This document shows positions 1 to 64,000 of a stretch of DNA of 64,000 bases, one piece after another; within the stretch, counting starts at the first letter, position 1, and every line of letters starts with the position of its first letter. Source of the DNA: a virus. The stretch lies in the IMG/VR virus record IMGVR_UViG_3300031705_000002, positions 30,958 through 94,957 of that record. The stretch is one strand, 5' to 3'. Position numbers and translations under genes: made by a program. The notes beneath the pieces were generated by a model. The model was not told where the DNA came from, made no database searches, and worked only from the letters and a program-made list of their open reading frames with translations.

Positions 1-3000
1 GGATACAGTACCCGCAGTACAATTCTGTACCGTGAATGTTAGAAGACGCCTATCGCCTATAGAAGATTGTGTATTTTGTGAGAAGTACCCATCAGATGTA
101 CCATCATTGGTAATCTTATAATCTCTTATACTCCAACCTGCATCTAACTCCCATACCGGGTGGGCAACCCTTTGTAGGGAAGTGCCTGATAAGTATAGAT
201 CAGAAGTTGATATAGAAGTTCCATGTATTCGTAATTCATATACCTTTGTCGTAGGAACACTGAAATTCTCGCTAACAGTTGTTAAGGTGCCTTCTACAGC
301 ATTAGTTGTAAGTATAGAGCCTACACCTACTACCTCTACTGTCACCCCATTTGTTCCTTTCCATGTTAATTCAAACGTGTGTAGAACGCCTGTTTCAAGG
401 GTAAAGTATTGATATATATACCCTTTAGTAGAGTAGTTAATCTTTAACTCGTTACTTGTCAAAGTACGTACAAGATCTGAAGATCCTAACCAGAAGAAAG
501 AACTTGGAAAATTATCGCCGGCTGTGAAATCAGTATGAATAAAAGATGTATTCTCTACAAGTTCATTACCGTGTGAGAAATCTCCATTAGAGATTAAATT
601 CATGGACGGCTTAAATAGTAAGCTGTACACATCTGTACTCTCATTATATACAATCCCCCCAGGAATATTCCTACCTCCCTTACGTCGTAAGAAAGTACCA
701 CGATCTGTGAAAAGTAAAGCTCGTTTAGTTAATAGAATTCTTTGGTATTTCTCATCCCATACACTTACAAAACCTTTCCCAACTATAGGACTATCTTTAT
801 ATGGAGAGGTTCTGAACCCCCACGCACTGATATACTGCTCGTCATCCACTAAGGTCTGAGCGTAATCAAATTCTAAAGTACTAAACGAATCCTTATCGTT
901 TGAAAGGTTATTGTAGAACCACTTTTCCATACCAAGATTACTGATCTCAGTCATCTTATCCGTAGTCATGAATATCTTTTTATTCCTCTCATCAACAGAG
1001 AAATAGCCATACTTAGTAACAAGTGTAGAATACTGTGATTGTGTACCTCCATACCCGTGCTCTGTCTGTACTAGTTCATCCGGATCTTGTTGGAATATAT
1101 CCCCACTACCAATGAACGCCTCTGACCCATCCTTCATAGCCATAGTCTGCTTACCTTTTGTAACCAGTAAACTATCTTCCATGTGGATATATAAAAGGTT
1201 ATTGAAAGTAGATAACTTCCATAACTCTCCTCTGTTCTTAGGCATGTCCATCTGTTCTCGGGATAGATATATTCTAAAGTTATCTATTAGAGATGTACGA
1301 CTAGCTTTTGTAGACCTTTGTATTCTAGTTGTGAATACAGAAGGAGCTGTAATTAAGTTAGGGAGTACAAATGCAGGACGCACATTATTTACTATCGAGT
1401 AGTCTGGATTGTATTTTATTTTGTCCTCCCCTGTAAAATCAAACAGGTTTAAAAGATCAAAGTTTTTTCCATCCCTATCAACCAGTGCAACCTTTTGCAT
1501 AGGCGATCCTGGGAAGTATGAAGTACTTACATCCTCTTCATGTCTAAAGTTTACATTATCTGTTGACTCAATTATAGAGTACAAAACACTAACTTGATCC
1601 GATGGAAGGTAGGTACTTATCCTAGGAGTAAGACTTTGTCTGAACCCATACTTACATATGAATGTATCACCACCAAGTATAACAGTAGCATCCCCTGTAG
1701 GGCTATCATCTATATAGTCGTCACAATCTATCTCCACTACCTCATACTCACAAGCACCATCATCTACCGTTGCGGTAGGATCATAGTTTAATGCACCAGA
1801 ATCTGTACACCCAAACACAGTGTCATCAACTGGGGGAACTAGAAAATGCTGTCGTATACCTTTTAGCCTAGCATATCTAGGTGCTATATAAAGTTCTGAA
1901 AGATTTCTATATGGGTACAAGACGCTACTACTAGGAGTTAGAGACATATCTCTAAAATTAGTATTCCCCGAAGTATCTCCAGGCTCTAAAATAGAATTAC
2001 ACACTGACGCCGCATTAGCCAACCCAGCGTTTTGATACCATCCGAATTGTGGGTGTACAGGGTGATTCTCTCCTCCTGACGAAGCATATTCAGTGTATCC
2101 TGTTAGGTTTATCGTTGGGTTATCCGGCCCATCCCCTGAAATCGCATGAGGGTGTGAATCATAAGTTGTCCCACATGATAGGGTAACACTAGACATAGGC
2201 CCCACCATACTAAAAGGTGTTATATATGCAACAGGACTTAAATGTCCTGATCGTGCAGTATATGCATACACACCGAAGGGTGTGCCCAAATCAAGCCAAG
2301 ACAGGTCTGTTAACCCGTCCCATATAGTTACTTGTTGTACTCCAATATAATTGTGATTTTTAATTGTAGATATACCAAGATTTACAGTATTAGCTACATA
2401 GGGAAATCCTGAGCCATCCCAATCAGGGACAACATCCATACTAAAGTAATCGGAAGCTACATCGTGAAAGTCAGAGCCCACTTGTAAGAATCCATCACTC
2501 CACCCACCTAGAGCAACCGAGTCAGGAACTACCCAATCCGTATGCCCTGTTAAGGATAACGCCGTCCCACTACTATTGAATGCAGTTATACCTAAAAGTG
2601 CTGACGCAGGACTGTAGAAGTATGTATAATCTAGAGTTCCTGGATCTCCTGAGACCTGTCCACTAGATAAGCCTTCTGAGTTATGTATATCTTCCTTTGT
2701 GAAAACCCAATAGGAAAATCCTTGATTCACAGGATCGTACTCATGAGCGTATACTATACCTCCAGCTTCCGCAGAGTATTCTCCTATCTCAGGCATAGTA
2801 GACCTAAACTTGCCTTTCCCTTTCCTTCCAGGTAAAGATCTACCACCAGACAGAGATCCTATCGCGTAGTCCCCTCCACCATCTTCGATGAAGTTCTCTA
2901 AGTTCTTTCCTTTTATTTCAAACCCTGTCCATATAAGATTTTGACTGTCTACTGTGTTGTAAACGTCTGTTTTAAATGCTTCTAAGTTTACTGTGTATGT

Positions 3001-5958
3001 AGAAGATTGTACTCCCAGATAATCACTAGGATTATCAACCATAGGAATTACGTTGTTATTATCTCCATCGTTTATTTTAGGTAAGAATCCTGAATTATCC
3101 TCATTACCTGCAAGCCCTAAAGCTATATGGGTTTCTCCTCCTTGATTGTAAAGTTTATATCCAAATCCATGTCCAGAGGCATCTAAAATAGAATCACCAT
3201 TAACATAAGTTTTACACCTTTCTTTTAATAGTTTATATCTATCTCTAAAGTTGAATGCATATGACTCTGCCACAAAGAATTTAGAGTTTATTATCTCTAC
3301 ATCACAAGGGTCATTACTATTCTCATGGTGAGCTCCAGGCCCTTTAAACGTGTGGTATGTTGTTACCCACTGTGTAGAGATATGTGTAGCCGGAGAAATA
3401 CTTTTTTGAGTTCTAAGGAGTTCAAAATTATAAAACGCAAGCATTTGATAGTCCCTCCCATTATCAGGAGAAGTTGCTGTTAGATAGGAATCATTATATG
3501 TGAGTGGAGTTTTTATCCAAAAGTTTTGTAGAATACCTTCAGTACCGTCCGCATTTACTAAACACCCACCAAGCTGTCCTCTTACTTTATCATAAGGAGT
3601 TACTACTCCCTGGCCTAAAATTCTTTTATCCTCATGCTGTCTGTCCGCATAGTATATTCTAAACCCTTGAACTTTTTTAGCTATACTAGCTGGTATTTTT
3701 ATATTATCTAATGTGAACCCTAAAATCCGAATAGAGTCTGAGGTAGTACCTCCAGAAACAATTGCCTCTGAAGCTCCTGCTGTAGGGCTACTATATATAG
3801 TACCCTCCATATTATCGTCATTGTAAAAATTTAAATCGTTTGGAAAATTTGAATCTGTTTGGTGATACCCATAATCAGTATGTGTACCACTAAACCCAGC
3901 TTCTCCTAGGAATCCCCCCATCTGGGATTGACTATGATCAAATAAAGCCCACCCAGAATCTACATCTATTGCAATACATTCCGCTAAATATGTCCCTCCA
4001 GGATCTCCAAGCCAATTGGGTATTAGTAATGCGTCTACTTCCCATGCAATTACATATGTAGACCCCACTACTAAACCTCCAACATTACTTACATGATATG
4101 CTTCATGTTCGTTGGAAAAATCATTGCTGTCAGGTCCTAATAATGTACCATCTGCTAATACCCATACTATCTCAGTGTCCTCAATATTATTATTATTTGA
4201 GGCACCTCCAGAAATCTCAAATTCTATTTCCGGAAGTAGTATAGTCGCCGTAGTTATAGTAGACGTAGTACTGCCAGAGATAACTCTAAACGCTTCATTA
4301 TCATTTTTAGGAAAACGGTGATGTCTTACCTGTGCGGCAGACCCATTTGGATTCTTGTATACATCAGAGCTGAATGCCTCTGTATTAGGGTAGGTCTCAT
4401 GGGAGTTTTCCCAGTATTCCATATCGTTACTTCCGTCCTCTTCACTGTAACTTTTAAAATGGTAACTTTTTACTTCTCCTAAATTATTTAAATTACCAGC
4501 ATTGTATAACCCCGAATTTTCTAAGGGCCCTAACTCGGTTGAAATACTTTCACGTCCGGGTATGTGATAGGCATATGACATGCTACCATCATTTAAAATA
4601 AAAGATATGTAAAAGGCATAAACCTCACCTCTTGTGTACCCTCTCTTTTTATATGCATTATACGGGTCTCTATATCCGTTTGATTTATCTGCTACAAGAG
4701 GAGGCATTTCTATAAAGCCATGCTCCAAGTTATCGGAGATTAATGAGAACTCATCAAAATTAGAAACATCAATAATTTTAGGTCTAAGCTTAATATTCCC
4801 CGCACTCCTCTGGTACCCTACATCTAGATTTCTTGTTAGGTTACCTAGGTATAAAACATTATCTAATTGTGTGATTGTCTTAACAGTGTCGTACGATACA
4901 GTATCTATCACAATCTCATCCACTGATGAACTTGTGTACCCCTCTGTACCAGAGAACGTTAGCTCAAAGTCTGGACCATTTAGTTCTATCTCTATATCAT
5001 GCAGTTGAAAAGCAAATCTATTACCATCTAAATGTTGAATGATAGCAGGTCTTATATAATCATAATCCGTATTGTAATCGGAGATATTCCAAACGATAGA
5101 CTTACCTGTTTGTGTTCCGGGAGGTGCTCCATCATACCTTTCTATTGGTAGTACACTTTCTATATCGTCAACGATAGATACAGGATTATCCACTACTACA
5201 TAGTTAGTGGCAACTAAATCTTTATCTACATACGCTAAAGCTAAAGCATACGATCCCGACACTAGTCCTCCCCCAGAGATTACTTTCTGTAAATCTATCG
5301 TAGGAACTGGGCCTGCGTGTGGGAATAAGTTAAGTCTATCTATAAAATTCTTATTAATAGAATTCGCAGGGTACTTACCATAAAGTTGTTCGTAAGAACC
5401 TGTATCTGCAACCGCCTCTTCCTGTCTAGTTATGTTTAACGATCTTGGAGGATTAAAATTATCCGTCCAGTACACAACTAAATTCTCATTAGCATCAATT
5501 TTATATGTCCCTGATATAGGGTTCTTAGGAAGGAATTTTAAACTTACATCTATGATTTTACAGTTCTGGCCTTCAATCTCTATTGTAGGAAAGTTTAATA
5601 GAGTTTTGTATAGTAGCTCCTGATTCTCTCCGCCTGAAGGGGATAGCACACCTACTTCAGATCTTCCGTACTCTAAGGATTGAGATTCTGCAGGGTTAGC
5701 GGCAACAGAGAATACTACGATTCTATCATCAGTAATCTCTATGGTCCCTATAACTTTATACCCCTTGATAAAAGTGCCCGGACCACCACCAATCCTTTTA
5801 GCAGTTCTTCCAATAGGAGGACCTGCCTTATTACCTTCTTCGTTTCCAACTGTGCCATCTACTCTATTAACGACAGCATTTCTAGCATATCTCCACGACC
5901 CTTCAGGTTGATCAGAAGGAGAAGTGTCTCTTATAAGCCCTTTTATATATCTACTCAT
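1..5958 (-). CDS. Tail stabilisation / muzzle protein (crAss gp44-like, P22 gp10 family), >1985 aa, 3' end outside the window
   Basis: Not in the ORF track, consistent with no stop inside the window. ATG at 5958 overlaps the upstream TAA (TAATG). Hand translation gives MSRYIKGLIRDTSPSDQPEGSWRYARNAVVNRVDGTVGNEEGN, and later LGFTLDNIKIP...QGFRIYYADR...ILGQG, as in crAss muzzle proteins. Lies directly after a ring gene. Frame was spot-checked, not read codon by codon. Confidence 0.85.
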   Translation of the reverse strand, partial: MSRYIKGLIRDTSPSDQPEGSWRYARNAVVNRVDGTVGNEEGNKAGPPIGRTAKRIGGGPGTFIKGYKVIGTIEITDDRIVVFSVAANPAESQSLEYGRSEVGVLSPSGGENQELLYKTLLNFPTIEIEGQNCKIIDVSLKFLPKNPISGTYKIDANENLVVYWTDNFNPPRSLNITRQEEAVADTGSYEQLYGKYPANSINKNFIDRLNLFPHAGPVPTIDLQKVISGGGLVSGSYALALAYVDKDLVATNYVVVDNPVSIVDDIESVLPIERYDGAPPGTQTGKSIVWNISDYNTDYDYIRPAIIQHLDGNRFAFQLHDIEIELNGPDFELTFSGTEGYTSSSVDEIVIDTVSYDTVKTITQLDNVLYLGNLTRNLDVGYQRSAGNIKLRPKIIDVSNFDEFSLISDNLEHGFIEMPPLVADKSNGYRDPYNAYKKRGYTRGEVYAFYISFILNDGSMSYAYHIPGRESISTELGPLENSGLYNAGNLNNLGEVKSYHFKSYSEEDGSNDMEYWENSHETYPNTEAFSSDVYKNPNGSAAQVRHHRFPKNDNEAFRVISGSTTSTITTATILLPEIEFEISGGASNNNNIEDTEIVWVLADGTLLGPDSNDFSNEHEAYHVSNVGGLVVGSTYVIAWEVDALLIPNWLGDPGGTYLAECIAIDVDSGWALFDHSQSQMGGFLGEAGFSGTHTDYGYHQTDSNFPNDLNFYNDDNMEGTIYSSPTAGASEAIVSGGTTSDSIRILGFTLDNIKIPASIAKKVQGFRIYYADRQHEDKRILGQGVVTPYDKVRGQLGGCLVNADGTEGILQNFWIKTPLTYNDSYLTATSPDNGRDYQMLAFYNFELLRTQKSISPATHISTQWVTTYHTFKGPGAHHENSNDPCDVEIINSKFFVAESYAFNFRDRYKLLKERCKTYVNGDSILDASGHGFGYKLYNQGGETHIALGLAGNEDNSGFLPKINDGDNNNVIPMVDNPSDYLGVQSSTYTVNLEAFKTDVYNTVDSQNLIWTGFEIKGKNLENFIEDGGGDYAIGSLSGGRSLPGRKGKGKFRSTMPEIGEYSAEAGGIVYAHEYDPVNQGFSYWVFTKEDIHNSEGLSSGQVSGDPGTLDYTYFYSPASALLGITAFNSSGTALSLTGHTDWVVPDSVALGGWSDGFLQVGSDFHDVASDYFSMDVVPDWDGSGFPYVANTVNLGISTIKNHNYIGVQQVTIWDGLTDLSWLDLGTPFGVYAYTARSGHLSPVAYITPFSMVGPMSSVTLSCGTTYDSHPHAISGDGPDNPTINLTGYTEYASSGGENHPVHPQFGWYQNAGLANAASVCNSILEPGDTSGNTNFRDMSLTPSSSVLYPYRNLSELYIAPRYARLKGIRQHFLVPPVDDTVFGCTDSGALNYDPTATVDDGACEYEVVEIDCDDYIDDSPTGDATVILGGDTFICKYGFRQSLTPRISTYLPSDQVSVLYSIIESTDNVNFRHEEDVSTSYFPGSPMQKVALVDRDGKNFDLLNLFDFTGEDKIKYNPDYSIVNNVRPAFVLPNLITAPSVFTTRIQRSTKASRTSLIDNFRIYLSREQMDMPKNRGELWKLSTFNNLLYIHMEDSLLVTKGKQTMAMKDGSEAFIGSGDIFQQDPDELVQTEHGYGGTQSQYSTLVTKYGYFSVDERNKKIFMTTDKMTEISNLGMEKWFYNNLSNDKDSFSTLEFDYAQTLVDDEQYISAWGFRTSPYKDSPIVGKGFVSVWDEKYQRILLTKRALLFTDRGTFLRRKGGRNIPGGIVYNESTDVYSLLFKPSMNLISNGDFSHGNELVENTSFIHTDFTAGDNFPSSFFWLGSSDLVRTLTSNELKINYSTKGYIYQYFTLETGVLHTFELTWKGTNGVTVEVVGVGSILTTNAVEGTLTTVSENFSVPTTKVYELRIHGTSISTSDLYLSGTSLQRVAHPVWELDAGWSIRDYKITNDGTSDGYFSQNTQSSIGDRRLLTFTVQNCTAGTVS

Positions 5959-6878
5959 TATGCTCTATCGTTTAAGTCCTCAAAGAATGATGCCCCACTG
6001 TCCATGTTTGGTATTAATCTCACCCATTGATTCATGAATGATTCATACTTAGCTATGTCTGGGTAGTTAGCTGCGTTCCTAGCTTGTGTACAATAGTACT
6101 GCCATTTTTGATCTGCAAAGCCGTAATCAATTTTGTTTGTCGGTTTATCAAATCCACCTAATAATAATTTTTTAAAGATGTACCAAAACATGGCTTCTTT
6201 AAAACTAATGTCATCCGGGATCATAGGATAGTTATCCTTATCCGTAGGGAATGCCATATAACTTAAACATACCTGACCAGAAGCGAAGGATGTTTTAAGG
6301 TATCCATCATCAATAATGTATGAAGCTATACTGCTTGCAAATTCATTACTGCACCCATCTGCATGCATACTCTTGTGAAAAGTACCTGAACCGTATTTTA
6401 AAGGTTTTAAAGCAGCAGAGTTTCCAAAGTATATATTTTCAAGTACTACTATTCTATTAGTAAGTTCTCGAAGTTCTAGTACATTGGATTTATATTGAGT
6501 ATCAAATTGATTTAAATCAGCAGTAACTAAGTTTGAAGATGTTAGAGCTTCTACGTTCTCATTGTACTCTACAATGTCCGCTTTTAAACTATTTACCTTC
6601 TCTAGAATATTACGAAGCTCGTTACTAGTTCCTGGAGAGGTTGACTCGTTTAAGGCTACTTGGTTTATGTAGTATAAATCTGCGGGTAGTACATACCTAT
6701 GATTCTCTATAATACACACTGTTTGTTTATTGACAAGTTGTGCAGAAGCCCCGATATGCTCCAGCGCTTCTCCTATCCATTCTACGGCGTCTATAACCCA
6801 GTCCGCATTATTAGGTTTAAGATCTCGCATGATCTTTCTAATAATGGGTTTACATGAAATATGCTTATATACTGCCAT
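5958..6878 (-). CDS. Tail ring / tubular protein (R1, gp43-like by synteny)
   Basis: 306 aa; VEWIGEALEHIG, YMAFPTD...PMIPDD and W.YYC.QAR motifs; immediately upstream of the muzzle gene. Confidence 0.75.
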   Translation of the reverse strand: MAVYKHISCKPIIRKIMRDLKPNNADWVIDAVEWIGEALEHIGASAQLVNKQTVCIIENHRYVLPADLYYINQVALNESTSPGTSNELRNILEKVNSLKADIVEYNENVEALTSSNLVTADLNQFDTQYKSNVLELRELTNRIVVLENIYFGNSAALKPLKYGSGTFHKSMHADGCSNEFASSIASYIIDDGYLKTSFASGQVCLSYMAFPTDKDNYPMIPDDISFKEAMFWYIFKKLLLGGFDKPTNKIDYGFADQKWQYYCTQARNAANYPDIAKYESFMNQWVRLIPNMDSGASFFEDLNDRA

Positions 6879-6879
6879 A

Positions 6880-7353
6880 CTAATTTTTTTTAAATTTTAA
6901 ATACGCCAAATCATCTGTTCTTAAAAGATGAATCAATTTTTCTTTATTTCCCTTTATTCCTCGTGTTAGGTCAAACCTATACACGGACTTATTAGGTATT
7001 AAGCATTTTCCTTTTCTCCAATAATATCTACAGTACTCAGCATTAGTATGGTATATGTACCATTTTATTCCCTTACCTGTTTCGGAGTTATATAGGGCTA
7101 TACCCTTAGTTTCTAGCTCTTTTTTATACTTCAAGCTTTCCCCCCAATCTATTTTAGGGAACGAAGGATTTGTTTCTACTCTCACAATCGACAGTGAAGA
7201 TAGTTTATTTCCCATATTAAACGTGCCTCCATCTAAGATATAATCAATCATATCTATGTTGAACTCAGAGCATATAGCTGTAAAAGTTTTCTTATCCACA
7301 TATTCCTTCTCAGAAATATATTTTATATATATATCTTTTAAAGTGTATCCCAT
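6880..7353 (-). CDS. crAss IHF/HU-like tail-module protein, copy 1
   Basis: 157 aa, basic; IDWxxS, YHxN and RYYWxK motifs; paralogue of 13116-13580. Confidence 0.7.
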   Translation of the reverse strand: MGYTLKDIYIKYISEKEYVDKKTFTAICSEFNIDMIDYILDGGTFNMGNKLSSLSIVRVETNPSFPKIDWGESLKYKKELETKGIALYNSETGKGIKWYIYHTNAEYCRYYWRKGKCLIPNKSVYRFDLTRGIKGNKEKLIHLLRTDDLAYLKFKKN

Positions 7354-8051
7354 TATCTGGCAGGTCCTCTACTAGGTGAAGGCGGTGCTGAAACATCCTG
7401 TGCATTATCATTAGTGGTGTCACTTGGAGTGGTCGCCAACAACTGTAATTCCTTAGAAGCAATCCCTTCTGTAATAGCTTGTATCATATCCATAGGTATT
7501 GGGTAGTCATCAGTGCTATTATAACAATCGTTACCCTCACAGTCGAACGTAGCTAATGACTCAGGGTCTTCAAATATACCTCTTATATTTATATAGGATA
7601 GACCATTAGCGTTATAAATATAGATATGGTCCTCAATCATATACGCTCGCCTCTCATGATTAGTATACTTATCATAAGGAAGCCACTGTACAGTTATAGG
7701 GTCTACAATAGGAATAGTCTCTAGCCCTGTTATATCTCCTACATGTGTGATAGCGTCTTTAAAGTTTAACCTAACTGTTTTAGGGATAGGCTCTACAGAC
7801 TTGTATACAGAAGCTCTGGCAGGTAATCTACAGCATTTAGTAGCATCAACTTTCTCTACTTTAATACATTTTAAATCCTGCTCAAGGTGCCTAGTTATAT
7901 TACCATTTCTAGCATAGTCCCTACGTATCAGCATTGCTCGGTAATACTTAATGTTAAATTTAATTTGAGCCAGAGATATATGTTCACTCACATTAGATCT
8001 ACCTCCTCTAACTAAATTTAAAATGTTGTATGCTATTTCATCTAGTGTCAT
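7353..8051 (-). CDS. Tail ring protein (R2, gp40-like by synteny), copy 1
   Basis: 232 aa; TLxEIxYxI...ISxxQIxFxI..YRAxLIR and GIFEDP...DDYPI motifs; paralogue of 13580-14275. Confidence 0.7.
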   Translation of the reverse strand: MTLDEIAYNILNLVRGGRSNVSEHISLAQIKFNIKYYRAMLIRRDYARNGNITRHLEQDLKCIKVEKVDATKCCRLPARASVYKSVEPIPKTVRLNFKDAITHVGDITGLETIPIVDPITVQWLPYDKYTNHERRAYMIEDHIYIYNANGLSYINIRGIFEDPESLATFDCEGNDCYNSTDDYPIPMDMIQAITEGIASKELQLLATTPSDTTNDNAQDVSAPPSPSRGPAR

Positions 8052-8057
8052 ATCTTT

Positions 8058-9209
8058 CTACACATTAGTTTGTAAATATCCTTCGTATCCTCGTTGTTTG
8101 TTCCATATATGTGCCTGACCTGTTCTTTTAGCCTCATACCCCATCATCTTATGCCAATCATCATTCTTGCATATAGAAGGTATGAACCTAACTTTAATCC
8201 CTCTGTACTCATTTACCATTTCTTTGTGTACATGGCCACAGTGCGCTTCTCTTGAGGTCGTACGAGCAAACATAACAGGTTGCTCAGTAGCCATTATTAA
8301 TGGCATGTCAGCTGCCTTAACTTTGTCTCCGTGTGTAAACATAATCATGTTGATCCCGTACTCGTAGTACTTACGGTGCTCAAATGAATTATCTATTAAC
8401 ACTTGACCATCATTTGTGAAGTACGCATTTAAGTACTCACCGGCGTAGAACATACGTTCATAGTCGTGATTCCCCTGTATAACTACTACGTCAACTGGAG
8501 CATATTGAGATAGATACTGGATTGCTCTTACGATTAATGCGCAGTATCCTACAAATGTTTCTTTCCAATCTGCTGAATCAAATTGAGGTGTACCCTTAGT
8601 GGTAGCCCTACTTAACCCTTCAGAATTCATACCATCATTACCTATTGGTAAGAGTATTTTTTCAATATCTAAACCTTTAGATTTAATCATAAGGTCCTCA
8701 ATCACATTCATATACTCTTCCTCAGCTTGTTTTAAAGTTTGACCTGTATACTTTCCATAGTGAATATCAGGCAAAGATACCTCGTATGTAACGGGATCTT
8801 TTGCTTTGCTAGGTTCTACTCTTGCACGTATCGGGCTGTGGTTCTTAAGGATCTCAATGATTTCAGCCTTAGTGTTATCTATGACTTCATCTTCCCCCTT
8901 AACGACAACAGAGAATCTTTTTTCTCCTCCCATATTCTGCCAGAATTTAACTGACTGAATATCATTCTTATCTATATCGTTCTCTTGTACGAATCTATCA
9001 AAATCATTTAACTCGCTTTGGTCTATGTTTATGTTAGCGTTTGAGAGGACCATACTAGTAAAGCCTCCCATTGCTTCTATCCGCGCTTCCTTCAATGCTT
9101 CTTTACAAAGGTCTACATCGCATTCTAATTTTAAAGCTAATCTCCCTGAGCCCTCTTTAAGGTATCCAGGCTTGAGATGTAAAAACTCTTTAATTTCAGA
9201 CTTCGTCAT
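8058..9209 (-). CDS. Calcineurin-like metallophosphoesterase, copy 1
   Basis: Complete motif set: PDIHYG, GND, GNHD, HGD, GHVH. Confidence 0.88.
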   Translation of the reverse strand: MTKSEIKEFLHLKPGYLKEGSGRLALKLECDVDLCKEALKEARIEAMGGFTSMVLSNANINIDQSELNDFDRFVQENDIDKNDIQSVKFWQNMGGEKRFSVVVKGEDEVIDNTKAEIIEILKNHSPIRARVEPSKAKDPVTYEVSLPDIHYGKYTGQTLKQAEEEYMNVIEDLMIKSKGLDIEKILLPIGNDGMNSEGLSRATTKGTPQFDSADWKETFVGYCALIVRAIQYLSQYAPVDVVVIQGNHDYERMFYAGEYLNAYFTNDGQVLIDNSFEHRKYYEYGINMIMFTHGDKVKAADMPLIMATEQPVMFARTTSREAHCGHVHKEMVNEYRGIKVRFIPSICKNDDWHKMMGYEAKRTGQAHIWNKQRGYEGYLQTNV

Positions 9210-9592
9210 GATTTTTTAATTTTCTCTATGGATCGTCCAGCGAAGTACGCTCCATAAACGGTTATCAATAAGGTTTGGTAAATTGGTTTGTACGCATCAT
9301 CCATTACAAATTCCCCCACATTACCGTCTACAAAAGACATCAGTACGAGAATTATAGTTAAAAAAGAAAGTATTAAAGGTCGTATATTTTTTGGTAGCCA
9401 TGCATCAGATTTCATATCTGCTTCCCATCGCTTGCTAACTTGTTCTTGAGCTTGTGCCTCAGCTCTCATGAAGACTTCTTCAATCTTCTGCTTTGCTTCC
9501 AGCTTCTCTTCTTTAGAAGTAGTTAAATTATCAAGTACATCGCCGACTTGCTTAATTAATCCTCCACCTAGTAAGTCTAATATCTTATTCAT
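9206..9592 (-). CDS. Holin (GTA 3TM-holin-like), copy 1
   Basis: RWEADMKSDxWLxKNIRP, hydrophobic helices and the YFAGRSIEK C-terminus; ATGA overlap with the next gene. Confidence 0.75.
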   Translation of the reverse strand: MNKILDLLGGGLIKQVGDVLDNLTTSKEEKLEAKQKIEEVFMRAEAQAQEQVSKRWEADMKSDAWLPKNIRPLILSFLTIILVLMSFVDGNVGEFVMDDAYKPIYQTLLITVYGAYFAGRSIEKIKKS

Positions 9593-9953
9593 AATTTACA
9601 ATTATATCTCCTGTCATAGTACTTGCACCATTAACTTGCACAACTAAATCATATTCAGAGCTATACGTGAAAGGGGTATCACCCAAAGGTAATAAACTAG
9701 CACTAACAGGAATGTTAACACTTTTTAAAAGATAATACTTTTTATGCTCAAGAATTTGATTTCTGTTACCTATAACTTTTCTAATGTATATATCACAAAG
9801 TAGGGTGACCGATGCTGAAGTATTAGATATTAAAACATGTGTTAAGTTTATATCTGTACTCCTACCTCCAACCTTCGCCACAACTTTACTAAGCATTGTA
9901 TATACATGATCGCTAGTAGAGTTACCTTTTATATTTTTATATATCTTTGCCAT
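9585..9953 (-). CDS. Hypothetical beta-rich protein
   Basis: 122 aa, tightly coupled in the operon. Confidence 0.6.
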   Translation of the reverse strand: MAKIYKNIKGNSTSDHVYTMLSKVVAKVGGRSTDINLTHVLISNTSASVTLLCDIYIRKVIGNRNQILEHKKYYLLKSVNIPVSASLLPLGDTPFTYSSEYDLVVQVNGASTMTGDIIVNYE

Positions 9954-9954
9954 C

Positions 9955-10248
9955 CTATCCTATTGTTACTACTCCTCTATTATTCCAAAGCAATCCAGAA
10001 CCTCTAGTTGTAGCCCTTGTTGGTAAACTACCTCCTGTAGATACAACTAACAACTCTGCACTAACTATGTAGCGTCTAAGCTCATCTATATCTTCTTGCA
10101 TCTGTTGCATTTGATATAACATTGCTGCTTCAGGGGGGTATGCTTCTAACTCTGAGTGTTTAGTATTATCAAAACTTGATTTTAAAGCTGCTTTTTCACT
10201 TCCTGTTTTTCTGTGTACTGCTTCTGATTTTTTACTTGCTAGTGCCAT
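9955..10248 (-). CDS. Hypothetical protein (coiled coil plus fibre-like LP...GxLWN tail)
   Basis: 97 aa, directly downstream of the fibre gene. Confidence 0.6.
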   Translation of the reverse strand: MALASKKSEAVHRKTGSEKAALKSSFDNTKHSELEAYPPEAAMLYQMQQMQEDIDELRRYIVSAELLVVSTGGSLPTRATTRGSGLLWNNRGVVTIG

Positions 10249-10251
10249 ATC

Positions 10252-13116
10252 TTATACTGCTGCTATTGTCATTATTCCTCCGTTAACTTGATCTCCAGAC
10301 GCTTGAGCTAATTCTATCAGTATATAGTTGGTGGCATCTGCAGTCACGTCCGTTATATTTATACTGGCCCCTACGTTACCTGTACCTTTACTTGTTACAG
10401 CTCTAGCATCTACGTTAGCCTCATATACGGTTATTGCTGGAGATCCAGTACCATATATGTGCACATCAGTTGCTTTAAACCCTGCGGGAATCTCTGCAGA
10501 AGCAAACATAGTATTAGCACCGTGACTTTCTACCCACCTATCACTAGTTGTATCATCTATTGCTAGAGGTCTACCTCCGTCATCCGCTATAAAGTCACTT
10601 GGTAGGATTTTTATATATAACTCTTGAGTTTTTATCCTAGCTCCTTCTATTGTAACCTTACCTGCTGCAGTTCTTGCTATAGTAGTGTCTGAAGCGTCAC
10701 CTAATTCTATTGCTCCTTCTACAGTTAAAGACTTGTCTTGCCCTACAGTAAGAGCAAGAGCAATAGCACTAGTAGTATTAGGTGTAACATAGAACTCAAT
10801 CTTACTTCCACCATTAGCATCATCTGCATGATTTTCAGTTGCTACACCTCTCATTTGCAAGGTTGTACTTGTATCATCGTCATTTTGCCAAGCTATTACA
10901 CCTATATTATCTCCGTCAGCAACTGTAGTACTAGAGTCTTTTAAAATAAGGCCAGGTGTTGTTCCTTCTATAAAACAAGCATCAGCTAAATATATATAAT
11001 CTAAATTTCTTTTTATATACAGTTGTTTTAGATACGAATTGTTTTGTATAGTACCTAAACTAAATGTGTCATCATCTTCATTGTAAGCTATTTTAGCTCC
11101 ATATTGAGGAGTATCTACATCATAACTTCCTGTTTCAAAAAATGATATACCACCACCTGTAGTATCACTACCATTTCGACAATCTATAGAAATCCAATTG
11201 TTACTAGTACTAGTGTCTCCACCAATTCGCATGTTAGCAGTGTAAGTCTTTAAAGAGGTTACAGTTTGTGCAACGTTTAAGTGCATTGTATCTGCATCTA
11301 AGTTTGCGTTTGGTAACACTCCTGTAACTTCTGCAGTCAAATCTACACCACCGTCTTTTATTGTTACAGCACCTGAAGAAACTGCAAAGTTGTCAGAACT
11401 AAAACTAGCTTTACCTTTTGCAGATGTAGAAGCGTCTGTAACTATAGCTGTAGCATTACCTGTGTCAAGAGTACCTACAGTAGTTATAGCAAGTCCGTGT
11501 ATATCAGCCTGTGTTTGGTCAGCAGTAGCTCCATCTTCTACATTAATAATTGTACGAAGATTAGTTGCAGATATTTCTTCTACTACTCCTGCACCTGCAG
11601 AGTCTCTACCTAATACTACGTTAGTAGCTGATACGTTTTGCATCTTAGCATATGTAACTGCGTCTGCAGCTATTGTTGTAGCCCTATTACTAGAGGTTAC
11701 ATCTCCTGTTAAATTACCTATAGAAGCTACACCTGCCGCTAATGTAGCAGCGTCTGCAGTAGATGCATTACCTGTTGTATCTTCATTCTGTAAAGCTAAT
11801 GTTCCTGTAGACGCAGGTAAAGTTACTGTTATATCAGAGCCTGGATTACCTCCCGACAATGTTGCTTCGTGTACATCATCTGAAGTACCTTCAAATATAA
11901 TATCATTACCAAATACAGTTGCATCTCCTGTAGTAAAAATAGTACCAAGTATATTTAAGTTTCCACTTATAGTAGTGTCTCCGTCTGCGTCTACTTTAAG
12001 TCTAGGTAAAACCCCAAACCCATTAAGACTACTTCCTGAAGTTCCGTCAGCGGCTGTCCAAAATTCTATATCTCCACCATCTCCAGTTCCTGTACCTTGA
12101 CCTCCGTAGAACTTTAAAGATCCTCCTTGCTGGTCTGTACCTGTTCCATTAGCCCCCTCTAACTTAAGAGTTCCTCCTACACCTGCACCGTCTTGCCGCT
12201 TTATGCCTATGACTGTTGTGTTTGTTGGTCCTATTGTCAGCCTGTTTGACGCAAAGGATAACTGTGTCTCCGCTTGAATAGCAGATGCCCCATTACCTGT
12301 AAGAAGAGAGTTGGAAGTTAAACTAGTTGCCCCAGTACCTCCTTTACTAACTGGAACCGTGTCTGATAAAGTTGACCCTGCAGCCGTAACAGTTATGTCT
12401 GCGCTACCATCAAAATCTTCCCCGTTAATCGCCCTAGCTGTAGTGAGTATTGTAGCTGATGCGGAAGTGGTGGCGGTTATTGAGGCACTCCCAAGAGCTG
12501 CTAAGTTATTAGAGCTTGATGTCCACTTAAGGGCACTAGAAGAAGTGTCCCCAAATATATACATATCACTACCATTTCCATTAATACCGAAACTTAACGT
12601 ATTTGAGGAATGGGAGAGTATTGCGTCTCCATCTCCCCAACCTATAGAAGCTCCAGTGGCTAGATATAAATTAGCCCAACTTTTTGTGGGTGACCCTAAA
12701 CCTATTCCATCATTACTCGTAGGGGAAAGGTAGTTGGCATTTAAGCTTATCTCAGTAACATTGTTTATTTTAAAATCAATCTCATCGGCAGTACCAAAAT
12801 CTATACAAGTCTCAGCATCCTCACCAATGATTAAGTCAGTGACTAATATAGACGATGGATTTAAGGGCATAGCGGCTATATCAGAAATAACTTCTGCACC
12901 TGTTCTGTATTTTACTACATTACTAGCATCGATTGTAAGGAATTTATCAGGGTCAGTGGTATCGTTTTGTAAACCCTCTATCTTAATAGGGTCTAATTTA
13001 TCCTTCACATGAAATTTATGTGTAGGAACTTTAACTCCGATACCCACTCTAAACAGAGTAAACATATCGGAGGACTTTTCCTTAACCTGTTTCCAAAAAG
13101 ATACTAATTTTTTCAT
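10252..13116 (-). CDS. Tail fibre-like protein
   Basis: 954 aa, G/T/A/S-rich; fibre motifs TARAINGEDFDGSADITV, VPVSKGGTGATS, AVTYAKMQNV, NVEDGATADQT, ASTSAKGKASF. Confidence 0.8.
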   Translation of the reverse strand: MKKLVSFWKQVKEKSSDMFTLFRVGIGVKVPTHKFHVKDKLDPIKIEGLQNDTTDPDKFLTIDASNVVKYRTGAEVISDIAAMPLNPSSILVTDLIIGEDAETCIDFGTADEIDFKINNVTEISLNANYLSPTSNDGIGLGSPTKSWANLYLATGASIGWGDGDAILSHSSNTLSFGINGNGSDMYIFGDTSSSALKWTSSSNNLAALGSASITATTSASATILTTARAINGEDFDGSADITVTAAGSTLSDTVPVSKGGTGATSLTSNSLLTGNGASAIQAETQLSFASNRLTIGPTNTTVIGIKRQDGAGVGGTLKLEGANGTGTDQQGGSLKFYGGQGTGTGDGGDIEFWTAADGTSGSSLNGFGVLPRLKVDADGDTTISGNLNILGTIFTTGDATVFGNDIIFEGTSDDVHEATLSGGNPGSDITVTLPASTGTLALQNEDTTGNASTADAATLAAGVASIGNLTGDVTSSNRATTIAADAVTYAKMQNVSATNVVLGRDSAGAGVVEEISATNLRTIINVEDGATADQTQADIHGLAITTVGTLDTGNATAIVTDASTSAKGKASFSSDNFAVSSGAVTIKDGGVDLTAEVTGVLPNANLDADTMHLNVAQTVTSLKTYTANMRIGGDTSTSNNWISIDCRNGSDTTGGGISFFETGSYDVDTPQYGAKIAYNEDDDTFSLGTIQNNSYLKQLYIKRNLDYIYLADACFIEGTTPGLILKDSSTTVADGDNIGVIAWQNDDDTSTTLQMRGVATENHADDANGGSKIEFYVTPNTTSAIALALTVGQDKSLTVEGAIELGDASDTTIARTAAGKVTIEGARIKTQELYIKILPSDFIADDGGRPLAIDDTTSDRWVESHGANTMFASAEIPAGFKATDVHIYGTGSPAITVYEANVDARAVTSKGTGNVGASINITDVTADATNYILIELAQASGDQVNGGIMTIAAV

Positions 13117-13580
13117 TACATAAAATAATCTAGTTCTCTATCTTCATCTTTTAATATACCCGCCAACCTTCTAGCGTTAGTTCTGGTTGGTATGAAAGCG
13201 TATGCAGTTATATTCTTAACTGCCCCCTTCTTCCAATAGAACCTGTATTTATATCCTCCTGTATGAGCGTTCATATGATAGATACGCTTCTTCAGTTCTT
13301 TAGATTTTTGCCAATCTATCCTGAGGGTATTCTTGTCTGCAAAATTCATCTTAGTCTTTTTGACTCTCATGAACCCTAGCCTAACAAGAAGTTTAATCTC
13401 AGCACTGCCGTCTAACATCTTGTCTACCAGTGCTTTATTATATTCATCACAAACCTTTCTGAATACTTTGTACTCTGCTTGCAATTCTTTTATTGTATTC
13501 TTCTTGTAGAACTTGTAAATATCTCTACATCCATTATCTATTTTGTAAACTCCGTCTCCTCGTTTGCTGTTTTCGTACAC
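13116..13580 (-). CDS. crAss IHF/HU-like tail-module protein, copy 2
   Basis: GTG start overlapping the upstream TAG; IDWQKS, YHMN and RFYWKK motifs. Confidence 0.7.
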   Translation of the reverse strand: MYENSKRGDGVYKIDNGCRDIYKFYKKNTIKELQAEYKVFRKVCDEYNKALVDKMLDGSAEIKLLVRLGFMRVKKTKMNFADKNTLRIDWQKSKELKKRIYHMNAHTGGYKYRFYWKKGAVKNITAYAFIPTRTNARRLAGILKDEDRELDYFM

Positions 13581-14275
13581 TATTTCTGAGCGTTAGGTTG
13601 TAGGTCTGAGTTAGCATTATTTGATCTATCTGTCTGCATCTGAATCATAGGCTGCATATTCTGAGCCATCATAGCTTGCTTAATTAGATCTAGCATTGAA
13701 GTAGATAAAGGGTATTCATCAGTTTCTACATCGTAGCAAAGGCTATCATCTGATTTTGTGTACTCTCCTATCCTAGTAGGATCCTGCCAAACACCCTCTA
13801 CTTTAATCTCTTCTAATAACTCTGCTTCTGGGCCTAAGATATATACGAATCCGTCTAGCAAGAATGCAAATGTCATCCTCTGAGTATATCTATTATTTCC
13901 TGCCCAGGGAGCTCTGTTGTAAGGGATCATGTGGAAGTTGGCTGAGAGAATTCCTGTAGGCCCAATAGCTGTTACCAAATTTTGGTGAGCAGTTTCTACT
14001 GAACTAGGTATCTTCTTCTTAGATCTAACGATCATAACTTCATCTGAAAGACCACAAGTAGTCCCACTTACAGGCTCTACCTCTAGACAGTATATTAATT
14101 GTTTAATATTATCAGATATACTCCTACGCTTATTAATATCCTGACGGATATACTGCGCTCTTAGGGTGTGTATCTGAAACTCGATCTGACGATCTGATAT
14201 AATATCATCATCAGATTGAACCCCACCACGAATGATGTTCTTAATGTCGTAAACAATTTCTTTTAATAGTGCCAT
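13580..14275 (-). CDS. Tail ring protein (R2-like), copy 2
   Basis: LLKEIVYDIKNIIRGG...ISDRQIEFQIHTLRAQYIR and GVWQDP...DEYPL motifs. Confidence 0.7.
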   Translation of the reverse strand: MALLKEIVYDIKNIIRGGVQSDDDIISDRQIEFQIHTLRAQYIRQDINKRRSISDNIKQLIYCLEVEPVSGTTCGLSDEVMIVRSKKKIPSSVETAHQNLVTAIGPTGILSANFHMIPYNRAPWAGNNRYTQRMTFAFLLDGFVYILGPEAELLEEIKVEGVWQDPTRIGEYTKSDDSLCYDVETDEYPLSTSMLDLIKQAMMAQNMQPMIQMQTDRSNNANSDLQPNAQK

Positions 14276-15454
14276 CTAGTCTAAATTTACTTGTAAGTGC
14301 CCTTCACACCCTTTACTTTTATTCCATATATACGCCTGAGCTTCTCTCATGGCCCCGTAACCCATCACCTTATGCCAAGTATCGTTAGGGCAAATACTAG
14401 GCAGGAACCTTACTTTAATCCCTCCTGTGTACGTGTTAACAATCTCTCTATGTTGATGTCCACAGTGTATCTCTCTATATTTACATTTAGCAAATTTTAC
14501 AGGTTGCTCTGTAGCCATTATTATAGGCATGACTGCAGGTTTTTCTTTGTCTCCGTGGGTAAACATTATAAGGTTTGTTCCGTACACATAGTACTTCCTA
14601 GACTCATAACTATTATCCACTTCTACTACTGTAGAATCTCTATACCAAGATTCAATAACTTCACCTATGTAGAACATACGTTCGAAGTCATGATTACCTT
14701 GTATTACTATAACGTCTACTGGTGCGAATGCTGCTAAATAATCTATAGCTAACACTAACAACTTCCAATATCCTCTAAAGGTCTCCTGCCATTCCTCAGA
14801 ATCATGCTGAGGAGTTCCCTTAGTTGTTGCTCGGCTGTACCCTTCAGAGTTTAAACCATCATTACCAATAGGAAGGATAAACCTTTCTATGTTAAGTCCA
14901 GTTGCTTTTCGATGTAACTCCTTAATAGTATTAAGGTATATTCGATTAGCTTTCTCTTGGGATACTCCCGTTATCTTACCATAATGAAAATCAGGTAAAG
15001 ATATTTCGTATGCTACTGGATCCCCTATCTTAAAATCATAGGCTGGATCTGGATGCTCGGGTACGTATTCCTGCATCTCTTTAAAGAACTCTTCTTTAAA
15101 CTCAATTAAGTTTGCTGCCTGCGGTTTAGTTACCACAGAGAACCTAGAGTCTCCCTTAACTGTTTGCCAGTGTTTAACCGACGTTACCTCTTTTTGATTT
15201 ATACCTTTTTCCTTCAGGTGTATATCTAGTTCGGGAAGGTACGCATTCTCAGCTGAACTGTAGTCTTTCGTGTCATTTTCATTAGAGTTTTTATCTGACT
15301 CCTGCCCTGACCACTTAAATCCTCCTGCGGAATTCCTAGCTCCTAATAATACTTTTCTTATACTACTGTCGTTTACTCCCGACTCTCGCATAGCTTCCAT
15401 GATTGTTGCGTACTCCCCTACAATATTGCCTTGGCTATCAATTTGTAAAATCAT
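14276..15454 (-). CDS. Metallophosphoesterase, copy 2, with N-terminal NUMOD1-type HTH
   Basis: PDFHYG, GND, GNHD, HGD, GHQH; the N-terminus ILQID..GNIVGEY.TI.EA....SI..VL.G.RNSAGGFKW is NUMOD1-like. Confidence 0.88.
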   Translation of the reverse strand: MILQIDSQGNIVGEYATIMEAMRESGVNDSSIRKVLLGARNSAGGFKWSGQESDKNSNENDTKDYSSAENAYLPELDIHLKEKGINQKEVTSVKHWQTVKGDSRFSVVTKPQAANLIEFKEEFFKEMQEYVPEHPDPAYDFKIGDPVAYEISLPDFHYGKITGVSQEKANRIYLNTIKELHRKATGLNIERFILPIGNDGLNSEGYSRATTKGTPQHDSEEWQETFRGYWKLLVLAIDYLAAFAPVDVIVIQGNHDFERMFYIGEVIESWYRDSTVVEVDNSYESRKYYVYGTNLIMFTHGDKEKPAVMPIIMATEQPVKFAKCKYREIHCGHQHREIVNTYTGGIKVRFLPSICPNDTWHKVMGYGAMREAQAYIWNKSKGCEGHLQVNLD

Positions 15455-15837
15455 TTCTTTTTTATTTTTTCAATACTCCTCCCTGCAAAATAAGCTCCGT
15501 ACACGGTGATTAGTAAAGTTTGGTAGATTGGTTTATAAGCTGCGTCCATTACGAATCCTCCTAGATTACCATCTAAGAAAGACAGTACGACTAGGATTAA
15601 AGTTAAAAAAGCGAGAGCCAAAGGTCTTATGTTCTTGGATAACCAGTTGTCAGACTTCATGTCTGCCTCCCATCTCCTAGAAACTTGTTCCTGGGCATTC
15701 GCTTCAGCTTGCATTAGCACTTCCTCTATCTTTTGACGGGCAGCTAACTTCTCTTCTTTAGAGGTGGTTAGATTATCAAGTACATCTCCTACTTGCTTAA
15801 TCACTCCACCTCCTAATAGGTCTAGTAGTTTACTCAT
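15451..15837 (-). CDS. Holin (GTA 3TM-holin-like), copy 2
   Basis: 128 aa; 107/128 identical to 9206-9592 by hand count; coupled to the endolysin by an ATGA overlap. Confidence 0.78.
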   Translation of the reverse strand: MSKLLDLLGGGVIKQVGDVLDNLTTSKEEKLAARQKIEEVLMQAEANAQEQVSRRWEADMKSDNWLSKNIRPLALAFLTLILVVLSFLDGNLGGFVMDAAYKPIYQTLLITVYGAYFAGRSIEKIKKK

Positions 15838-16292
15838 GATAAGTCTGCATATTTATATTTAGTGTCATTGTCTTCATCCTTGTAGGCTTCCAACACTTGC
15901 TTTCTATTACCTTCCTTAATCAACGATATGTGTATCCAAGCGAAGTCGAATTCGTTAATCATTTGGTCGAACTCAATACCACTTTCTAATACCCAGTCGT
16001 AGATTTCTTTGTTCGATATTTTACCATCGTTCCAAAATTGCAAATCCAAAGCCTCACCTTTACAATGCTGGCTTTTGTTACTTCCACCGATAGCCCTGTT
16101 GAGGGCTGGGTTGCGATAACCACTACTGATCCTGATAGGACCAAGAGCTTCTCGCATAGGTTGAACAAGGTTAGTAATAATCCTTTGAATACTTCGTAGG
16201 TGTTCTTTGTTGGGGCCATTATCTATCCCCAACCGTTTAGCTGCATTGCTTCGAGTAATCTCAGACAATACAAAATTATCGCTTAATCTCAT
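15834..16292 (-). CDS. Endolysin, peptidase M15A (LAS-type Zn peptidase)
   Basis: SSGYR, SQHxxGEALD and WIHIS motifs; adjacent to the holin. Confidence 0.9.
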   Translation of the reverse strand: MRLSDNFVLSEITRSNAAKRLGIDNGPNKEHLRSIQRIITNLVQPMREALGPIRISSGYRNPALNRAIGGSNKSQHCKGEALDLQFWNDGKISNKEIYDWVLESGIEFDQMINEFDFAWIHISLIKEGNRKQVLEAYKDEDNDTKYKYADLS

Positions 16293-16785
16293 CTATGTAC
16301 ACCTTTCTAGTTAATATTCCGTTACTTGCTATATAGAAACCTCTTACAGGTTTTACTTCTCTGCCTAAAATATCGTAATAGTGAGTTGGGATGAAGGGTG
16401 TATTATCAACCTCTTCTATTCCTATAGTCAAGCATCCTACATCTACTAGTTGCTCTTTGAATTCTTGCGGCCAAGTACCAAGCGAATCGATCCAATCTAC
16501 ATCAGATAAGAAGTCATACTCTGTTTGACCTACATATAAGTATGCACCATTCCATCCGTCTCCGTAAGAGTCCATCATGTTTATCTGGTAATACTCTGGT
16601 AATACAACTGCACCTAAATAAGGAGCTATACCTTCTAATAATATACCACCATTACAGGTTAGAATCTGCCAAGTTATCTCATCAGGGTATTCTCCTGTTG
16701 TACACTCTACAAATACTTGTTGCTGCTGTGCTGAAGATGTTAACGACATCAATGTCACGAACACTAAAAATAATAGTTTTTTCAT
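16276..16785 (-). CDS. Secreted protein with DSYGDGW domain and T9SS-CTD-like C-terminus
   Basis: Signal peptide ...SSA|Q; YPDEITW...MMDSYGDGWNGA; C-terminus GIEE...YYDILGREV...GFYI...RKVYI. Confidence 0.7.
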   Translation of the reverse strand: MKKLLFLVFVTLMSLTSSAQQQQVFVECTTGEYPDEITWQILTCNGGILLEGIAPYLGAVVLPEYYQINMMDSYGDGWNGAYLYVGQTEYDFLSDVDWIDSLGTWPQEFKEQLVDVGCLTIGIEEVDNTPFIPTHYYDILGREVKPVRGFYIASNGILTRKVYIDEIKR

Positions 16786-17153
16786 TATTGGAATTTGTTA
16801 AATGTTATTTCGTCTATAACAGACTGTACTTCTTTTTTGGTAGCATTCAACTCCATCATAATGTTGGGGTTAAATCTGTTCTGCTCCACACCATTATCGA
16901 AGACAATAATGGTGGGAACTGAGGTTACTTTGTATTTACTCTGAAGGTCGGAGCTCTTGATAATACACACTCTATACGAGGAACAATCTTTTAGAGCCTC
17001 TAGGAATTCAACTTCGTTTCCTTGATTCCATTCTACCCAGAATTCTACGACTACTATACCTTTAGCTGTCTTGGGTCCAAATGAGCTAGAAGTGACAAAC
17101 TCTTGAGCTACAATATTTGTAGTAAGGAGTAGTAATAATAATAAGTATTTCAT
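16785..17153 (-). CDS. Secreted thioredoxin-fold protein lacking CxxC
   Basis: Signal peptide ...VA|Q; VVVEFWVEWNQGN in place of FWAxWCxxC; YKVTSVPTIIVFDNGVE cis-Pro motif. Confidence 0.75.
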   Translation of the reverse strand: MKYLLLLLLLTTNIVAQEFVTSSSFGPKTAKGIVVVEFWVEWNQGNEVEFLEALKDCSSYRVCIIKSSDLQSKYKVTSVPTIIVFDNGVEQNRFNPNIMMELNATKKEVQSVIDEITFNKFQ

Positions 17154-17452
17154 ATTGCTATTCGTATTGTAACAACTCCTAGCACCGATCCCACTGCGTC
17201 TGCAGCTAAATCACTCCACTCAGGTTGTCCGTGTTTAATGTCATAAATTTCTTTAATACTTCCAGCTAAGACGGCTGCGCATAATCCTATCAGTATCGCT
17301 TTCTTCTTGTCGTTGGTTTTATTGTAAACTACAGCACTAATAGTAGAACTAATTACATAACTCCCACCAAGATGTAGAAGCTTGTCCTGTGGTACTAGTT
17401 GTGCACACACATTACTTGTAATCAATAACGCTATCAAAAGTAGTTTACTCAT
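17150..17452 (-). CDS. YfiM/DUF2279-like membrane protein
   Basis: DKxxH, KExxD and WxDLxADxxG motifs; signal peptide ...CA|Q. Confidence 0.7.
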   Translation of the reverse strand: MSKLLLIALLITSNVCAQLVPQDKLLHLGGSYVISSTISAVVYNKTNDKKKAILIGLCAAVLAGSIKEIYDIKHGQPEWSDLAADAVGSVLGVVTIRIAI

Positions 17453-17723
17453 AAAGCTTTTGTTTAATAAGCTTCATGTCTTCTTTCATCTCAGAAACAT
17501 CTTCCTGAGTATTCATGATAGTCTGACGTATCAGCTTATCTTTCATATCGAACTCCATTCGAGTAATAACAGGGTCTATCGGTTCAGGTAACTCCCTAGC
17601 TTCTGCTATATCGTTCTGTAGTGTAAACCACATCCCCACCAATGTTGCTATTAAGAATGCTATACCTCCTAAAGTCTTGAGACTTATCTGTACTGCACTG
17701 TCTTCACTTAATTCTTTAGCCAT
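17445..17723 (-). CDS. Single-TM protein with C-terminal coiled coil
   Basis: TM segment LGGIAFLIATLVGMWF, then a heptad-rich tail. Confidence 0.65.
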   Translation of the reverse strand: MAKELSEDSAVQISLKTLGGIAFLIATLVGMWFTLQNDIAEARELPEPIDPVITRMEFDMKDKLIRQTIMNTQEDVSEMKEDMKLIKQKLYE

Positions 17724-17726
17724 CTA

Positions 17727-18755
17727 TTAAAATATTAAATAATTTATTCCCGTTTGCATATTATAAGATCTTATATCCCAGTACTTAAGGTGTCTTCCTT
17801 CTACGAAGATACTAAAATGTTTGTTAAATTTAACACCAAACACCACACCAATATCCCATTCCGTCGTTACCCCAGGGTATGAGTAGGAATATTCACTCAA
17901 ACCTTTATGTGCAGGATACACAGAACCCCATGCATGCATCCAAGACTTGCTTGAATAATGATAATAATCGGCTCCTACAACCATAGAAACTTCTTGTTGA
18001 AGACCCAAATCATTAAGTTGCTGATTGTTGTATTCGTTTACAGCATCCCCAAAATGATACGAGTAAAACTCAGGGTCTGACTCAGCGATAACTTCCCCTT
18101 CATGAGACCACACATGATTGTCATCATCAGTGTATCCAAACTCATTAGCTAGCTGCCACCAGTGTTTGTTCTCAGGCTTAGAGAACCATTCCTCTATTGG
18201 AGAGTATCCGTACACAGGGTGAGAACGATGGGCTACGCCTAAAGTAAGGTCGATATTACCAAAACTTTTACGTAGCCTAACCTCGCCCAGAGTATATTTA
18301 AGATTAATTAATCCGTCATCCACATACGAAGCTTTCGATGTTAGGTGATCAGATATGTATCTAACCTTATATTCTTGCTGTTTAAATTTCATCCCTCTAT
18401 TACGAATGGATGAGTACTTAAACAAGTACTCTAAACCAGGTGCGTTAGATATTGTAGCGTAATCGCTACTCTCGTCTTCTGAACCCGTGTAAAAATTACC
18501 CTGTTTTACCTGGTAATCAAAACGTGCTATCTTTCTAAGCCCTATTGTTATGTTATAATTAGGAGCGCTGACCTCAGTCATCTCAACAAGCTGTCCAGAG
18601 CCTGCAATCCCATCAACTATAAAAGCTTGATTCTCTGAGAAGGGTGCTGCCGTAGACATACTTGCATAGAATGTAGCAAACCTAAATAGGGAGAACCCCA
18701 TCTGAGCATTAGCAACCGTGCTAACAAACAGTAATATGTATAATAACTTCTTCAT
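17727..18755 (-). CDS. Putative outer-membrane beta-barrel protein
   Basis: Signal peptide ...ANA|Q; amphipathic aromatic strands; terminal TGINYLIF resembling a beta-signal. Confidence 0.6.
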   Translation of the reverse strand: MKKLLYILLFVSTVANAQMGFSLFRFATFYASMSTAAPFSENQAFIVDGIAGSGQLVEMTEVSAPNYNITIGLRKIARFDYQVKQGNFYTGSEDESSDYATISNAPGLEYLFKYSSIRNRGMKFKQQEYKVRYISDHLTSKASYVDDGLINLKYTLGEVRLRKSFGNIDLTLGVAHRSHPVYGYSPIEEWFSKPENKHWWQLANEFGYTDDDNHVWSHEGEVIAESDPEFYSYHFGDAVNEYNNQQLNDLGLQQEVSMVVGADYYHYSSKSWMHAWGSVYPAHKGLSEYSYSYPGVTTEWDIGVVFGVKFNKHFSIFVEGRHLKYWDIRSYNMQTGINYLIF

Positions 18756-18964
18756 TTCTTAGCAAATTTCTCTACCCCTGAAATACCAAAGCATCCTAAG
18801 ACAACCCAAACAAAGGCTTCGTAAACAAATTCGTTTACTACTAGTTCAGCTCCAAGCCACCCCGTAACAAGATCAGCTACCATGATAAGACACATTATAG
18901 CAAATGCTATAAAACCTACAATAGCTTTCTCGTTCCAATTATTATCGTTCTTAAATATTTCCAT
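18752..18964 (-). CDS. Small two-TM membrane protein (holin-like)
   Basis: 70 aa; two hydrophobic helices and a basic C-terminus (EKFAKK). Confidence 0.6.
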   Translation of the reverse strand: MEIFKNDNNWNEKAIVGFIAFAIMCLIMVADLVTGWLGAELVVNEFVYEAFVWVVLGCFGISGVEKFAKK

Positions 18965-18978
18965 TTTAGTCTTTTTTA

Positions 18979-19284
18979 TTATGCACTAAACGTTAATAAG
19001 TGAGCTCCCCTAGAAACGCTCTGACTGGTGATGTACGGAAGCTTAAATCTAATTACAGTTCTACCGTCATCGGATGTAAACACTGCATAAGGGCTTCCAA
19101 TTCTATAAGTCATTACACCGTCTGCAGCTCTTAACCTCCTTGGTGCGCAGGTAACTTTACAGTTACCTCTAGTCGAAAGAACGTTGGCAGCAAAAACTTT
19201 GAATTGCTTCTTATACCTCCCTATTCTTTTAGCGGGTTTTAAGCCAAGTTGCTTTCCCCCGCCCGATCCATTTCCGTACCCCAT
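18979..19284 (-). CDS. Hypothetical basic protein
   Basis: 101-aa ORF in the operon. Confidence 0.55.
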   Translation of the reverse strand: MGYGNGSGGGKQLGLKPAKRIGRYKKQFKVFAANVLSTRGNCKVTCAPRRLRAADGVMTYRIGSPYAVFTSDDGRTVIRFKLPYITSQSVSRGAHLLTFSA

Positions 19285-19287
19285 AAC

Positions 19288-19647
19288 TTATACAACTGTT
19301 ACTTCAAAAGTTGCTCCATGTCCTTTTTTATGTAAAAGTATAGCATTACCACTACCTCCTGTAGCTAAAAGAATAGAAGTTATGTTTCCATAAAACACAT
19401 CTCCAGCGGTTAACGTTAAGTCGGTTGCTATAACTGTACCGTCTACAGTTATAGACGCTATTATAACCCCCGCATCATCAAGCCCATCAGCTTTTACAGC
19501 ATAGAAGCTACCTGTTACTGCTGTAGAAGTTGCTTTACCCTCAGGTACTATAGTTACTCCGTGGCGAGCATAATCTAAATCCATCTGTTCGTCAAGTCTT
19601 TTCTGTACGTTTACTAGCTGGTTAGCTAAATCTCTATTTCTGTCCAT
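19288..19647 (-). CDS. Hypothetical protein, possible small virion beta-sandwich
   Basis: 119 aa; GSFYAVKA...AGDVFYGNITSI pattern. Confidence 0.6.
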   Translation of the reverse strand: MDRNRDLANQLVNVQKRLDEQMDLDYARHGVTIVPEGKATSTAVTGSFYAVKADGLDDAGVIIASITVDGTVIATDLTLTAGDVFYGNITSILLATGGSGNAILLHKKGHGATFEVTVV

Positions 19648-19658
19648 TTTGTTTTATT

Positions 19659-22600
19659 TTAACATGTTTTACAATTACAAAGATCAGCTAACTTCTCTTT
19701 GTACATTTCTATTTTAATTTGATTACCTTCTTTTAAGGACGCTACATACGCCTGGTATATGGCATATACTTTAAGAGCCTTCAATTGACTCTCTGTGTCT
19801 TCCTTTAAAAGATTAACAGCTGTCATAGAGTTCTCTATACAGTTATGTAACTCCGTTGAAACACAAGACCCATCATCATAAAGAGCATCAATATCATAAT
19901 TGAAAGACCCTATAGTAGTACATCCAGGTTTAATTAGATTTAAAGTGAATGGCTCAAAGTAAGTTGAGTTGTACACAGTCTTAGTTTGTAGTGTATTTCC
20001 ATACTCATCCTTTAGTACATACACAACCATATTATCAGATAAAACCTTAACCCCTATAGGAGTGGATTCTGCTAAAGTAAAGCCCTCACTTACAGAGGCT
20101 CCCTCCGTAAGCGCCCCCGAAAGATCCACTAACTTCTCTCCTGTAGCTACATTGTAGATAACAAAAGCAGTGTCAGAGTAATCCGATACTGGAGACTCCT
20201 CAGTTATTACCTCTACAGTAAAACTAGTGAATTCTCCTTCATCCTCCTTAACATCTCTAGAACACCCTAGGGTATTTATAGCTAATGGAGAGCACCCTAT
20301 AGAGCAGCTTCCTGGTCCAGTTTTTAAAACTATACTACCATCTGCAGTTGTAGACGATCCATGATCTAATACATGTAAAACATTCTCCCCTTTTCTTAAA
20401 GTTAAAGTTAAATCAACCCAAGAATTTAAATAGTTAAACCCTATAGGCATAAACCCTACACAATCAGGAGAGTTTAAAATAGTAGTTATCCCTGAAGCAG
20501 TAACAGTGTTAAGGATAGTCCCTGATATAGTATACAGTATGTAGTCTATATTAGCTTCCGCCCCTTCAGGTTCTACAGTAATAGTGTAAACACCTGATAA
20601 ATCCTCAGTACCTTCAACGTCTTCAAGCTCTATTAGGGTTTGACATAACGACATATCAGGAGTCCAGTAAGTAGGATCCGAAGTTGCCTCAGGGTTAAAC
20701 TCCAAGTAGTCAGTGTTAGGACAGTATGATGTAGGCACTATGTACTCACATACACTGTTATCAGATATTTCACAATCCCCAAGTATCTCTGAAAAGGAAA
20801 CAGCTACTGTATCAGTACACACTGATAAATATCCCCCACTAGTTATACAAGGATCTACACAGGCTCCACACACCCCTGCATCAGGAATGTATAAAGTGCT
20901 TGTAGGAGCAGTAGTAAGATTCCCTACACTAGTAACAATACTTACTACGCCTCCCGTAGACAGTGTTTGAGCTTGACTTTGACTTATAGCTCCTGAGGTT
21001 AGTAAGAACATTACGTTATTACTTTCCGTACCCCAATCCTCATACTGACAAACTCCTGTACATACATATACCGTAGTCACATTAGAGTCTAAGTCTGGGA
21101 AATAAGGAGCAAACGAGATGCCCTGAGTAAGTTCCGCTATAGTTCCGTCAGGATCTAAAGCCATTAAAACTCTATATACATGGTAATTAGTTTCATAAAA
21201 GTTTTGAGGTGTAGCGGTTGTTTCGTCCTGATACACAGCTAAGTGCACAAACCCCTCTATAGTTCCGTGCTCTATAACGTCTGTGTCTACATCTAGTTTA
21301 GTTACAGATATTATATTAGAACCAATATAAGAACCAAATACATCTTCAATATAAACATTATCTATTAGTTCATCCGTCACTCGGAAGTAGAAGGAAACCG
21401 CCTTACCTATAACTGTTGATACAGTGTTTGAGTCTATAGAGCTTACACTTCCTAACACCCCCGTAATAGTATTAACGGAAGGATTAGTTATAGAGTATGA
21501 GAACGTAACCTCCGCATTTTCATCAGCTCCTGCTAAAGTAAGGGTAGGGTTAAGTCTAGTTATATTTTGACATCTTTTAGTTATATACGGATTATCCCTC
21601 GTATAAACTACCTCCCCAGGTATAGGTAGGAGTTCAGATATTACATCGTTAAGTCCTACCTCTAAATCATAATAACCTATAGTATAAGTATCTTCCCCGT
21701 TAACATTAGAGTAGGTACCTGTATGATGAGTAATTATTGGATTACCACTAAAGTATACAGCGTCTACAGAAGAATCTAGAACAGTAAAGTCCTCAGGGTT
21801 TGTGATACCGAAGTATTCACAATTACCCCCCTCCACTAAAGCGGTAGGGTCATGATTGTACGCCTGTGGGTCTGTACATCCCGTACAAGTACTGTTGTTC
21901 CCGTCACACACTCCACACAGATCTACTGTAGAACCTTGACAATCACATACATCGCCAGGAGTAGTAGTGCCTATTACAAACGTAGTCGCATTGTTACACT
22001 CACATTGAGGCACAACCTCATTAGGGCCATTACAAATGAGACAAGCATCAAGCGTTGAAGTACCTCCCTGAACGCCTGCACAGTCCGTATCCGTCTCTGT
22101 TCCTAAAAGAACACAAGCACCAACAAATTCGTCATACACATACCCTGAGCAACACTCGCCGAAAGCAAGTGGGGCTAAACTGGCATAACTCGAGCACCCA
22201 CCTGGAGCACAGTATTGGTTGCCAGCTAAAGTGTATATAGTAGTAGCTTCATCATAAACTGCTCCTACCACAAATTCTGTTGTAGACACCATGCAGTCAT
22301 CAAATGTAACAGTGTTGTCACAGGAATTAGAGATCCCTCCAGGGGAGTATTCTACGGTATATGAGGGAGCTGCAGCTCCGTCAACGCACCCACAGTTAGG
22401 TGAAGCGAAAGGGATATTCCCCTCACAGTCGCAGTAACCTTCAGGTATATCAGCACACGCACATTCATATTCTGTAGCCTCAACTGTAGGGTCGAAGCAT
22501 CCGCACTCTCCCATCTCGAAAGGTGTGGAAGTAAGAACGCCCTCCACGCCATGCGGAATACATTCATTACACTCGTCACTAAAACCTTCGCAGCCATCCA

Positions 22601-25600
22601 CCCCTAAAGACTCAGTTAAAGGTATCCACATCGGAGTCCCTGCATAATTTAATTCTTGCAGGGTAGGGTCTCCAGGGCATATCGCAGAGCTTGAATATGA
22701 TGCATGATACCCGTCGCCGTCTATGTCTAACACATATAGAGACGTCGTATCACTACATATTATCGCCCCTTCAGCATCGTAGCACTGTTGGTTGAAGTCC
22801 GCTATATTACTCTCTCCAGCGCAATCGCAATACTGTCCATGTACCTCTGTAGAGTTTTGTCCCGCACAGTTACATAAAGAATTGTCTATAAAGTTTCCAC
22901 CACAATCACAGTTAACATCCAGTTGGCCTGTACCGCCATCACAGTCACATACACCGTATGCCTGTAAGTATGTTATGGTATTTTGATCTAAATTCCCCGC
23001 TAAGTGGTCTGTGTACTGATCACAATTGCAGTACCCGTTACTATCAGAAATAACAGTGTCAGGGTTGTTAGTACAATCCGTACAATTAGATATACCTGCC
23101 CCTAAATAAGAGGGAGTCAAACCTCCTGCACCATCACAGTTGCAAGCATTCGTAGGATTTACACAAAGACTCTCTAAGTGTTCAGAAGGATAAAGGTCGT
23201 CACCAGAGTTTAGAAGTAAACCATCCTCCACAAAAGATCCTGAAGTTCCGTATCCGTTACAGTTAGTAGTATCTGTTAATAAATCTGAGCATCCATAGAA
23301 GGTGCATGCAGATAAATCTTCTACACAATCAGTGACGCCTTGGCACCCTGCTGCAGAAGTGTTATTTCCTAGGTTTGTCCCCTGAGGACATTCATAGCAT
23401 GCGGTTGTTTGGGTTCCTGTGCCTTCTAGGTATACAGCGCCAGACCCTGCACCAGTTACATCGCCATTGGTATGGCAAACCCCACACTGATCCACGTGAG
23501 TAACTCTGTAATCTCCCATACATACATCACAGGCATCCCCAAAGGTGCCTTCATCAAACGGGGGAGTCGTACAGCTACCATCATTGACGTTAGCTAGGGG
23601 ATTAAAATTACAACACCAGTCATACGTACATCCAAATATAGGAAGAATGTAACCTAGATCCTCTCCTATATCAGTTACAATTCCCCCAAACTCTCCTTTA
23701 GCGGGTAGTAATGGGTAGGCTCCAAGGGAATCCCCCTTATAGAGATCTATACCAAACGCAATGCGAACCGCGTCAAAGTCTTCAGGGTTAACTAATCTAG
23801 ATATTCTAGAGTGGAAGTTAGTACCTATATATATATGCCCATTAGGCAACTTTAAAATATTGTTTATAAGTCCTGCAGCGTTTACATCCTCTACATCAAG
23901 AAGATTCCGTTTTATGTCGTTCGCCGAAATAACAGTACCAGCAGGTAGGTGGGTAAGGGGTGAAAAACCAACCTGCCCTCGTTTATATTTTCTTATACCT
24001 CGAATATCCCCCGCTCCATCCGCAACAGTAACATATACGATGTCTACTGCCAGTTCCATAGAAGCTATAGAACCATATACTGAATCAAATAGCTCTGATA
24101 AAGACATAGTTATTACAGTCGTCGACCCACTAGTTGGAAGTGTAGCCAAAGAGGGAGCGCCGTTGTTGCTTGTATAACTAAGTGCATACAAGGCTTCAGA
24201 TACTTTTAGTATCCCCCCATCAAACGTACCTGACGTACCTGATAAATCTGTAGACAAATGCTCTGTTAAAGTAGATGTAGAAATATCGTTAACAATAGGA
24301 AACGATTGTAGTTTCATTGTAACACCTATATGGGTATAAACATATATAACAGTTCTGTTACCTAGACCTGTATTTATAACACAAGTATCTACTATTACTT
24401 CTGATTCAGGTATAGTTAATATCTCTCCCTCCAAAACTACTGTACCTAAACACATACCCCAAGGAGCTGTGAAGGAGGTACATCCTATACCAAAAGTCAA
24501 CTTATAACTTTTAAATACATTGCCATCTAAGGTTATTATTTTATAGTGAAAATCATCTAATCCTGTGTAAGTTTCCACAGAAATAACCTCTCCCTCTATA
24601 ACGCTTAGTGTGTCTCCTATTCTATTCAGCACAGTGTATGCCTCCTCGCCGTTTATTTTCGCTACAACTGCAACTAAAACTCCGTTAGATGACACTATCC
24701 TAGCTCCCTCTACGGATAAGTCAATATTTTTATTATTTATATAATATTCAAAAGAAGAAACGTCAGCAGGTAAAGATAAATCTTTAAGATTTACTGCTTC
24801 TCTCCCTACATTTGTAGCTACATACATATATTCCTCACTATCCCCTATAGGTAAAAAAGCTCCTGGAGGTGTAGGGGTTATTATATTTAATTGCCTGTGG
24901 TTGTTCGGGTCTCTCCATTCGAGGGAGTGCGTTAGCAAAAATTCTTCATAAGAATTAAAACTTACAGCTACTCCTAGACCTGTTTCTAAGCTAATTTTTG
25001 CAGTATCTATGACTAGCGAATTGTTGTGACCCTCTAATGGGAGAGGCAACTCCTTGATAAGTATGTCAGGCAAATTAATCAAAGTGTCTACAGATGTCTG
25101 AAGGTCAGGGGTAGGTATAACTATATACTCTGTACTACCTTTGGCGTACACATGTATAGCTCCATCCTTACTTAATGAAATATCTGTTATAGTACTAGAT
25201 AAAGGATTGCTTATAGATACGATACTAGACCTTATTTCTCCGTGTATTTCATTCTCAAAGAATTCCTCGGAATTAAGTCTGGTTAAATTGTATACTGTTA
25301 TATACTGATCTCCGCTACTAGCGTCTTCCGATATAGTATATAGAAAATTATCATGAGGAGATAGAACTGCTTTTTTAAATAAAACGCCATAATCTCCTTC
25401 AGTAAGATTGTGATCTGTGTTTGGTGCTGCAGCGTACATATGTATTTCTAATCCGTCCACTTCGGTGGGGGCTAGTAACGCTCCACTTATATTATCTACA
25501 TACGTAAGTATAAACCCAAACTTCCCGCCTATAACTACCAGTTTTTTACCTATCCCTAAGTCTGTTGCACCAGAGTTAAGTAGTGTCGTTACCTGGGATG

Positions 25601-27527
25601 ACACTAGATGCCCTGAGCGTAATCTACTAGATATAATAAAAGGAATATCATTAAGTTTAGCACTATCGTAATCTCCGCTCCCATAATCCACCCCCGTGTA
25701 AACCTCAGTTTCTAAGTCTAAGATAGCATCTAAACCGTCTCCATCCGTTATACCTAGTGTACTAAAATCTAAATATCCCTCCTCGTCTGTAAGGAATTTT
25801 ACTCCAGGTATGTTATACATCCTAGATAAACTTTTTGAAAGACCTCTAGAATCAAGTCCGTCGGACTCGAAGAAACTGTACCCTTTGAAGGTTATTGTAT
25901 AGGCTTTAGCGTCCCCCATACCATCAGTCATCAGTCTTGCAGACATTCCAGTTCCCCCTCCCACTATGTCACCACCCTGCTCTACATATTGGTTTCTAGC
26001 ACTTCTAATATTTACTACATCACTCTGCTGTATACTAACATCTAACAACTCTAAATCTCTATATACCGTATAACTGTCTTGTACAGGAGATAATGCCAAT
26101 GTGAGTGTTCTAGGAAGAGTCATCCCTATAAATGAGGTACCAGCATCCTGTGTACGCGATGAGAGTATTGAGGCAACCCTACCATGAAAAGCTTTAGATT
26201 TACCTACAGAATTCTCTGCATAGTATATAGTACTTTCGTCTTCAAAAAGACCTGAACTCTCTATAATACCCCCTACAAACTCTCCTCCTATAACAATACC
26301 TGGAGTATCTATATGGAAAGTATTTACAATCTCCCCTAATTCTACGTCAGGGTTGTCGCAGTCTATCCCTGGGTAATCCGCAGGGGTTCTATCTAAAATA
26401 GTCTTAACAGATAGGTACGCGCCAGAGGTAAAAAATATATTGGTATATTCCTCCCCTACATCTGTAACACTTCGAACAGAGAGAAACTTCTCCTTAGCCA
26501 CAAACTCTGAGGGCTCTAAATCTGTGTGAAGACCTGTACCATGGTAAAAGTTCGCCATAGAGGTTCCAAGCCTATCTGAAATGGATGCCACCCATTTACC
26601 ATCTAAAATACCAATAAATATATAGTTTAAAACTATAGAGTTTTCTTCTAATATTGAAGAGGATGTTACGTAGTCTAGGGTATCACTCTTAACGGGGGAA
26701 ACATAAGAAGCCCCACTCATCAAATCAACATAATTAAACATATCCTCAAACGCCCCTAAGAGTATATAGTTGTGGGTAGGTACCACAAACCTTGAAGCAT
26801 CTATATCATGGAAGGTTTTTGTTTTAACAACTTTGGCGCAAGATCCATCATCTACGTTAGCATTAGAATTAAAGTTAGAAGATAAAGAATTAGTACACCC
26901 ATAAACCCAAGGGTTAGTGCTATTTGTACCTCCGTATAGTTTAAAAATATGTGACTTTAAAATCTTATATCTATTCAGCACATAAGTAGTAATATCTCCT
27001 TCGGGAGATGTTCTGATGCCGTGTTTACTATGAAACACGTTCCCGTGGTATGAAACGTTAACTACTGTATCTCCCTTCTGATCTCCTAACCCTAAAAGGT
27101 TACCTATGTAATGTAAGGTAGCGGGCATCATGTTTACCCTCTTAGGTAATAGTGTAGTACCCCAAGAAGTGGAATTACTGTATGTGATTGAAGTCTTAGT
27201 AACTTTTGTATCAGTAATTGCAGAAGAAAAGTCAAACAAAATGTCTGCCTCCTTTTTGCTTACCTCCTTAAACTTAACAAGTAGATTCCCGTCCAGGTGC
27301 ATATTATTACTATACAAGTCTGTCAATAGGGACTCCCATTGAAATAATGCATTATGTATATCTATGACAATACCTCCTATATCACTAGGAACTTTAGACG
27401 AATCCTGGAAATAGTTTGTATCTATATGGTAACCCAACTCTAATATATCAGAACTTCCCGCTTTAACATTGTTAATAGCAGTAAGTAACGGTTGGAATAT
27501 CTTTAATGAGTTTAATTTATAAGCCAT
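19659..27527 (-). CDS. Giant Cys-rich protein (2622 aa) with a degenerate N-terminal matrixin-like domain; probable virion appendage
   Basis: Single open frame; GCTx(5)N(Y/F)..A..DDGSC and CDCxG / DxCGVC repeats; no signal peptide; lies in the structural operon. Confidence 0.8.
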   Translation of the reverse strand: MAYKLNSLKIFQPLLTAINNVKAGSSDILELGYHIDTNYFQDSSKVPSDIGGIVIDIHNALFQWESLLTDLYSNNMHLDGNLLVKFKEVSKKEADILFDFSSAITDTKVTKTSITYSNSTSWGTTLLPKRVNMMPATLHYIGNLLGLGDQKGDTVVNVSYHGNVFHSKHGIRTSPEGDITTYVLNRYKILKSHIFKLYGGTNSTNPWVYGCTNSLSSNFNSNANVDDGSCAKVVKTKTFHDIDASRFVVPTHNYILLGAFEDMFNYVDLMSGASYVSPVKSDTLDYVTSSSILEENSIVLNYIFIGILDGKWVASISDRLGTSMANFYHGTGLHTDLEPSEFVAKEKFLSVRSVTDVGEEYTNIFFTSGAYLSVKTILDRTPADYPGIDCDNPDVELGEIVNTFHIDTPGIVIGGEFVGGIIESSGLFEDESTIYYAENSVGKSKAFHGRVASILSSRTQDAGTSFIGMTLPRTLTLALSPVQDSYTVYRDLELLDVSIQQSDVVNIRSARNQYVEQGGDIVGGGTGMSARLMTDGMGDAKAYTITFKGYSFFESDGLDSRGLSKSLSRMYNIPGVKFLTDEEGYLDFSTLGITDGDGLDAILDLETEVYTGVDYGSGDYDSAKLNDIPFIISSRLRSGHLVSSQVTTLLNSGATDLGIGKKLVVIGGKFGFILTYVDNISGALLAPTEVDGLEIHMYAAAPNTDHNLTEGDYGVLFKKAVLSPHDNFLYTISEDASSGDQYITVYNLTRLNSEEFFENEIHGEIRSSIVSISNPLSSTITDISLSKDGAIHVYAKGSTEYIVIPTPDLQTSVDTLINLPDILIKELPLPLEGHNNSLVIDTAKISLETGLGVAVSFNSYEEFLLTHSLEWRDPNNHRQLNIITPTPPGAFLPIGDSEEYMYVATNVGREAVNLKDLSLPADVSSFEYYINNKNIDLSVEGARIVSSNGVLVAVVAKINGEEAYTVLNRIGDTLSVIEGEVISVETYTGLDDFHYKIITLDGNVFKSYKLTFGIGCTSFTAPWGMCLGTVVLEGEILTIPESEVIVDTCVINTGLGNRTVIYVYTHIGVTMKLQSFPIVNDISTSTLTEHLSTDLSGTSGTFDGGILKVSEALYALSYTSNNGAPSLATLPTSGSTTVITMSLSELFDSVYGSIASMELAVDIVYVTVADGAGDIRGIRKYKRGQVGFSPLTHLPAGTVISANDIKRNLLDVEDVNAAGLINNILKLPNGHIYIGTNFHSRISRLVNPEDFDAVRIAFGIDLYKGDSLGAYPLLPAKGEFGGIVTDIGEDLGYILPIFGCTYDWCCNFNPLANVNDGSCTTPPFDEGTFGDACDVCMGDYRVTHVDQCGVCHTNGDVTGAGSGAVYLEGTGTQTTACYECPQGTNLGNNTSAAGCQGVTDCVEDLSACTFYGCSDLLTDTTNCNGYGTSGSFVEDGLLLNSGDDLYPSEHLESLCVNPTNACNCDGAGGLTPSYLGAGISNCTDCTNNPDTVISDSNGYCNCDQYTDHLAGNLDQNTITYLQAYGVCDCDGGTGQLDVNCDCGGNFIDNSLCNCAGQNSTEVHGQYCDCAGESNIADFNQQCYDAEGAIICSDTTSLYVLDIDGDGYHASYSSSAICPGDPTLQELNYAGTPMWIPLTESLGVDGCEGFSDECNECIPHGVEGVLTSTPFEMGECGCFDPTVEATEYECACADIPEGYCDCEGNIPFASPNCGCVDGAAAPSYTVEYSPGGISNSCDNTVTFDDCMVSTTEFVVGAVYDEATTIYTLAGNQYCAPGGCSSYASLAPLAFGECCSGYVYDEFVGACVLLGTETDTDCAGVQGGTSTLDACLICNGPNEVVPQCECNNATTFVIGTTTPGDVCDCQGSTVDLCGVCDGNNSTCTGCTDPQAYNHDPTALVEGGNCEYFGITNPEDFTVLDSSVDAVYFSGNPIITHHTGTYSNVNGEDTYTIGYYDLEVGLNDVISELLPIPGEVVYTRDNPYITKRCQNITRLNPTLTLAGADENAEVTFSYSITNPSVNTITGVLGSVSSIDSNTVSTVIGKAVSFYFRVTDELIDNVYIEDVFGSYIGSNIISVTKLDVDTDVIEHGTIEGFVHLAVYQDETTATPQNFYETNYHVYRVLMALDPDGTIAELTQGISFAPYFPDLDSNVTTVYVCTGVCQYEDWGTESNNVMFLLTSGAISQSQAQTLSTGGVVSIVTSVGNLTTAPTSTLYIPDAGVCGACVDPCITSGGYLSVCTDTVAVSFSEILGDCEISDNSVCEYIVPTSYCPNTDYLEFNPEATSDPTYWTPDMSLCQTLIELEDVEGTEDLSGVYTITVEPEGAEANIDYILYTISGTILNTVTASGITTILNSPDCVGFMPIGFNYLNSWVDLTLTLRKGENVLHVLDHGSSTTADGSIVLKTGPGSCSIGCSPLAINTLGCSRDVKEDEGEFTSFTVEVITEESPVSDYSDTAFVIYNVATGEKLVDLSGALTEGASVSEGFTLAESTPIGVKVLSDNMVVYVLKDEYGNTLQTKTVYNSTYFEPFTLNLIKPGCTTIGSFNYDIDALYDDGSCVSTELHNCIENSMTAVNLLKEDTESQLKALKVYAIYQAYVASLKEGNQIKIEMYKEKLADLCNCKTC

Positions 27528-27538
27528 CTGTATTTATC

Positions 27539-29050
27539 TTATTTTAAAGGTTTTACTATAAACATATGACCTAGGGCGTCATTTAAAGCTGTCGCGCACT
27601 TTAGAGTCCCCTGCACAGAAAAAGTACTAAGCCAGTTATCTAAATCTACACTTGCAAAATTATTATTAACAACTACCCCGTCTACTGCAATAGAAGATAC
27701 AATATACGCCCGAAGATCAGAAGACTTAAGAACAGTAGCAGTTAATTTAAAAGTTCCTACGGCTGATATAGTCCCAGTAGTAGCTATTGACACACTATTA
27801 ATCATAATGTCTGCTGAATTATTAGTAGTATCACTGAAGCTGCCATAGTATTCTATCTCAAACCCTTCATTTACATCGTACTCTGATAGATCTATATCAA
27901 AAGAATATATAGGATCATCAGCATTTAAAACTAAAGCGTACTTTTTGGCCGCACTTTTTAAAATACCTGAACCTGAACCTGAAGATATGTTCTCTCTTTT
28001 ATTATGAGTATTACTTTCTATATAATAATCCTTTCCATCGTTATAGATAGAAACAGCTTGATACTTTTGGTTTAAAGTTAATGTAGGAGCAGACTCTATA
28101 GTATCCTGAGAACTAGTGCTCACAACTATATTATTTATATCTGCATATCCATACTCGTCTTTTATTACAAACTTAGTAAGCTTGGGATTTTGTAAAGACT
28201 TTACACTAGGTAATGTAATAGATACAGACCCTCTTCTGGAATCCGCAGCTATAATACCTCTATCGCTTTCCTTAGCTATGAATGCATTAAAATCAACTAA
28301 CCTTCTATTAAACATACTACTACCTTCTAAAACCTCTCTAATACTTCTAGGAGACATAGCGGATAAAGAGCTGGTTAGGTTTTGAGAGTCCTCCGATGAG
28401 GATAACTTTAATATACCTGCCACCTCTTCTGTGGCGAATACTACGTTAGTATTTATAATAGCAAACTGAGTCCCCACCTCTCCATGCGTTCCTCCAGCAC
28501 TTCCTGCTGTACATATTATAATATCCCCTTTCTGCACGCTAGGACCATTAAGGGCGAACTTAGGGTACTCTTTCATGGAGATATAAGTATCTCCTGCTGC
28601 AGACCTAGGGTAGACACTCCCATCAAGTTCTTTTATTGTCTTTAAAGATGCAACCAAGAGAGAGTCTGCATACCTTTTGTTAATTAAATCGTCATTGCTA
28701 AACATCGTCACCTTATCATACGTTAAGGGGGCAGATATTTTAGAAGATCCATCTACCTTAATTAGGTGAGCAACCTTAGTGTCTACATAAGATTTATTTG
28801 AAGCATCTCCTCCTACCTTAGGTGAGGGTACCTTTAAAGGTTTAACTAATACTGGGTTGTTTTTATTTAAAGTGTTCTTTTGTATATCCTTCTTTAGCGT
28901 CCTTAACTCTGCAGCCAGCTTATCGCCACTCAGAGTCAGGACCTTAGTAAGATCACTCACACTTATATTCTTAACTTTGCCTCCCTGTACTATAGTTAAA
29001 AGATCAGAACTGGTAGGTTTGGTCGTTTTAGGTAAATTCGATATTTTCAT
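27539..29050 (-). CDS. Tail fibre / adaptor-like protein
   Basis: MKISNLP...DLLTIVQGG N-terminus; NKSYVD/NKRYAD, ATEEVAGILKLS and ITLP...VIKDE motifs. Confidence 0.7.
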   Translation of the reverse strand: MKISNLPKTTKPTSSDLLTIVQGGKVKNISVSDLTKVLTLSGDKLAAELRTLKKDIQKNTLNKNNPVLVKPLKVPSPKVGGDASNKSYVDTKVAHLIKVDGSSKISAPLTYDKVTMFSNDDLINKRYADSLLVASLKTIKELDGSVYPRSAAGDTYISMKEYPKFALNGPSVQKGDIIICTAGSAGGTHGEVGTQFAIINTNVVFATEEVAGILKLSSSEDSQNLTSSLSAMSPRSIREVLEGSSMFNRRLVDFNAFIAKESDRGIIAADSRRGSVSITLPSVKSLQNPKLTKFVIKDEYGYADINNIVVSTSSQDTIESAPTLTLNQKYQAVSIYNDGKDYYIESNTHNKRENISSGSGSGILKSAAKKYALVLNADDPIYSFDIDLSEYDVNEGFEIEYYGSFSDTTNNSADIMINSVSIATTGTISAVGTFKLTATVLKSSDLRAYIVSSIAVDGVVVNNNFASVDLDNWLSTFSVQGTLKCATALNDALGHMFIVKPLK

Positions 29051-29060
29051 TATTCGTTAT

Positions 29061-29777
29061 TTATACATCTAATGGACGACCATCTTCAGTAGTTAGTGAC
29101 TTATTATCATTTAATCTTAGAACCTCTCTCTCTTGAGGCGTTTTCTTGAACTCTGCCTTCACCTCTAAGTACTTATTATTAGAGTATGAGATACCCATCT
29201 CTACCGCCACCTTATCTAGAAGAGCATCCCAGTGTTTAATAGCGTTGACACTTAGTGGTTGAGTAGGGGATACGTAATAATCAACCCCACCCGACACTCT
29301 AGGGTGCGCAGACACAGAGGCATTAGAGATAGTTACACTACCTCCATTATATTTAGACCCCTTAGGGAAGGTAAACGACAGAGAATTATTTTGCACGTCT
29401 AATGTAGCCCCTATTGTAGGGTGAAATACATCTATATTTAGTAAAGATTGATTTTCTTCTATATTAAGTTTTCCTATTAACTCCCTAAAACCCTCTAATG
29501 TGGTTATAAATACATTAACGGTTGCAGGGTAGGTTACCATAGACGACGAGGACACCACAACCGATATAGGGTTAGGTGTGCGGGATGTTATATTTATAGG
29601 CTCCTTTATTGTGTCCCCTAAAAGATCTAACCATGAGGCCAATACATTATATGTAGACTCCATCTTCCTGTTACTTCTTCCTGAGGACAGCTTAGATATT
29701 ATTTTAAAGGAGTATTCCCTAAAGGAATACCTAGCCTGTATATATTTCTTATATATAGATAGTTGTGTAGCAGTCAT
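29061..29777 (-). CDS. Putative tail hub / adaptor protein
   Basis: 238 aa; C-terminal LTTEDGxxL motif, often found next to KISxLP fibre proteins. Confidence 0.5.
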   Translation of the reverse strand: MTATQLSIYKKYIQARYSFREYSFKIISKLSSGRSNRKMESTYNVLASWLDLLGDTIKEPINITSRTPNPISVVVSSSSMVTYPATVNVFITTLEGFRELIGKLNIEENQSLLNIDVFHPTIGATLDVQNNSLSFTFPKGSKYNGGSVTISNASVSAHPRVSGGVDYYVSPTQPLSVNAIKHWDALLDKVAVEMGISYSNNKYLEVKAEFKKTPQEREVLRLNDNKSLTTEDGRPLDV

Positions 29778-29783
29778 GTTATA

Positions 29784-32700
29784 TTATAATTTTACAAATT
29801 TACAAATATTTTCTATATTTTCTTTGATTTTAAAGAACTTTTTCGCATATTCAAGCGCGATAGGTGTTTTTATATTCACAGCCTTTAACTGTTCTGAGGT
29901 ATACAGTCTGAATAAGATACTCCCGAGAGTGCCTGCCCAAACCATCTCCCCTAACCTACGTACGTAAGGTCCCGAATAAGACTCCCCAGAAGCTGAGTAG
30001 TATACTCCTCCCAAGGTAAATAACTTAGAAGTTAGTGTGAAGTTTAAGGAATCTCTTGGGAGAGGTTCTTCGACATACTCCCCGCAGTCTACTTCATATT
30101 CCACGCCAGAATCTAGGATTATCTGATTAATCGTCTCATCGGAGGCTCCGCCCCCTATAAAGCACCCCTCCGATGTAAGAACACCCGAAAGACATGCATC
30201 GTCACTAAGTACGTACTGGTAACCCCCACCCGCACATTCTTGGCCTTCAGTGTCATACAAAGGGTATTCATCGTTATATAGTACAGGGCTCTCTGTAGCT
30301 CCCTCCTCAAAGTATTCAAGGTATTCCTCTAAGTATAGGGCGTCTCCGCAATCTGTAGGTGAGACAACTTCACATATCTCTATTATATGTGTAGGGACTA
30401 CACAGCCTTCTTCCCCTAAAAATATACAGTGTCTCCAGTCATATATAGATGCATCAGGGTTGTAATTAAGAGCCTCTATATCCATACACCCTACAAGTGA
30501 GGTGGTATCTATAGCCTCTATGTACTCTACAATTTCCGTAAAAATAGGAGTAAAAAGATCCACAGTAGATACATATGTTTTTAAGTCTAATAAGTCTGCA
30601 AACACCTTCATGGGAGCGAAGGTTCCTGCGCCTGAATCCAGAACCTCCTCAATAATAGCTATCTGAGAAGGGCTATAGGCCTGCCTAGTTCCTGAATATA
30701 TTACATTGTCTAGGGTCTTATACCCCTCTCCGTACCCGTAAGACCTAACACCAGTACCAAGACTGTAATTCATAGGATCCGCTAGTGTATTGAATGTATA
30801 GGTGTACCCGTTAAACGTCATTCCGTGTAGATACAACTCCGTACTTTCTCCCTTAAGATAGCTCTTATAGCTATCTATATCTAAGTCTACTATTTTATAA
30901 GGATTGTAGTATTCAGAGTACATTTCAGTGCTTCCCGTAATAACTCTATTTAACATCGTCCCTGCACTTCGACGTGAATAGTCCATAGGCATTACATCAG
31001 GGTACGAGTATATATCCGAGATGTCTACGTATGTACCCCCTCCTACCGCAAAAGTTTGGTACGTAAGGGTTTGACCTAAGGCAAGCTCGTAGGGCAACTT
31101 ACTCTCAGGCCCTGCTATACCATAATAACCAAAAGTAGGTAAATGCCCATTATATGTGCTGAAAGCCGCAACATTCCCTTTAAAATATTTTGTAGCCAGA
31201 AGTGAGTTAAACACAAGTAAATTCCTCAAAGTTTGACTGTGTTCATTTACGGCGCCGTCAAAGACGCTCCTCATAACTCTTGCGTAAAGCTCTTGAGCCT
31301 CCCCAATAACGTATCCTACAAAATCACCATCAATATCTCTGTACGTTTGGGGGGTATGTAGACAGGGACAAAACTCTGCATTGTATAAATCATCTGTAGG
31401 AGTATTGTCAGGATAAGGAGGGTAGGCAGTGTTAGCCCAATTACCGTTAACTTCCCAAAACTCATCGTATATATCTGTAGGGGCACCGTCCCCGTCCAAC
31501 TTACAGAAGGACGCCCTTGTAATAAAATCTATAGGAGAAATCCGCGTATAATTAGTGGCAGTAGTAGTAGTTATTACTATATTAGAAAAAACCCCTCCAG
31601 ACGTTGAATCAATAGTTAGGTCAAAGTTTTCGGGGGATGTACTCCACGGAGATATAGTAATGCTTGCTCCGACACTCCCGTTATCTACAATAGTACTCCC
31701 AAACATACCTCCCTCGTGGTGCAGGTTTACATAACCTCCCCCAAATTGCGAAGAAAGGGTTACAGTAAAGCTTATAGATTCAAACCTCCCCTCTATGGGG
31801 ATAATTATAGGCGAACCCCCCATAGTAGTTACACTTCCAGTGGTCTCATTTATATATATAGAGCCATCCATAGATGTATGTATCTTAGCAAAAATTGGAG
31901 TGTAACTTCCCGTAACACCCGAAGTTACATCTTCGTAGTGAGACTTATTAACAACAAATTTAGGGAACCCTTCCTCCGTGACAGCAGTGTCAGACAAGTG
32001 CCCTCCCCAAGGGGCCCCGTGATCTACTGCTGCGGTAGAATATTTAACCTGTAATTTTAGGGCTGAAATCTCCTCGGACGAGAGGTCGAAAGGAGAGCCT
32101 GCTATAGTTTCAGGTATTATTTTTATAGTTACCCCATCTTCCACAACAGTATCATACCCTAAAGTAGGTTTGTTAGGGGAAGAGTGCATGTCCTTTAGGT
32201 GCCTAAACAGCCCACTTAAATACTGACTATCTGTAGTACTTAAGCCTCCAGCACTTTCTGCAGTAAACGTAAATATAGGCTTATATGAATCTACAAGCCC
32301 TCCCTCAAAAGAATGCTTCAAAGCGAAGGTATGCCCAAGCTCATGTGTAAGTATACTCACAAAAGTGTTAAACTTAAACTCAGAAAAAGCACCTATAGGG
32401 GTAGCCATCATAAGCTCCCCGTGCCCCATAAAAGAGTTATTACTCGAGTAACGCGACGTAGGCATAGAGGCTCTACCTGAAAAGTCAACTCTACGGCCAA
32501 ACTTCCCTGAGGGACCCGACAACACTATTATATTTAAAAAAGGATAGCCAGCTTTCCCCGTGTTTTTGTAATATTGGTAAGCTTCGTTTTCAGAGTAATC
32601 AGCTAAGCGCCCATAACGGACATTAATATCCCCGATATTAAATCTAGGGGTTTCGCTAAGAGTTTGGTGCCTATACTTAGCGGACAGTCCTGGGGCCCCA

Positions 32701-33491
32701 AAACCTTCTAAGGTAGAGGCAGCAAGCATTTCAGACCCTTTCAATTTACTCTGGTCTTGAATAAATATAGCCCCCTCAGGTCCGCAATCTATAAATCCTC
32801 CTAAATCTGCTATATGTCTAAGCCGTACTAAGTTTATGTATTCTGGGGTTAACTCCAAAGCAGCCCCCACGCCCCCTGGATCTCCCACCCACTCGCTCTC
32901 AAAGGTAGATGAAAATATAAGAAACTCCTCCTCTGCTGCCTCTCGCTGAGCAAGTGCTTCGTCACTTATAGTGTTTAGGGTGTCAGATGCTGTGTATGAA
33001 AAATAAGGGGAATCAGAGTCTGCCGCAACTTTAAAATCCACTACCGCCCTATCCGAGGCCGCTGAACTTCTGTTAAACTCCTTTAGCATGTTAACTGGGA
33101 GTTTATTGGGTAGCTTTAGTCTTATCTTAGATTCCACTCCGTGGTCTACATTATCTATAGCTGCACCTATCAATACCCCAGGAGGTACATATGTGCCTGC
33201 ATACACCTCATTAAGTTTCTCTAGAGCGTCTATATAAAACTGTTTTCCGTAATGAAAAACCTCCCCTGTCTCTGAATTCTCAAGGAGTGTAAATACCACT
33301 GGCAAGTAAACCAACTCCGCTTCCGTGTAGGGTATGGTCCGTGTAGTTTCTAAGTCTGTGGATCGACCTGCAGCCCTCTTAAGTGTACGGGCTATGTTAG
33401 GTATATCATTAAACTCAGAGTCATCAACTGTGCATTCCTCTACGAATCCCTGTATCTTTTTAGGGTTTTTATTTATAAACTTCTTTGCCAT
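29784..33491 (-). CDS. Large M43 (pappalysin-like) zinc metalloprotease, paralogue A
   Basis: YLPVVF; THELGHTFALKHSF; PMNY Met-turn candidate; YSPSQI; GCMDxxAxNYNP repeat. Confidence 0.75.
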   Translation of the reverse strand: MAKKFINKNPKKIQGFVEECTVDDSEFNDIPNIARTLKRAAGRSTDLETTRTIPYTEAELVYLPVVFTLLENSETGEVFHYGKQFYIDALEKLNEVYAGTYVPPGVLIGAAIDNVDHGVESKIRLKLPNKLPVNMLKEFNRSSAASDRAVVDFKVAADSDSPYFSYTASDTLNTISDEALAQREAAEEEFLIFSSTFESEWVGDPGGVGAALELTPEYINLVRLRHIADLGGFIDCGPEGAIFIQDQSKLKGSEMLAASTLEGFGAPGLSAKYRHQTLSETPRFNIGDINVRYGRLADYSENEAYQYYKNTGKAGYPFLNIIVLSGPSGKFGRRVDFSGRASMPTSRYSSNNSFMGHGELMMATPIGAFSEFKFNTFVSILTHELGHTFALKHSFEGGLVDSYKPIFTFTAESAGGLSTTDSQYLSGLFRHLKDMHSSPNKPTLGYDTVVEDGVTIKIIPETIAGSPFDLSSEEISALKLQVKYSTAAVDHGAPWGGHLSDTAVTEEGFPKFVVNKSHYEDVTSGVTGSYTPIFAKIHTSMDGSIYINETTGSVTTMGGSPIIIPIEGRFESISFTVTLSSQFGGGYVNLHHEGGMFGSTIVDNGSVGASITISPWSTSPENFDLTIDSTSGGVFSNIVITTTTATNYTRISPIDFITRASFCKLDGDGAPTDIYDEFWEVNGNWANTAYPPYPDNTPTDDLYNAEFCPCLHTPQTYRDIDGDFVGYVIGEAQELYARVMRSVFDGAVNEHSQTLRNLLVFNSLLATKYFKGNVAAFSTYNGHLPTFGYYGIAGPESKLPYELALGQTLTYQTFAVGGGTYVDISDIYSYPDVMPMDYSRRSAGTMLNRVITGSTEMYSEYYNPYKIVDLDIDSYKSYLKGESTELYLHGMTFNGYTYTFNTLADPMNYSLGTGVRSYGYGEGYKTLDNVIYSGTRQAYSPSQIAIIEEVLDSGAGTFAPMKVFADLLDLKTYVSTVDLFTPIFTEIVEYIEAIDTTSLVGCMDIEALNYNPDASIYDWRHCIFLGEEGCVVPTHIIEICEVVSPTDCGDALYLEEYLEYFEEGATESPVLYNDEYPLYDTEGQECAGGGYQYVLSDDACLSGVLTSEGCFIGGGASDETINQIILDSGVEYEVDCGEYVEEPLPRDSLNFTLTSKLFTLGGVYYSASGESYSGPYVRRLGEMVWAGTLGSILFRLYTSEQLKAVNIKTPIALEYAKKFFKIKENIENICKFVKL

Positions 33492-36400
33492 TATTTCACG
33501 AATTTACAGATATTTTCTATACTCTCTTTAACTTTAAAGAATTTTTCAGCAGCAACTAGAGTGGGGGTGGTTTTTAAGTTTAGAGCGCTTAGTTGTTCCG
33601 AGGTATACAACCTAAAGGATGTATTACCTATACTACCTGCCCATACGATACCTCCAGTTCTGTACACATAAGGCCCTGAGTAATACTCTCCCTTTGAGGA
33701 GAAATACATTCCTCCAGATGTAAATAGGTTAGGATATATCAAATCTCTAGTGTCTGCAGATTCCCCGCAATTTAAGGTATACTCCGAACTATTAGTGGTT
33801 AGTAATTCTACTAACTCCTCTTCTGAGGTATTCCCCACAAAACAATCCGTGTCTATTGTTCCGTACACACACCCATTATTATCTAATACATATTTAAACC
33901 CTCCACCCCCATCTCCCTCTTCGCAGTCGGGGTCGCCAGGATACTCCTCACTATACAACACAACACTCTCTGTATTCGTACCGTCAAAATATTCTAAAAA
34001 ATCAGCAGGGGGAAGTAGAAACCCACAAATTAATGGAGAGTCTTCTAAGCATACATTTATAATATGTGGGAGTTTGTCACAAATAGGCACTGGGTATATA
34101 CATACTCTATCGTCCCCTATATAACCGTTAGCACTACTAGCTGAGGCAATGTCGTAGTTTAGACCGTTAGTGTCGTTGCACACTATATATTGATCTAAGG
34201 ATGGGTCCGCTATAAGAGTTACTATATCCTCATATATAGGAGTAAATAAATCTGTAGTAGATTCATATGTTCCCAACTCTATAAGATCCCCAAACCTCTT
34301 AGCCCTCTTATACATACCTAGCTCTAAGTCAACCGCTGCTTCCGCAATAGCTATTTGTGCGGGAGAGAAACTAACTCTGCATGTACCGATCTGACCGCTA
34401 CCTCTCGAGAATCCCCCAGACGTAGGGTCTGTATCTAGTAGGGAGCTTGTCAGATATGAAGAGATCGTCCTCCTGTATTGCATACATTCATATATTGACG
34501 TATAATTAAGATTAAACCCTAAAAGATCTTTGTTGTAAAAAACGTTATCTGCCTGTGTAGTTAATCCTGAGAGGGAGTCAGACCAATTCGAAAGTAGATA
34601 GGGGTTGTAATATCGGGAATTTATATTTGAGTTTCCCGTCATAAAACGCTGTTGTATGGGGTACGTCACTTTAAATTCCGCGTGCGCAGTCATTTGAGGG
34701 GCTGTATCCGAAACCCTAGAAGTAGAGGGATCCTCCTTAATATAAGTATTCCCCGAATATAGAGTACTAGGAGTCCCTAAAAGGGCATGCACTTTCCCTA
34801 TAGGGGGCATACCACAAAACCCTATGATAGGTAAAACTCCGTTAGGGCACGGGAGTACATACCCTCTAGTAGCATTTAGAGGGAAGAAATAACTCACCCC
34901 CATCTGCATCGCATTTACAACAGAACTCTTTGAGCTTTTTGCATTAGAAGACGATATATCGGTAACTACATCATCCATTAAGTTATACATATCTCGCATC
35001 CCCTGCGAATCGCTTATAGGGGTAAAAGAACTTATTACTCCATCTGCATCCCTATACAACTGAGGGGTATGTAGACAAGGGCAGTATGTCGCGTCATACA
35101 TAAAATCTGTAGGCATATTATCAGGGTAAGGAGGAAAATCTTCATTAACCCAATTCCCATTTAAAGCCCAAAATTCATCATAAATATTAGTTATAGCACC
35201 ATTACTATCTAGCTTACAGAAGGGTATTCTTGTTACATGATCTACTGCTCTCAGTGTCTCATTTGATACTACCGCCGTAGTATTAACTACTATAGAATGT
35301 ATATAAATAGACGCGGTTGAGGTAGTAGACCTACCTATAACTATATCTGTAACCCCATCCAACTCTGCTGCGGTAAAGGATATTGTAAAAATTTGGTCAG
35401 GATATAGATCCCCCAATATAGCACTACCATATAGTACATTGAAGAGTTGGTCATGCACTTTAACAACAACGTTAGCATTTACCTTAAAAGAAATTACACA
35501 GGAATTAATAATCCCTGCATTCTCAATATTGAATCCTACTCCTCCTCCCAATGCATATGTAGCATTAGTAAACTCTACATACGCCCCGTGATTAATGGGC
35601 GTATTACTATAAGAAGAGGGAGTGAGAAGATCTAAATATATATCCCCACTTATACCATAGGTAACCTGCCCATAAGAAGCTTTATTAATTATAAGTCTCG
35701 GAAACCCCTCTGAAGTAAATTCTGTTTCCGACAGACTGCCTCCCCAAACCACAGTAGTGTTCATTGCGTACTCTAATATTCTCGATTTGTATGTAATCGT
35801 ATTACTGTCGTATAGGTTAAAAAATCCTAAGGAGTCTGCAGTAGGTAGGATCTTTATAGTAACCCCATCCTCCACAACAGTATCCATGTGCATAAAAATG
35901 TTCCCAGGTAAATCTGAAGCAACTAAATCTGCGGCTAGGTTTATTCTACCTTCAACGAAAAGCTTGTCATCATTTGAAAGCGTATTCAGAACTGCTGCAT
36001 CCCCCGTAAAAGGTAGCGAGGTAACATTGTATATATCCGTAAACATATCAGTTGTACGTCCTCCCGTAAAGGTGTGGGATAAAGTAAAGGAGTGCCCTAA
36101 TTCATGTAATAATACATGACAGTACTGTACCATATCCTTGAGTGTGTACATCTCAACTATACCATGTGGTTGCATAGCGAAAGCAGTAGCATCTAATGCT
36201 GTAGGGAAGGGGGATTTACCTGAAAACCCCATACTATTAGCCCAACGAGTTCTCTCATCCCCAGTTCCTCTATAATTAAATACATGTATAGCAGGGATAC
36301 GTAACTGTCTCTGATACTTAGTCCAATACTTCGATGGGCCCAGTGAGGGCTCCATTTTTGTACCATTGTTATTGGCGGGCATCACAAAATCTTTACTGTT

Positions 36401-37309
36401 CCCTCTATCAACACTGGCTGGAGGCGGGTATATCTCTGAGTACTGATTTACGGCTAACGAGTAACCATGTTGATACCCATAGGCAGTCATCCTAGACCCT
36501 TTAAGGTCATTTACATCTCTTATAAATATAGCCCCTGTAGGGCCGCAGTCTATAAAACCTCCCAATTGGTTTATATGGTCAGTACGTTCATACTCAATAA
36601 ACTCAGGAGAAGTAGCCAACAGATTGGTAGCTTCCGTCTCTGAATTACCTACAGATACAGTGTAATTAAATAGAGTGTTATATGCTGCTTCCGCAACAGT
36701 AAAGTCAGCTAAGGCGTCTGCTTGAGCGGTATTCAATACAGAAGAATCATTGTATTTAAAAATACCGTATAAAGACAGATGTGACGAACTTGCCTCTACC
36801 ACATGGTCATGATACCCAAAATCCATAACAGACATAGCATTCGTACTAACAGGGTAGTTGAAATTTTTAAGGACACCTGCGGGAAGTTGCTGAGGTAGTT
36901 TATACCTTATCTTACATTCAACTCCGTGGTCTGTGTGATACTTAGCCGCCCCCATAGTAACTTCGTCAGGGACAACAAAAGTCCCCTCAAGCATAGAGTT
37001 GATTGTATCTATAACATCTATATAAAACTGCATCCCGTTATGGTAAACCGCCTCCTTCTCCCTATCCTCGAATAGATGAAAAACTATTGGAATATAAACA
37101 AGTTCACTTGCAGTGTATTCTGTATAAGGAGCGGCTCGAGAGTTTCTTAGTTCTTTTAGTTTTTCACCCCGCTCTGCGGCTATTTTAGTGACCTCTTTAT
37201 GTCCTGGAATATCTTCATACTTAACCTCCTCCGTGCCGCACGATTCTTCACCGTCTTCTATATCCCTTAAATCTACTTTAGGGCTCTTATTTATAAACTT
37301 TTTTGCCAT
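33491..37309 (-). CDS. Large M43 (pappalysin-like) zinc metalloprotease, paralogue B
   Basis: SCGT (Cys-switch-like); YIPIVFH; LHELGHSFTLSHTF; VSDTAP; CMQY; FSPAQI. Confidence 0.78.
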   Translation of the reverse strand: MAKKFINKSPKVDLRDIEDGEESCGTEEVKYEDIPGHKEVTKIAAERGEKLKELRNSRAAPYTEYTASELVYIPIVFHLFEDREKEAVYHNGMQFYIDVIDTINSMLEGTFVVPDEVTMGAAKYHTDHGVECKIRYKLPQQLPAGVLKNFNYPVSTNAMSVMDFGYHDHVVEASSSHLSLYGIFKYNDSSVLNTAQADALADFTVAEAAYNTLFNYTVSVGNSETEATNLLATSPEFIEYERTDHINQLGGFIDCGPTGAIFIRDVNDLKGSRMTAYGYQHGYSLAVNQYSEIYPPPASVDRGNSKDFVMPANNNGTKMEPSLGPSKYWTKYQRQLRIPAIHVFNYRGTGDERTRWANSMGFSGKSPFPTALDATAFAMQPHGIVEMYTLKDMVQYCHVLLHELGHSFTLSHTFTGGRTTDMFTDIYNVTSLPFTGDAAVLNTLSNDDKLFVEGRINLAADLVASDLPGNIFMHMDTVVEDGVTIKILPTADSLGFFNLYDSNTITYKSRILEYAMNTTVVWGGSLSETEFTSEGFPRLIINKASYGQVTYGISGDIYLDLLTPSSYSNTPINHGAYVEFTNATYALGGGVGFNIENAGIINSCVISFKVNANVVVKVHDQLFNVLYGSAILGDLYPDQIFTISFTAAELDGVTDIVIGRSTTSTASIYIHSIVVNTTAVVSNETLRAVDHVTRIPFCKLDSNGAITNIYDEFWALNGNWVNEDFPPYPDNMPTDFMYDATYCPCLHTPQLYRDADGVISSFTPISDSQGMRDMYNLMDDVVTDISSSNAKSSKSSVVNAMQMGVSYFFPLNATRGYVLPCPNGVLPIIGFCGMPPIGKVHALLGTPSTLYSGNTYIKEDPSTSRVSDTAPQMTAHAEFKVTYPIQQRFMTGNSNINSRYYNPYLLSNWSDSLSGLTTQADNVFYNKDLLGFNLNYTSIYECMQYRRTISSYLTSSLLDTDPTSGGFSRGSGQIGTCRVSFSPAQIAIAEAAVDLELGMYKRAKRFGDLIELGTYESTTDLFTPIYEDIVTLIADPSLDQYIVCNDTNGLNYDIASASSANGYIGDDRVCIYPVPICDKLPHIINVCLEDSPLICGFLLPPADFLEYFDGTNTESVVLYSEEYPGDPDCEEGDGGGGFKYVLDNNGCVYGTIDTDCFVGNTSEEELVELLTTNSSEYTLNCGESADTRDLIYPNLFTSGGMYFSSKGEYYSGPYVYRTGGIVWAGSIGNTSFRLYTSEQLSALNLKTTPTLVAAEKFFKVKESIENICKFVK

Positions 37310-38613
37310 TACCTATTTAATATGTTATTACATAATAACTGTATCTTCTTAATAATAGCTAAGATACTAGAAGCTTCTAGGGACATATCTTGAGTTTTCT
37401 CTGTGTATATCCTTACAACTGAAGCCCGTACCACCTCTGCACAAGGGTCTACCTCTTCTATAACAGGTATAGTAGTGTACTCTAGGGCAGTAGATGCAAA
37501 CGAATTCCAAGGGCTACCCGTGGTAGCTAAAGATCCTCTTATAAAACTTATCTGGGCAGGAGACCAAATAGATCTTCTCATATCCACCCTTAAAGACATT
37601 ACGTTATCCCCTGATACATAGTGGCCTGTAAGTGTCGGATGAGCGGTGTCTCCACAAGTAGATGCATGACTTTCTGCATTATCTAGAAGCAATGTGCTCC
37701 ATAAAGTTGTCTCTCCTACATAAGGGGTTATATCTGACATACAATCCCCAGCCCCTCCAGTTGACACACACCCAGTATCGTTGCACTCAGCAAGCCCAGT
37801 GTCTCCCTTTAAACTTGCATAATCACTTACGTAAGTAGGCAGCAACCCTAACATACTTCCTATAAGATTTACATAAATCATATGCCTATGCCCCGCCCCG
37901 CCTTCATACGTAGGGACGGTTATATTAGAGTTCTCATAATTTATACCTAAAATACTTTGATTTCCATCTGTTAAAGAATAGAAAGGCAGGAAACCTACAG
38001 ATGGACGATCTGTCCCTGGGTAAGGTCCTTGACTTAATGGGAAAATAGGTGTCCCTCCAAGATGTGTATTATTTAACGCACTAACAAGAACAATAGTTAA
38101 TATACTATTAATATCTACGGTGTTTTTTAGGAGATCTAAGAAGTCTTCCTGATGAACCCCTATGGTTGGTTTTCTATTTCCATTTTCCGTTGAAGCTCTA
38201 AACCCCTCTGTAGCTACAGAGTAGTGTATAGGTAGACCCATAGGGTTAGGTAACGAATCTACAAATGGGGTTGTGTCTATACCAATAACTCCCCCACTAT
38301 CGGTTGAAGTAGCTGATATTTTATTGGTGAGTACGAATTTAAGATTGGCCGTCTTATATGCCCTATTAAGGTTAAAAACTATATCCTTAGCTACCTCTAC
38401 ACTGAAACTATGTTTATACTCGATAACACTATCGGGCCCCATATCATTAGCCACAACAAACAATATAGGTATAATTACCTCTGTTGTTGTGTCGTTGGAC
38501 CCCTGTAAACACGCTAAAGTATAACTCTTAATGCTTTCGAAACTAGCTGGTACGCCTAAGTCGTTTATTAAAACGTCTATGGAAGCGGTTATATTCCCCT
38601 TTTTAAAAATCAT
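37309..38613 (-). CDS. M43-fold pseudo-protease (zinc ligands lost)
   Basis: IIPILFVV; NLIGSMLGLLPTY at the HExGHxxGLxHxF position; GDCMSDITP; NVMS; WSPAQI. Confidence 0.65.
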   Translation of the reverse strand: MIFKKGNITASIDVLINDLGVPASFESIKSYTLACLQGSNDTTTEVIIPILFVVANDMGPDSVIEYKHSFSVEVAKDIVFNLNRAYKTANLKFVLTNKISATSTDSGGVIGIDTTPFVDSLPNPMGLPIHYSVATEGFRASTENGNRKPTIGVHQEDFLDLLKNTVDINSILTIVLVSALNNTHLGGTPIFPLSQGPYPGTDRPSVGFLPFYSLTDGNQSILGINYENSNITVPTYEGGAGHRHMIYVNLIGSMLGLLPTYVSDYASLKGDTGLAECNDTGCVSTGGAGDCMSDITPYVGETTLWSTLLLDNAESHASTCGDTAHPTLTGHYVSGDNVMSLRVDMRRSIWSPAQISFIRGSLATTGSPWNSFASTALEYTTIPVIEEVDPCAEVVRASVVRIYTEKTQDMSLEASSILAIIKKIQLLCNNILNR

Positions 38614-38615
38614 AT

Positions 38616-39170
38616 TTAATTTTCTAAACTCTCTAGTAGACTCTTAGCTAACAATGCTTTCTCCAGCGCATCTTCCTCGCAATCATCTGCAAGTAGGTTT
38701 ATAGACGAAAGTGTCTTAGACACCAAGGCAGAGGTCATGCAGGTATTTTTGAAGGGCATTGTGTACTCTCCGTGCATATCTGTTAAATCATTCAAGGCAT
38801 ATACCCTTATGTTGACCTGATATAAAGTATCGTCTAAGGTACTTAATTCTGACGATATTCCCAACTCCTGGTTAAATGTTTCTGCAGGTATTGAAAGTTT
38901 AAATCCTTTAAAACTTTCCTCACTTGGAGTAAACATAAATCCCTGGAAGGTGTCTAAGGAGAAAGTGCCTTCATGTATGGTTATATTCTCAGATGTACCC
39001 ATATAAGCTTGAACACTTATATCAATAGATATATCTTCTTTGTAGGGGTAAATATTGATAGTCCCCCACCCACCTAAATTGTCTTCAGAATAATTTCCTG
39101 TTACATCTTCTATAACAAGATTTCTACAATCATCTGTAGTATGTACTTCTAATCTTAAATCTAAAGCCAT
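38616..39170 (-). CDS. Conserved crAss-like structural protein (possible tail hub)
   Basis: DCxxLxIxDxTGxYSxxNxGGWG N-terminus; follows the auxiliary capsid gene. Confidence 0.55.
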   Translation of the reverse strand: MALDLRLEVHTTDDCRNLVIEDVTGNYSEDNLGGWGTINIYPYKEDISIDISVQAYMGTSENITIHEGTFSLDTFQGFMFTPSEESFKGFKLSIPAETFNQELGISSELSTLDDTLYQVNIRVYALNDLTDMHGEYTMPFKNTCMTSALVSKTLSSINLLADDCEEDALEKALLAKSLLESLEN

Positions 39171-39182
39171 TTTTTGGGTATT

Positions 39183-39212
39183 AAAAAAGGGCAGACAATA
39201 TGCCTGCCCTTT
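39183..39212 (-). terminator. Intrinsic terminator after the capsid genes
   Basis: Minus strand AAAGGGCAGGCA-TAT-TGTCTGCCCTTT followed by further Ts. Confidence 0.85.
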
Positions 39213-39234
39213 GGTTATATAAGTAAGTTAGTTA

Positions 39235-40158
39235 CTATGAAGAGAATATGTTAGCTGCATCAGCAAAGCCTAAAACTTTATCAAGCTCTACACCGCCTGT
39301 TGCTTTAGGCATTGCAATAATAATCTGACATCTTCCTACACCTGCTCCTGCAACTGCATGAGAAGGTCCTGGAATAACACAATCTAAAGACGCTACATCA
39401 TAATCACTACCAGCTAATGCGTTTAAAACTACTAAATCCCCATTATTAGGAACTGTACCGTGACGGTAAGGAGCTCCTGAAGAACCTACACCAAACCACT
39501 CTAGCTCTGCAACCTCTCTCCCGTGACCACTTCCGCGATCAGCACCAGAAACAACGTTTGTTGCTGCTGCTACAAATCCAGTAATGGTTACATCAAACAA
39601 AACCATAGTGTCTGCGTGAAGACCTAAAGACCATGTTTGAGGTTGTCCTACGATAGTCATACCATCATTACCCGCCGTGTGTGCTGCAGATACCTTATCT
39701 TTAGTACCTCCTGCAAGGTTAATCTGAGTCTCAAAATTCTCTAAAACCTCTCCAGCTGTAACTGTATTACCAGTTGTATACTCAAAGAAGTATTGATCTG
39801 ATTGATTTGAAAACAACTCTACATTATGCTTAAAGTTGATTCTTAAAGTATAACGAGTATTTGGAGTGTCATCACATAAATCTAACGTAGTTGTTTGCTC
39901 TACTCTAAGTACATACGCCTTACCTGTAACATTAGCTGCTTTAAATTCTACTAAAGGAGAGAAACGAGCGTTACCGTCTGCATCTTTCATACCAAATTGA
40001 ACAAGTGTTCCGTCAACAATAGCTGCGCCAGTAGGAACTACTGCGCCGTTTTTGTCTAAAATAACTAGCTCGCCAACCTCACTGGCTGCCAAGTTTTCGC
40101 TTATATCTGGATCTACCGTAGATACAAATACGTGCATTGAATTATCTGCTTTATACAT
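39235..40158 (-). CDS. Auxiliary capsid protein-like (crAss gp36-like by synteny)
   Basis: 307 aa; GSGHGREVAELEWF motif; last gene before a strong terminator. Confidence 0.55.
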   Translation of the reverse strand: MYKADNSMHVFVSTVDPDISENLAASEVGELVILDKNGAVVPTGAAIVDGTLVQFGMKDADGNARFSPLVEFKAANVTGKAYVLRVEQTTTLDLCDDTPNTRYTLRINFKHNVELFSNQSDQYFFEYTTGNTVTAGEVLENFETQINLAGGTKDKVSAAHTAGNDGMTIVGQPQTWSLGLHADTMVLFDVTITGFVAAATNVVSGADRGSGHGREVAELEWFGVGSSGAPYRHGTVPNNGDLVVLNALAGSDYDVASLDCVIPGPSHAVAGAGVGRCQIIIAMPKATGGVELDKVLGFADAANIFSS

Positions 40159-40189
40159 TTTTTTCTATTTAAAAATTAATTAATTGTTG

Positions 40190-40837
40190 TTAAGATAAAC
40201 GGTATGTAACACATGATCCGTCTACATTTGTTAGTCTGGTCATGAACATAGCACTTGAAGATCCCCCTGCAGTTGCAGTTTCATTGTCAGCAGCATTTGC
40301 TGCAACAGCCCCACTACCGAACAGCGAACAGTCCGCAGTTCCTGTAACTACAGAATTATGATTAACTGTTGTTGCGATATTTATTACATACCACACAAAG
40401 CTATCTCCTATTGCTTTATTTGCACCAAACAAACCAGCTATAACTGCCTTTGCAGGCATTGTTATAGTATCAGTAGAAGCGTGGTTAGGAGTAGCAACTA
40501 CTATTCCATTTGCAAGCATTGCTGCTGTTAATACAAAAGCTGCATTACCATTAGTACCTAAAGGGGCAGGCGATGTAATTACAGTTGCGTGATTTAAAAT
40601 ACCCGTATCAACTTTTGATGTAAGTACTCCTGCTGCCTGCGCTTTATCTCCTAAACTTAATGCACTAGTAATTGCTATCGCACCTGTGATTGATTGAGCT
40701 ACCGAGTCAGTTTTACTGACATAATCTCCCACAAGACTATTATAGTCTTGAGCTCTAACGAGAGTGTTACCAACCGATCCTCCTTTATTACTAAGAGGGC
40801 CAACGTTAGCATTTGTTATTTTTAATATTCTTGCCAT
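40190..40837 (-). CDS. Head fibre / decoration-like protein
   Basis: 215 aa, Ala/Gly/Thr-rich; located in the capsid module. Confidence 0.5.
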   Translation of the reverse strand: MARILKITNANVGPLSNKGGSVGNTLVRAQDYNSLVGDYVSKTDSVAQSITGAIAITSALSLGDKAQAAGVLTSKVDTGILNHATVITSPAPLGTNGNAAFVLTAAMLANGIVVATPNHASTDTITMPAKAVIAGLFGANKAIGDSFVWYVINIATTVNHNSVVTGTADCSLFGSGAVAANAADNETATAGGSSSAMFMTRLTNVDGSCVTYRLS

Positions 40838-40843
40838 TTTATT

Positions 40844-41512
40844 TTATTCTATTTCGTTAAGTTCAGTTTTACTTGACTGGTATCTTGGGTCTTCTATATT
40901 TTCCAAAGCCTCAAGAACAGCCATCCTTACAATCTCTCTATGTGTGTATTCTGCTAAAGAGCAATCTACAGACACTCCGTCTCCTGTGTTTAAAATAACA
41001 GAGGTAGGAGTTGAGACGTATCTTAAGTGGTACTTGTGTACAGTCCCTAAAGCGATTATCTCAAACGTATCCCCTGAATAATCCAACCTATAGGCTATTT
41101 TATTAGAGATCCGTTTAAAAGGATCATCCATAACTTTAGTGTATCTATCGTAAGTCAAAGGTTGTACAGGAATTCTGGGGTCTCCATAATTTAATGTACA
41201 CTCCTCACTTAAGGCATGCCTATAATCATCGGGGAGTCCTATAAATTGGCCTCCGTCTTTGTTGTCAGAGGTAGCAACGTTAGGTGTTTCCGCGTAGTCT
41301 TTTATAAGATTACGCAAATCATCCCTCCGCTTCTGATCCTCTTCAAATCCTGTCTTACGAACATTATTACCAAACATACGTTTAGTGATAAATCTATCGA
41401 TAGCAGCATTTAAAAACAAATCTACTTCAGCTGAAAGAAAGGCTGGGGCGGACCCAGAGTCCGCCTTATCCATTAACACCCTAAATTCTCTATGCATTTC
41501 TCCTATAGTCAT
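40844..41512 (-). CDS. Ring protein (crAss gp34/35-like)
   Basis: MTxxEMHxEF..xMDK...EVDLFLN.A and C.L.E.THREIV..AV motifs. Confidence 0.7.
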   Translation of the reverse strand: MTIGEMHREFRVLMDKADSGSAPAFLSAEVDLFLNAAIDRFITKRMFGNNVRKTGFEEDQKRRDDLRNLIKDYAETPNVATSDNKDGGQFIGLPDDYRHALSEECTLNYGDPRIPVQPLTYDRYTKVMDDPFKRISNKIAYRLDYSGDTFEIIALGTVHKYHLRYVSTPTSVILNTGDGVSVDCSLAEYTHREIVRMAVLEALENIEDPRYQSSKTELNEIE

Positions 41513-41513
41513 A

Positions 41514-42404
41514 CTACTTACTTATAGAAAGTTTACCTTTTAAGTCAATATACACTTCCTGATTGTCAGGATTTTGTAAGTATTCTACAGTCTGTTCTCT
41601 AGTAAATCCTACAACATCCCCACCTGGTAAGGTGAATTTAGTACCACTTTTAACCAAAATTCTTTCTGTTAAGCAGTCATCAATGAATGCTCTCATTTCG
41701 AATGTTGGGTCTTCAATAGTATCTAAGAAGTCTTTAGGATTCTCGGTTACGATTCTATCAAGCTGTGCTTCAATAAAATCTACAGATGCAGCATCTCCTG
41801 CACGTTTACCCATTACCTTAAGAACATTAGACATCTCTGTTGTAGACATGTTACTAAATCGTTTGTAAGCCTTACGTTTAAGTTTAGACTTCTTATTTTC
41901 TACCTTGGCTTCTTGCTCGACCGAAGTCATTATGTATTCCGCGAATGGAGAGTCGAATCGCTCTAATTCCGAGTTCGCAACGCGCTGATGCGCTTTAAGC
42001 ACTAAGTAGACTAACTCATCATCTGGGTTTGCCATTATAAGTTGCTTTCCATCTTTAGGGACGTCTATGAAAAATTTATTCCAATAGTCACCATTGTATC
42101 TAGAAAGTGTTCCCGAAGACATATTCATCTTCTTTTCAAGGCGACGTTCGTCTACCTCTGTAAGCCCAGTATTCAGAATTCCAGTTCCACGCTGAGATTG
42201 AACTGTCAATCTCTCAAAACATCTAGAGTAACGAATACTCCCGTCGTGATCGTCGGGAAGCCATCCGTGCTTCTTGATTGGTTTTAACGTTACTTTATCT
42301 AAAACTGCATTAGAAACACCATCTCCCTCCATCGCTATAGTGGTAGAGGTGTTACCCTCTACCGCTGAAGCATTCTTTGCTTTCGCCATCTTTTGTGTTT
42401 TCAA
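41514..42404 (-). CDS. Conserved crAss protein downstream of the major capsid gene (gene 75 / gp33-like)
   Basis: Synteny; NPxDxLxY and EYLQNPDNQEV motifs. Confidence 0.65.
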   Translation of the reverse strand: MKTQKMAKAKNASAVEGNTSTTIAMEGDGVSNAVLDKVTLKPIKKHGWLPDDHDGSIRYSRCFERLTVQSQRGTGILNTGLTEVDERRLEKKMNMSSGTLSRYNGDYWNKFFIDVPKDGKQLIMANPDDELVYLVLKAHQRVANSELERFDSPFAEYIMTSVEQEAKVENKKSKLKRKAYKRFSNMSTTEMSNVLKVMGKRAGDAASVDFIEAQLDRIVTENPKDFLDTIEDPTFEMRAFIDDCLTERILVKSGTKFTLPGGDVVGFTREQTVEYLQNPDNQEVYIDLKGKLSISK

Positions 42405-42419
42405 ATTAGTTCTTTATTT

Positions 42420-43853
42420 TTAAATTGTAGAGTTGTAGATTAATTCACAACACGACATAGGGTTTGCGATAAGTACACCTTGTTGCGCTTGTGCGAACAA
42501 TTGGTAACCATCTACCGAAGACGCTGATCCTTTTGAGAACGACGTGTTAGGTCCTAGTGGTGATGTAGATCCAGCTACGTGCCACATAAGTTCCTTACGG
42601 CCCTTAGGATATACTCTTTTGATGTTCTTCTCTCCACCTGACGTACCCATGTTAAGGATAGTGTAACGGTAAGATTCAGTATAACCACCTTTTGGGTGAG
42701 CAATACGGTTACGAACTTCATTATCATATAATGGTAAATGTACTAAAGTAAATCGGATACCTTGTGGTCCCATGTACTCTTTATATTGACCTTGGAATGA
42801 TAAGTTTTGACCAGAACCTCCTACACGCTTAGAATCCAATGGTTGGAAACGAGCTGCATGATTTTCTAATGCTCTGTGGAATTGTACCATACCACGCTCT
42901 CCTGTAAAGGCAACGAAGTGACGTTGGTCTTCTGGAAGAATGTTGATAGATAAATTCAATAATACATCTTCTAAGAAGTCAATTGTAAACTCGTTATAAT
43001 TGAATTTGTAAGAAGGTGAAATTTGCTCACGGATACCTGCACCCTCGATGATTGGAGTACCAGACTCACCCATCATGTTGTAAGTACCATTCGCTTGTTT
43101 GTTAGATTTAGAGAACCATAACATACGTTCTTTCTCCTTAGCCCATTGACAAATGAATTCCCATTCAGCATATTGAGTCCAAATCTTAGAAGTCTTGTTA
43201 GACTTAGGATCTAGCATTTCAATAACTAACGGACGTTGGTGCATGTTTCCAGGCACTGTATAAGTCTTAGACATGAAAGATAGAGAGTTTCTCATTTTGA
43301 ACGGAGAAGTATAGCTTGTTTCACCATAAGTTCTGTTTAATGTTCTTTCCTGTGGAGAGTACTCTTTACTTACTTTAGCTCCTGCAACCATCAAAGCGGG
43401 CGCAATATCACTAGTAGTAAATACCATTGGTTGACAAGGGTATATCCAGTGAGTTCCTGACATATAAGGTTCTTGCATTACACGTAAAGCTGTCTCACCA
43501 TCATCTAAGATAAGTTTATCAGTTTTAGCGAAATACTTTTCCCCTAAAGTTAAAAGGATTATTGTACCGCTAGCACCCCCTGTAGAATCAACTATAATAG
43601 GTAAAGCTTTCTCATCATCCCCTTTCAATAACCACTCGAAGTCGTTATCATCTGGAAGTTCTTGTTCACCACCACCTATTGAAAGGAAGTAGTCCATACC
43701 AGCGTACTGGTTTAGCCCGAACACTCTACTAATGATATTGGATACCAATGTAGGTTCTTGAGCGAATACACTTCCTAAGTGGTTTTCAGTTGTTAAACCA
43801 GACCAACTCTTCGGAGCGTACAATTGTAAATTACTAATTGCGTTTGTTGCCAT
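42420..43853 (-). CDS. Major capsid protein
   Basis: 477 aa; GLTTENHL, GAGIREQI, FTGERG..QFH and LVHLPLYD match crAss capsid motifs; follows portal and scaffold. Confidence 0.92.
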   Translation of the reverse strand: MATNAISNLQLYAPKSWSGLTTENHLGSVFAQEPTLVSNIISRVFGLNQYAGMDYFLSIGGGEQELPDDNDFEWLLKGDDEKALPIIVDSTGGASGTIILLTLGEKYFAKTDKLILDDGETALRVMQEPYMSGTHWIYPCQPMVFTTSDIAPALMVAGAKVSKEYSPQERTLNRTYGETSYTSPFKMRNSLSFMSKTYTVPGNMHQRPLVIEMLDPKSNKTSKIWTQYAEWEFICQWAKEKERMLWFSKSNKQANGTYNMMGESGTPIIEGAGIREQISPSYKFNYNEFTIDFLEDVLLNLSINILPEDQRHFVAFTGERGMVQFHRALENHAARFQPLDSKRVGGSGQNLSFQGQYKEYMGPQGIRFTLVHLPLYDNEVRNRIAHPKGGYTESYRYTILNMGTSGGEKNIKRVYPKGRKELMWHVAGSTSPLGPNTSFSKGSASSVDGYQLFAQAQQGVLIANPMSCCELIYNSTI

Positions 43854-43903
43854 TTTTAATTAATTTTAATTAATCGATTGTTTATATAAATATTAAGCAT
43901 TTC

Positions 43904-45055
43904 CTAGGTAATAGATTTTCTCATTGTGCCAAAGTCGACATTTTTTGAGGTTCCTCTACTTGGTCTGGATCCCGCTTTCTTGGTACTCTTAATTGCGTCT
44001 GATAACTTTTTAGTTGCCTTAGTCGTTGACTGGCGTTCAAAAGCTGAAAAGTCCCACTTAAGTATTGTTGCTAAATAAGCTATCTTTAGATCGAACTCAG
44101 GATCAGTTTCCCTAGCTCGCATTATTTCATTTTTACCATTTCTGTCTAGCTTGGTAATACCCTTATACAGCTCTTCCTTATCTTTAACGGATAATTCAAA
44201 TCCAGGGATTATTTCCTCTTTAACAGATATATGCTCTTTAAGGTCACCCAACCATTGGGTATGTGCCTCTGCTTTTTGCTTTTGAGCATTCTTCTGAGTA
44301 ACTATCAGATTCTCTTTCTCTACTGCTTGCATCTCCTTCAAAGAATCTAAAGCGTCTTCAGCTTCTTCTAATAAAACACCTGTATCTTCATATCGGTTAA
44401 GCTTCTTAGCTATACGGTCCTCAGACCATCCGCTTCTAGATAATAAATCCTTAACAAGCATTTTCTGCATGTTAACGTTTTCTTCTAAGCCTTCTCTAGA
44501 CACATTACCATAAGACTGCTCGTTAGCGCTTAGGTTTATAAGATCGTGCATCGAAACTCCAGCCTCGTAGTTGTCTAATAAATACTTAACTTCCTCTGGA
44601 AGGGAGTCTTTATATTCAACCACTTTATTATCTATTGTTTCCTGTACTTTATTAAGAACCCATTCCTCAGAGTCTTCGAAGTCTTCATCCTTGAAGTCTA
44701 TAAGACCGCTTTCTCTTTGCAATTCAGCAAAGACTTTTAAAACATTAACATCTTCTTCAGCGTCTTCTGTTTCTTTAGCTGCCTCAGGAGCTTCCTCCTC
44801 AGGGTCTTCTTTTTCTTCTTCCTTCTCTGCTTTAGGCTCTTCCTCTTCTTTACCCTCTTCAATAGGGTCTTCTAAGGGAAGTTCGTCCACTTCTTTGATT
44901 GCAAGGCCAGGCTGAAATATCCCTGGTTCTACCTCTACTTCTAAAGCGTCGGTACCTTCTTCTTTTTTAGCAGCAGCTCCTTCTGGGGCAGTAGCTATAC
45001 CTTCCAGTACGCTTAAATCTAACCCTCCTAAAATATCATCCTCTCCAAATGCCAT
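43904..45055 (-). CDS. Acidic putative scaffolding protein (crAss gene 77-like)
   Basis: Glu-rich disordered N-terminus and helical C-terminus, between portal and major capsid genes. Confidence 0.7.
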   Translation of the reverse strand: MAFGEDDILGGLDLSVLEGIATAPEGAAAKKEEGTDALEVEVEPGIFQPGLAIKEVDELPLEDPIEEGKEEEEPKAEKEEEKEDPEEEAPEAAKETEDAEEDVNVLKVFAELQRESGLIDFKDEDFEDSEEWVLNKVQETIDNKVVEYKDSLPEEVKYLLDNYEAGVSMHDLINLSANEQSYGNVSREGLEENVNMQKMLVKDLLSRSGWSEDRIAKKLNRYEDTGVLLEEAEDALDSLKEMQAVEKENLIVTQKNAQKQKAEAHTQWLGDLKEHISVKEEIIPGFELSVKDKEELYKGITKLDRNGKNEIMRARETDPEFDLKIAYLATILKWDFSAFERQSTTKATKKLSDAIKSTKKAGSRPSRGTSKNVDFGTMRKSIT

Positions 45056-45077
45056 ACTAATTTATTTAATGGTTTAA

Positions 45078-45108
45078 CAAAAATATACATACATTCCCAC
45101 ATACACAA
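45078..45108 (-). promoter_or_regulatory. Bacteroidota sigma70-type promoter for scaffold/capsid genes
   Basis: TTG (45108-45106), N20, TATTTTTG (45085-45078). Confidence 0.65.
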
Positions 45109-45153
45109 CCCTTTTTACTAGGGTTTGTGGAATATTGTCTGAGTTTTATAGCT

Positions 45154-45180
45154 AAAACATAATCTTATAGATTATGTTTT
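45154..45180 (-). terminator. Perfect 12-bp AT-rich hairpin over the portal stop codon; possible terminator or processing site
   Basis: AAAACATAATCT-TAT-AGATTATGTTTT. Confidence 0.45.
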
Positions 45181-47625
45181 GCTACCACCCTTTCTTATCT
45201 TCTCTCTTTCTATAGTCTCTTTAGACTTTAGCTTTTCTCTCTCTAAGTCGCGCTTAGCCTTGTTTTCTTCTCGAGCGTTGTCAACCTTTACCCTGTCTAA
45301 AGATAATTTAGCCAAATCAATACTATCTCTAATTCCGTTGTCATTAACGTCATTATCCACAGCTTTAGCCATGATATTCATCTGAGCTATCTCTAGCTTC
45401 GTACGATTATCTTCAGAATTTCTAGCATCTTCTCTACCTTCTTTCTCTTGCTCTAATTGGAGCTTAGCGTGTTCAAGGTCTAGTTTAGCTTGCTCAGACT
45501 GCTGCTGCATTTGAACTGCCTCTTGCTGCTGTTGCATTTGCATTTGCTGCATCTGTTGTGCTCTTTGTTCTGCTTCGGCCTCAGCTTGTTTAAGACCTTG
45601 TCTAAGATCCGCAAGAGAGGTTGCGTTATATACTTGTGCAACATCTGATAAAGTCATTTTGTCGTTCTGAAGAGCCGCATGCGTAAGCTGCTTGAGCGCT
45701 TCGATTGCCATATTATCTTTAGCGGAGTTAGATACAAATAATCCATACTCTGAATTACTGAAGTCTGTTCCGTTAATCTTAAAGAATATGTTAGCCATAT
45801 CGTCAGTCATATACTGAAGACGTTTAGTCTTCCCTTTATAAACATCCTTAGCTACGTTAAGTAAAGTTTCCATAACTCTAACCTTAGTCTGGTTATGAAC
45901 CTCGAACCATTTCTCTGTAATGTGAGAAGACTGTACAACAGCTCTCTCTACGTTACCTACTAACTCGCTAGTAGATACTGCACCCATACGCTGAGGTGTT
46001 ACCCCTGCAAGATTACCTATCTTCTGTTCTACAAAATCTAGTAACCCTATGTGTTGTTGTATGAAATTACCAGTCTCCATATCAATAACCTTATTCTGGT
46101 TAGATATGTTACCTGCAAGTTTCCCTGCGGACTGTCCTTTCTTACCTTCGTTGAATGAATCAACAAAACCAAACTTCATAGACTGCGCGTAGTACATCCA
46201 CTTCTCTATCTCCCATCCGTCAGGAATAAGTGATAAATCTATTAAAGCTATTTTACCTTGGTTGGCTGCCATAGCTAACTCTAGTCTATACCATAAAGTA
46301 ATGTATAGATAAATCCAAGGGACTAATCTATCCATCAATGATACCGACTGAGTGTTGTTGGCGTTATATATAGTACCTACATAACCAGAACTACATGTAG
46401 ATAAATTATCCATGTGTCTGAATTGCTGCGGGCGTACACGTATGTTTATGTACGTGCTTTCTCCAATTTTAGTTCCTTCCCAGTACTCACTAACCCAAAG
46501 CCATTTAATTGACTCTCCAGCAGAACCGTCTAGTTTGTAAGCTTCAGAAACAACTGCTTCCTGAGGCATCCCTAACTCATCCATGTAAGTTAGATTTCCG
46601 ATCTTACGCATAGATTTCCAAACAACCTTAGTTACCCTGATGTTTCCATCTCTATCGTAGTAATTATTCATAGCATCTCCATTCTCTTCGGAGCTGTCTT
46701 GAATCATTAACTTTTCTGCGGGGTAGTTTAATAGACTCTTACTTTCGATAGAAGAACGGTTTCCGTTCTCTTTTTCTAGGTCGTCTATTTGTTTTGCGGT
46801 AAGGTCCTCATAGAAATTATCTAAAACAGAGTTAACCGACATATAAGTGTCTTCCACTATTACGTCAGCCTTATCTACATAATCTTCGTTGTGAGGTAAA
46901 AGACAATAAAACTCCAAAGGGTTTATTCTCCTTACAGTGGGTTCGTTAGATATTTCTTCTACACAGTAGATCTCCTCTCCTGCGATAAGAGCATCTTCCC
47001 ACCCTTTAGCAAACTTAATCTTTAGAGATTGTTCTCTCTCTAAGTAGTTAAGAAGCTTATTTGCTACGGACTCATTAATATCCTGAAAATCGTAGCTAAA
47101 ATACTTTTGTATGCGCTTAAGTTCTTCAGGGATATTCTCCTGAGCTTCTTGAAACATTTTTTGAGCTTCTTCCTCACTCTCAGGTTTACCAGCACCCTGA
47201 AGCATTTGCTCAGTAGATTGCTTGATTAACCCTTGAAAATAAGAAGTTACTGCTTGCTTTTTTTCGCTTTCTTTAGAAGATATAGCACCTTCATTTATAG
47301 AGCGCACCATAACAGTGAATGCTCTTTTTGCTTCCTCTCCAAATAATAAATTAAATATAGGGGATACAACGTCATAGTATTGTAATGACGCAGGCATCTC
47401 TACAGTATCTCCCAAACCTAAAGGGTCTGTTACATACTCTAAATCTTCTTTATTAAATTTACCATTATACAAGTCATAGTTCCTCTTCTTTTTACTCCGA
47501 GGGCTACGTCTTGTATTATCGTATATACCTATAAGGGAAAGGCCTGATTCAATACAGTCCTCTCCCCATTTGGTAGTTTTTTTTAGAAAGCTTAATTTTT
47601 GTCTAGGAAACTCTTTAAGCGCCAT
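45172..47625 (-). CDS. Portal protein
   Basis: 817 aa; FPRQKL, NYDLYNG, LLFGEE.KR, WEGTKIG motifs and a Q-rich C-terminal barrel helix. Confidence 0.93.
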   Translation of the reverse strand: MALKEFPRQKLSFLKKTTKWGEDCIESGLSLIGIYDNTRRSPRSKKKRNYDLYNGKFNKEDLEYVTDPLGLGDTVEMPASLQYYDVVSPIFNLLFGEEAKRAFTVMVRSINEGAISSKESEKKQAVTSYFQGLIKQSTEQMLQGAGKPESEEEAQKMFQEAQENIPEELKRIQKYFSYDFQDINESVANKLLNYLEREQSLKIKFAKGWEDALIAGEEIYCVEEISNEPTVRRINPLEFYCLLPHNEDYVDKADVIVEDTYMSVNSVLDNFYEDLTAKQIDDLEKENGNRSSIESKSLLNYPAEKLMIQDSSEENGDAMNNYYDRDGNIRVTKVVWKSMRKIGNLTYMDELGMPQEAVVSEAYKLDGSAGESIKWLWVSEYWEGTKIGESTYINIRVRPQQFRHMDNLSTCSSGYVGTIYNANNTQSVSLMDRLVPWIYLYITLWYRLELAMAANQGKIALIDLSLIPDGWEIEKWMYYAQSMKFGFVDSFNEGKKGQSAGKLAGNISNQNKVIDMETGNFIQQHIGLLDFVEQKIGNLAGVTPQRMGAVSTSELVGNVERAVVQSSHITEKWFEVHNQTKVRVMETLLNVAKDVYKGKTKRLQYMTDDMANIFFKINGTDFSNSEYGLFVSNSAKDNMAIEALKQLTHAALQNDKMTLSDVAQVYNATSLADLRQGLKQAEAEAEQRAQQMQQMQMQQQQEAVQMQQQSEQAKLDLEHAKLQLEQEKEGREDARNSEDNRTKLEIAQMNIMAKAVDNDVNDNGIRDSIDLAKLSLDRVKVDNAREENKAKRDLEREKLKSKETIEREKIRKGGSKT

Positions 47626-47637
47626 ATGAAAGTTGTA

Positions 47638-48018
47638 TTATGCTACCTCAAGTATCAAATATTCTAAAAGTGGGGTGTTAGCAGATGATTTTACTTTAAT
47701 AGTCGTGTTGTCTGCGCTTGGGTAGAATAAAAATTCTTCTGGCCCTAACATTGCAAACTCTTGACCACCATCATCAAAAAAGATGATGTCATCTACTAGG
47801 TCTAAGTTTTTAGCGTATACATACGCTTTTTCATCAACTGCTCCAGATAAAGCTTCCACAGTTAATTCTAAGAATGCTCCTGCAGCAGTTTTAACCACTG
47901 TTAACCCTTGACGGTTATCCCCGTCTATAGTTAAAGAGTCAGTTACCGTCTTGGATATATTTACAGTATCGAACAAGTCTGTACTTGAGATACTAAAGGT
48001 TGTTTTTAAAGTTGCCAT
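47638..48018 (-). CDS. Small beta-sandwich virion-like protein, paralogue 1
   Basis: Shares SSTDLF, AY.Y..NL and FA.LGP.EFLF.P with its neighbour. Confidence 0.6.
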   Translation of the reverse strand: MATLKTTFSISSTDLFDTVNISKTVTDSLTIDGDNRQGLTVVKTAAGAFLELTVEALSGAVDEKAYVYAKNLDLVDDIIFFDDGGQEFAMLGPEEFLFYPSADNTTIKVKSSANTPLLEYLILEVA

Positions 48019-48035
48019 GTTTTATGTATTAAAGA

Positions 48036-48470
48036 TTATGCTCCTAAAGCTTTTTCCATTAAAATAAATTCCACTACAGGGTTTCCTGTTTTAGGTTCAA
48101 GATCCACCGTCTGCATGTGAGCTATAGGAATAAATAAGAATTCCCCTGGCCCTAGTTGAGCAAAGTAGTCACCTGTAGTACCAATACTACCAACAGCTTC
48201 TCTTAATCTAATCATTAATATCTCTCCTGAGACAGAACTTAGGTTGTGTAAAAATAAGTAAGCCCTATCTAAAGTACCTGCTAAAGGTCTGATAGCTGTT
48301 CCTGTACCTAAAGTTAAGCAGTCTACAGTACCATTACCTGATGTTATTATTCGTCCCATTACCTGGGTGTCTCCCGCAGGAGATAGTACGTCTGTCTCTG
48401 TAAAACTAAGCGCTTGCTTTGCAAACAGGTCAGTACTAGAAAGAGACAAAGTTACGTTTACTTTTGCCAT
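48036..48470 (-). CDS. Small beta-sandwich virion-like protein, paralogue 2
   Basis: Tandem paralogue of 47638-48018. Confidence 0.6.
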   Translation of the reverse strand: MAKVNVTLSLSSTDLFAKQALSFTETDVLSPAGDTQVMGRIITSGNGTVDCLTLGTGTAIRPLAGTLDRAYLFLHNLSSVSGEILMIRLREAVGSIGTTGDYFAQLGPGEFLFIPIAHMQTVDLEPKTGNPVVEFILMEKALGA

Positions 48471-48504
48471 GTTATTGTTTTTTTTAAATTCGCGAATTAA
48501 AGTA

Positions 48505-48534
48505 CAAAAATATACAATTATTTAGACTACACAA
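48505..48534 (-). promoter_or_regulatory. Bacteroidota sigma70-type promoter for the portal operon
   Basis: TTG (48534-48532), N19, TATTTTTG (48512-48505). Confidence 0.65.
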
Positions 48535-48577
48535 CATCTAACCTAACTACTTAGTAATTAAGTTTAATATTTTATAG

Positions 48578-50713
48578 CTAAAAGGACTTTCTTTTTTTTC
48601 TTTTAAAGATAGTCTTATTCCAGAAATCCTGGTCATGTATAGTAGTTATTTTCTTTTCTTTCTCTACGGTATGCTTCTTAACCTCCTCTAAATGGTACAT
48701 AACCATCATGAATGCCATAACCCTATCAAAGTTATCGTTATCATTATAGGCTATCAATTCCTTTAGAAGTCCTTGGCTCCGTATCTTATGGAGATTCATA
48801 AGACTTTCGTCTTGTCCGTAGTTATCTAATAACCACATCTTTATGAGTTCCTCTCCGTAATTCTTTAAGGGTTTAGACATATGCATACCCTTACCTCTAC
48901 TCACTTTACTGTTCTGAACAATATCCTTTATTATCTCAGGTTGGTCCAGAAGTAAGTGGGTTTCATGCTTGTGTTCTAAGTATTGATACAAACCCTTTCG
49001 CTCGTTCTCGTAGAGACACTTAGCGTTGTAAAACTTTAACAGTCGTCTTACTACCTCGTAGTACTTGTTAGCTGTCTCTGGTCTACCAGTATATTCAGCC
49101 ACAATCCTATTGGTGAGCTTATTTAATACTATTAATGAACCTAAAGAAGCTGTAGTAGCTTCGTCATGATCATAAGGGTCACACCCTGCAACATACATGC
49201 CATAAGGAATTTCCTCTTCTCCGTTCTCGTAAGGCATCTCATGTATAATAACACACCCCTCGATCTCATCGCTTATTCTTAAAGGGTAGTCATATATGGG
49301 GCTCAACTTAGCATCGGGCTTCCATTCTATCTTACCTTCCGTGGTTACAAATAACTTTCCTATGTAATCTAAATTAGCGCTAGCATTCTCTACTTCAAGA
49401 TTAGCTAACGTATCCATAAGATCAGCAGTAGGGAAATGGTTCCCAGTCTTCGTTAGGAAGACTTCTGACGGCTTTAAAGGCCTGTTCTGGAGCTCTGCAT
49501 TCAATGCGCTTCTAGAGTTCTTCCCAGAGCGTAATTTGTCTCTAAATTTATCTAGGTATGCTTTAGCTGGAGCTTCGTCTGTAAATCCATTCTTATCCTT
49601 ATACTGATTCAATCCCATGTACGCGGGAACGAAGTAGGAGATCTTTCCTTTATCTTCCCAAGTATCGTCAAATGATATTAAGTCATATACATCAGGATTG
49701 TAGAACATATCTCTTGCATCTACGGTACCTCCACCTTCCATATCACCACCAGTACCTAAGTACATACAGCTACCGAATTTGTAAGAACCATTCTTCATAC
49801 ACTCCACCGAAGCTTCGTGTGCTGCTTTAAGATTAGAGAACATACCAATCTCCTCCATCACCATTACAGCGGGACGCGTACCATTGGCAGCGAATGCGTT
49901 ATCTCTAAATGTTCTGTGCTTGATCTTGGACCCACTACCTCTAGTTTGCCAAGTACCCCCAAGTTTCTTTTTGTATTCAGCTCTAATCTCTTTACCTGAC
50001 ATCCAAGAGCCTGCGTACTGCTTAGCAAAAGGAGAGGGGTAGAATTTATCTTCTAACTCAACATACCCAGGAAGATTATCTAAACCAAACTTAGTTTTAG
50101 CTAGAATATCTGCAGAGAATTTAGCATCACCTGCAGCAGCTACGATTTCTGTAGATGGTGGTTTTGCTATATATGCTGGGTCGTACTCTTTCATTCCGTC
50201 GAACAAGAACTCATGACCAATAACCCCACCAGCAACCCCATAGGACTTACCAAAACCACGACTACCCATCATCATCATATTCTTAGCCTCATTCTCAAAC
50301 AAAGGCTTACCCATGTTCTTAGAAAAGGTTTTACGCATATACTCACGCGCAGGTACATATATTTTACCGTCCTTATCTACTCCAGCTTCTTCAAACTCTC
50401 TATCACAAGTAAAAGTCTTGTCCTCAGAGAACCCAGAGAAACCCCTAGCCTCAGTCCAGTTATAAAAGAAATCCCACTCCAAGTCACGAAGAAACGGCTT
50501 TCCAGGTTCCTTGGTCTTAGAATGGGCTGACTTATTCAGTAGTATAGTCCAAAAATTAACATAGAAGTATAGGGAACCTGGCATCCAAACACCACCAACC
50601 CAACACCCCTCTATACTCCTCTGCTTCTGTTCTCGCCAAAATAGCAAGTACTGTTCACTAGCAGGGTGGTACTGAGGGATTTCCTCTAAGATAAAATTTA
50701 ATCTATTTATCAT
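48578..50713 (-). CDS. terL: Terminase large subunit
   Basis: Walker A-like GSRGFGKS, Walker B VMVMEEIG, coupling motif GTGG, nuclease motifs GCDPYD and NFDRVMA. Confidence 0.93.
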   Translation of the reverse strand: MINRLNFILEEIPQYHPASEQYLLFWREQKQRSIEGCWVGGVWMPGSLYFYVNFWTILLNKSAHSKTKEPGKPFLRDLEWDFFYNWTEARGFSGFSEDKTFTCDREFEEAGVDKDGKIYVPAREYMRKTFSKNMGKPLFENEAKNMMMMGSRGFGKSYGVAGGVIGHEFLFDGMKEYDPAYIAKPPSTEIVAAAGDAKFSADILAKTKFGLDNLPGYVELEDKFYPSPFAKQYAGSWMSGKEIRAEYKKKLGGTWQTRGSGSKIKHRTFRDNAFAANGTRPAVMVMEEIGMFSNLKAAHEASVECMKNGSYKFGSCMYLGTGGDMEGGGTVDARDMFYNPDVYDLISFDDTWEDKGKISYFVPAYMGLNQYKDKNGFTDEAPAKAYLDKFRDKLRSGKNSRSALNAELQNRPLKPSEVFLTKTGNHFPTADLMDTLANLEVENASANLDYIGKLFVTTEGKIEWKPDAKLSPIYDYPLRISDEIEGCVIIHEMPYENGEEEIPYGMYVAGCDPYDHDEATTASLGSLIVLNKLTNRIVAEYTGRPETANKYYEVVRRLLKFYNAKCLYENERKGLYQYLEHKHETHLLLDQPEIIKDIVQNSKVSRGKGMHMSKPLKNYGEELIKMWLLDNYGQDESLMNLHKIRSQGLLKELIAYNDNDNFDRVMAFMMVMYHLEEVKKHTVEKEKKITTIHDQDFWNKTIFKRKKRKSF

Positions 50714-51231
50714 ATAAGTCCAGTCTCCGAGGCAGACTCTACTGCACCACCTTTAGTGGCACCTTCGTCTTTCTCTTTTTCCACCATTCTCAATAGTCTT
50801 TCGTAATCTTCGAACAACTTGATGTTGGTGGAGAGTAATTTTTCAATTGTTGTAGAATCCTCTTCGTAGGTAAGCTCCGCTAAGTAGATAGACTTCTCAT
50901 CCATCTTCTGTTTCCAGACAGACAGTTGTCGTTTAGTAGGAGTGATCAGCATACTTTCGTAATACTGACATGCTGCCTTGACGTCTGCCCATTTAAACTT
51001 AGCGTCCTTAAGGTAATCCTCTGCTATCATCCTCTTCCTATTCCCAAGGGATATATTAGAAAACTTAGAGTCAGGATCCACTAAAAGCGCAATAGCCCAC
51101 ATTATCTGTGAGCTTTTGCTTTTACCTTTACTTTTATCCTTATTCAGAATATCAGCAAAGGGCTGGGGTACCTTCAATTGCGGGTTAGCTCTCCAGAAGT
51201 TAACCTCTACGTCAAACCCGTTTAATATCAT
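50710..51231 (-). CDS. Conserved protein coupled to terL (possible small terminase subunit)
   Basis: ATGA overlap with terL; helical; DKSK.K..S motif. Confidence 0.5.
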   Translation of the reverse strand: MILNGFDVEVNFWRANPQLKVPQPFADILNKDKSKGKSKSSQIMWAIALLVDPDSKFSNISLGNRKRMIAEDYLKDAKFKWADVKAACQYYESMLITPTKRQLSVWKQKMDEKSIYLAELTYEEDSTTIEKLLSTNIKLFEDYERLLRMVEKEKDEGATKGGAVESASETGLI

Positions 51232-51509
51232 CCTACTATACCTAGTACGTTATACATATCCATTTGGAAATATTCAACGTCGCCTATCTTAACCATAAAG
51301 CCTTGACCCTTAGGTATAACGGTGTCTCCTACTTTAATCTCCGTCACCTCAGTTCCAACAGCAACAACTAAAGCTTCTCCGCTTTTGTTCTCTTGCTCTT
51401 CCTTGACCATGGATTCAGATTTAATAATTCCAGAGGTTGTCTCAACTTCTGTTGCGGGGATCTCTACTACAATAGTTCTCCCGATTGGTGTGTACTTAAG
51501 TGCTTTCAT
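51228..51509 (-). CDS. groES: GroES-like co-chaperonin
   Basis: PIG..IVVE, TTSGII, VVAVG and IKVGDTV motifs. Confidence 0.8.
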   Translation of the reverse strand: MKALKYTPIGRTIVVEIPATEVETTSGIIKSESMVKEEQENKSGEALVVAVGTEVTEIKVGDTVIPKGQGFMVKIGDVEYFQMDMYNVLGIVG

Positions 51510-51518
51510 AATTTTTGT

Positions 51519-51734
51519 TTACATTCCTAATGAGATTGTGTCATCTCTCCTTCTAGCCATTTCTGAGCTATAGTGTTTACTAATATTCTCTCCTTGAGAT
51601 AGTTCATACATCAATACACTGTCCGCCATTGAGTTTCCTGCGATATTGACTTCTGTTACTATCCTTCGTAACTGTTCTGTGTCTGTCCTTAAGTAAACGG
51701 TCTCGCCCAACTTAAACTCCACATTTATTACCAT
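51519..51734 (-). CDS. Hypothetical small beta-barrel (SH3/KOW-like) protein
   Basis: FKLGETVYL.TD.EQ..R.VT pattern. Confidence 0.55.
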   Translation of the reverse strand: MVINVEFKLGETVYLRTDTEQLRRIVTEVNIAGNSMADSVLMYELSQGENISKHYSSEMARRRDDTISLGM

Positions 51735-51955
51735 TTCTTAATAGGACAGTGTGATTGCATTGACCTAGTCTTTGCGACTAGTGGACATCCACACTTCTTG
51801 CACCTACTCTTTATGTTGAACTCACATCCTGCGCATATATTTGCTCTAGCTTCTGCTATCTTTTCTACATGCTCATTAGGGAATACTACATTCTTCCATC
51901 CGTCAAGGATTTCAGACATCTTCGCTTTCGCTCCCTTCTTCTCTTCTTCCGCCAT
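51728..51955 (-). CDS. Zn-finger protein (DUF6171-like)
   Basis: R..IC..C...C..CGC...K......CP..KW. Confidence 0.7.
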   Translation of the reverse strand: MAEEEKKGAKAKMSEILDGWKNVVFPNEHVEKIAEARANICAGCEFNIKSRCKKCGCPLVAKTRSMQSHCPIKKW

Positions 51956-52139
51956 CTTTATAGTATTTTAAACGATTCTTCTTTACAGTAAATAACCCCA
52001 AATGTTTTAATCTCACAGATTTGAAATCTCCATCCTCTATAACATTCTTTATAAAGCTGAATTGAGACTTAACTATCTGCTCAACTTCAAATACGGTGAG
52101 TTTATATTTCTTTGCAAGTTCTTTTACTATTTTGTCCAT
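51912..52139 (-). CDS. HU/IHF-like DNA-binding protein
   Basis: ELAKK...VEQIV...VRLKHLGLFTVK. Confidence 0.7.
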   Translation of the reverse strand: MDKIVKELAKKYKLTVFEVEQIVKSQFSFIKNVIEDGDFKSVRLKHLGLFTVKKNRLKYYKDGGRREEGSESEDV

Positions 52140-52474
52140 GACAATTTATAGGTGACCTCTACATCTTCTTCCCTCAAGTGGGTTAGTATAGAAGGATTAA
52201 TAAGTCTACCTTGAATTATCTTCTTCTTACGAAGGGACGTGATGTGATTATTAAACGAAGCTTCTGAGATACCTACAGACTTACGTACCATCTTTCTCAC
52301 CTTAGTGGAGAACAGTAGAGTCTCTATATCTTCTCGATCCTTATTAGGATACCAAACCATTAAGAATGCAGCTAATACTTCCACTTCCTTATCCTTCAGC
52401 TTTAACACTGGGTTAAGTACGGTGAGGTATCCGCTAAGAAATCCTCTCAGGGTTGATTGTATAGGTATTATCAT
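52127..52474 (-). CDS. Winged-helix DNA-binding protein
   Basis: L.DKEVEVL and GISEASFNNHITSLRKKKII...INP. Confidence 0.6.
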   Translation of the reverse strand: MIIPIQSTLRGFLSGYLTVLNPVLKLKDKEVEVLAAFLMVWYPNKDREDIETLLFSTKVRKMVRKSVGISEASFNNHITSLRKKKIIQGRLINPSILTHLREEDVEVTYKLSWTK

Positions 52475-52776
52475 AGTTTCTCTCCTAAATACGCTGCGGG
52501 AGGTAACGAGTTTAAGTCTATTTCTGGGAAGGTTGACTCAGCAAACTTTATATCTATGTTCGCTATAGCTTCTTTAGCATGTCTAGCTACATAGTAGGCT
52601 GCTGCCCTATCCTCAGAGTTTGACTCTGTACCTATCTTAGCCTGAGCGATAGCATTCATCTCTAAGGCCTTATTGATAAGCATCTTGTTTGTGAACTTCC
52701 GTATACACGCGTCGCACAACTTACCCTCTTCGGGTAGGTCGAACATCTTTCTTAAGTCTCTTTCATATTCACTCAT
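52471..52776 (-). CDS. Hypothetical protein
   Basis: 101 aa with CxxC; TATATTTG lies 4 nt upstream of the ATG. Confidence 0.6.
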   Translation of the reverse strand: MSEYERDLRKMFDLPEEGKLCDACIRKFTNKMLINKALEMNAIAQAKIGTESNSEDRAAAYYVARHAKEAIANIDIKFAESTFPEIDLNSLPPAAYLGEKL

Positions 52777-52794
52777 ACTGCAAATATAATAAAA

Positions 52795-53532
52795 TTAATT
52801 ATAACTTAGCATTTCTTTTACTAAATTTCTATAATCTTCGCAGGGTACAAGTTCATATGAGTCATTCTTCTCATTAAACCATACTATATAGGTTGAATGA
52901 AACTTAAGATTGGTTACGTATTCTATTATGTATCTGTATGTGGATAATTGTAGGGAGTATGTAGACATTTCACATTCATCTAAGTGAGAACATGGTCCTA
53001 GCATCTTATTCTTGAATCTACTCTTCTTATTAAGTGCTTTGTTTGTCTTCCAGTCAAATATTACTAGGGAGTCTAGTTTGGTGGAGTAGTATAGTTGATC
53101 AACCATACCACATAGCCCAAGCTCAGGGGATCCAACAACCAATTCTGATATGATTGGTATAAGTGTATCCTTTGTGTCTTCGTAGAACTTTAAAAAATGG
53201 GACTCGATCTTGTCATAAGCCTTAGTATCTATAGGCTCATATATAACATTATCGATTATCTTATTGTTGATGTAATTTTCAGCAAAGTTATGCAACTTGC
53301 TTCCTTTATTAGTCGCGTACAACGCGATCGACTCCCACTTAGCTAATATCTCTTCCTGTGATACCCCTTCCTTCTGTGCGGTCTTATACGACCAGAACTC
53401 CTTCTCAAAGGGTTTCTTAAACTTACCTATAAAGGTAGTTACAGAGGTTAGGCTTTCACCATTCAATTTATAAGTGTGGTCACTGTCTTTAAAAACAATG
53501 TTGTTAAACTTGTTTAGCTCTTGAAATATCAT
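52795..53532 (-). CDS. PD-(D/E)xK nuclease
   Basis: SVTT, GSKLH..AE, E...CG.VD, DWKT and QLSTY motifs. Confidence 0.88.
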   Translation of the reverse strand: MIFQELNKFNNIVFKDSDHTYKLNGESLTSVTTFIGKFKKPFEKEFWSYKTAQKEGVSQEEILAKWESIALYATNKGSKLHNFAENYINNKIIDNVIYEPIDTKAYDKIESHFLKFYEDTKDTLIPIISELVVGSPELGLCGMVDQLYYSTKLDSLVIFDWKTNKALNKKSRFKNKMLGPCSHLDECEMSTYSLQLSTYRYIIEYVTNLKFHSTYIVWFNEKNDSYELVPCEDYRNLVKEMLSYN

Positions 53533-53562
53533 GCGGTAGTTTTTGGTAAACTGGGTACTCTA

Positions 53563-54219
53563 TCAATATCCTGTAAGTCTCTTAAGGACATCATCGATAG
53601 CTTCATGTCTGTGGTTATCCTCTAGGATTACCTTATGTACAAAGTTACTGTCTTTTATCTTAGATACCTCATGTATAGCGGAGTAATTTGGATCCTTTAG
53701 GTCAATCTGCTGATTATCTCCGCAGAATATCATTATAGAGTTCTTTCCTAACCTACCTAAGGCCATTCTGAACTGAGCTCTAGTTAGATTCTGGAATTCA
53801 TCTATGATCACCACTGCATTCTCAAAGGTTCTTCCACGGAAGTGCCCTAGGGATACAAGTTCAATCTCCTCCTCGTCCACCATCTTCTGGATCTTGTCAG
53901 GCTTATTATATACCTTACGCATATTAGACATAATAGGTACAAGCCAAGGCTCCATCTTTTCCTTCTCATCTCCTGGAAGGAATCCATTGTCTTCAGTGGC
54001 TACTGTAGGGCGTGTAATAATAACCTTATTATATTCCCTCTTAAAGAACATATCTAAAGCCACCTGCACTGCTAGTAATGTTTTACCACTACCTGCTTGT
54101 CCTACTATAAAATTGAAGGGGTGTCTAATTATATTAGCTTTAGCTAGCTTCTGTTCTTCTGATAAGGTGATGTTGAACTTAACATTCCCCTTAGGTGGTT
54201 TCTTTTCTCGGTTCTCCAT
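53563..54219 (-). CDS. phoH: PhoH-family ATPase
   Basis: GQAGSGKT, TRP, GFLPGD..EK, RGRTF, IIDEFQN, GD..Q.D motifs. Confidence 0.95.
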   Translation of the reverse strand: MENREKKPPKGNVKFNITLSEEQKLAKANIIRHPFNFIVGQAGSGKTLLAVQVALDMFFKREYNKVIITRPTVATEDNGFLPGDEKEKMEPWLVPIMSNMRKVYNKPDKIQKMVDEEEIELVSLGHFRGRTFENAVVIIDEFQNLTRAQFRMALGRLGKNSIMIFCGDNQQIDLKDPNYSAIHEVSKIKDSNFVHKVILEDNHRHEAIDDVLKRLTGY

Positions 54220-54223
54220 ATAC

Positions 54224-54253
54224 CAAAGATAGTTAATTATTTAACTTCCGCAA
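54224..54253 (-). promoter_or_regulatory. Promoter for phoH (probably leaderless transcript)
   Basis: TTG, N19, TATCTTTG, N4, ATG. Confidence 0.6.
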
Positions 54254-54405
54254 TTCTCACAGTCTGGATTATCAATACTACATGCTTGAGGTTGTTCTTT
54301 CTCTTCCAATTCATCAAGCCATCCAGAGAACGTATCTTCAGCTATGGTCTTGGCTACTTTATCACTTTCTTTTTCAGTCATTAGGTACTCTATGTTTTTG
54401 TTCAT
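54241..54405 (-). CDS. 54-aa acidic protein ending in a ribonucleotide-reductase-like CX6CXXC tail
   Basis: Below the ORF-track cutoff. Hand translation MNKNIEYLMTEKESDKVAKTIAEDTFSGWLDELEEKEQPQACSIDNPDCENCGS; alternative ATG at 54381. Confidence 0.75.
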   Translation of the reverse strand: MNKNIEYLMTEKESDKVAKTIAEDTFSGWLDELEEKEQPQACSIDNPDCENCGS

Positions 54406-54439
54406 TATGTATTATTTAAAAATAAATGCGCATTAAATT

Positions 54440-54612
54440 AAAGAAAAAGTGGGCAAAAAGAAACTAAACGAAATTCCACTAATTTTTCGAATAGGAGAGT
54501 CATTGGAAGTAAACTCTCAAACATAAGCTACGAAATACAAGGTATCTGTTCCAACAGTCGTCCTCTATTTATTTATCCTTTCGGTGGGTGACTGAAGTTT
54601 GTATTTCGTAGT
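54440..54612 (-). ncRNA. Candidate structured leader RNA or sRNA
   Basis: Perfect 13-bp stem 54528-54540/54599-54611 starting at the predicted TSS; GAAA-capped mini-hairpin; complementary loops UUGGAA/UUCCAA. Confidence 0.5.
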
Positions 54613-54616
54613 GGGG

Positions 54617-54647
54617 CAAATGTAACTAATATTTTCTTACTCACAAA
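54617..54647 (-). promoter_or_regulatory. Consensus Bacteroidota promoter heading the minus-strand block
   Basis: TTTG (54647-54644), N19, TACATTTG (54624-54617). Confidence 0.75.
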
Positions 54648-54736
54648 AAAATCCCCTCACTAAATTATAGATGTTGGGGATTTAGTGACACCTGATAAGC
54701 GTCATTCCTTTCGTAGTAAAGGTACATATTAAAATC

Positions 54737-54768
54737 AGAAAAGTCCCCATGAAGGGGACCTTTCTTTT
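54737..54768. terminator. Hairpin, possibly a bidirectional terminator
   Basis: AGAAAAGTCCCC-ATGAA-GGGGACCTTTCT followed by TTT. Confidence 0.5.
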
Positions 54769-55001
54769 AACCAAAAACCAAAAAACTATGAATTCACAAG
54801 AGTAGTGAAACACACAGCCGTAAGTATACAACTATTTTTTACATATACAAGGGGTTTTCAAAAAAAAAATAAAAAAAATTTATGTGCAGATGTATGAGTA
54901 GACCACTTATTAAACAGGCACCCCTACTAAATCGTGGGCGAAGGCCCCCCCGATTGATTTTAACAATCGCTCATTTGCAATTCAAACTTAAAAAAGTTCT
55001 C

Positions 55002-55301
55002 ATGGCTACACTCACGATAGTAAAAATCAAGATTACCGAGAAATCCAACACAGTCATCGTCTTAGCAGACGATTCCCGCGCTGAATTCTGCGGTATCCAA
55101 GCACGCTTGTATGGATCGCCTAAAAGCGACAATACAAGCTGTTGGATGTGCCTCGATGGCGACCATCTCAAGCACTTCGAGTCCATAAAGGACTCTCATG
55201 CTTTCGAGGTCAACCCTCGTGACATCTCTAAGCCCGACGAAGAGTCGGGACATAGAGGTGGATTCATCCACCCTGATGACATAAAGGTCATCAAGCTGTA
55301 A
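55002..55301 (+). CDS. First plus-strand early gene, hypothetical (99 aa)
   Basis: Internal ATG (MATLTIVK) with an A-rich leader is preferred over the track start at 54882; followed by a hairpin. Confidence 0.6.
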   Translation: MATLTIVKIKITEKSNTVIVLADDSRAEFCGIQARLYGSPKSDNTSCWMCLDGDHLKHFESIKDSHAFEVNPRDISKPDEESGHRGGFIHPDDIKVIKL

Positions 55302-55313
55302 GAACCACAGGAC

Positions 55314-55334
55314 TAAGAGAGCGTAGCTCTCTTA
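55314..55334 (+). terminator. Hairpin after the first early gene
   Basis: TAAGAGAGC-GTA-GCTCTCTTA, weak pyrimidine tail. Confidence 0.55.
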
Positions 55335-55401
55335 CTCCTTCATCAGATGAAGCATAATCTACGACACGATAATTAGTCTTTATTAACATAACATAGCTAA
55401 A

Positions 55402-55617
55402 ATGAAAACATCTATAACTGAAACAGAATTGTTCTACGTAACAGTATCTATAATGAATCTAGAGGCTAAGCTAAGCAGAAAGCTATGCACTGAGCATCCG
55501 TACTATAAGAAAAAGATAGAAATGATTACTGAATTAGGTAATCAAGGCTTAGACCTTGGAGACTTCATAGCTCTTGACAAGAAAGCTATTGAATACATTG
55601 CAAGACATAGTGATTAA
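55402..55617 (+). CDS. Hypothetical protein
   Basis: 71 aa; A-rich start context. Confidence 0.6.
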   Translation: MKTSITETELFYVTVSIMNLEAKLSRKLCTEHPYYKKKIEMITELGNQGLDLGDFIALDKKAIEYIARHSD

Positions 55618-55684
55618 CATAAGATGCTCCGATGATAGCTCAGGCTTAGGAGTTAGTCTTATTAACTTAAATAACTTAGAACAT

Positions 55685-55843
55685 ATGAGTAGATTTACTC
55701 TTACAATCATAGTAATATTAGCCATAATACTAACAGTTATGGTGTACACAATGTCTCATAGCGTAGAGATTAAGGCTTTAATAACCTTAATGGATTTACC
55801 TATCATAGTATTAATTGCACATCACTTAGCAACTGAAGAATAA
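55685..55843 (+). CDS. Small two-TM membrane protein (52 aa)
   Basis: Internal ATG of track ORF 55574-55843; two hydrophobic stretches. Confidence 0.5.
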   Translation: MSRFTLTIIVILAIILTVMVYTMSHSVEIKALITLMDLPIIVLIAHHLATEE

Positions 55844-55846
55844 GAT

Positions 55847-56041
55847 ATGGAAGTTACACTAGACAACTTCGTGGAAAACCTATCAACAATGGAGCTATTC
55901 TCATTCCACAAAGAATGTACAGATAGAATAGACTCAGCCAAAGAAGAAATCAAGATGGTCTCTTTACTACTACCTGCTTTAACAGCAGAGATAGAAACTC
56001 GTAAGAATGAATACGAGAAGGTTATGGATAGAGATTTATAA
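55847..56041 (+). CDS. Hypothetical helical protein
   Basis: 64-aa ORF. Confidence 0.6.
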   Translation: MEVTLDNFVENLSTMELFSFHKECTDRIDSAKEEIKMVSLLLPALTAEIETRKNEYEKVMDRDL

Positions 56042-56043
56042 CA

Positions 56044-56630
56044 ATACTGCTTACATCGGAACGCGCTTGGACTTTAATTAGGTTAAGAGAGTTAAAAAAC
56101 TGAGTTCGATGTAGGTATCTTATTAATGGGAAGCAGAGTTAGTAGGATAAAGCCCCAGAAAGCTCTGCCAACCATTTGATTTACTCTTGTCCAATCAGTG
56201 GGAAAGATATTACCGTTTGTAAAATGGCTCACTGTTAACCTCAAGAGGAACTGATCTAGAAATAGTTCAACCAGAGATAACATGCCCTTAAGGTTAATTA
56301 AAGTTAGAGTTGACTCTAACAGCCGCGATATACCATATCAAGGATCACAACCTTGCAAGAGTTTTTAGCTTAACTTTCTCGTGATATAGTTAACATGGGT
56401 ACATCCCTATCATCCACCGAGTTGAAAATATTCTATATCAGTACAAATGCTAAGTGCAAGAGTCATAACACGGTTGATCTCGTGAAATGACTGATAGAGA
56501 GAGTTTTATTATTATTCACTGTCTAATCTGCCCTTGAGGTGAAGTAGACTTAAGCGTGCAAGTCGTAGGTGATTATTAATTTAGAGGTATGGGTATATTC
56601 CCCATTAAGACATCTAGCGCACCTCTTAAC
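56044..56630 (+). ncRNA. Candidate large structured ncRNA (~590 nt)
   Basis: No plus-strand ORF of 60 aa or more in a gene-dense genome; many local and long-range helices with G-U pairs on the plus strand. Confidence 0.5.
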
Positions 56631-56720
56631 ATTAAACACACACCATGAAACAAGAAGCATACTTATCAGTAAAGAAAGCAATTAGAGAGTATAAACTAAG
56701 AACTAAACTAAACCCCTTCA

Positions 56721-56927
56721 ATGGTAACAATATCAAAGGAAGTAGCGGAGTTTCAACAGCTTCAGATAAAAGCACTGCAACAAGCAATAACAGACTTAAA
56801 AGATAAATTAGAAGAGCTTCACAAATATGGTGAACAGCTAATTTATGATGCAGATGGTGACAGTATGTATAATACAGGAGTAGGTATTATAAACATAATA
56901 GACAAAACCAAAGAGATAAACAAATAA
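56721..56927 (+). CDS. Hypothetical coiled-coil protein
   Basis: 68-aa ORF. Confidence 0.55.
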   Translation: MVTISKEVAEFQQLQIKALQQAITDLKDKLEELHKYGEQLIYDADGDSMYNTGVGIINIIDKTKEINK

Positions 56928-56935
56928 CAAAAGAT

Positions 56936-57109
56936 ATGGCACTTACTAAATCAGATTTAAAGAAAGAGTTGGTGGCTTATAAAAGACACCTAGCACACGA
57001 AATCACTCAAAACAGAGGAGGATTATTAAAGCTAAAACTACACGATGAGGTAGAGGCTACATTCAAAGAAATACAAAACTCATTAAGTAGATTAATACTT
57101 AAACTTTAA
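56936..57109 (+). CDS. Hypothetical protein (57 aa)
   Basis: Hand translation MALTKSDLKKELVAYKRH...RLILKL; fills the gap between neighbouring features. Confidence 0.55.
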   Translation: MALTKSDLKKELVAYKRHLAHEITQNRGGLLKLKLHDEVEATFKEIQNSLSRLILKL

Positions 57110-57155
57110 GAAACAGATGGTCAATAGAGAGGTTCGATTCCTCTCTGTTTCACTA
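57110..57155 (+). ncRNA. tRNA-like minihelix (acceptor stem plus T-arm only)
   Basis: GAAACAG/CTGTTTC 7-bp stem; AGAGG-TTCGATT-CCTCT T-arm; 3' ACTA. Confidence 0.65.
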
Positions 57156-57189
57156 ACAATCAATCAATTAATAAACTAAAGTAAATCAA

Positions 57190-57789
57190 ATGAACACAAC
57201 TGCACAATCAACAGCAATCATCACTGAAACTCCAAGAGTAGTAAGTGTAATGCCAACAAAGAACACTAAAGTATTCCAATTAGTGGTACGCTCAGAACGT
57301 GAGAAACCAATGAAGGAAGGTAACGATGGTGACTTTAACATATTTATGGCAGGATTCGCTGTAAATGAACCTGAAAGATTAATTGCTTACAGAACAGTAT
57401 CAGATCAATACTTAGACGCCTACGGCATATCATATGACGCAGTAACAGGAGATATACTTTCACCAGAAGGATATACTACTCTTCAAGGTCTAAAACGTCA
57501 AAACACTGACGAAACATTTCCAGATGTACACCCAGAGTGTAAGATTTCGGTAAATGAAACATTTGAGGCTAGAACTTGGGTAGGGAATGACGGTAGTAAA
57601 AAGAGTCAAAACCCTAAGATTAACCCTAAAACAAAGGAAACACTCTACAATAAAGGTAGAGCTATCTATTTGAACAGAACACTAACGTTTGATACCACTA
57701 AAGAGGATGTATACATCACTCATGATGGTTCAACACCTACTCAAGCAGTAGAAATAGTAGGTTCTGAGTTCGGAATACTTAACGCATAG
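57190..57789 (+). CDS. Conserved crAss-like early protein, possible ssDNA-binding protein
   Basis: PKINP.T.E.L...G..IY...D..I.HD pattern; strong A-rich leader and downstream hairpin. Confidence 0.5.
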   Translation: MNTTAQSTAIITETPRVVSVMPTKNTKVFQLVVRSEREKPMKEGNDGDFNIFMAGFAVNEPERLIAYRTVSDQYLDAYGISYDAVTGDILSPEGYTTLQGLKRQNTDETFPDVHPECKISVNETFEARTWVGNDGSKKSQNPKINPKTKETLYNKGRAIYLNRTLTFDTTKEDVYITHDGSTPTQAVEIVGSEFGILNA

Positions 57790-57811
57790 TAATTAGTTTG
57801 AATGGCTAATG

Positions 57812-57853
57812 ATAAGAATGGGGAGGAATATGAGAACTCCTCCTCACTCTTAT
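57812..57853 (+). terminator. Hairpin after the 199-aa gene
   Basis: ATAAGAATGGGGAGGA...TCCTCCTCACTCTTAT imperfect stem. Confidence 0.5.
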
Positions 57854-57889
57854 ATTAATAGCTAAAAACAACACCTAAACAAAAAACCA

Positions 57890-58147
57890 ATGGCAACTTC
57901 TACAATTGCATTAATAACGATACTAATATGTATCGTAATAATAGCTTATTTATCAGTTATAGTATCTAGCAGAATAACAAGGCTAGAAACAGAACTAAAC
58001 CAAGCAGTTTGGGCATTAAATCAGAAGATGCTTAAGAATCTAGGCTCAATACATAGACTTGAGTTCATACTTGAGCCTAAGCCTAAATTAGATAAGCCTA
58101 AAGCTAAAAGAGGTAGACCAAGAAAGAAACAACCTCTTGGAGAGTAA
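57890..58147 (+). CDS. Membrane-anchored protein with an AT-hook-like KRGRPRK tail
   Basis: N-terminal TM helix, coiled coil, KRGRPRKK. Confidence 0.6.
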   Translation: MATSTIALITILICIVIIAYLSVIVSSRITRLETELNQAVWALNQKMLKNLGSIHRLEFILEPKPKLDKPKAKRGRPRKKQPLGE

Positions 58148-58475
58148 TAAAGAGTTTGTAACTCGTATGTATTTACTTACACAGGAGTTACCAAAGGATA
58201 AGATTGAGGACTATGAAAATACCCTCTCTCTTCTTTCTTTTCAACTCAAGTTAAGAGAGATGGACATAGTTAAAGAGGCTGCTGATAATTTAAGTAGACT
58301 TATATCACTATCTACCATCTATTCTAAATCTAAAAAGTACTTGTTAAATGAAATCGAATTCTTTAAAGGACAGAGTAAATATTCTATCCAGATTCCAGAC
58401 AATAACCCAAACGAGGTGGAAGAAATATTGGGCAGCACGAGAGATAAAGAAGTTGATGAAACTATTAAATCTTAA
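58137..58475 (+). CDS. Hypothetical protein
   Basis: 112 aa; TTG start overlapping the upstream gene. Confidence 0.55.
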   Translation: MESNKEFVTRMYLLTQELPKDKIEDYENTLSLLSFQLKLREMDIVKEAADNLSRLISLSTIYSKSKKYLLNEIEFFKGQSKYSIQIPDNNPNEVEEILGSTRDKEVDETIKS

Positions 58476-58480
58476 ACTAA

Positions 58481-60379
58481 ATGATCAAGTTCGTAGGAAA
58501 TCCAAGGTTAGTTGATTGTTGTGAAGTAAGCACAATCGATGAAGCAGTGGCATACTGTGAATCTAAATCAATACTAGGAGTAGACACAGAGACAACAGGT
58601 CTTAACTTCATGGAATCAGAGATGACCATGCTACAAATAGGTGATGAAGATACACAGTTTGTTATTGACACACGAGCTGTAAATATTATCCCCCTGAAGA
58701 AGGTACTTGAGAACAAGCATATTACAAAAGTATTGCACAATGTTAAGTTTGACTACAAATTCTTATTAAAGAATGGTATAAGACTGAACAATGTATGGGA
58801 TACTATGCTTGCCTCTCAAGTATTAAATTGTGGGAAACAAGTATCACACAGCTTAAGCAACTTAGTCTCTTCTCATCTACATATTGAAATGAGTAAAGAG
58901 ATAAGAACTACATTTATAGGTTATACTGGGGAATTCACAGAGTCTCAAATAGTATATGGAGCTAAAGATGTAGAGTATCTATTAAATTTGCAAGCGTTGC
59001 AGATTAAATACATTGAAGATTTGGACATGGTAATGCTGATGCAGTTAGAGAACGACGCATCATTAGCTTATGGTGACATAGAATTCAATGGTATTGCATT
59101 AGATATACCACGATGGAATGAGTTAGCACTAGATGCAGAGAAATCTAGAGTTGAGATGGAACACACATTAGATGACTTCGTCAAAACTAAAGAATCTCTA
59201 TCTCAATTTAATGCTACACACTTCCAAACAGACATGTTCATGGAAGACACAGACATCCGTAAGATTGATGTGAAATGGACATCACCTAAACAAGTGTTGA
59301 ATGTATTTAACACTTATGGCATTGATGTAGAAGATGTGAATGCAAATACACTACTTCCATTTAGAAAGGATGAGTTTATTGACATTTATATTAAATACAA
59401 AGAACAAGCAAAGCTATCCACAAGCTATGGAGATAAGTTCCTACAAAATGTAGACTCAGATAACAGAGTTAGAACAAACTTCAAGCAAATACTTAACACA
59501 GGTAGGATAGCTTCATCATCACCTAATATGCAACAGATACCAGCTAACAACAAGTATCGTAATTGTTTTATATCAGGTAATAGTGATTGGGTATTTGTAT
59601 CAAGTGATTATTCTTCACAAGAATTAGCAATTATAGCAACAGGTAGTAAAGATCCTGTATGGCTTAAAGCGTTAGAAGAAGGTAAGGATCTTCACAGTGT
59701 ATGTGCAGCATTAGTATATGGTGACAAATGGAGGGATGCAGCTGAAGTTGGTTGCTCTTATTATGCGTATGCTAATTTAGGTGGAGGCACAGAGCGTGCG
59801 CAACTTAAATGCAAGTGCAAGGAACACAAGAAACTCAGAACAAATGTTAAATCAATTAACTTTGGTTTAGCTTATGGTATGGGTCCAATGAAACTTGCAG
59901 ATACACTACTCATTTCAGAGAAAGCAGCAGAGAGGTTAATCAAAGACTATTTCAAAGCATTTCCCTCAATTGAGAACTTCCTTAAAAACTTAGGTACCTA
60001 CGGACTACAAACAGGACATATCAAAACATATGCTCCTTATCGTAGAATGAGATGGTTCCCAGAGTGGAGGGGTTATGAAACTCCTCAAAAGGATAAAGGT
60101 AAAATTGAACGTGCAAGTAAGAACACACCAATTCAAGGTAGTGGAGCTGATATGTGTAAATCAGCATTAGTATTAGTGCGTGATTACATATATGAGAACG
60201 ACTACCCTGCTAAAATAGTAATGACTGTACACGATCAAATTGATACTATAGTTAGAACTGATAAAGCAGAGGAGTGGTGTAGCATATTTCAAGGATTAAT
60301 GGAACAGTCTACTCTAGAGATAATACCTTCGGGTTTATTGAAAGCAGACACAAACATAAGCCAGACATGGGAAAAATAG
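58481..60379 (+). CDS. polA: Family A DNA polymerase with 3'-5' exonuclease
   Basis: Exo motifs DTETTG, HNVKFD, YGAKD; motif A DYSSQE; motif B R..VKSINFGLAYG; motif C VHDQ. Confidence 0.96.
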   Translation: MIKFVGNPRLVDCCEVSTIDEAVAYCESKSILGVDTETTGLNFMESEMTMLQIGDEDTQFVIDTRAVNIIPLKKVLENKHITKVLHNVKFDYKFLLKNGIRLNNVWDTMLASQVLNCGKQVSHSLSNLVSSHLHIEMSKEIRTTFIGYTGEFTESQIVYGAKDVEYLLNLQALQIKYIEDLDMVMLMQLENDASLAYGDIEFNGIALDIPRWNELALDAEKSRVEMEHTLDDFVKTKESLSQFNATHFQTDMFMEDTDIRKIDVKWTSPKQVLNVFNTYGIDVEDVNANTLLPFRKDEFIDIYIKYKEQAKLSTSYGDKFLQNVDSDNRVRTNFKQILNTGRIASSSPNMQQIPANNKYRNCFISGNSDWVFVSSDYSSQELAIIATGSKDPVWLKALEEGKDLHSVCAALVYGDKWRDAAEVGCSYYAYANLGGGTERAQLKCKCKEHKKLRTNVKSINFGLAYGMGPMKLADTLLISEKAAERLIKDYFKAFPSIENFLKNLGTYGLQTGHIKTYAPYRRMRWFPEWRGYETPQKDKGKIERASKNTPIQGSGADMCKSALVLVRDYIYENDYPAKIVMTVHDQIDTIVRTDKAEEWCSIFQGLMEQSTLEIIPSGLLKADTNISQTWEK

Positions 60380-60654
60380 AAGACGTGACAGGAGCAGAGC
60401 TACGCCCAGGAGATTATGTAGCAGTACAGGGGTGGCAAGGGCTAGAGATAGCGAAGGTTAGAAGGTTTTCATCCTCTTGTATGTTGTGTGATTATACACA
60501 CGTTAGAATAGATGGAACTAAATGGGATGGTAGATTACAACCCTACTTACCTAACCATCCTCACACAGCAAGCAATGAAAAATACCCTAACAGAATGCTT
60601 AAAGTATTAAAAGTAGAAAAAGAGCAATATGACAGATACTACCAGAACCTCTAA
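60367..60654 (+). CDS. Hypothetical protein
   Basis: 95 aa; DVTG.EL.PGD.V N-terminus; overlaps both neighbours. Confidence 0.6.
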   Translation: MGKIEDVTGAELRPGDYVAVQGWQGLEIAKVRRFSSSCMLCDYTHVRIDGTKWDGRLQPYLPNHPHTASNEKYPNRMLKVLKVEKEQYDRYYQNL

Positions 60655-61801
60655 GCAATTAGAGATAGTAGATACCTGGAAAGATGCTCATGGAATAGGG
60701 ACACTAGTTGGAGCTACAGGTTTTGGAAAGACACGTGTTGGAATGGTTACAATACAGAGAATGCGAGAGGTTAACCCTCAAGTCTCTGTTATTGTAATAG
60801 TACCAACACTAAATCTTAAAGACCAATGGATGGTAGAGTTAACATCTCGCAAGTTAAACAAGAACTGTGAGGTAGTAGTAATAAACACAGCATACAAGAA
60901 CAAGTACAAGTGTGATTTACTAATTCTAGATGAAATCCATTGCTATGGTGCACCATTATTTAAAAAGATATTCGAAACTATCGGATATGACTATATCTTA
61001 GGACTAACAGCTACAATTGAGAGAGCTGATGGGAAACATGATATACTTTTAGAGAGGTGCCCAATAATAGCTGAAGTGACAATAGAAGAATGCCATAAAA
61101 ATGGATGGGTTAGCCCATACACGGTATATAATCTAGCTGTCCCAATGTTACCCGAAGAAACTGCAAGTTATGCCCAAGCTAACAACAAATTTAGGTGGGC
61201 TGCGCAAGTTCTTGGAGGTAGTGGTGGCGATACATTTCGTAGAGCGCAAGCTCTTTTGAAAGGGAGTAGAGGCTCTGACAAAGAAATGGGCGCTGCTGCT
61301 ACTTATTTCTCCTCAATTAAGAAGAGAGGTGACATTTGTAAGAACTCTAAGGCTAAATTTAGTATAATCGAACAGATTATAAGTAAATATAGTGATAGAA
61401 AAGCCATTATTTTCAGTGATTCGACTGCATTTGCAGATGAATTGCAAGAAATATTAGGCGAAACGTGTTTAAGTTTCCACAGCAAGCAATCAAAAAAGGT
61501 AAGAACAGAGGTACTAAAGAAATTCAAAGACGGTAGAACTAAACAACGTGTAATAAGCGCAGTGAAGGCTCTAAATGCAGGCTTTGATGTACCAGACTGC
61601 TCATTAGGAATTGTCGCAGCAGGGAACTCCCGTAAGCTTGACAATATACAGCGAACAGGTCGTATCATTAGGTATGTACCTGGGAAGAAAGCTGTAATCA
61701 TTAACCTATACGCACCCGACACACAAGAGGTGACTTGGCTAACAAATAGACAAGAGGGACAAGAGGTAATCTGGATAGAGAGTGTAGAAGAAATCAATTA
61801 A
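60629..61801 (+). CDS. Superfamily 2 (DExH) helicase
   Basis: ATGFGKT, DEIH, TAT and QRTGRIIR motifs. Confidence 0.93.
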   Translation: MTDTTRTSKQLEIVDTWKDAHGIGTLVGATGFGKTRVGMVTIQRMREVNPQVSVIVIVPTLNLKDQWMVELTSRKLNKNCEVVVINTAYKNKYKCDLLILDEIHCYGAPLFKKIFETIGYDYILGLTATIERADGKHDILLERCPIIAEVTIEECHKNGWVSPYTVYNLAVPMLPEETASYAQANNKFRWAAQVLGGSGGDTFRRAQALLKGSRGSDKEMGAAATYFSSIKKRGDICKNSKAKFSIIEQIISKYSDRKAIIFSDSTAFADELQEILGETCLSFHSKQSKKVRTEVLKKFKDGRTKQRVISAVKALNAGFDVPDCSLGIVAAGNSRKLDNIQRTGRIIRYVPGKKAVIINLYAPDTQEVTWLTNRQEGQEVIWIESVEEIN

Positions 61802-61811
61802 AAACAAAGAG

Positions 61812-62570
61812 ATGGGAATATTAGTAAATTTTCAAGAGTTAGGTAACTATACAGTACCTGAACAAACAGATACTTACGTACCAGTGAGTCATCAGCAGTT
61901 AGTACAAACAGTTAAAAGAATAGGTAGCGATCATTTCAATCAAGAACCTATTGACGGTAGCTTTGAAGTAAACAGAACAGGAGATCAGTTCTTCGGTTCT
62001 CTCTCTTGGCAAGGAGATGGTGAGTCTAACCTATCAATAGGATTTAGAAACTCATACAACAAGAGCCTATCAGTGGGCTTATGCGTAGGAGCAGAGATTG
62101 TAGTATGCTCTAACTTAATGTTCGCTGGAGATGTAGTAAAGATGCGTAAGCATACAGGGAATGTAATCGATGACCTTGAAACGTTAGTAACAGACCTAGT
62201 GCAACACGCAGATGGTAGTTACCACGAGATCATACAGGATACAATCTTAATGCAGAACTTTGAACTGTCTGATACAATGGTTGGAGACTTCCTTGGACAA
62301 ATGTTTGTTAATGAACAGATACTCAATGGCTCTCAAATCAAGAAAGCTAAAGACGAATGGTTCCATTCACACACATTTAAGGAAAGAACTCTTTGGTCAG
62401 CATACAATGCGTGTACAGAAGCTTTAAAGTCTGCACACACATCACATGCATTGAACAAGCATACAGACCTGCACAAGTTTACAGAGAAGTATTACTTGAA
62501 AGACTATAGAAACCATCTTGATGAGCAATATTTAGACCTTATCGAGACAGAGAACTCTCTATCTTTATAG
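61812..62570 (+). CDS. DUF932-family protein
   Basis: Y.PVSH, NSYNK, VCSNL and TLWSAYNA.TE motifs. Confidence 0.82.
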   Translation: MGILVNFQELGNYTVPEQTDTYVPVSHQQLVQTVKRIGSDHFNQEPIDGSFEVNRTGDQFFGSLSWQGDGESNLSIGFRNSYNKSLSVGLCVGAEIVVCSNLMFAGDVVKMRKHTGNVIDDLETLVTDLVQHADGSYHEIIQDTILMQNFELSDTMVGDFLGQMFVNEQILNGSQIKKAKDEWFHSHTFKERTLWSAYNACTEALKSAHTSHALNKHTDLHKFTEKYYLKDYRNHLDEQYLDLIETENSLSL

Positions 62571-63041
62571 AAATAGTATAAGTAGAGCGTAGGATACTAG
62601 CTCAAATATGGGTATTGGAAGAAGTCCTGAAAGGAGTAACACCACTAGTAGAAGAAGAATAGCTCCCTTTGTTAATTCATAGGGATCTTTCTTCTTACTA
62701 TACTCTAAAAAGAATAGTGTGGGTTGACACAAGAAGAACAGCGCTGCAAACATATTATGAAATGAACTAAAATTCTTCATATCATAAATACTTACAAGCA
62801 TAAGAGAGGCTAAACCTACAAATACCAAGAAAGGTTTAACGTTTCTTCGTTTGTATAGTACAGCAAGTATGGTTGTTTGTAACACTATGAAGTAAGAGAA
62901 ATACTTCTTAGTTGCAGGGTGAGCACCCATCACAGAGAAAGGGGTGCTATAAAAACTCCACCCATCGATGGCAAGTGCCATATTCAAAAGTAAGATGATT
63001 GTGATAAGGAGTACGCCTCCCTTGGCTACTTTTACTCCCAT
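62565..63041 (-). CDS. Multi-TM membrane protein (DUF998/Frag1-like), antisense to its neighbours
   Basis: About five hydrophobic helices; S.MG...F and H..FA..FF pattern; upstream TACCTTTA element. Confidence 0.6.
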   Translation of the reverse strand: MGVKVAKGGVLLITIILLLNMALAIDGWSFYSTPFSVMGAHPATKKYFSYFIVLQTTILAVLYKRRNVKPFLVFVGLASLMLVSIYDMKNFSSFHNMFAALFFLCQPTLFFLEYSKKKDPYELTKGAILLLLVVLLLSGLLPIPIFELVSYALLILFL

Positions 63042-63100
63042 TATTAAGTATTATATGATTGTATCATATAAAGGTAGGGAATTAAGAACAAGAAATTCAG

Positions 63101-63108
63101 TACATTTG
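63101..63108 (+). promoter_or_regulatory. Bacteroidota -7 promoter element
   Basis: TACATTTG about 30 nt upstream of the ATG at 63139. Confidence 0.5.
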
Positions 63109-63138
63109 TACAAATATTAACTAGTAAAAAGCTATAAA

Positions 63139-63417
63139 ATGAGCGAAAAAACAGAAGAGATTGCAGAAGTAGGTGGAATATCAATACACTTGCTTGACGA
63201 GGAAATAACCATAATTGAAGGGCTTATTAAGGAGACTAAGTATCCTCATGATTTTATTACGAATCTGGATGCTATGAGTATTCCTACAGACCGTAAATTA
63301 GTTATCATGTATCATTTTGCTCAAGGGCATATGTATAGTGCTATCGGTTCATTTATGGGAGAAGCATTACCTAAAATGATGGGGTTAGCTCCTTCAGAAG
63401 AGGGATTAAAAGAATAA
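63139..63417 (+). CDS. Hypothetical protein
   Basis: 92-aa ORF. Confidence 0.6.
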   Translation: MSEKTEEIAEVGGISIHLLDEEITIIEGLIKETKYPHDFITNLDAMSIPTDRKLVIMYHFAQGHMYSAIGSFMGEALPKMMGLAPSEEGLKE

Positions 63418-63550
63418 GAGAGCAAGCTACTTGAACGCTGCACCCAAGTCCTCGTCATTTATACATTGTTTTTGTGAATAATTACATACCTATAATTCAT
63501 CTAGACGGGGCACACCTAAAGTAAAGGACATACTTATTAAAAACCAAACT

Positions 63551-63781
63551 ATGGAAAAGAGCAGACTAAAGCATAAAAAGATTGTACGTAGAATGTATAA
63601 GGATACCCGAGAGGAAGAGAGAGCGACAGTAAGAGCGCATCTAAAAAGTATAAACGCAGTGTACAAAGGTTCGTATGAGTTAGTGATGGGATACGAAATG
63701 CCACGCTCTTATGGAAGCATAAGTAGAGAAGGTCCTAATTACAGAATGCAAGGCGCTACCCTGAACGGGCAGAAACTTTAA
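63551..63781 (+). CDS. Hypothetical basic protein
   Basis: 76-aa ORF. Confidence 0.55.
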   Translation: MEKSRLKHKKIVRRMYKDTREEERATVRAHLKSINAVYKGSYELVMGYEMPRSYGSISREGPNYRMQGATLNGQKL

Positions 63782-63891
63782 CGAGAGGTGACTGCGTGAG
63801 TGTTACTAAAGGAATCTTGAAATGGATTTAAAAGTCAGCGTGGGGACGATGGGGATTGTCCTCACCATGGACTAACTAAAACAAGACTAAG

Positions 63892-64000
63892 ATGGAACAA
63901 CCAAAAAAAGAAGGAAGCTATGTGTGTAGAATGGATAATGGTTATATAAAGATGTGCTACTACACAGGCACAGAATGGTTAGATATGTGGGAAACTACAT
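63892..64000 (+). CDS. Partial small protein (DUF551-like)
   Basis: MEQPKKEGSYVCRMDNGYIKMCYYTGTEW..., runs off the window. Confidence 0.45.
   Translation, partial: MEQPKKEGSYVCRMDNGYIKMCYYTGTEWLDMWETT

Follow-up and report, generated by a model that had tools for sequence, protein, structure and literature searches.

The DNA analysed here comes from the complete, 94,957-bp (~95 kb) genome of an uncultured, crAss-like marine phage whose host is of the Flavobacteriia type; the window, a stretch of 64,000 nucleotides, covers positions 30,958 to 94,957 of that genome (IMG/VR record IMGVR_UViG_3300031705_000002). Within the window, nine closely packed genes, all on the minus strand, make up a single gene run in which neighbouring genes either overlap by 1–17 nt or are separated by gaps of at most 3 nt. 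In the direction of transcription these are six genes that we refer to as A to F, an endolysin gene, a candidate gene embedded within the endolysin gene, and a holin gene. A terminator scan found no minus-strand terminator-like site inside the run, and neither the promoter scan, the terminator scan nor a search for the Bacteroidota TAnnTTTG motif gave a signal above chance. Genes B, C and E, which we refer to as the trio, are the core genes of the set and are small (three genes, ~1.7 kb); B and C lie 3 nt apart, in the same overlapped run as the endolysin and holin genes.

The endolysin gene (positions 15834–16292) encodes a Peptidase_M15_3 protein that matches PF08291 with 62.8 bits (cut-off 23.2) and phrog_894 (4.8e-32), and that carries neither a signal nor a SAR segment. 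The holin gene (15451–15837) belongs to the GTA_holin_3TM family (PF11351, 29.7 bits, cut-off 24.8; phrog_3427, 3.4e-29) and has a paralogue at 9206–9592. These matches exceed the family cut-offs and the genes overlap, in agreement with a preliminary description of this DNA that had placed the set in a lysis operon with an endolysin and a holin. The candidate embedded gene (15986–16219), in the +1 frame within the endolysin gene, would specify a holin-like protein of 77 amino acids (aa) with one transmembrane (TM)-like segment and a basic C-terminus. Of 25 distinct endolysin homologues, 20 keep this frame open and share a conserved ATG (P ≤0.0025 in each homologue against synonymous-codon shuffles); suppression of synonymous sites over the embedded ORF is weak and not significant (P 0.086). 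The preliminary description had also noted that no lipoprotein o-spanin was evident, a statement that extends to the entire 95-kb genome: no lipobox ORF of at least 25 aa is present in any coding-strand frame of the 94,957 bp, and the genome contains no ORF resembling a u-spanin of the T1 gp11 type, i.e., one with an N-terminal lipoprotein signal and a C-terminal TM domain.

Four proteins of the run, B, D, E and F, carry signal peptides with Gln at position +1 (ANA|Q, VCA|Q, IVA|Q and SSA|Q), all as initially proposed, and are the sole signal-peptide proteins of the whole 95-kb genome. The pattern is kept among their homologues. In particular, a hydrophobic h-region precedes [ASGCT]Q in 86 of 91 unique homologues of B, 80 of 81 of E, 26 of 26 of F and 7 of 7 of D, and in 11% of background ORFs. 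The trio thereby provides an instance of phages obeying a host-specific Q-rule for secretion. Taken with the folds and topologies described below, these export signals support the proposal that the exported and membrane products of the run include inner-membrane, periplasmic and outer-membrane parts.

Gene B (17727–18755) encodes a 342-aa protein with a signal peptide and a predicted outer-membrane β-barrel. Its AF2 model has 14 strands (pLDDT 76), and the best structural matches (VIA) are outer-membrane barrels, namely Tsx (Z 11.7), VhGalP (11.3), KdgM (10.6) and OMPLA (10.2); NanC was matched by Foldseek at 5e-5. The protein ends in ...GINYLIF, of which ...NYLIF is invariant among homologues. 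Consistent with its original label as a putative β-barrel, B is therefore modelled as an outer-membrane protein having the features of a BAM substrate, that is, a signal peptide, an even-stranded barrel and a C-terminal aromatic β-signal. A conserved helical insert of ~70 aa (residues 180–252) would, by strand parity in the model, be placed in an extracellular loop facing outward, and a second segment (residues 72–111) is highly conserved. B contains no Cys and has no match in Pfam, including any OMP family at E up to 0.1. We rejected membership of the PorP/SprF, PorV or Lom families, for which B has no Pfam match (the Z score against PorV is only 7.8, lower than for many unrelated barrels), and likewise rejected OMPLA-like catalysis: the motif H176-x-S178 resembles the HxS of OMPLA, but homologues have T, A, M or Q in place of the Ser. 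The B family is viral only (347 clusters at 50% identity), and atlas searches with B and C returned no look-alikes beyond their own viral clusters.

Gene C (17445–17723) encodes a 92-aa, single-pass inner-membrane protein comprising one TM segment (residues ~17–36), an ELPEP linker and, at the C-terminus, a 40-residue helix with the 3-4 hydrophobic spacing of a coiled coil, which agrees with its description as a TM plus coiled-coil protein. The periplasmic part is only ~55 residues long. The topology of C is i-spanin-like if, as we infer, its N-terminus is inside. With a mean column identity of 66% across 24 diverse homologues, none of which contains Cys (0/24), C is the most conserved member of the set; it has no relatives in the PDB or among GenBank phages, and C-like paralogues lie immediately 5' of the endolysin gene in two related loci (L030 and L091). 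A TonB/TolA-like identity was rejected: C resembles those proteins only in its outline of TM segment and proline linker, with no profile or PDB match.

Gene E (16785–17153) encodes an exported 122-aa protein that scores 24.2 bits against the thioredoxin family PF00085 (cut-off 23.5), and its family profile retrieves PDB thioredoxins with E values from 5e-14 to 7e-12. The active site WCGPC is represented by W-N-Q-G-N, in which Asn stands in for each Cys; the cis-Pro is kept, N43 and N46 are invariant, and CxxC occurs in 0 of 60 aligned family sequences. Judged from its sequence, E is a true homologue of the thioredoxin fold that is predicted to be redox-dead, and its earlier assignment to this fold stands. 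Relative to the thioredoxin family, which includes catalytically inactive members, E is set apart by the invariant Asn at both Cys positions, by its Q-rule signal peptide, and by being phage-only and located beside B and C. The trio often lies near ribonucleotide reductase (RNR) genes; a role for E as an RNR reductant was nevertheless rejected because E is exported and lacks the Cys pair.

The three remaining genes would be lineage-specific additions to the trio. Gene A (18752–18964) encodes a 70-aa protein with two hydrophobic segments (residues 15–33 and 41–59), as had been described, and a charged C-terminus, in a class-II-holin-like topology; members of its family are positioned either before B or after E. 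Gene D (17150–17452) encodes an exported 100-aa membrane protein that had been called YfiM-like. It matches phrog_26616, annotated as a lipoprotein (3e-10); the scores against DUF2279 (26.2 bits, cut-off 28.6) and the YfiM model NF008028 (32.8 bits, cut-off 117) fall below their cut-offs, and D is probably a remote DUF2279/YfiM relative. Gene F (16276–16785) encodes an exported 169-aa protein modelled by AF2 (pLDDT 81) as a small, Cys-containing β-sandwich with a DSYGDGWNG motif and a short C-terminal β tail; fold searches returned weak, generic β-sandwich matches (Z 5.3 or less). The preliminary description had called F a T9SS-type protein and had envisaged a surface part of the set. The tail, however, has no T9SS C-terminal domain (CTD) detectable by family models or hhalign: PF18962 at E up to 1 matches 0 of 27 F homologues, no NCBIfam CTD model matches F at E up to 1, and the F family aligned to a true T9SS CTD gives an hhalign probability of 1.6%. 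The sole CTD resemblance is a YYDILGREV...GFYI motif, PF18962 has no match in the whole phage genome at E up to 10, and export of a surface part through T9SS is without statistical support. The N-domain of F is homologous to that of a true phage T9SS cargo (hhalign 89%). This cargo, encoded directly upstream of B-C-E in related loci such as L121, is 994 aa long and has a signal peptide and a true Por_Secre_tail. A phage-encoded T9SS type-A cargo has been described in 'Cryophage' (Bellas et al. 2020, PMC7468147); the L121 protein is comparable in its tail, and F shares the N-terminal GDGW domain of the L121 protein while differing from type-A cargo in having no detectable CTD.

Among 61 dereplicated IMG/VR loci, B was present in 59, C in 60 and E in 59, compared with 32 for A, 21 for F and 7 for D. 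The order B-C-E is kept in 59–60 of the 61 loci, amid flanks that are unrelated and changing. The conserved unit is thus B-C-E, often with A, rather than the six genes first proposed, and D and F are lineage-specific. A distant B subfamily (~32% identity) gave the same picture: in 80 loci fetched, C accompanied B in 79, E in 77 and F in none, F being confined to the lineage of the source phage. The homologues accordingly do not occur independently of one another; a gene-neighbourhood search, as had been suggested, recovered a conserved neighbourhood with obligate linkage of B, C and E. The trio is carried by hundreds of IMG/VR contigs that represent at least three phage lineages; in genomes of 100–168 kb that carry it, TerL is 25–26% identical or escapes detection. 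A search of 50,697 GenBank phages, at the DNA and protein levels and with the cassette, B, C and a distant B as queries, found no relatives of the trio, so there is no cultured model; 185,579 species genomes yielded 3 trio matches, and no viral locus was found for the distant B relative P0296. None of A, B, C and F has a family in Pfam, PHROG, NCBIfam or PADLOC, which, together with the absence of GenBank phage relatives of B and C, fits the earlier statement that no system of this composition has been described.

In 40 of 54 informative loci the trio adjoins an endolysin or holin gene, and these lysis genes belong to several unrelated families. The endolysins include M15_3 proteins, a 202-aa family (phrog_3000 and phrog_33083), PG_binding plus Amidase_2 proteins and a DUF5675 family (counted as endolysins with their lytic role assumed only), and the holins are 3TM and holin_4_1-like. 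The adjacency of the trio to lysis genes therefore survives non-orthologous replacement of the latter. The other 14 of the 54 loci have no lysis gene nearby, and in a lineage with genomes of 100–115 kb the sole detectable endolysin (Amidase_2) is encoded ~40 kb from the trio. In 10 of the 61 loci a lipoprotein gene is inserted between B and C; the mature part of 7 of these 10 lipoproteins starts with C-(E/T/D)-K-(E/D/N)-E, resembling the Bacteroidota surface-export signal. Two loci have separate spanin-like genes 3' of the endolysin gene.

These findings raise the possibility that the trio is a trans-envelope lysis accessory that performs the outer-membrane step, a reading that we favour tentatively and credit with somewhat less than even probability. 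The proteins would be made through the Sec, signal-peptidase I and BAM pathways of the host, with B forming a 14-strand barrel inserted in the outer membrane, C residing in the inner membrane with its short proline linker and coiled-coil helix in the periplasm, and E, a redox-dead thioredoxin fold, serving in the periplasm as an adaptor or chaperone. Together, B, C and E would assemble into an envelope-spanning device, or work as one, and would bring about or license the final event in lysis, in which the outer membrane is disrupted once the holin and endolysin have acted, B taking the place of the o-spanin lipoprotein and C that of the i-spanin. Inferred elements of this model are the physical complex, the time at which the genes are expressed and the role in lysis. 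Speaking for it are the packing of the genes by overlaps into a single minus-strand unit, the B-C-E order and the adjacency that persists despite replacement of the lysis genes, as well as the occurrence in at least three lineages, the i-spanin topology of C and a genome with neither lipobox nor u-spanin ORFs.

The closest comparison is with the two-component spanins (λ Rz/Rz1 and T4 PseT.3/PseT.2). As in those systems, B and C are encoded by adjacent genes clustered with holin and endolysin genes, and an inner-membrane protein with a TM segment and coiled coil (C, given its likely orientation) is paired with an outer-membrane partner (B). The o-spanin of those systems, however, is a small lipobox lipoprotein, whereas B is a 342-aa barrel with a signal-peptidase I signal, and B and C have no Cys for disulfide linkage. 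Kongari et al. (2018, PMC6139136) describe disulfides between the partners as a near-universal feature of two-component spanins, list ~13% of phages, including Croceibacter and Bacteroides phages, as spanin-less, and raise only as a possibility the idea expressed as 'an OMP could act as an o-spanin'. Unlike known spanin pairs, moreover, the trio includes an obligatory third, periplasmic protein, E, which has no spanin counterpart, and does not always lie beside the endolysin gene; C is short and unusually conserved, and the phage genome has no ORF corresponding to a unimolecular spanin. Several observations count against a role in lysis: the 14 loci with no lysis gene nearby and the ~40-kb separation in one lineage, the short periplasmic part and Cys-free nature of C and the lack of Cys in B, conservation of C far beyond that of usual spanins, the lipoprotein between B and C in 10 loci and the separate spanin-like genes in two, and the obligatory dead thioredoxin, which a lysis role leaves unexplained. 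Barrel proteins are not known to have a membrane-fusion role, and the conserved 70-aa insert of B, placed outward by strand parity, suits a surface function better than fusion.

That insert also points to superinfection exclusion or surface remodelling, in which the trio, together with A and F and in some cases a surface lipoprotein, would change the envelope of the infected cell and block adsorption or injection by further phages or progeny, a reading that we consider unlikely, if worth serious attention. The ten loci with a lipoprotein gene between B and C, the genuine T9SS surface cargo encoded just upstream of B in related loci (L121) and the lineage in which the trio lies 40 kb from the endolysin gene fit such a role. 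Analogues would be T4 Imm in the inner membrane and Sp in the periplasm, T5 Llp and the λ OMP morons; A shares its 2-TM topology with Imm, and E its location with Sp. The OMPs of temperate coliphages (the λ Lom/Ail family, PA-2 Lc and NmpC porins) are likewise phage-encoded barrels assembled by the host in the outer membrane. These are single lysogenic-conversion genes with bacterial homologues, whereas B is phage-only, has no Pfam OMP match and belongs to a three-gene unit of lytic-type genomes. Exclusion genes are typically early, whereas the trio sits at the late, lysis end of an operon, in a run that overlaps the endolysin gene; in addition, no exclusion family of PADLOC or PHROG is matched, and very high conservation of C and E in unrelated phages would be unexpected for receptor-specific exclusion.

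Control of lysis timing (lysis inhibition or an antiholin function), which strikes us as fairly improbable, would cast C as a single-TM holin or holin partner similar to T4 T, E as a secreted, RI-like binder of the periplasmic helix of C, and B as a sensor of events at the outer membrane. The topologies of C and E fit: the T4 holin T combines one TM segment with a domain in the periplasm, the compartment in which the small protein RI also resides. The trio adjoins holins of two families, with the holin gene directly before B in some loci (L026–L033), and strong conservation would suit a regulatory protein–protein interface. More broadly, A, C and E are similar in topology to T4 Imm, T and RI/Sp, respectively, all small inner-membrane or periplasmic phage proteins. 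A, C and E nevertheless have no sequence or profile similarity to Imm, Sp, RI or T, nor does the trio to RIII; the T4 genes are not a fixed trio and have no outer-membrane component, known lysis-inhibition systems have no counterpart of the B barrel, and the cassette already contains a Pfam-level holin, the embedded candidate and A.

We regard as a long shot the idea that B is a Tsx/KdgM-like porin importing nucleosides or oligosaccharides, with C and E as accessory factors. Its best fold matches are to Tsx, a nucleoside channel, and to porins of the KdgM/NanC type, and in many loci the trio adjoins RNR genes. The fold scores, however, are tied among unrelated small barrels (Z 9.5–11.7), enzymes and autotransporters among them, B has no sequence similarity to Tsx/KdgM/NanC-type porins, a porin needs neither an inner-membrane coiled coil nor a dead thioredoxin, and the late, lysis-associated placement would be too late for nucleotide supply. 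That these are independent exported 'moron' genes hitch-hiking in a permissive spot, with no joint function, is scarcely credible: A, D and F do come and go among lineages, but synteny strongly disfavours the idea, B, C and E being co-inherited in order in 59–60 of 61 loci amid unrelated flanks.

Phages that infect Gram-negative hosts but lack spanins must breach the outer membrane by some other route, and for this the trio, taken as a lysis accessory, offers a concrete candidate. Phage-only, strongly conserved and very abundant, it is found in the lysis cassettes of marine Bacteroidota phages. B-C-E could conceivably represent a new class of outer-membrane disruption machinery, an 'OMP-type spanin' widespread in spanin-less ocean Bacteroidota phages, a proposal that we hold with more doubt than the lysis role itself. 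Whatever their role, these three unannotated families together form one of the exported gene sets most frequent in flavobacterial phages of the ocean.

Six tightly packed genes on the minus strand of the window, which the preliminary description had treated as a single secreted or envelope cassette wired into the lysis operon, were recovered as a run: A (18964–18752), B (18755–17727), C (17723–17445), D (17452–17150), E (17153–16785) and F (16785–16276), followed by the endolysin (16292–15834) and holin (15837–15451) genes. Junctions from the 70-aa gene A through the holin and beyond are overlaps of 1–17 nt or gaps of at most 3 nt. Since no terminator-like sites were found within the run on the minus strand, and promoter-type motifs are no more frequent than expected by chance, we infer co-transcription of the run from gene packing alone.

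Close relatives of B were found in 39 IMG/VR loci (58–92% identity), nearly all of which hold the order B, C, E, F; D is present in five, and A is variable. A profile search with B against 1.84 billion representatives returned 347 clusters. In a distant B subfamily (approximately 32% identity to B; 80 loci examined of 221 found), HMMs derived from the first set detected C in 79 of the 80 loci and E in 77; A was detected in 48 and D in 4, and F was not detected. When loci were dereplicated at a B identity of 90%, 61 remained: C is present in 60, B and E in 59 each, and the other genes are less common (A, 32; F, 21; D, 7). The conserved system is therefore the trio B-C-E, whose members co-occur in 59–60 of the 61 dereplicated neighborhoods, often together with A; D and F, which had been counted as parts of the same six-gene unit, are accessories of the window's lineage.

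The trio occurs in genomes of 95, 100–115 and 164–168 kb, and the terminases of the other trio genomes are either 25–26% identical to that of the window phage or not detectably similar to it. The window phage itself, a 94,957-bp IMG/VR virus record rated complete by CheckV, has a portal, large terminase and major head protein that match crAss-type PHROGs, and its terminase is closest to that of Cellulophaga phage phi14:2 (38.5% identity), then to those of gut crAss-like and Flavobacterium phages. Judged from these matches, it is a marine crAss-like phage, and its host is most likely a member of the Flavobacteriia. No relatives of B or C were found among 50,697 GenBank phage records, and a search for the trio in 185,579 species genomes gave three hits only, namely one Flavobacteriales MAG contig and two contigs of a 'Woesearchaeota' MAG. 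The latter two (L122 and L123; contigs PBPJ01000041.1 and PBPJ01000028.1 of 'Candidatus Woesearchaeota' RS366) carry B with Bacteroidota-type Q-rule signal peptides, L122 also carries C, and both are most likely mis-binned phage. Atlas neighbors were exclusively viral, and A, B, C and F fall into no family of Pfam, PHROG, NCBIfam or PADLOC.

The characters originally ascribed to A, B, C and E stood. A (70 aa) has two hydrophobic segments, as expected of a 2-TM protein. B (342 aa, without cysteine) is a putative β-barrel with 14 strands in an AF2 model (pLDDT 76), and the solved structures nearest to it are outer-membrane barrels (Tsx, Z 11.7; VhGalP, 11.3; KdgM, 10.6; OMPLA, 10.2; NanC by Foldseek, 5e-5); its C-terminus is an invariant ...NYLIF. 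By strand parity in the model, a 70-aa helical insert (residues 180–252) is predicted to face outward, and the most conserved stretch of the protein, residues 72–111 (RKIARFDYQVK...), which is modeled with low confidence, would face the periplasm. C (92 aa), the TM plus coiled-coil protein, consists of one TM segment joined by an ELPEP linker to a heptad-like helix; it also lacks cysteine, has the highest conservation in the set (66% mean column identity) and carries invariant residues flanking the membrane on both sides. E (122 aa) is a true thioredoxin homolog (PF00085, 24.2 bits against a cut-off of 23.5; family profile against the PDB, E 5e-14) in which both active-site cysteines are asparagine. 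Across the E family, N43 and N46 are invariant, the cis-Pro is retained and CxxC occurs in none of the 60 sequences aligned.

The four signal peptides with glutamine at +1 are present in the sequence as first noted, and those four proteins (B, D, E and F) are the only ones in the whole phage in which signal peptides were found. The junction of a small residue followed by Gln is retained in 86 of 91 unique homologs of B, 80 of 81 of E, 26 of 26 of F and 7 of 7 of D, against 11% of background ORFs, a pattern that agrees with the Q-rule of Bacteroidetes (PMC5837995); among phages, examples of this rule had already been noted in those of Porphyromonas (PMC10367356).

The labels given to the two accessories fared less well. 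D (100 aa) is YfiM-like only below threshold, with DUF2279 at 26.2 bits under a cut-off of 28.6, and matches phrog_26616 (3e-10). F (169 aa) had been called a T9SS-type protein, and this label was not supported: Por_Secre_tail matched neither F nor any of 26 homologs, an NCBIfam T9SS sorting-domain search of F gave no match at E up to 1, PF18962 matched nowhere in the phage genome even at E 10, and the F family profile aligned with a genuine CTD at 1.6% probability over 15 columns. Its predicted model is a small β-sandwich with a three-strand tail and has only generic, weak fold matches. The N-terminal GDGW domain of F has a homolog at the N-terminus of a phage protein of 994 aa (hhalign 89%, E 2e-6), one that has a real T9SS CTD (PF18962, 50.2 bits) and is encoded directly upstream of B-C-E on the Flavobacteriales MAG contig (L121:3015–5996; NZWA01000061.1). 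This signal-peptide protein also contains many YGCTD..FNYDP.AN.DDGSC repeats, and after its gene come B-C-E and the genes for an Amidase_2 endolysin and a membrane protein of 399 aa. A 2622-aa protein of the window (19659–27527) has a similar ...YGCT...DDGSC motif near its N-terminus, and no signal peptide or CTD.

The endolysin and holin were correctly named (PF08291, 62.8 bits, and PF11351, 29.7 bits, respectively). In the 54 loci whose sequence extends 1.5 kb or more beyond E, an endolysin-family gene lies nearby in 35 (a count that includes a 202-aa family matching phrog_3000, of unknown function, with a weaker match to the endolysin family phrog_33083, as well as a DUF5675 family at three loci, which has no Pfam function and was counted from position and sequence impression only), a holin-family gene in 29, and either in 40. 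The lysis genes near the trio are non-orthologous between lineages, the endolysins being of M15_3, 202-aa and PG_binding_1 plus Amidase_2 types and the holins 3TM or holin_4_1-like, and in some loci the holin lies before B rather than after the endolysin. The adjacency therefore outlasts lysis-gene replacement and rearrangement; of the observations that favor a role at lysis, this persistence through turnover weighs most. Such a role is opposed by the 14 of the 54 loci that have no lysis gene nearby and by the 100–115-kb lineage, in which a protein of approximately 1,900 aa precedes the trio and the Amidase_2 gene lies about 40 kb off. No lipobox ORF was found in any frame of the coding strand of the window's genome. 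A canonical o-spanin or u-spanin is accordingly absent, and the initial remark that no lipoprotein o-spanin is evident holds genome-wide.

Other genes were observed around the trio. At two loci (L046 and L101), two overlapping genes after the endolysin (L046:8887–9258 and 9140–9571) encode a spanin-like pair beside the trio, the first a 123-aa TM plus coiled-coil protein and the second a 143-aa protein in which a Q-rule signal peptide is followed by a coiled coil and a C-terminal TM. C-like paralogs of 75–108 aa (L030:7838–8164, L091:8614–8940, L025:7304–7531), located immediately upstream of the endolysin or of C, join C's N-terminal half and TM to a different, longer coiled coil. A membrane protein of approximately 400 aa, with the N-terminus MFEKIKERIFPF...SALSVSASAAFYS... 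and an acidic C-terminus, is encoded after the endolysin and holin at L051:9261–10373 and 18 other loci, in the 164-kb lineage and L121; no Pfam or PHROG family was found for it. Outside the window, on the minus strand of the same genome (G000:C1:3405–8363), a 1652-aa protein beginning MATCPNKSHPDW... resembles at its N-terminus the approximately 1,900-aa proteins of loci L104 and L119; a protein of this type lies directly before the trio in their lineage (lineage ii) and 40 kb from it in the window phage.

Inside the endolysin gene (15834–16292), the +1 frame contains an ORF of 77 codons (16219–15986, minus strand); its ATG is conserved, and its predicted product has a TM-like segment and a basic C-terminal tail. 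Of 25 distinct endolysin homologs, 20 keep this frame open (P ≤0.0025 each against synonymous shuffles); in the five most distant homologs the frame behaves like the null, and synonymous-site suppression over the ORF is weak (0.361 versus 0.408, P 0.086). It may be a holin-type gene, encoding a holin or an antiholin. The 3TM holin (15451–15837) has a second copy at 9206–9592 (minus strand); the N-termini of the two 128-aa proteins are nearly identical, and a phrog_704 metallophosphoesterase follows each copy (14276–15454 and 8058–9209, respectively).

We tentatively read the trio as an envelope-spanning lysis accessory, an interpretation that is plausible and short of probable. BAM would insert B into the outer membrane, an inner-membrane anchor would place the helix of C in the periplasm, E would act as a periplasmic adaptor, and together the three would carry out the outer-membrane step done elsewhere by spanins. 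Superinfection exclusion or surface remodeling, which the outward insert of B, the lipoprotein genes between B and C and the T9SS cargo adjoining the trio in related loci favor, seems rather unlikely. Those lipoprotein genes (L043:7206–7778, L119:7178–7738, L075:7218–7931 and seven other loci) lie precisely between B and C at 10 of the 61 dereplicated loci and encode proteins of 136–242 aa with the lipobox LGC or SSC; seven of the ten, a 182–193-aa family, have the mature start C-(E/T/D)-K-(E/D/N)-E, which we take to resemble a Bacteroidota surface-export signal. Control of lysis timing is less probable still, a role of B as an uptake porin would surprise us, and the notion that the genes are unrelated morons can practically be set aside.

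To come back to the trio as a lysis accessory, the literature searched describes no such module, and its composition is without known parallel. Kongari et al. (PMC6139136) list phages that lack spanins, among them Croceibacter and Bacteroides phages, and point out that their criteria leave aside the possibility that 'an OMP could act as an o-spanin'. Unlike spanins, the trio has neither the defining o-spanin feature nor the disulfide feature; we therefore do not class it as a spanin, but it possibly works like one.

Follow-up and report, generated by a model that had tools for sequence, protein, structure and literature searches.

A head-to-tail array of predicted RNA modules at the border of the small early genes and the replication genes of an uncultured marine crAss-like phage

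The DNA analyzed here, referred to as the window, is a stretch of 64,000 nucleotides that forms the final 64 kb of a 94,957-bp IMG/VR record with a completeness rating of complete. Its source is an uncultured marine crAss-like phage with a complete genome of ~95 kb, the likely hosts of which are Flavobacteriia. The virion genes are long and lie on the minus strand, and the plus-strand arm carries PolA, a helicase, and PhoH. The PolA of the window shares 25-31% identity with those of crAss001, IAS virus, and further Crassvirales, the relatives at about 45-96% PolA identity being uncultured viral contigs; metagenome copies include Tara Oceans scaffolds. A long ORF-free stretch sits in the plus-strand arm, ~1.2 kb past the divergent promoter region, within the same-strand gene order small-ORF block, RNA array, 199-aa protein, PolA, and helicase. 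The replication-module neighbors of the array are an AAA_24 ATPase, PolA, and the helicase. In the divergent region between the arms, a 12-bp GC-rich palindromic hairpin with T-runs on both strands (54737-54765) resembles a bidirectional terminator.

On the 5' side, a small early ORF of 64 aa (55847-56041, plus strand) ends with its stop codon 2 nt ahead of the non-coding chain. Its homologues show 72-74% amino acid identity in contigs L058 and L051 and 43% in L057 and L063, and in each of them the module that we call dom5 directly follows. On the 3' side lies an ORF of 53 aa (56645-56806, plus strand), the first ATG of which is 17 nt past the last module, H; it is overlapped by an ORF of 68 aa (56721-56927, plus strand) with a weak PHROG match to phrog_3550 (E = 2.8e-4). 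Farther 3' of the array, a 57-aa ORF (56936-57109) has a homologue of 68% amino acid identity at L057:2133-2331, where it lies 5' of dom5, indicating that genes have been rearranged around the RNA modules. A tRNA-like minihelix with a 7-bp acceptor stem and the T-arm GGTTCGATTCC is located directly after a stop codon at 57110-57155, 480 nt 3' of the array; it also occurs at L056:761-791 and L033:10354-10381 and is 86-90% conserved among distant relatives. Since it carries A3-U70, it is not an acceptor of the alanine/tmRNA type, and a search of 55000-58000 against Rfam at E <= 10 returned only a 17-nt T-arm match there (57128-57144).

Between the stop at 56041 and the ATG at 56645 (56042-56644), we found no ORF of at least 64 aa under table 11, TAG=Q, or table 4, which bears out the ~590-nt ORF-free region described in a first-pass annotation of the sequence; neither alternative code opens a reading frame across the stretch. 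The longest frame in this interval has 63 aa and is on the minus strand (88 aa under table 4). Within the stretch, the AT skew is about 0.08, compared with 0.2-0.4 on either side. Small-protein genes were rejected because no frame is kept open across homologues: dom5 has at least one stop in each of the six frames in every homologue, all frames of the module core are stopped in nearly all homologues, and the indels among dom5 homologues are not multiples of three. Compared with shuffled sequences, the 587-nt stretch had MFE z-scores of -2.1 on the plus strand and -2.05 on the minus strand. The folding check proposed by the annotation thus came out better than shuffled sequence, with a modest z of about -2. 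The plus-strand values for the individual modules were -2.6 for pre, -2.0 for dom5, -3.0 for mid, -0.5 for core, and -1.2 for H.

Searches with Rfam 15 by cmscan gave no relevant match in the whole window at the gathering score or in 55000-58000 and 56040-56640 (601 nt) at E <= 10, and weak matches to S4-Bacteroidia, miRNA, and snoRNA models were judged to be noise. ARAGORN reported no tRNA or tmRNA genes in the window. A tmRNA was rejected on this result together with the Rfam match, a T-arm fragment only, and the nearby minihelix, which has A3-U70 and not G3.U70. Likewise, a group I/II intron was dismissed because no Rfam model matched, the ORFs on both sides are complete and unrelated, and no fused ORF occurs in relatives without the modules. 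The earlier remark that no signature of RNase P, tmRNA, or group I/II introns is visible was confirmed in this way. The pistol model (RF02679) found no covariance-model match in the window, and the Rfam models of hammerhead, twister, twister-sister, hatchet, hairpin, and HDV-like ribozymes had no match at E <= 10. No match to the region was found by blastn in 50,697 GenBank phage records. The exact two-block patterns of core and dom5 were absent from 185,579 prokaryote species genomes, so that at the exact-pattern level a mimic of a host RNA is unsupported.

Homologous loci were obtained via PolA, via exact conserved words in IMG/VR, and from one metagenome scan, and were compared by blastn and nhmmer; for the first 17-mer used, 7 of the 16 matches were chance occurrences in coding DNA. 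The comparison divides the stretch into five plus-strand modules, the limits of the homology blocks being 56044-56175 (pre), 56176-56368 (dom5), 56369-56513 (mid), 56514-56580 (core), and 56581-56632 (H); the coordinates given below for dom5, mid, core, and H are those of the folded units. The first, pre (56044-56175), consists of two hairpins at about 56048-56118 and 56126-56175 and was found only in the window and in the identical metagenome contig L061. In L051, L063, and L042, the ORF stop is followed by dom5 directly, with no pre. The idea that pre acts as an antisense RNA at multiple sites across the other four modules, all 3' of it, was rejected because the duplex energies equal those of shuffled sequences.

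Module dom5 (about 56183-56362, plus strand) is a multi-helix element closed by helix P1 (56183-56189/56356-56362), which is followed by an invariant UUUU tract. Two near-invariant blocks, of 37 nt on the 5' side and 84 nt on the 3' side, enclose a hypervariable arm, and the 3' block contains hairpins at 56303-56320 and 56339-56355. We collected dom5 from 18 contigs, representing 13 distinct sequences of 135-205 nt, and their arms fall into five unrelated classes with lengths from 14 to about 85 nt. In the dom5 model, 96.7% of cells are paired, compared with at most 48% when the partners are slid, and compensatory change is seen in four pairs of P1 and of the arm's apical hairpin, a number that 7 of 500 shuffles reach. 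For example, P1 reads ACUCUUG/CAAGAGU in the window and ACUCUCG/UGAGAGU in L042, and the apical hairpin is UGCUA-GAAA-UAGCA in one class of arm and CGUUAC-AAU-GUAACG in another; C/U exchanges opposite G occur as well. An initial alifold-derived structure of dom5 had given no significant covariation because nearly all of its paired columns never vary. As the paired columns are mostly invariant, the interior of dom5 is compatible with the structure, and the alternative pairings GUGGG/CUCAC and GGG/CCC were indistinguishable. Several resemblances were considered. The reading of the 5' block as a promoter (TTG-N21-TACCGTTTG) was rejected on account of a spacing that is wrong for a TAnnTTTG box. 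Those noticed by eye were a likeness to loop B of the hairpin ribozyme (GAUAUUACC / CCAGAGAUAACA), group I P/Q/R/S-like words, a GAAA tetraloop/receptor pair, and the 23S rRNA word GCUCACUG. None was upheld, as the words are present in some arm classes only, the helices needed are not formed, and there is no match to the Rfam models.

Module mid (about 56372-56505, plus strand) is a three-way junction closed by AACUUUCUC/GAGAGAGUU, and it is shared only with four other contigs (L048, L056/L062, and L063) at about 83% identity. In its variable hairpin, pairing at the base is kept by means of two compensatory pairs (GAUAUAG/CUAUAUC versus GAUAUUA/UAAUAUC), while the apex is swapped.

Module core (about 56513-56575, plus strand) has a helix P1 (56513-56520/56568-56575) stacked on P2, plus a mini-hairpin P3; in the covariation model, P2 is a long irregular hairpin (56521-56532/56538-56549) and P3 has 2 bp (56555-56556/56564-56565). 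Across 15 distinct sequences and 20 pairs, pairing was 96.7%, compared with 31-50% with the partners slid, and compensatory change was present in six pairs (4 of 500 shuffles get there). The internal-loop bases are invariant. Three wobble positions are invariantly U.G or G.U, while at a fourth 11 sequences have U.G and the other 4 have U-A; because these pairs would be A.C on the opposite strand, they place the RNA on the plus strand. The core covariance model R1 gave scores of 78-99 bits. A kissing pair between loops L2 and L3 (CUUG/CAAG) was also considered and is weakened by the variants L066 and L068.

Module H (about 56582-56627, plus strand) is the best-supported motif of the locus. It comprises a closing helix (56582-56588/56621-56627), a 2-nt 5' loop, an 18-nt invariant 3' internal loop (UAAGACAUCUAGCGCACC), and a variable hairpin with a GGG/CCC base. 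The exact 18-mer is present in 24 IMG/VR contigs. Among 16 distinct sequences, the covariation score of H was 0.443, compared with 0.110 +/- 0.030 in shuffles, with up to four Watson-Crick pair types per position in the closing helix and a change of the inner helix from GGG/CCC to GUGA/UCAC in L075. In many homologues, a U-rich tract lies directly 3' of H. Each of six records examined, namely the window genome and five other large records, holds one strong match to H, and the genes around H are unrelated between loci. A second match to the H model in the structural arm of the window (18427-18522, minus strand; G000:49384-49479) scored 19 bits with E = 0.025 and is probably noise. In L058, a weak tRNA-model match of 100 nt between core and H (L058:3172-3271; 23 bits against a gathering score of 29) may be a tRNA-like insert or noise.

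Overall, dom5, core, and H appear to be three separate motif families confined to phages and uncatalogued, as judged by their absence from Rfam 15 and from the GenBank phages and prokaryote genomes searched. Each combines covarying helices around long invariant loops with a defined site at which a variable hairpin is inserted. Compensatory changes are present in helices of all three.

Most of the local hairpins listed in that annotation have a place in this scheme. Those at 56050/56105, GCAGAGUU/AGCUCUGC, and AGUCAU/AUGACU are present; GUUAGAG/CUCUAAC and CAAGG/CCUUG are present and fit every homologue, being mostly invariant; and AGAGGU/ACCUCU is retained with compensatory changes. CAGUGGG/CUCACUG is retained in two of the five arm classes but not in the others, and GACUU/AAGUC clashes with the covariation-supported GUCU/AGAC helix of core and is not retained in homologues. 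The long-range crossing pairs fared worse: four of the five involve 56044-56175, a segment missing from all homologues, and the fifth (56239/56533) uses a variable arm class seen in two sequences only. Moreover, the duplex energies of pre with the downstream modules equaled those of dinucleotide shuffles (sum z = -0.23), only H reaching -1.9. The candidate large ncRNA put forward at that stage is therefore supported as a non-coding, structured, conserved, RNA-like region but not as one ornate ROOL/GOLLD-class molecule of ~590 nt. All parts are self-closed by terminal helices of their own, they occur alone or permuted, and the first 132 nt are specific to this phage; with long-range pairs at chance and modules self-closed, the picture of one ornate RNA is unsupported.

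The arrangement of the modules differs among relatives. The order dom5-core without mid is found in L042 and L053, H-dom5-mid-core in L048 and L056, and core-dom5 in L059. In addition, dom5 stands alone in L049, L055, L057, and L060, core stands alone in L033, and H stands alone in about 20 unrelated contexts. In L045, L043, and L032, core occurs by itself at a different site, right after the helicase stop codon, where it heads another ORF-free stretch of ~780 nt. This stretch 3' of the helicase (L045:5934-6712 and L043:117-650) is possibly a further non-coding RNA region, and the similarity of L043 to L045 (79% identity over 379 nt) starts just 5' of core and reaches into this stretch. In most loci, the first module starts 1-10 nt past the upstream stop codon, and all modules are sense to the flanking ORFs. 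A comparison of L033 and L042 shows dom5 absent in one and present in the other precisely between the ORF stop and core. The 95-kb window genome has a single copy of every module as judged by nhmmer, and core and H were single-copy in the records checked with covariance models. The modules are dispensable, since core was absent from all five near-complete relatives tested.

Sequence conservation of the modules does not follow that of the surrounding genes. The window and L053 have PolA proteins of 50% amino acid identity and 199-aa proteins with no detectable similarity, yet the dom5 3' block is 95% identical over 82 nt and core is 89% identical over 80 nt. L053 and L057 share 82 nt at 100% identity, with unrelated neighboring genes, and L051 and L058 share 281 nt (the dom5 3' block, a "mid" of their own, and core) at 99.3%, their proteins being 72-79% identical to those of the window. 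While the PolA of the window is 96% identical to that of L051, its mid is of the type carried by phages with only 45-50% identical PolA, which argues that the cassettes have been exchanged horizontally. An 11-nt direct repeat, TTACATTATAA, brackets the 56-nt core at L045:5864-5941, and its first copy consists of the last codons and the stop of the helicase gene; it looks like an insertion footprint, possibly a target-site duplication. The non-coding status of the array, its conservation, the covariation of its helices, its strand, its modularity, and its copy number are all direct observations.

We propose that the locus is a head-to-tail array of five independently folding, exchangeable RNA modules that act on the fate of the early transcript, a tentative reading that we favor and to which we give slightly less than an even chance. 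We infer that the array is transcribed in the sense direction as part of an early operon, at the border of the small early genes and the replication genes, and that it has a partner and a role in processing. The modules are gained, lost, reordered, and swapped between distantly related phages. They would act in cis on the RNA that carries them and would determine the sites of cleavage, termination, or protection in the polycistronic early transcript; a conserved protein or a catalytic partner might read the invariant loops. Co-transcription with the early genes is the simplest arrangement given the lack of a promoter motif belonging to the array: a Bacteroidetes-type TAnnTTTG box was absent from the plus strand of 54990-58744, and sigma-70-like sites were at chance level (11 versus 9.9 expected). 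The plus strand also has no terminator-like site inside the region. The cis role is suggested by the sense orientation, the fit between stop and start codons, the absence of own promoters, the U-rich tails after many H copies, and the company of pistol ribozymes and minihelices. Pistol ribozymes were identified in the same early operon of relatives at L058:2159-2224 (73.4 bits) and L053:4036-4097 (57.4 bits), both above the gathering score of 34.5, the L058 copy, at least, being intergenic. The same transcript-fate role is suggested for the pistol ribozymes and the tRNA-like minihelices in the operons of relatives. Two features speak against punctuation in cis, namely that the loops are conserved far beyond the needs of an RNase or terminator hairpin, so that a trans-acting RNA, an aptamer, or a ribozyme fits at least as well, and that a single copy is unusual for generic punctuation signals.

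The main rival to cis-acting cassettes is that the modules are stable small RNAs released from the early transcript, which act in trans by binding a conserved partner of the host or phage and thereby serve as decoys, mimics, or regulators. We consider this rather unlikely but of appreciable weight. Such RNAs would account for long invariant loops that persist across phages with PolA only 45-55% identical and for one copy per genome in unrelated gene contexts, a distribution that is gene-like rather than signal-like. The invariant UUUU after dom5 P1 points the same way, as do the early intergenic RNAs of phage phi14:2, which are described as abundant and persisting late (Drobysheva et al., bioRxiv 10.1101/2020.03.07.982082); our searches place a tmRNA gene at one of them. 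However, neither a promoter motif nor a terminator belonging to the modules was found in the window, the modules abut one another and the flanking ORFs, and the lack of an exact-pattern counterpart among the prokaryote species genomes leaves no obvious host RNA to be mimicked.

There is an outside chance that at least one of H, core, and dom5 is a new self-cleaving ribozyme or a ligand- or protein-sensing switch that cuts or gates early transcripts. This idea follows the discovery logic of pistol, hatchet, and twister-sister, in which conserved motifs were sought beside known ribozymes. The candidates are H, with its 18-nt invariant loop between two covarying helices, core, with its compact three-helix form, and dom5.

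It is improbable that the modules work at the DNA level, as single-stranded DNA hairpins that serve as replication signals (origin or priming) or as recombination joints and are transcribed incidentally. The location beside PolA, the helicase, and the AAA_24 ATPase, the single copy per genome, the near-identical blocks at mosaic joints, and the 11-nt duplication around the L045 core would suit such elements, and the virion RNA polymerase of phi14:2 is described as acting on single-stranded DNA (bioRxiv 10.1101/2020.03.07.982082). Nevertheless, core keeps G.U at three positions invariantly and mostly at a fourth, pairs that have little stability in DNA and would read as A.C on the complementary strand. 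Moreover, the modules invariably run in the direction of transcription and fit precisely into the gap between a stop and a start codon, and neither iterons nor AT-rich unwinding tracts were seen by sequence inspection and in the single-copy nhmmer result. The conserved G.U pairs and the constant sense orientation thus make a DNA-level role less likely.

That the whole ~590 nt forms one large ornate RNA of the ROOL/GOLLD class held by long-range pairs is highly improbable: the modules are contiguous and only 2-6 nt apart, the whole region has an MFE z of -2.1, and GOLLD-type RNAs are themselves partly modular, but no ROOL, GOLLD, or other Rfam match appeared even at E <= 10 on the 601 nt, the long-range pairs are unconserved and at chance level, and each module has its own closing helix, stands alone, and takes a permuted order in relatives.

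The crAss-like phages are among the most abundant viruses known, and their early regions repeatedly prove to hold non-coding RNA islands, those of phi14:2 being highly expressed. The present locus adds three delimited families with covariation support, dom5, core, and H, that lie outside Rfam. Their clear borders and natural variants make them ready candidates for experimental tests, including tests of self-cleavage. The locus also offers a concrete case of RNA cassettes exchanged between phages with polymerases only about 50% identical, and if the modules are indeed processing or gating elements, they would show how the early-to-replication transition in this phage order is organized at the level of RNA.

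One of the closest settings described is that of phi14:2, a cultured marine crAss-like phage of Cellulophaga, in which the transcripts of two long intergenic regions among the early genes exceed those of most genes and are still present late in infection; the preprint calls their functions "to be determined" (Drobysheva et al., bioRxiv 10.1101/2020.03.07.982082). Both phages are marine and crAss-like and have long ORF-free stretches among small early genes, and those of phi14:2 are reported there to be transcribed in the gene direction. In contrast to the phage studied here, phi14:2 is a PolB phage and belongs to a different family; a tmRNA gene, which the window lacks, lies in one of its early intergenic regions, and its non-coding regions showed no sequence or model similarity to the modules. 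In the phi14:2 genome (L065; NC_021806), we observed this tmRNA at 4031-4500, both by ARAGORN (tag GSSVQKLAMVA) and as a full-length match to Rfam RF00023 (46 bits, E = 1e-16). It falls within the g004-g006 intergenic stretch, which the passages of the preprint on this stretch call an abundant stable ncRNA without naming a tmRNA (bioRxiv 10.1101/2020.03.07.982082). ROOL (RF03087) and GOLLD (RF02032) are likewise phage-borne, helix-rich, and hundreds of nucleotides long, whereas they have one conserved architecture, and the units here are separable, reordered between genomes, and free of any covariance-model match.

Pistol RNAs are reported to concentrate in the vicinity of phage genes and of other ribozymes (Weinberg et al. 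2015, as cited in Harris et al. 2015, PMC4604425). Phage neighborhoods with pistol, hatchet, twister-sister, or hammerhead RNAs resemble the array in that small structured RNAs occupy intergenic gaps of operons, and different motif classes lie close together, each usually once, with covarying stems and invariant loops (PMC4604425). Genuine pistols occur in the same operon of the relatives L058 and L053. Unlike in those neighborhoods, no module matches a catalogued ribozyme model and the window is without a pistol; small nucleolytic ribozymes are also smaller than dom5 (135-205 nt).

The PeSL elements of T4-type phages are many-copy units, each composed of a strong promoter and a terminator hairpin (Arbiol et al. 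2010, PMC2839356). They share with the modules a placement as short conserved non-coding units at joints of small early genes, near-identity between diverged phages, and a tie to modular shuffling (PMC2839356). Unlike PeSL, however, the modules are single-copy, have no promoter motif that we could find, and adopt complex predicted folds with invariant loops. With regard to the terminator of PeSL, the region contains no plus-strand terminator-like site, and many H homologues are followed by a U-rich tract. Finally, lambda nut and HK022 put are sense RNA hairpins with conserved unpaired bases that occur once or twice in a genome, at positions between the early genes and the operons 3' of them. 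The modules bear no sequence resemblance to these lambdoid antitermination RNAs, and the early polymerase and factors of crAss-like phages differ; by analogy, however, they may be comparable in their low copy number, sense orientation, and conserved unpaired bases, with H often leading into a U-rich tract.
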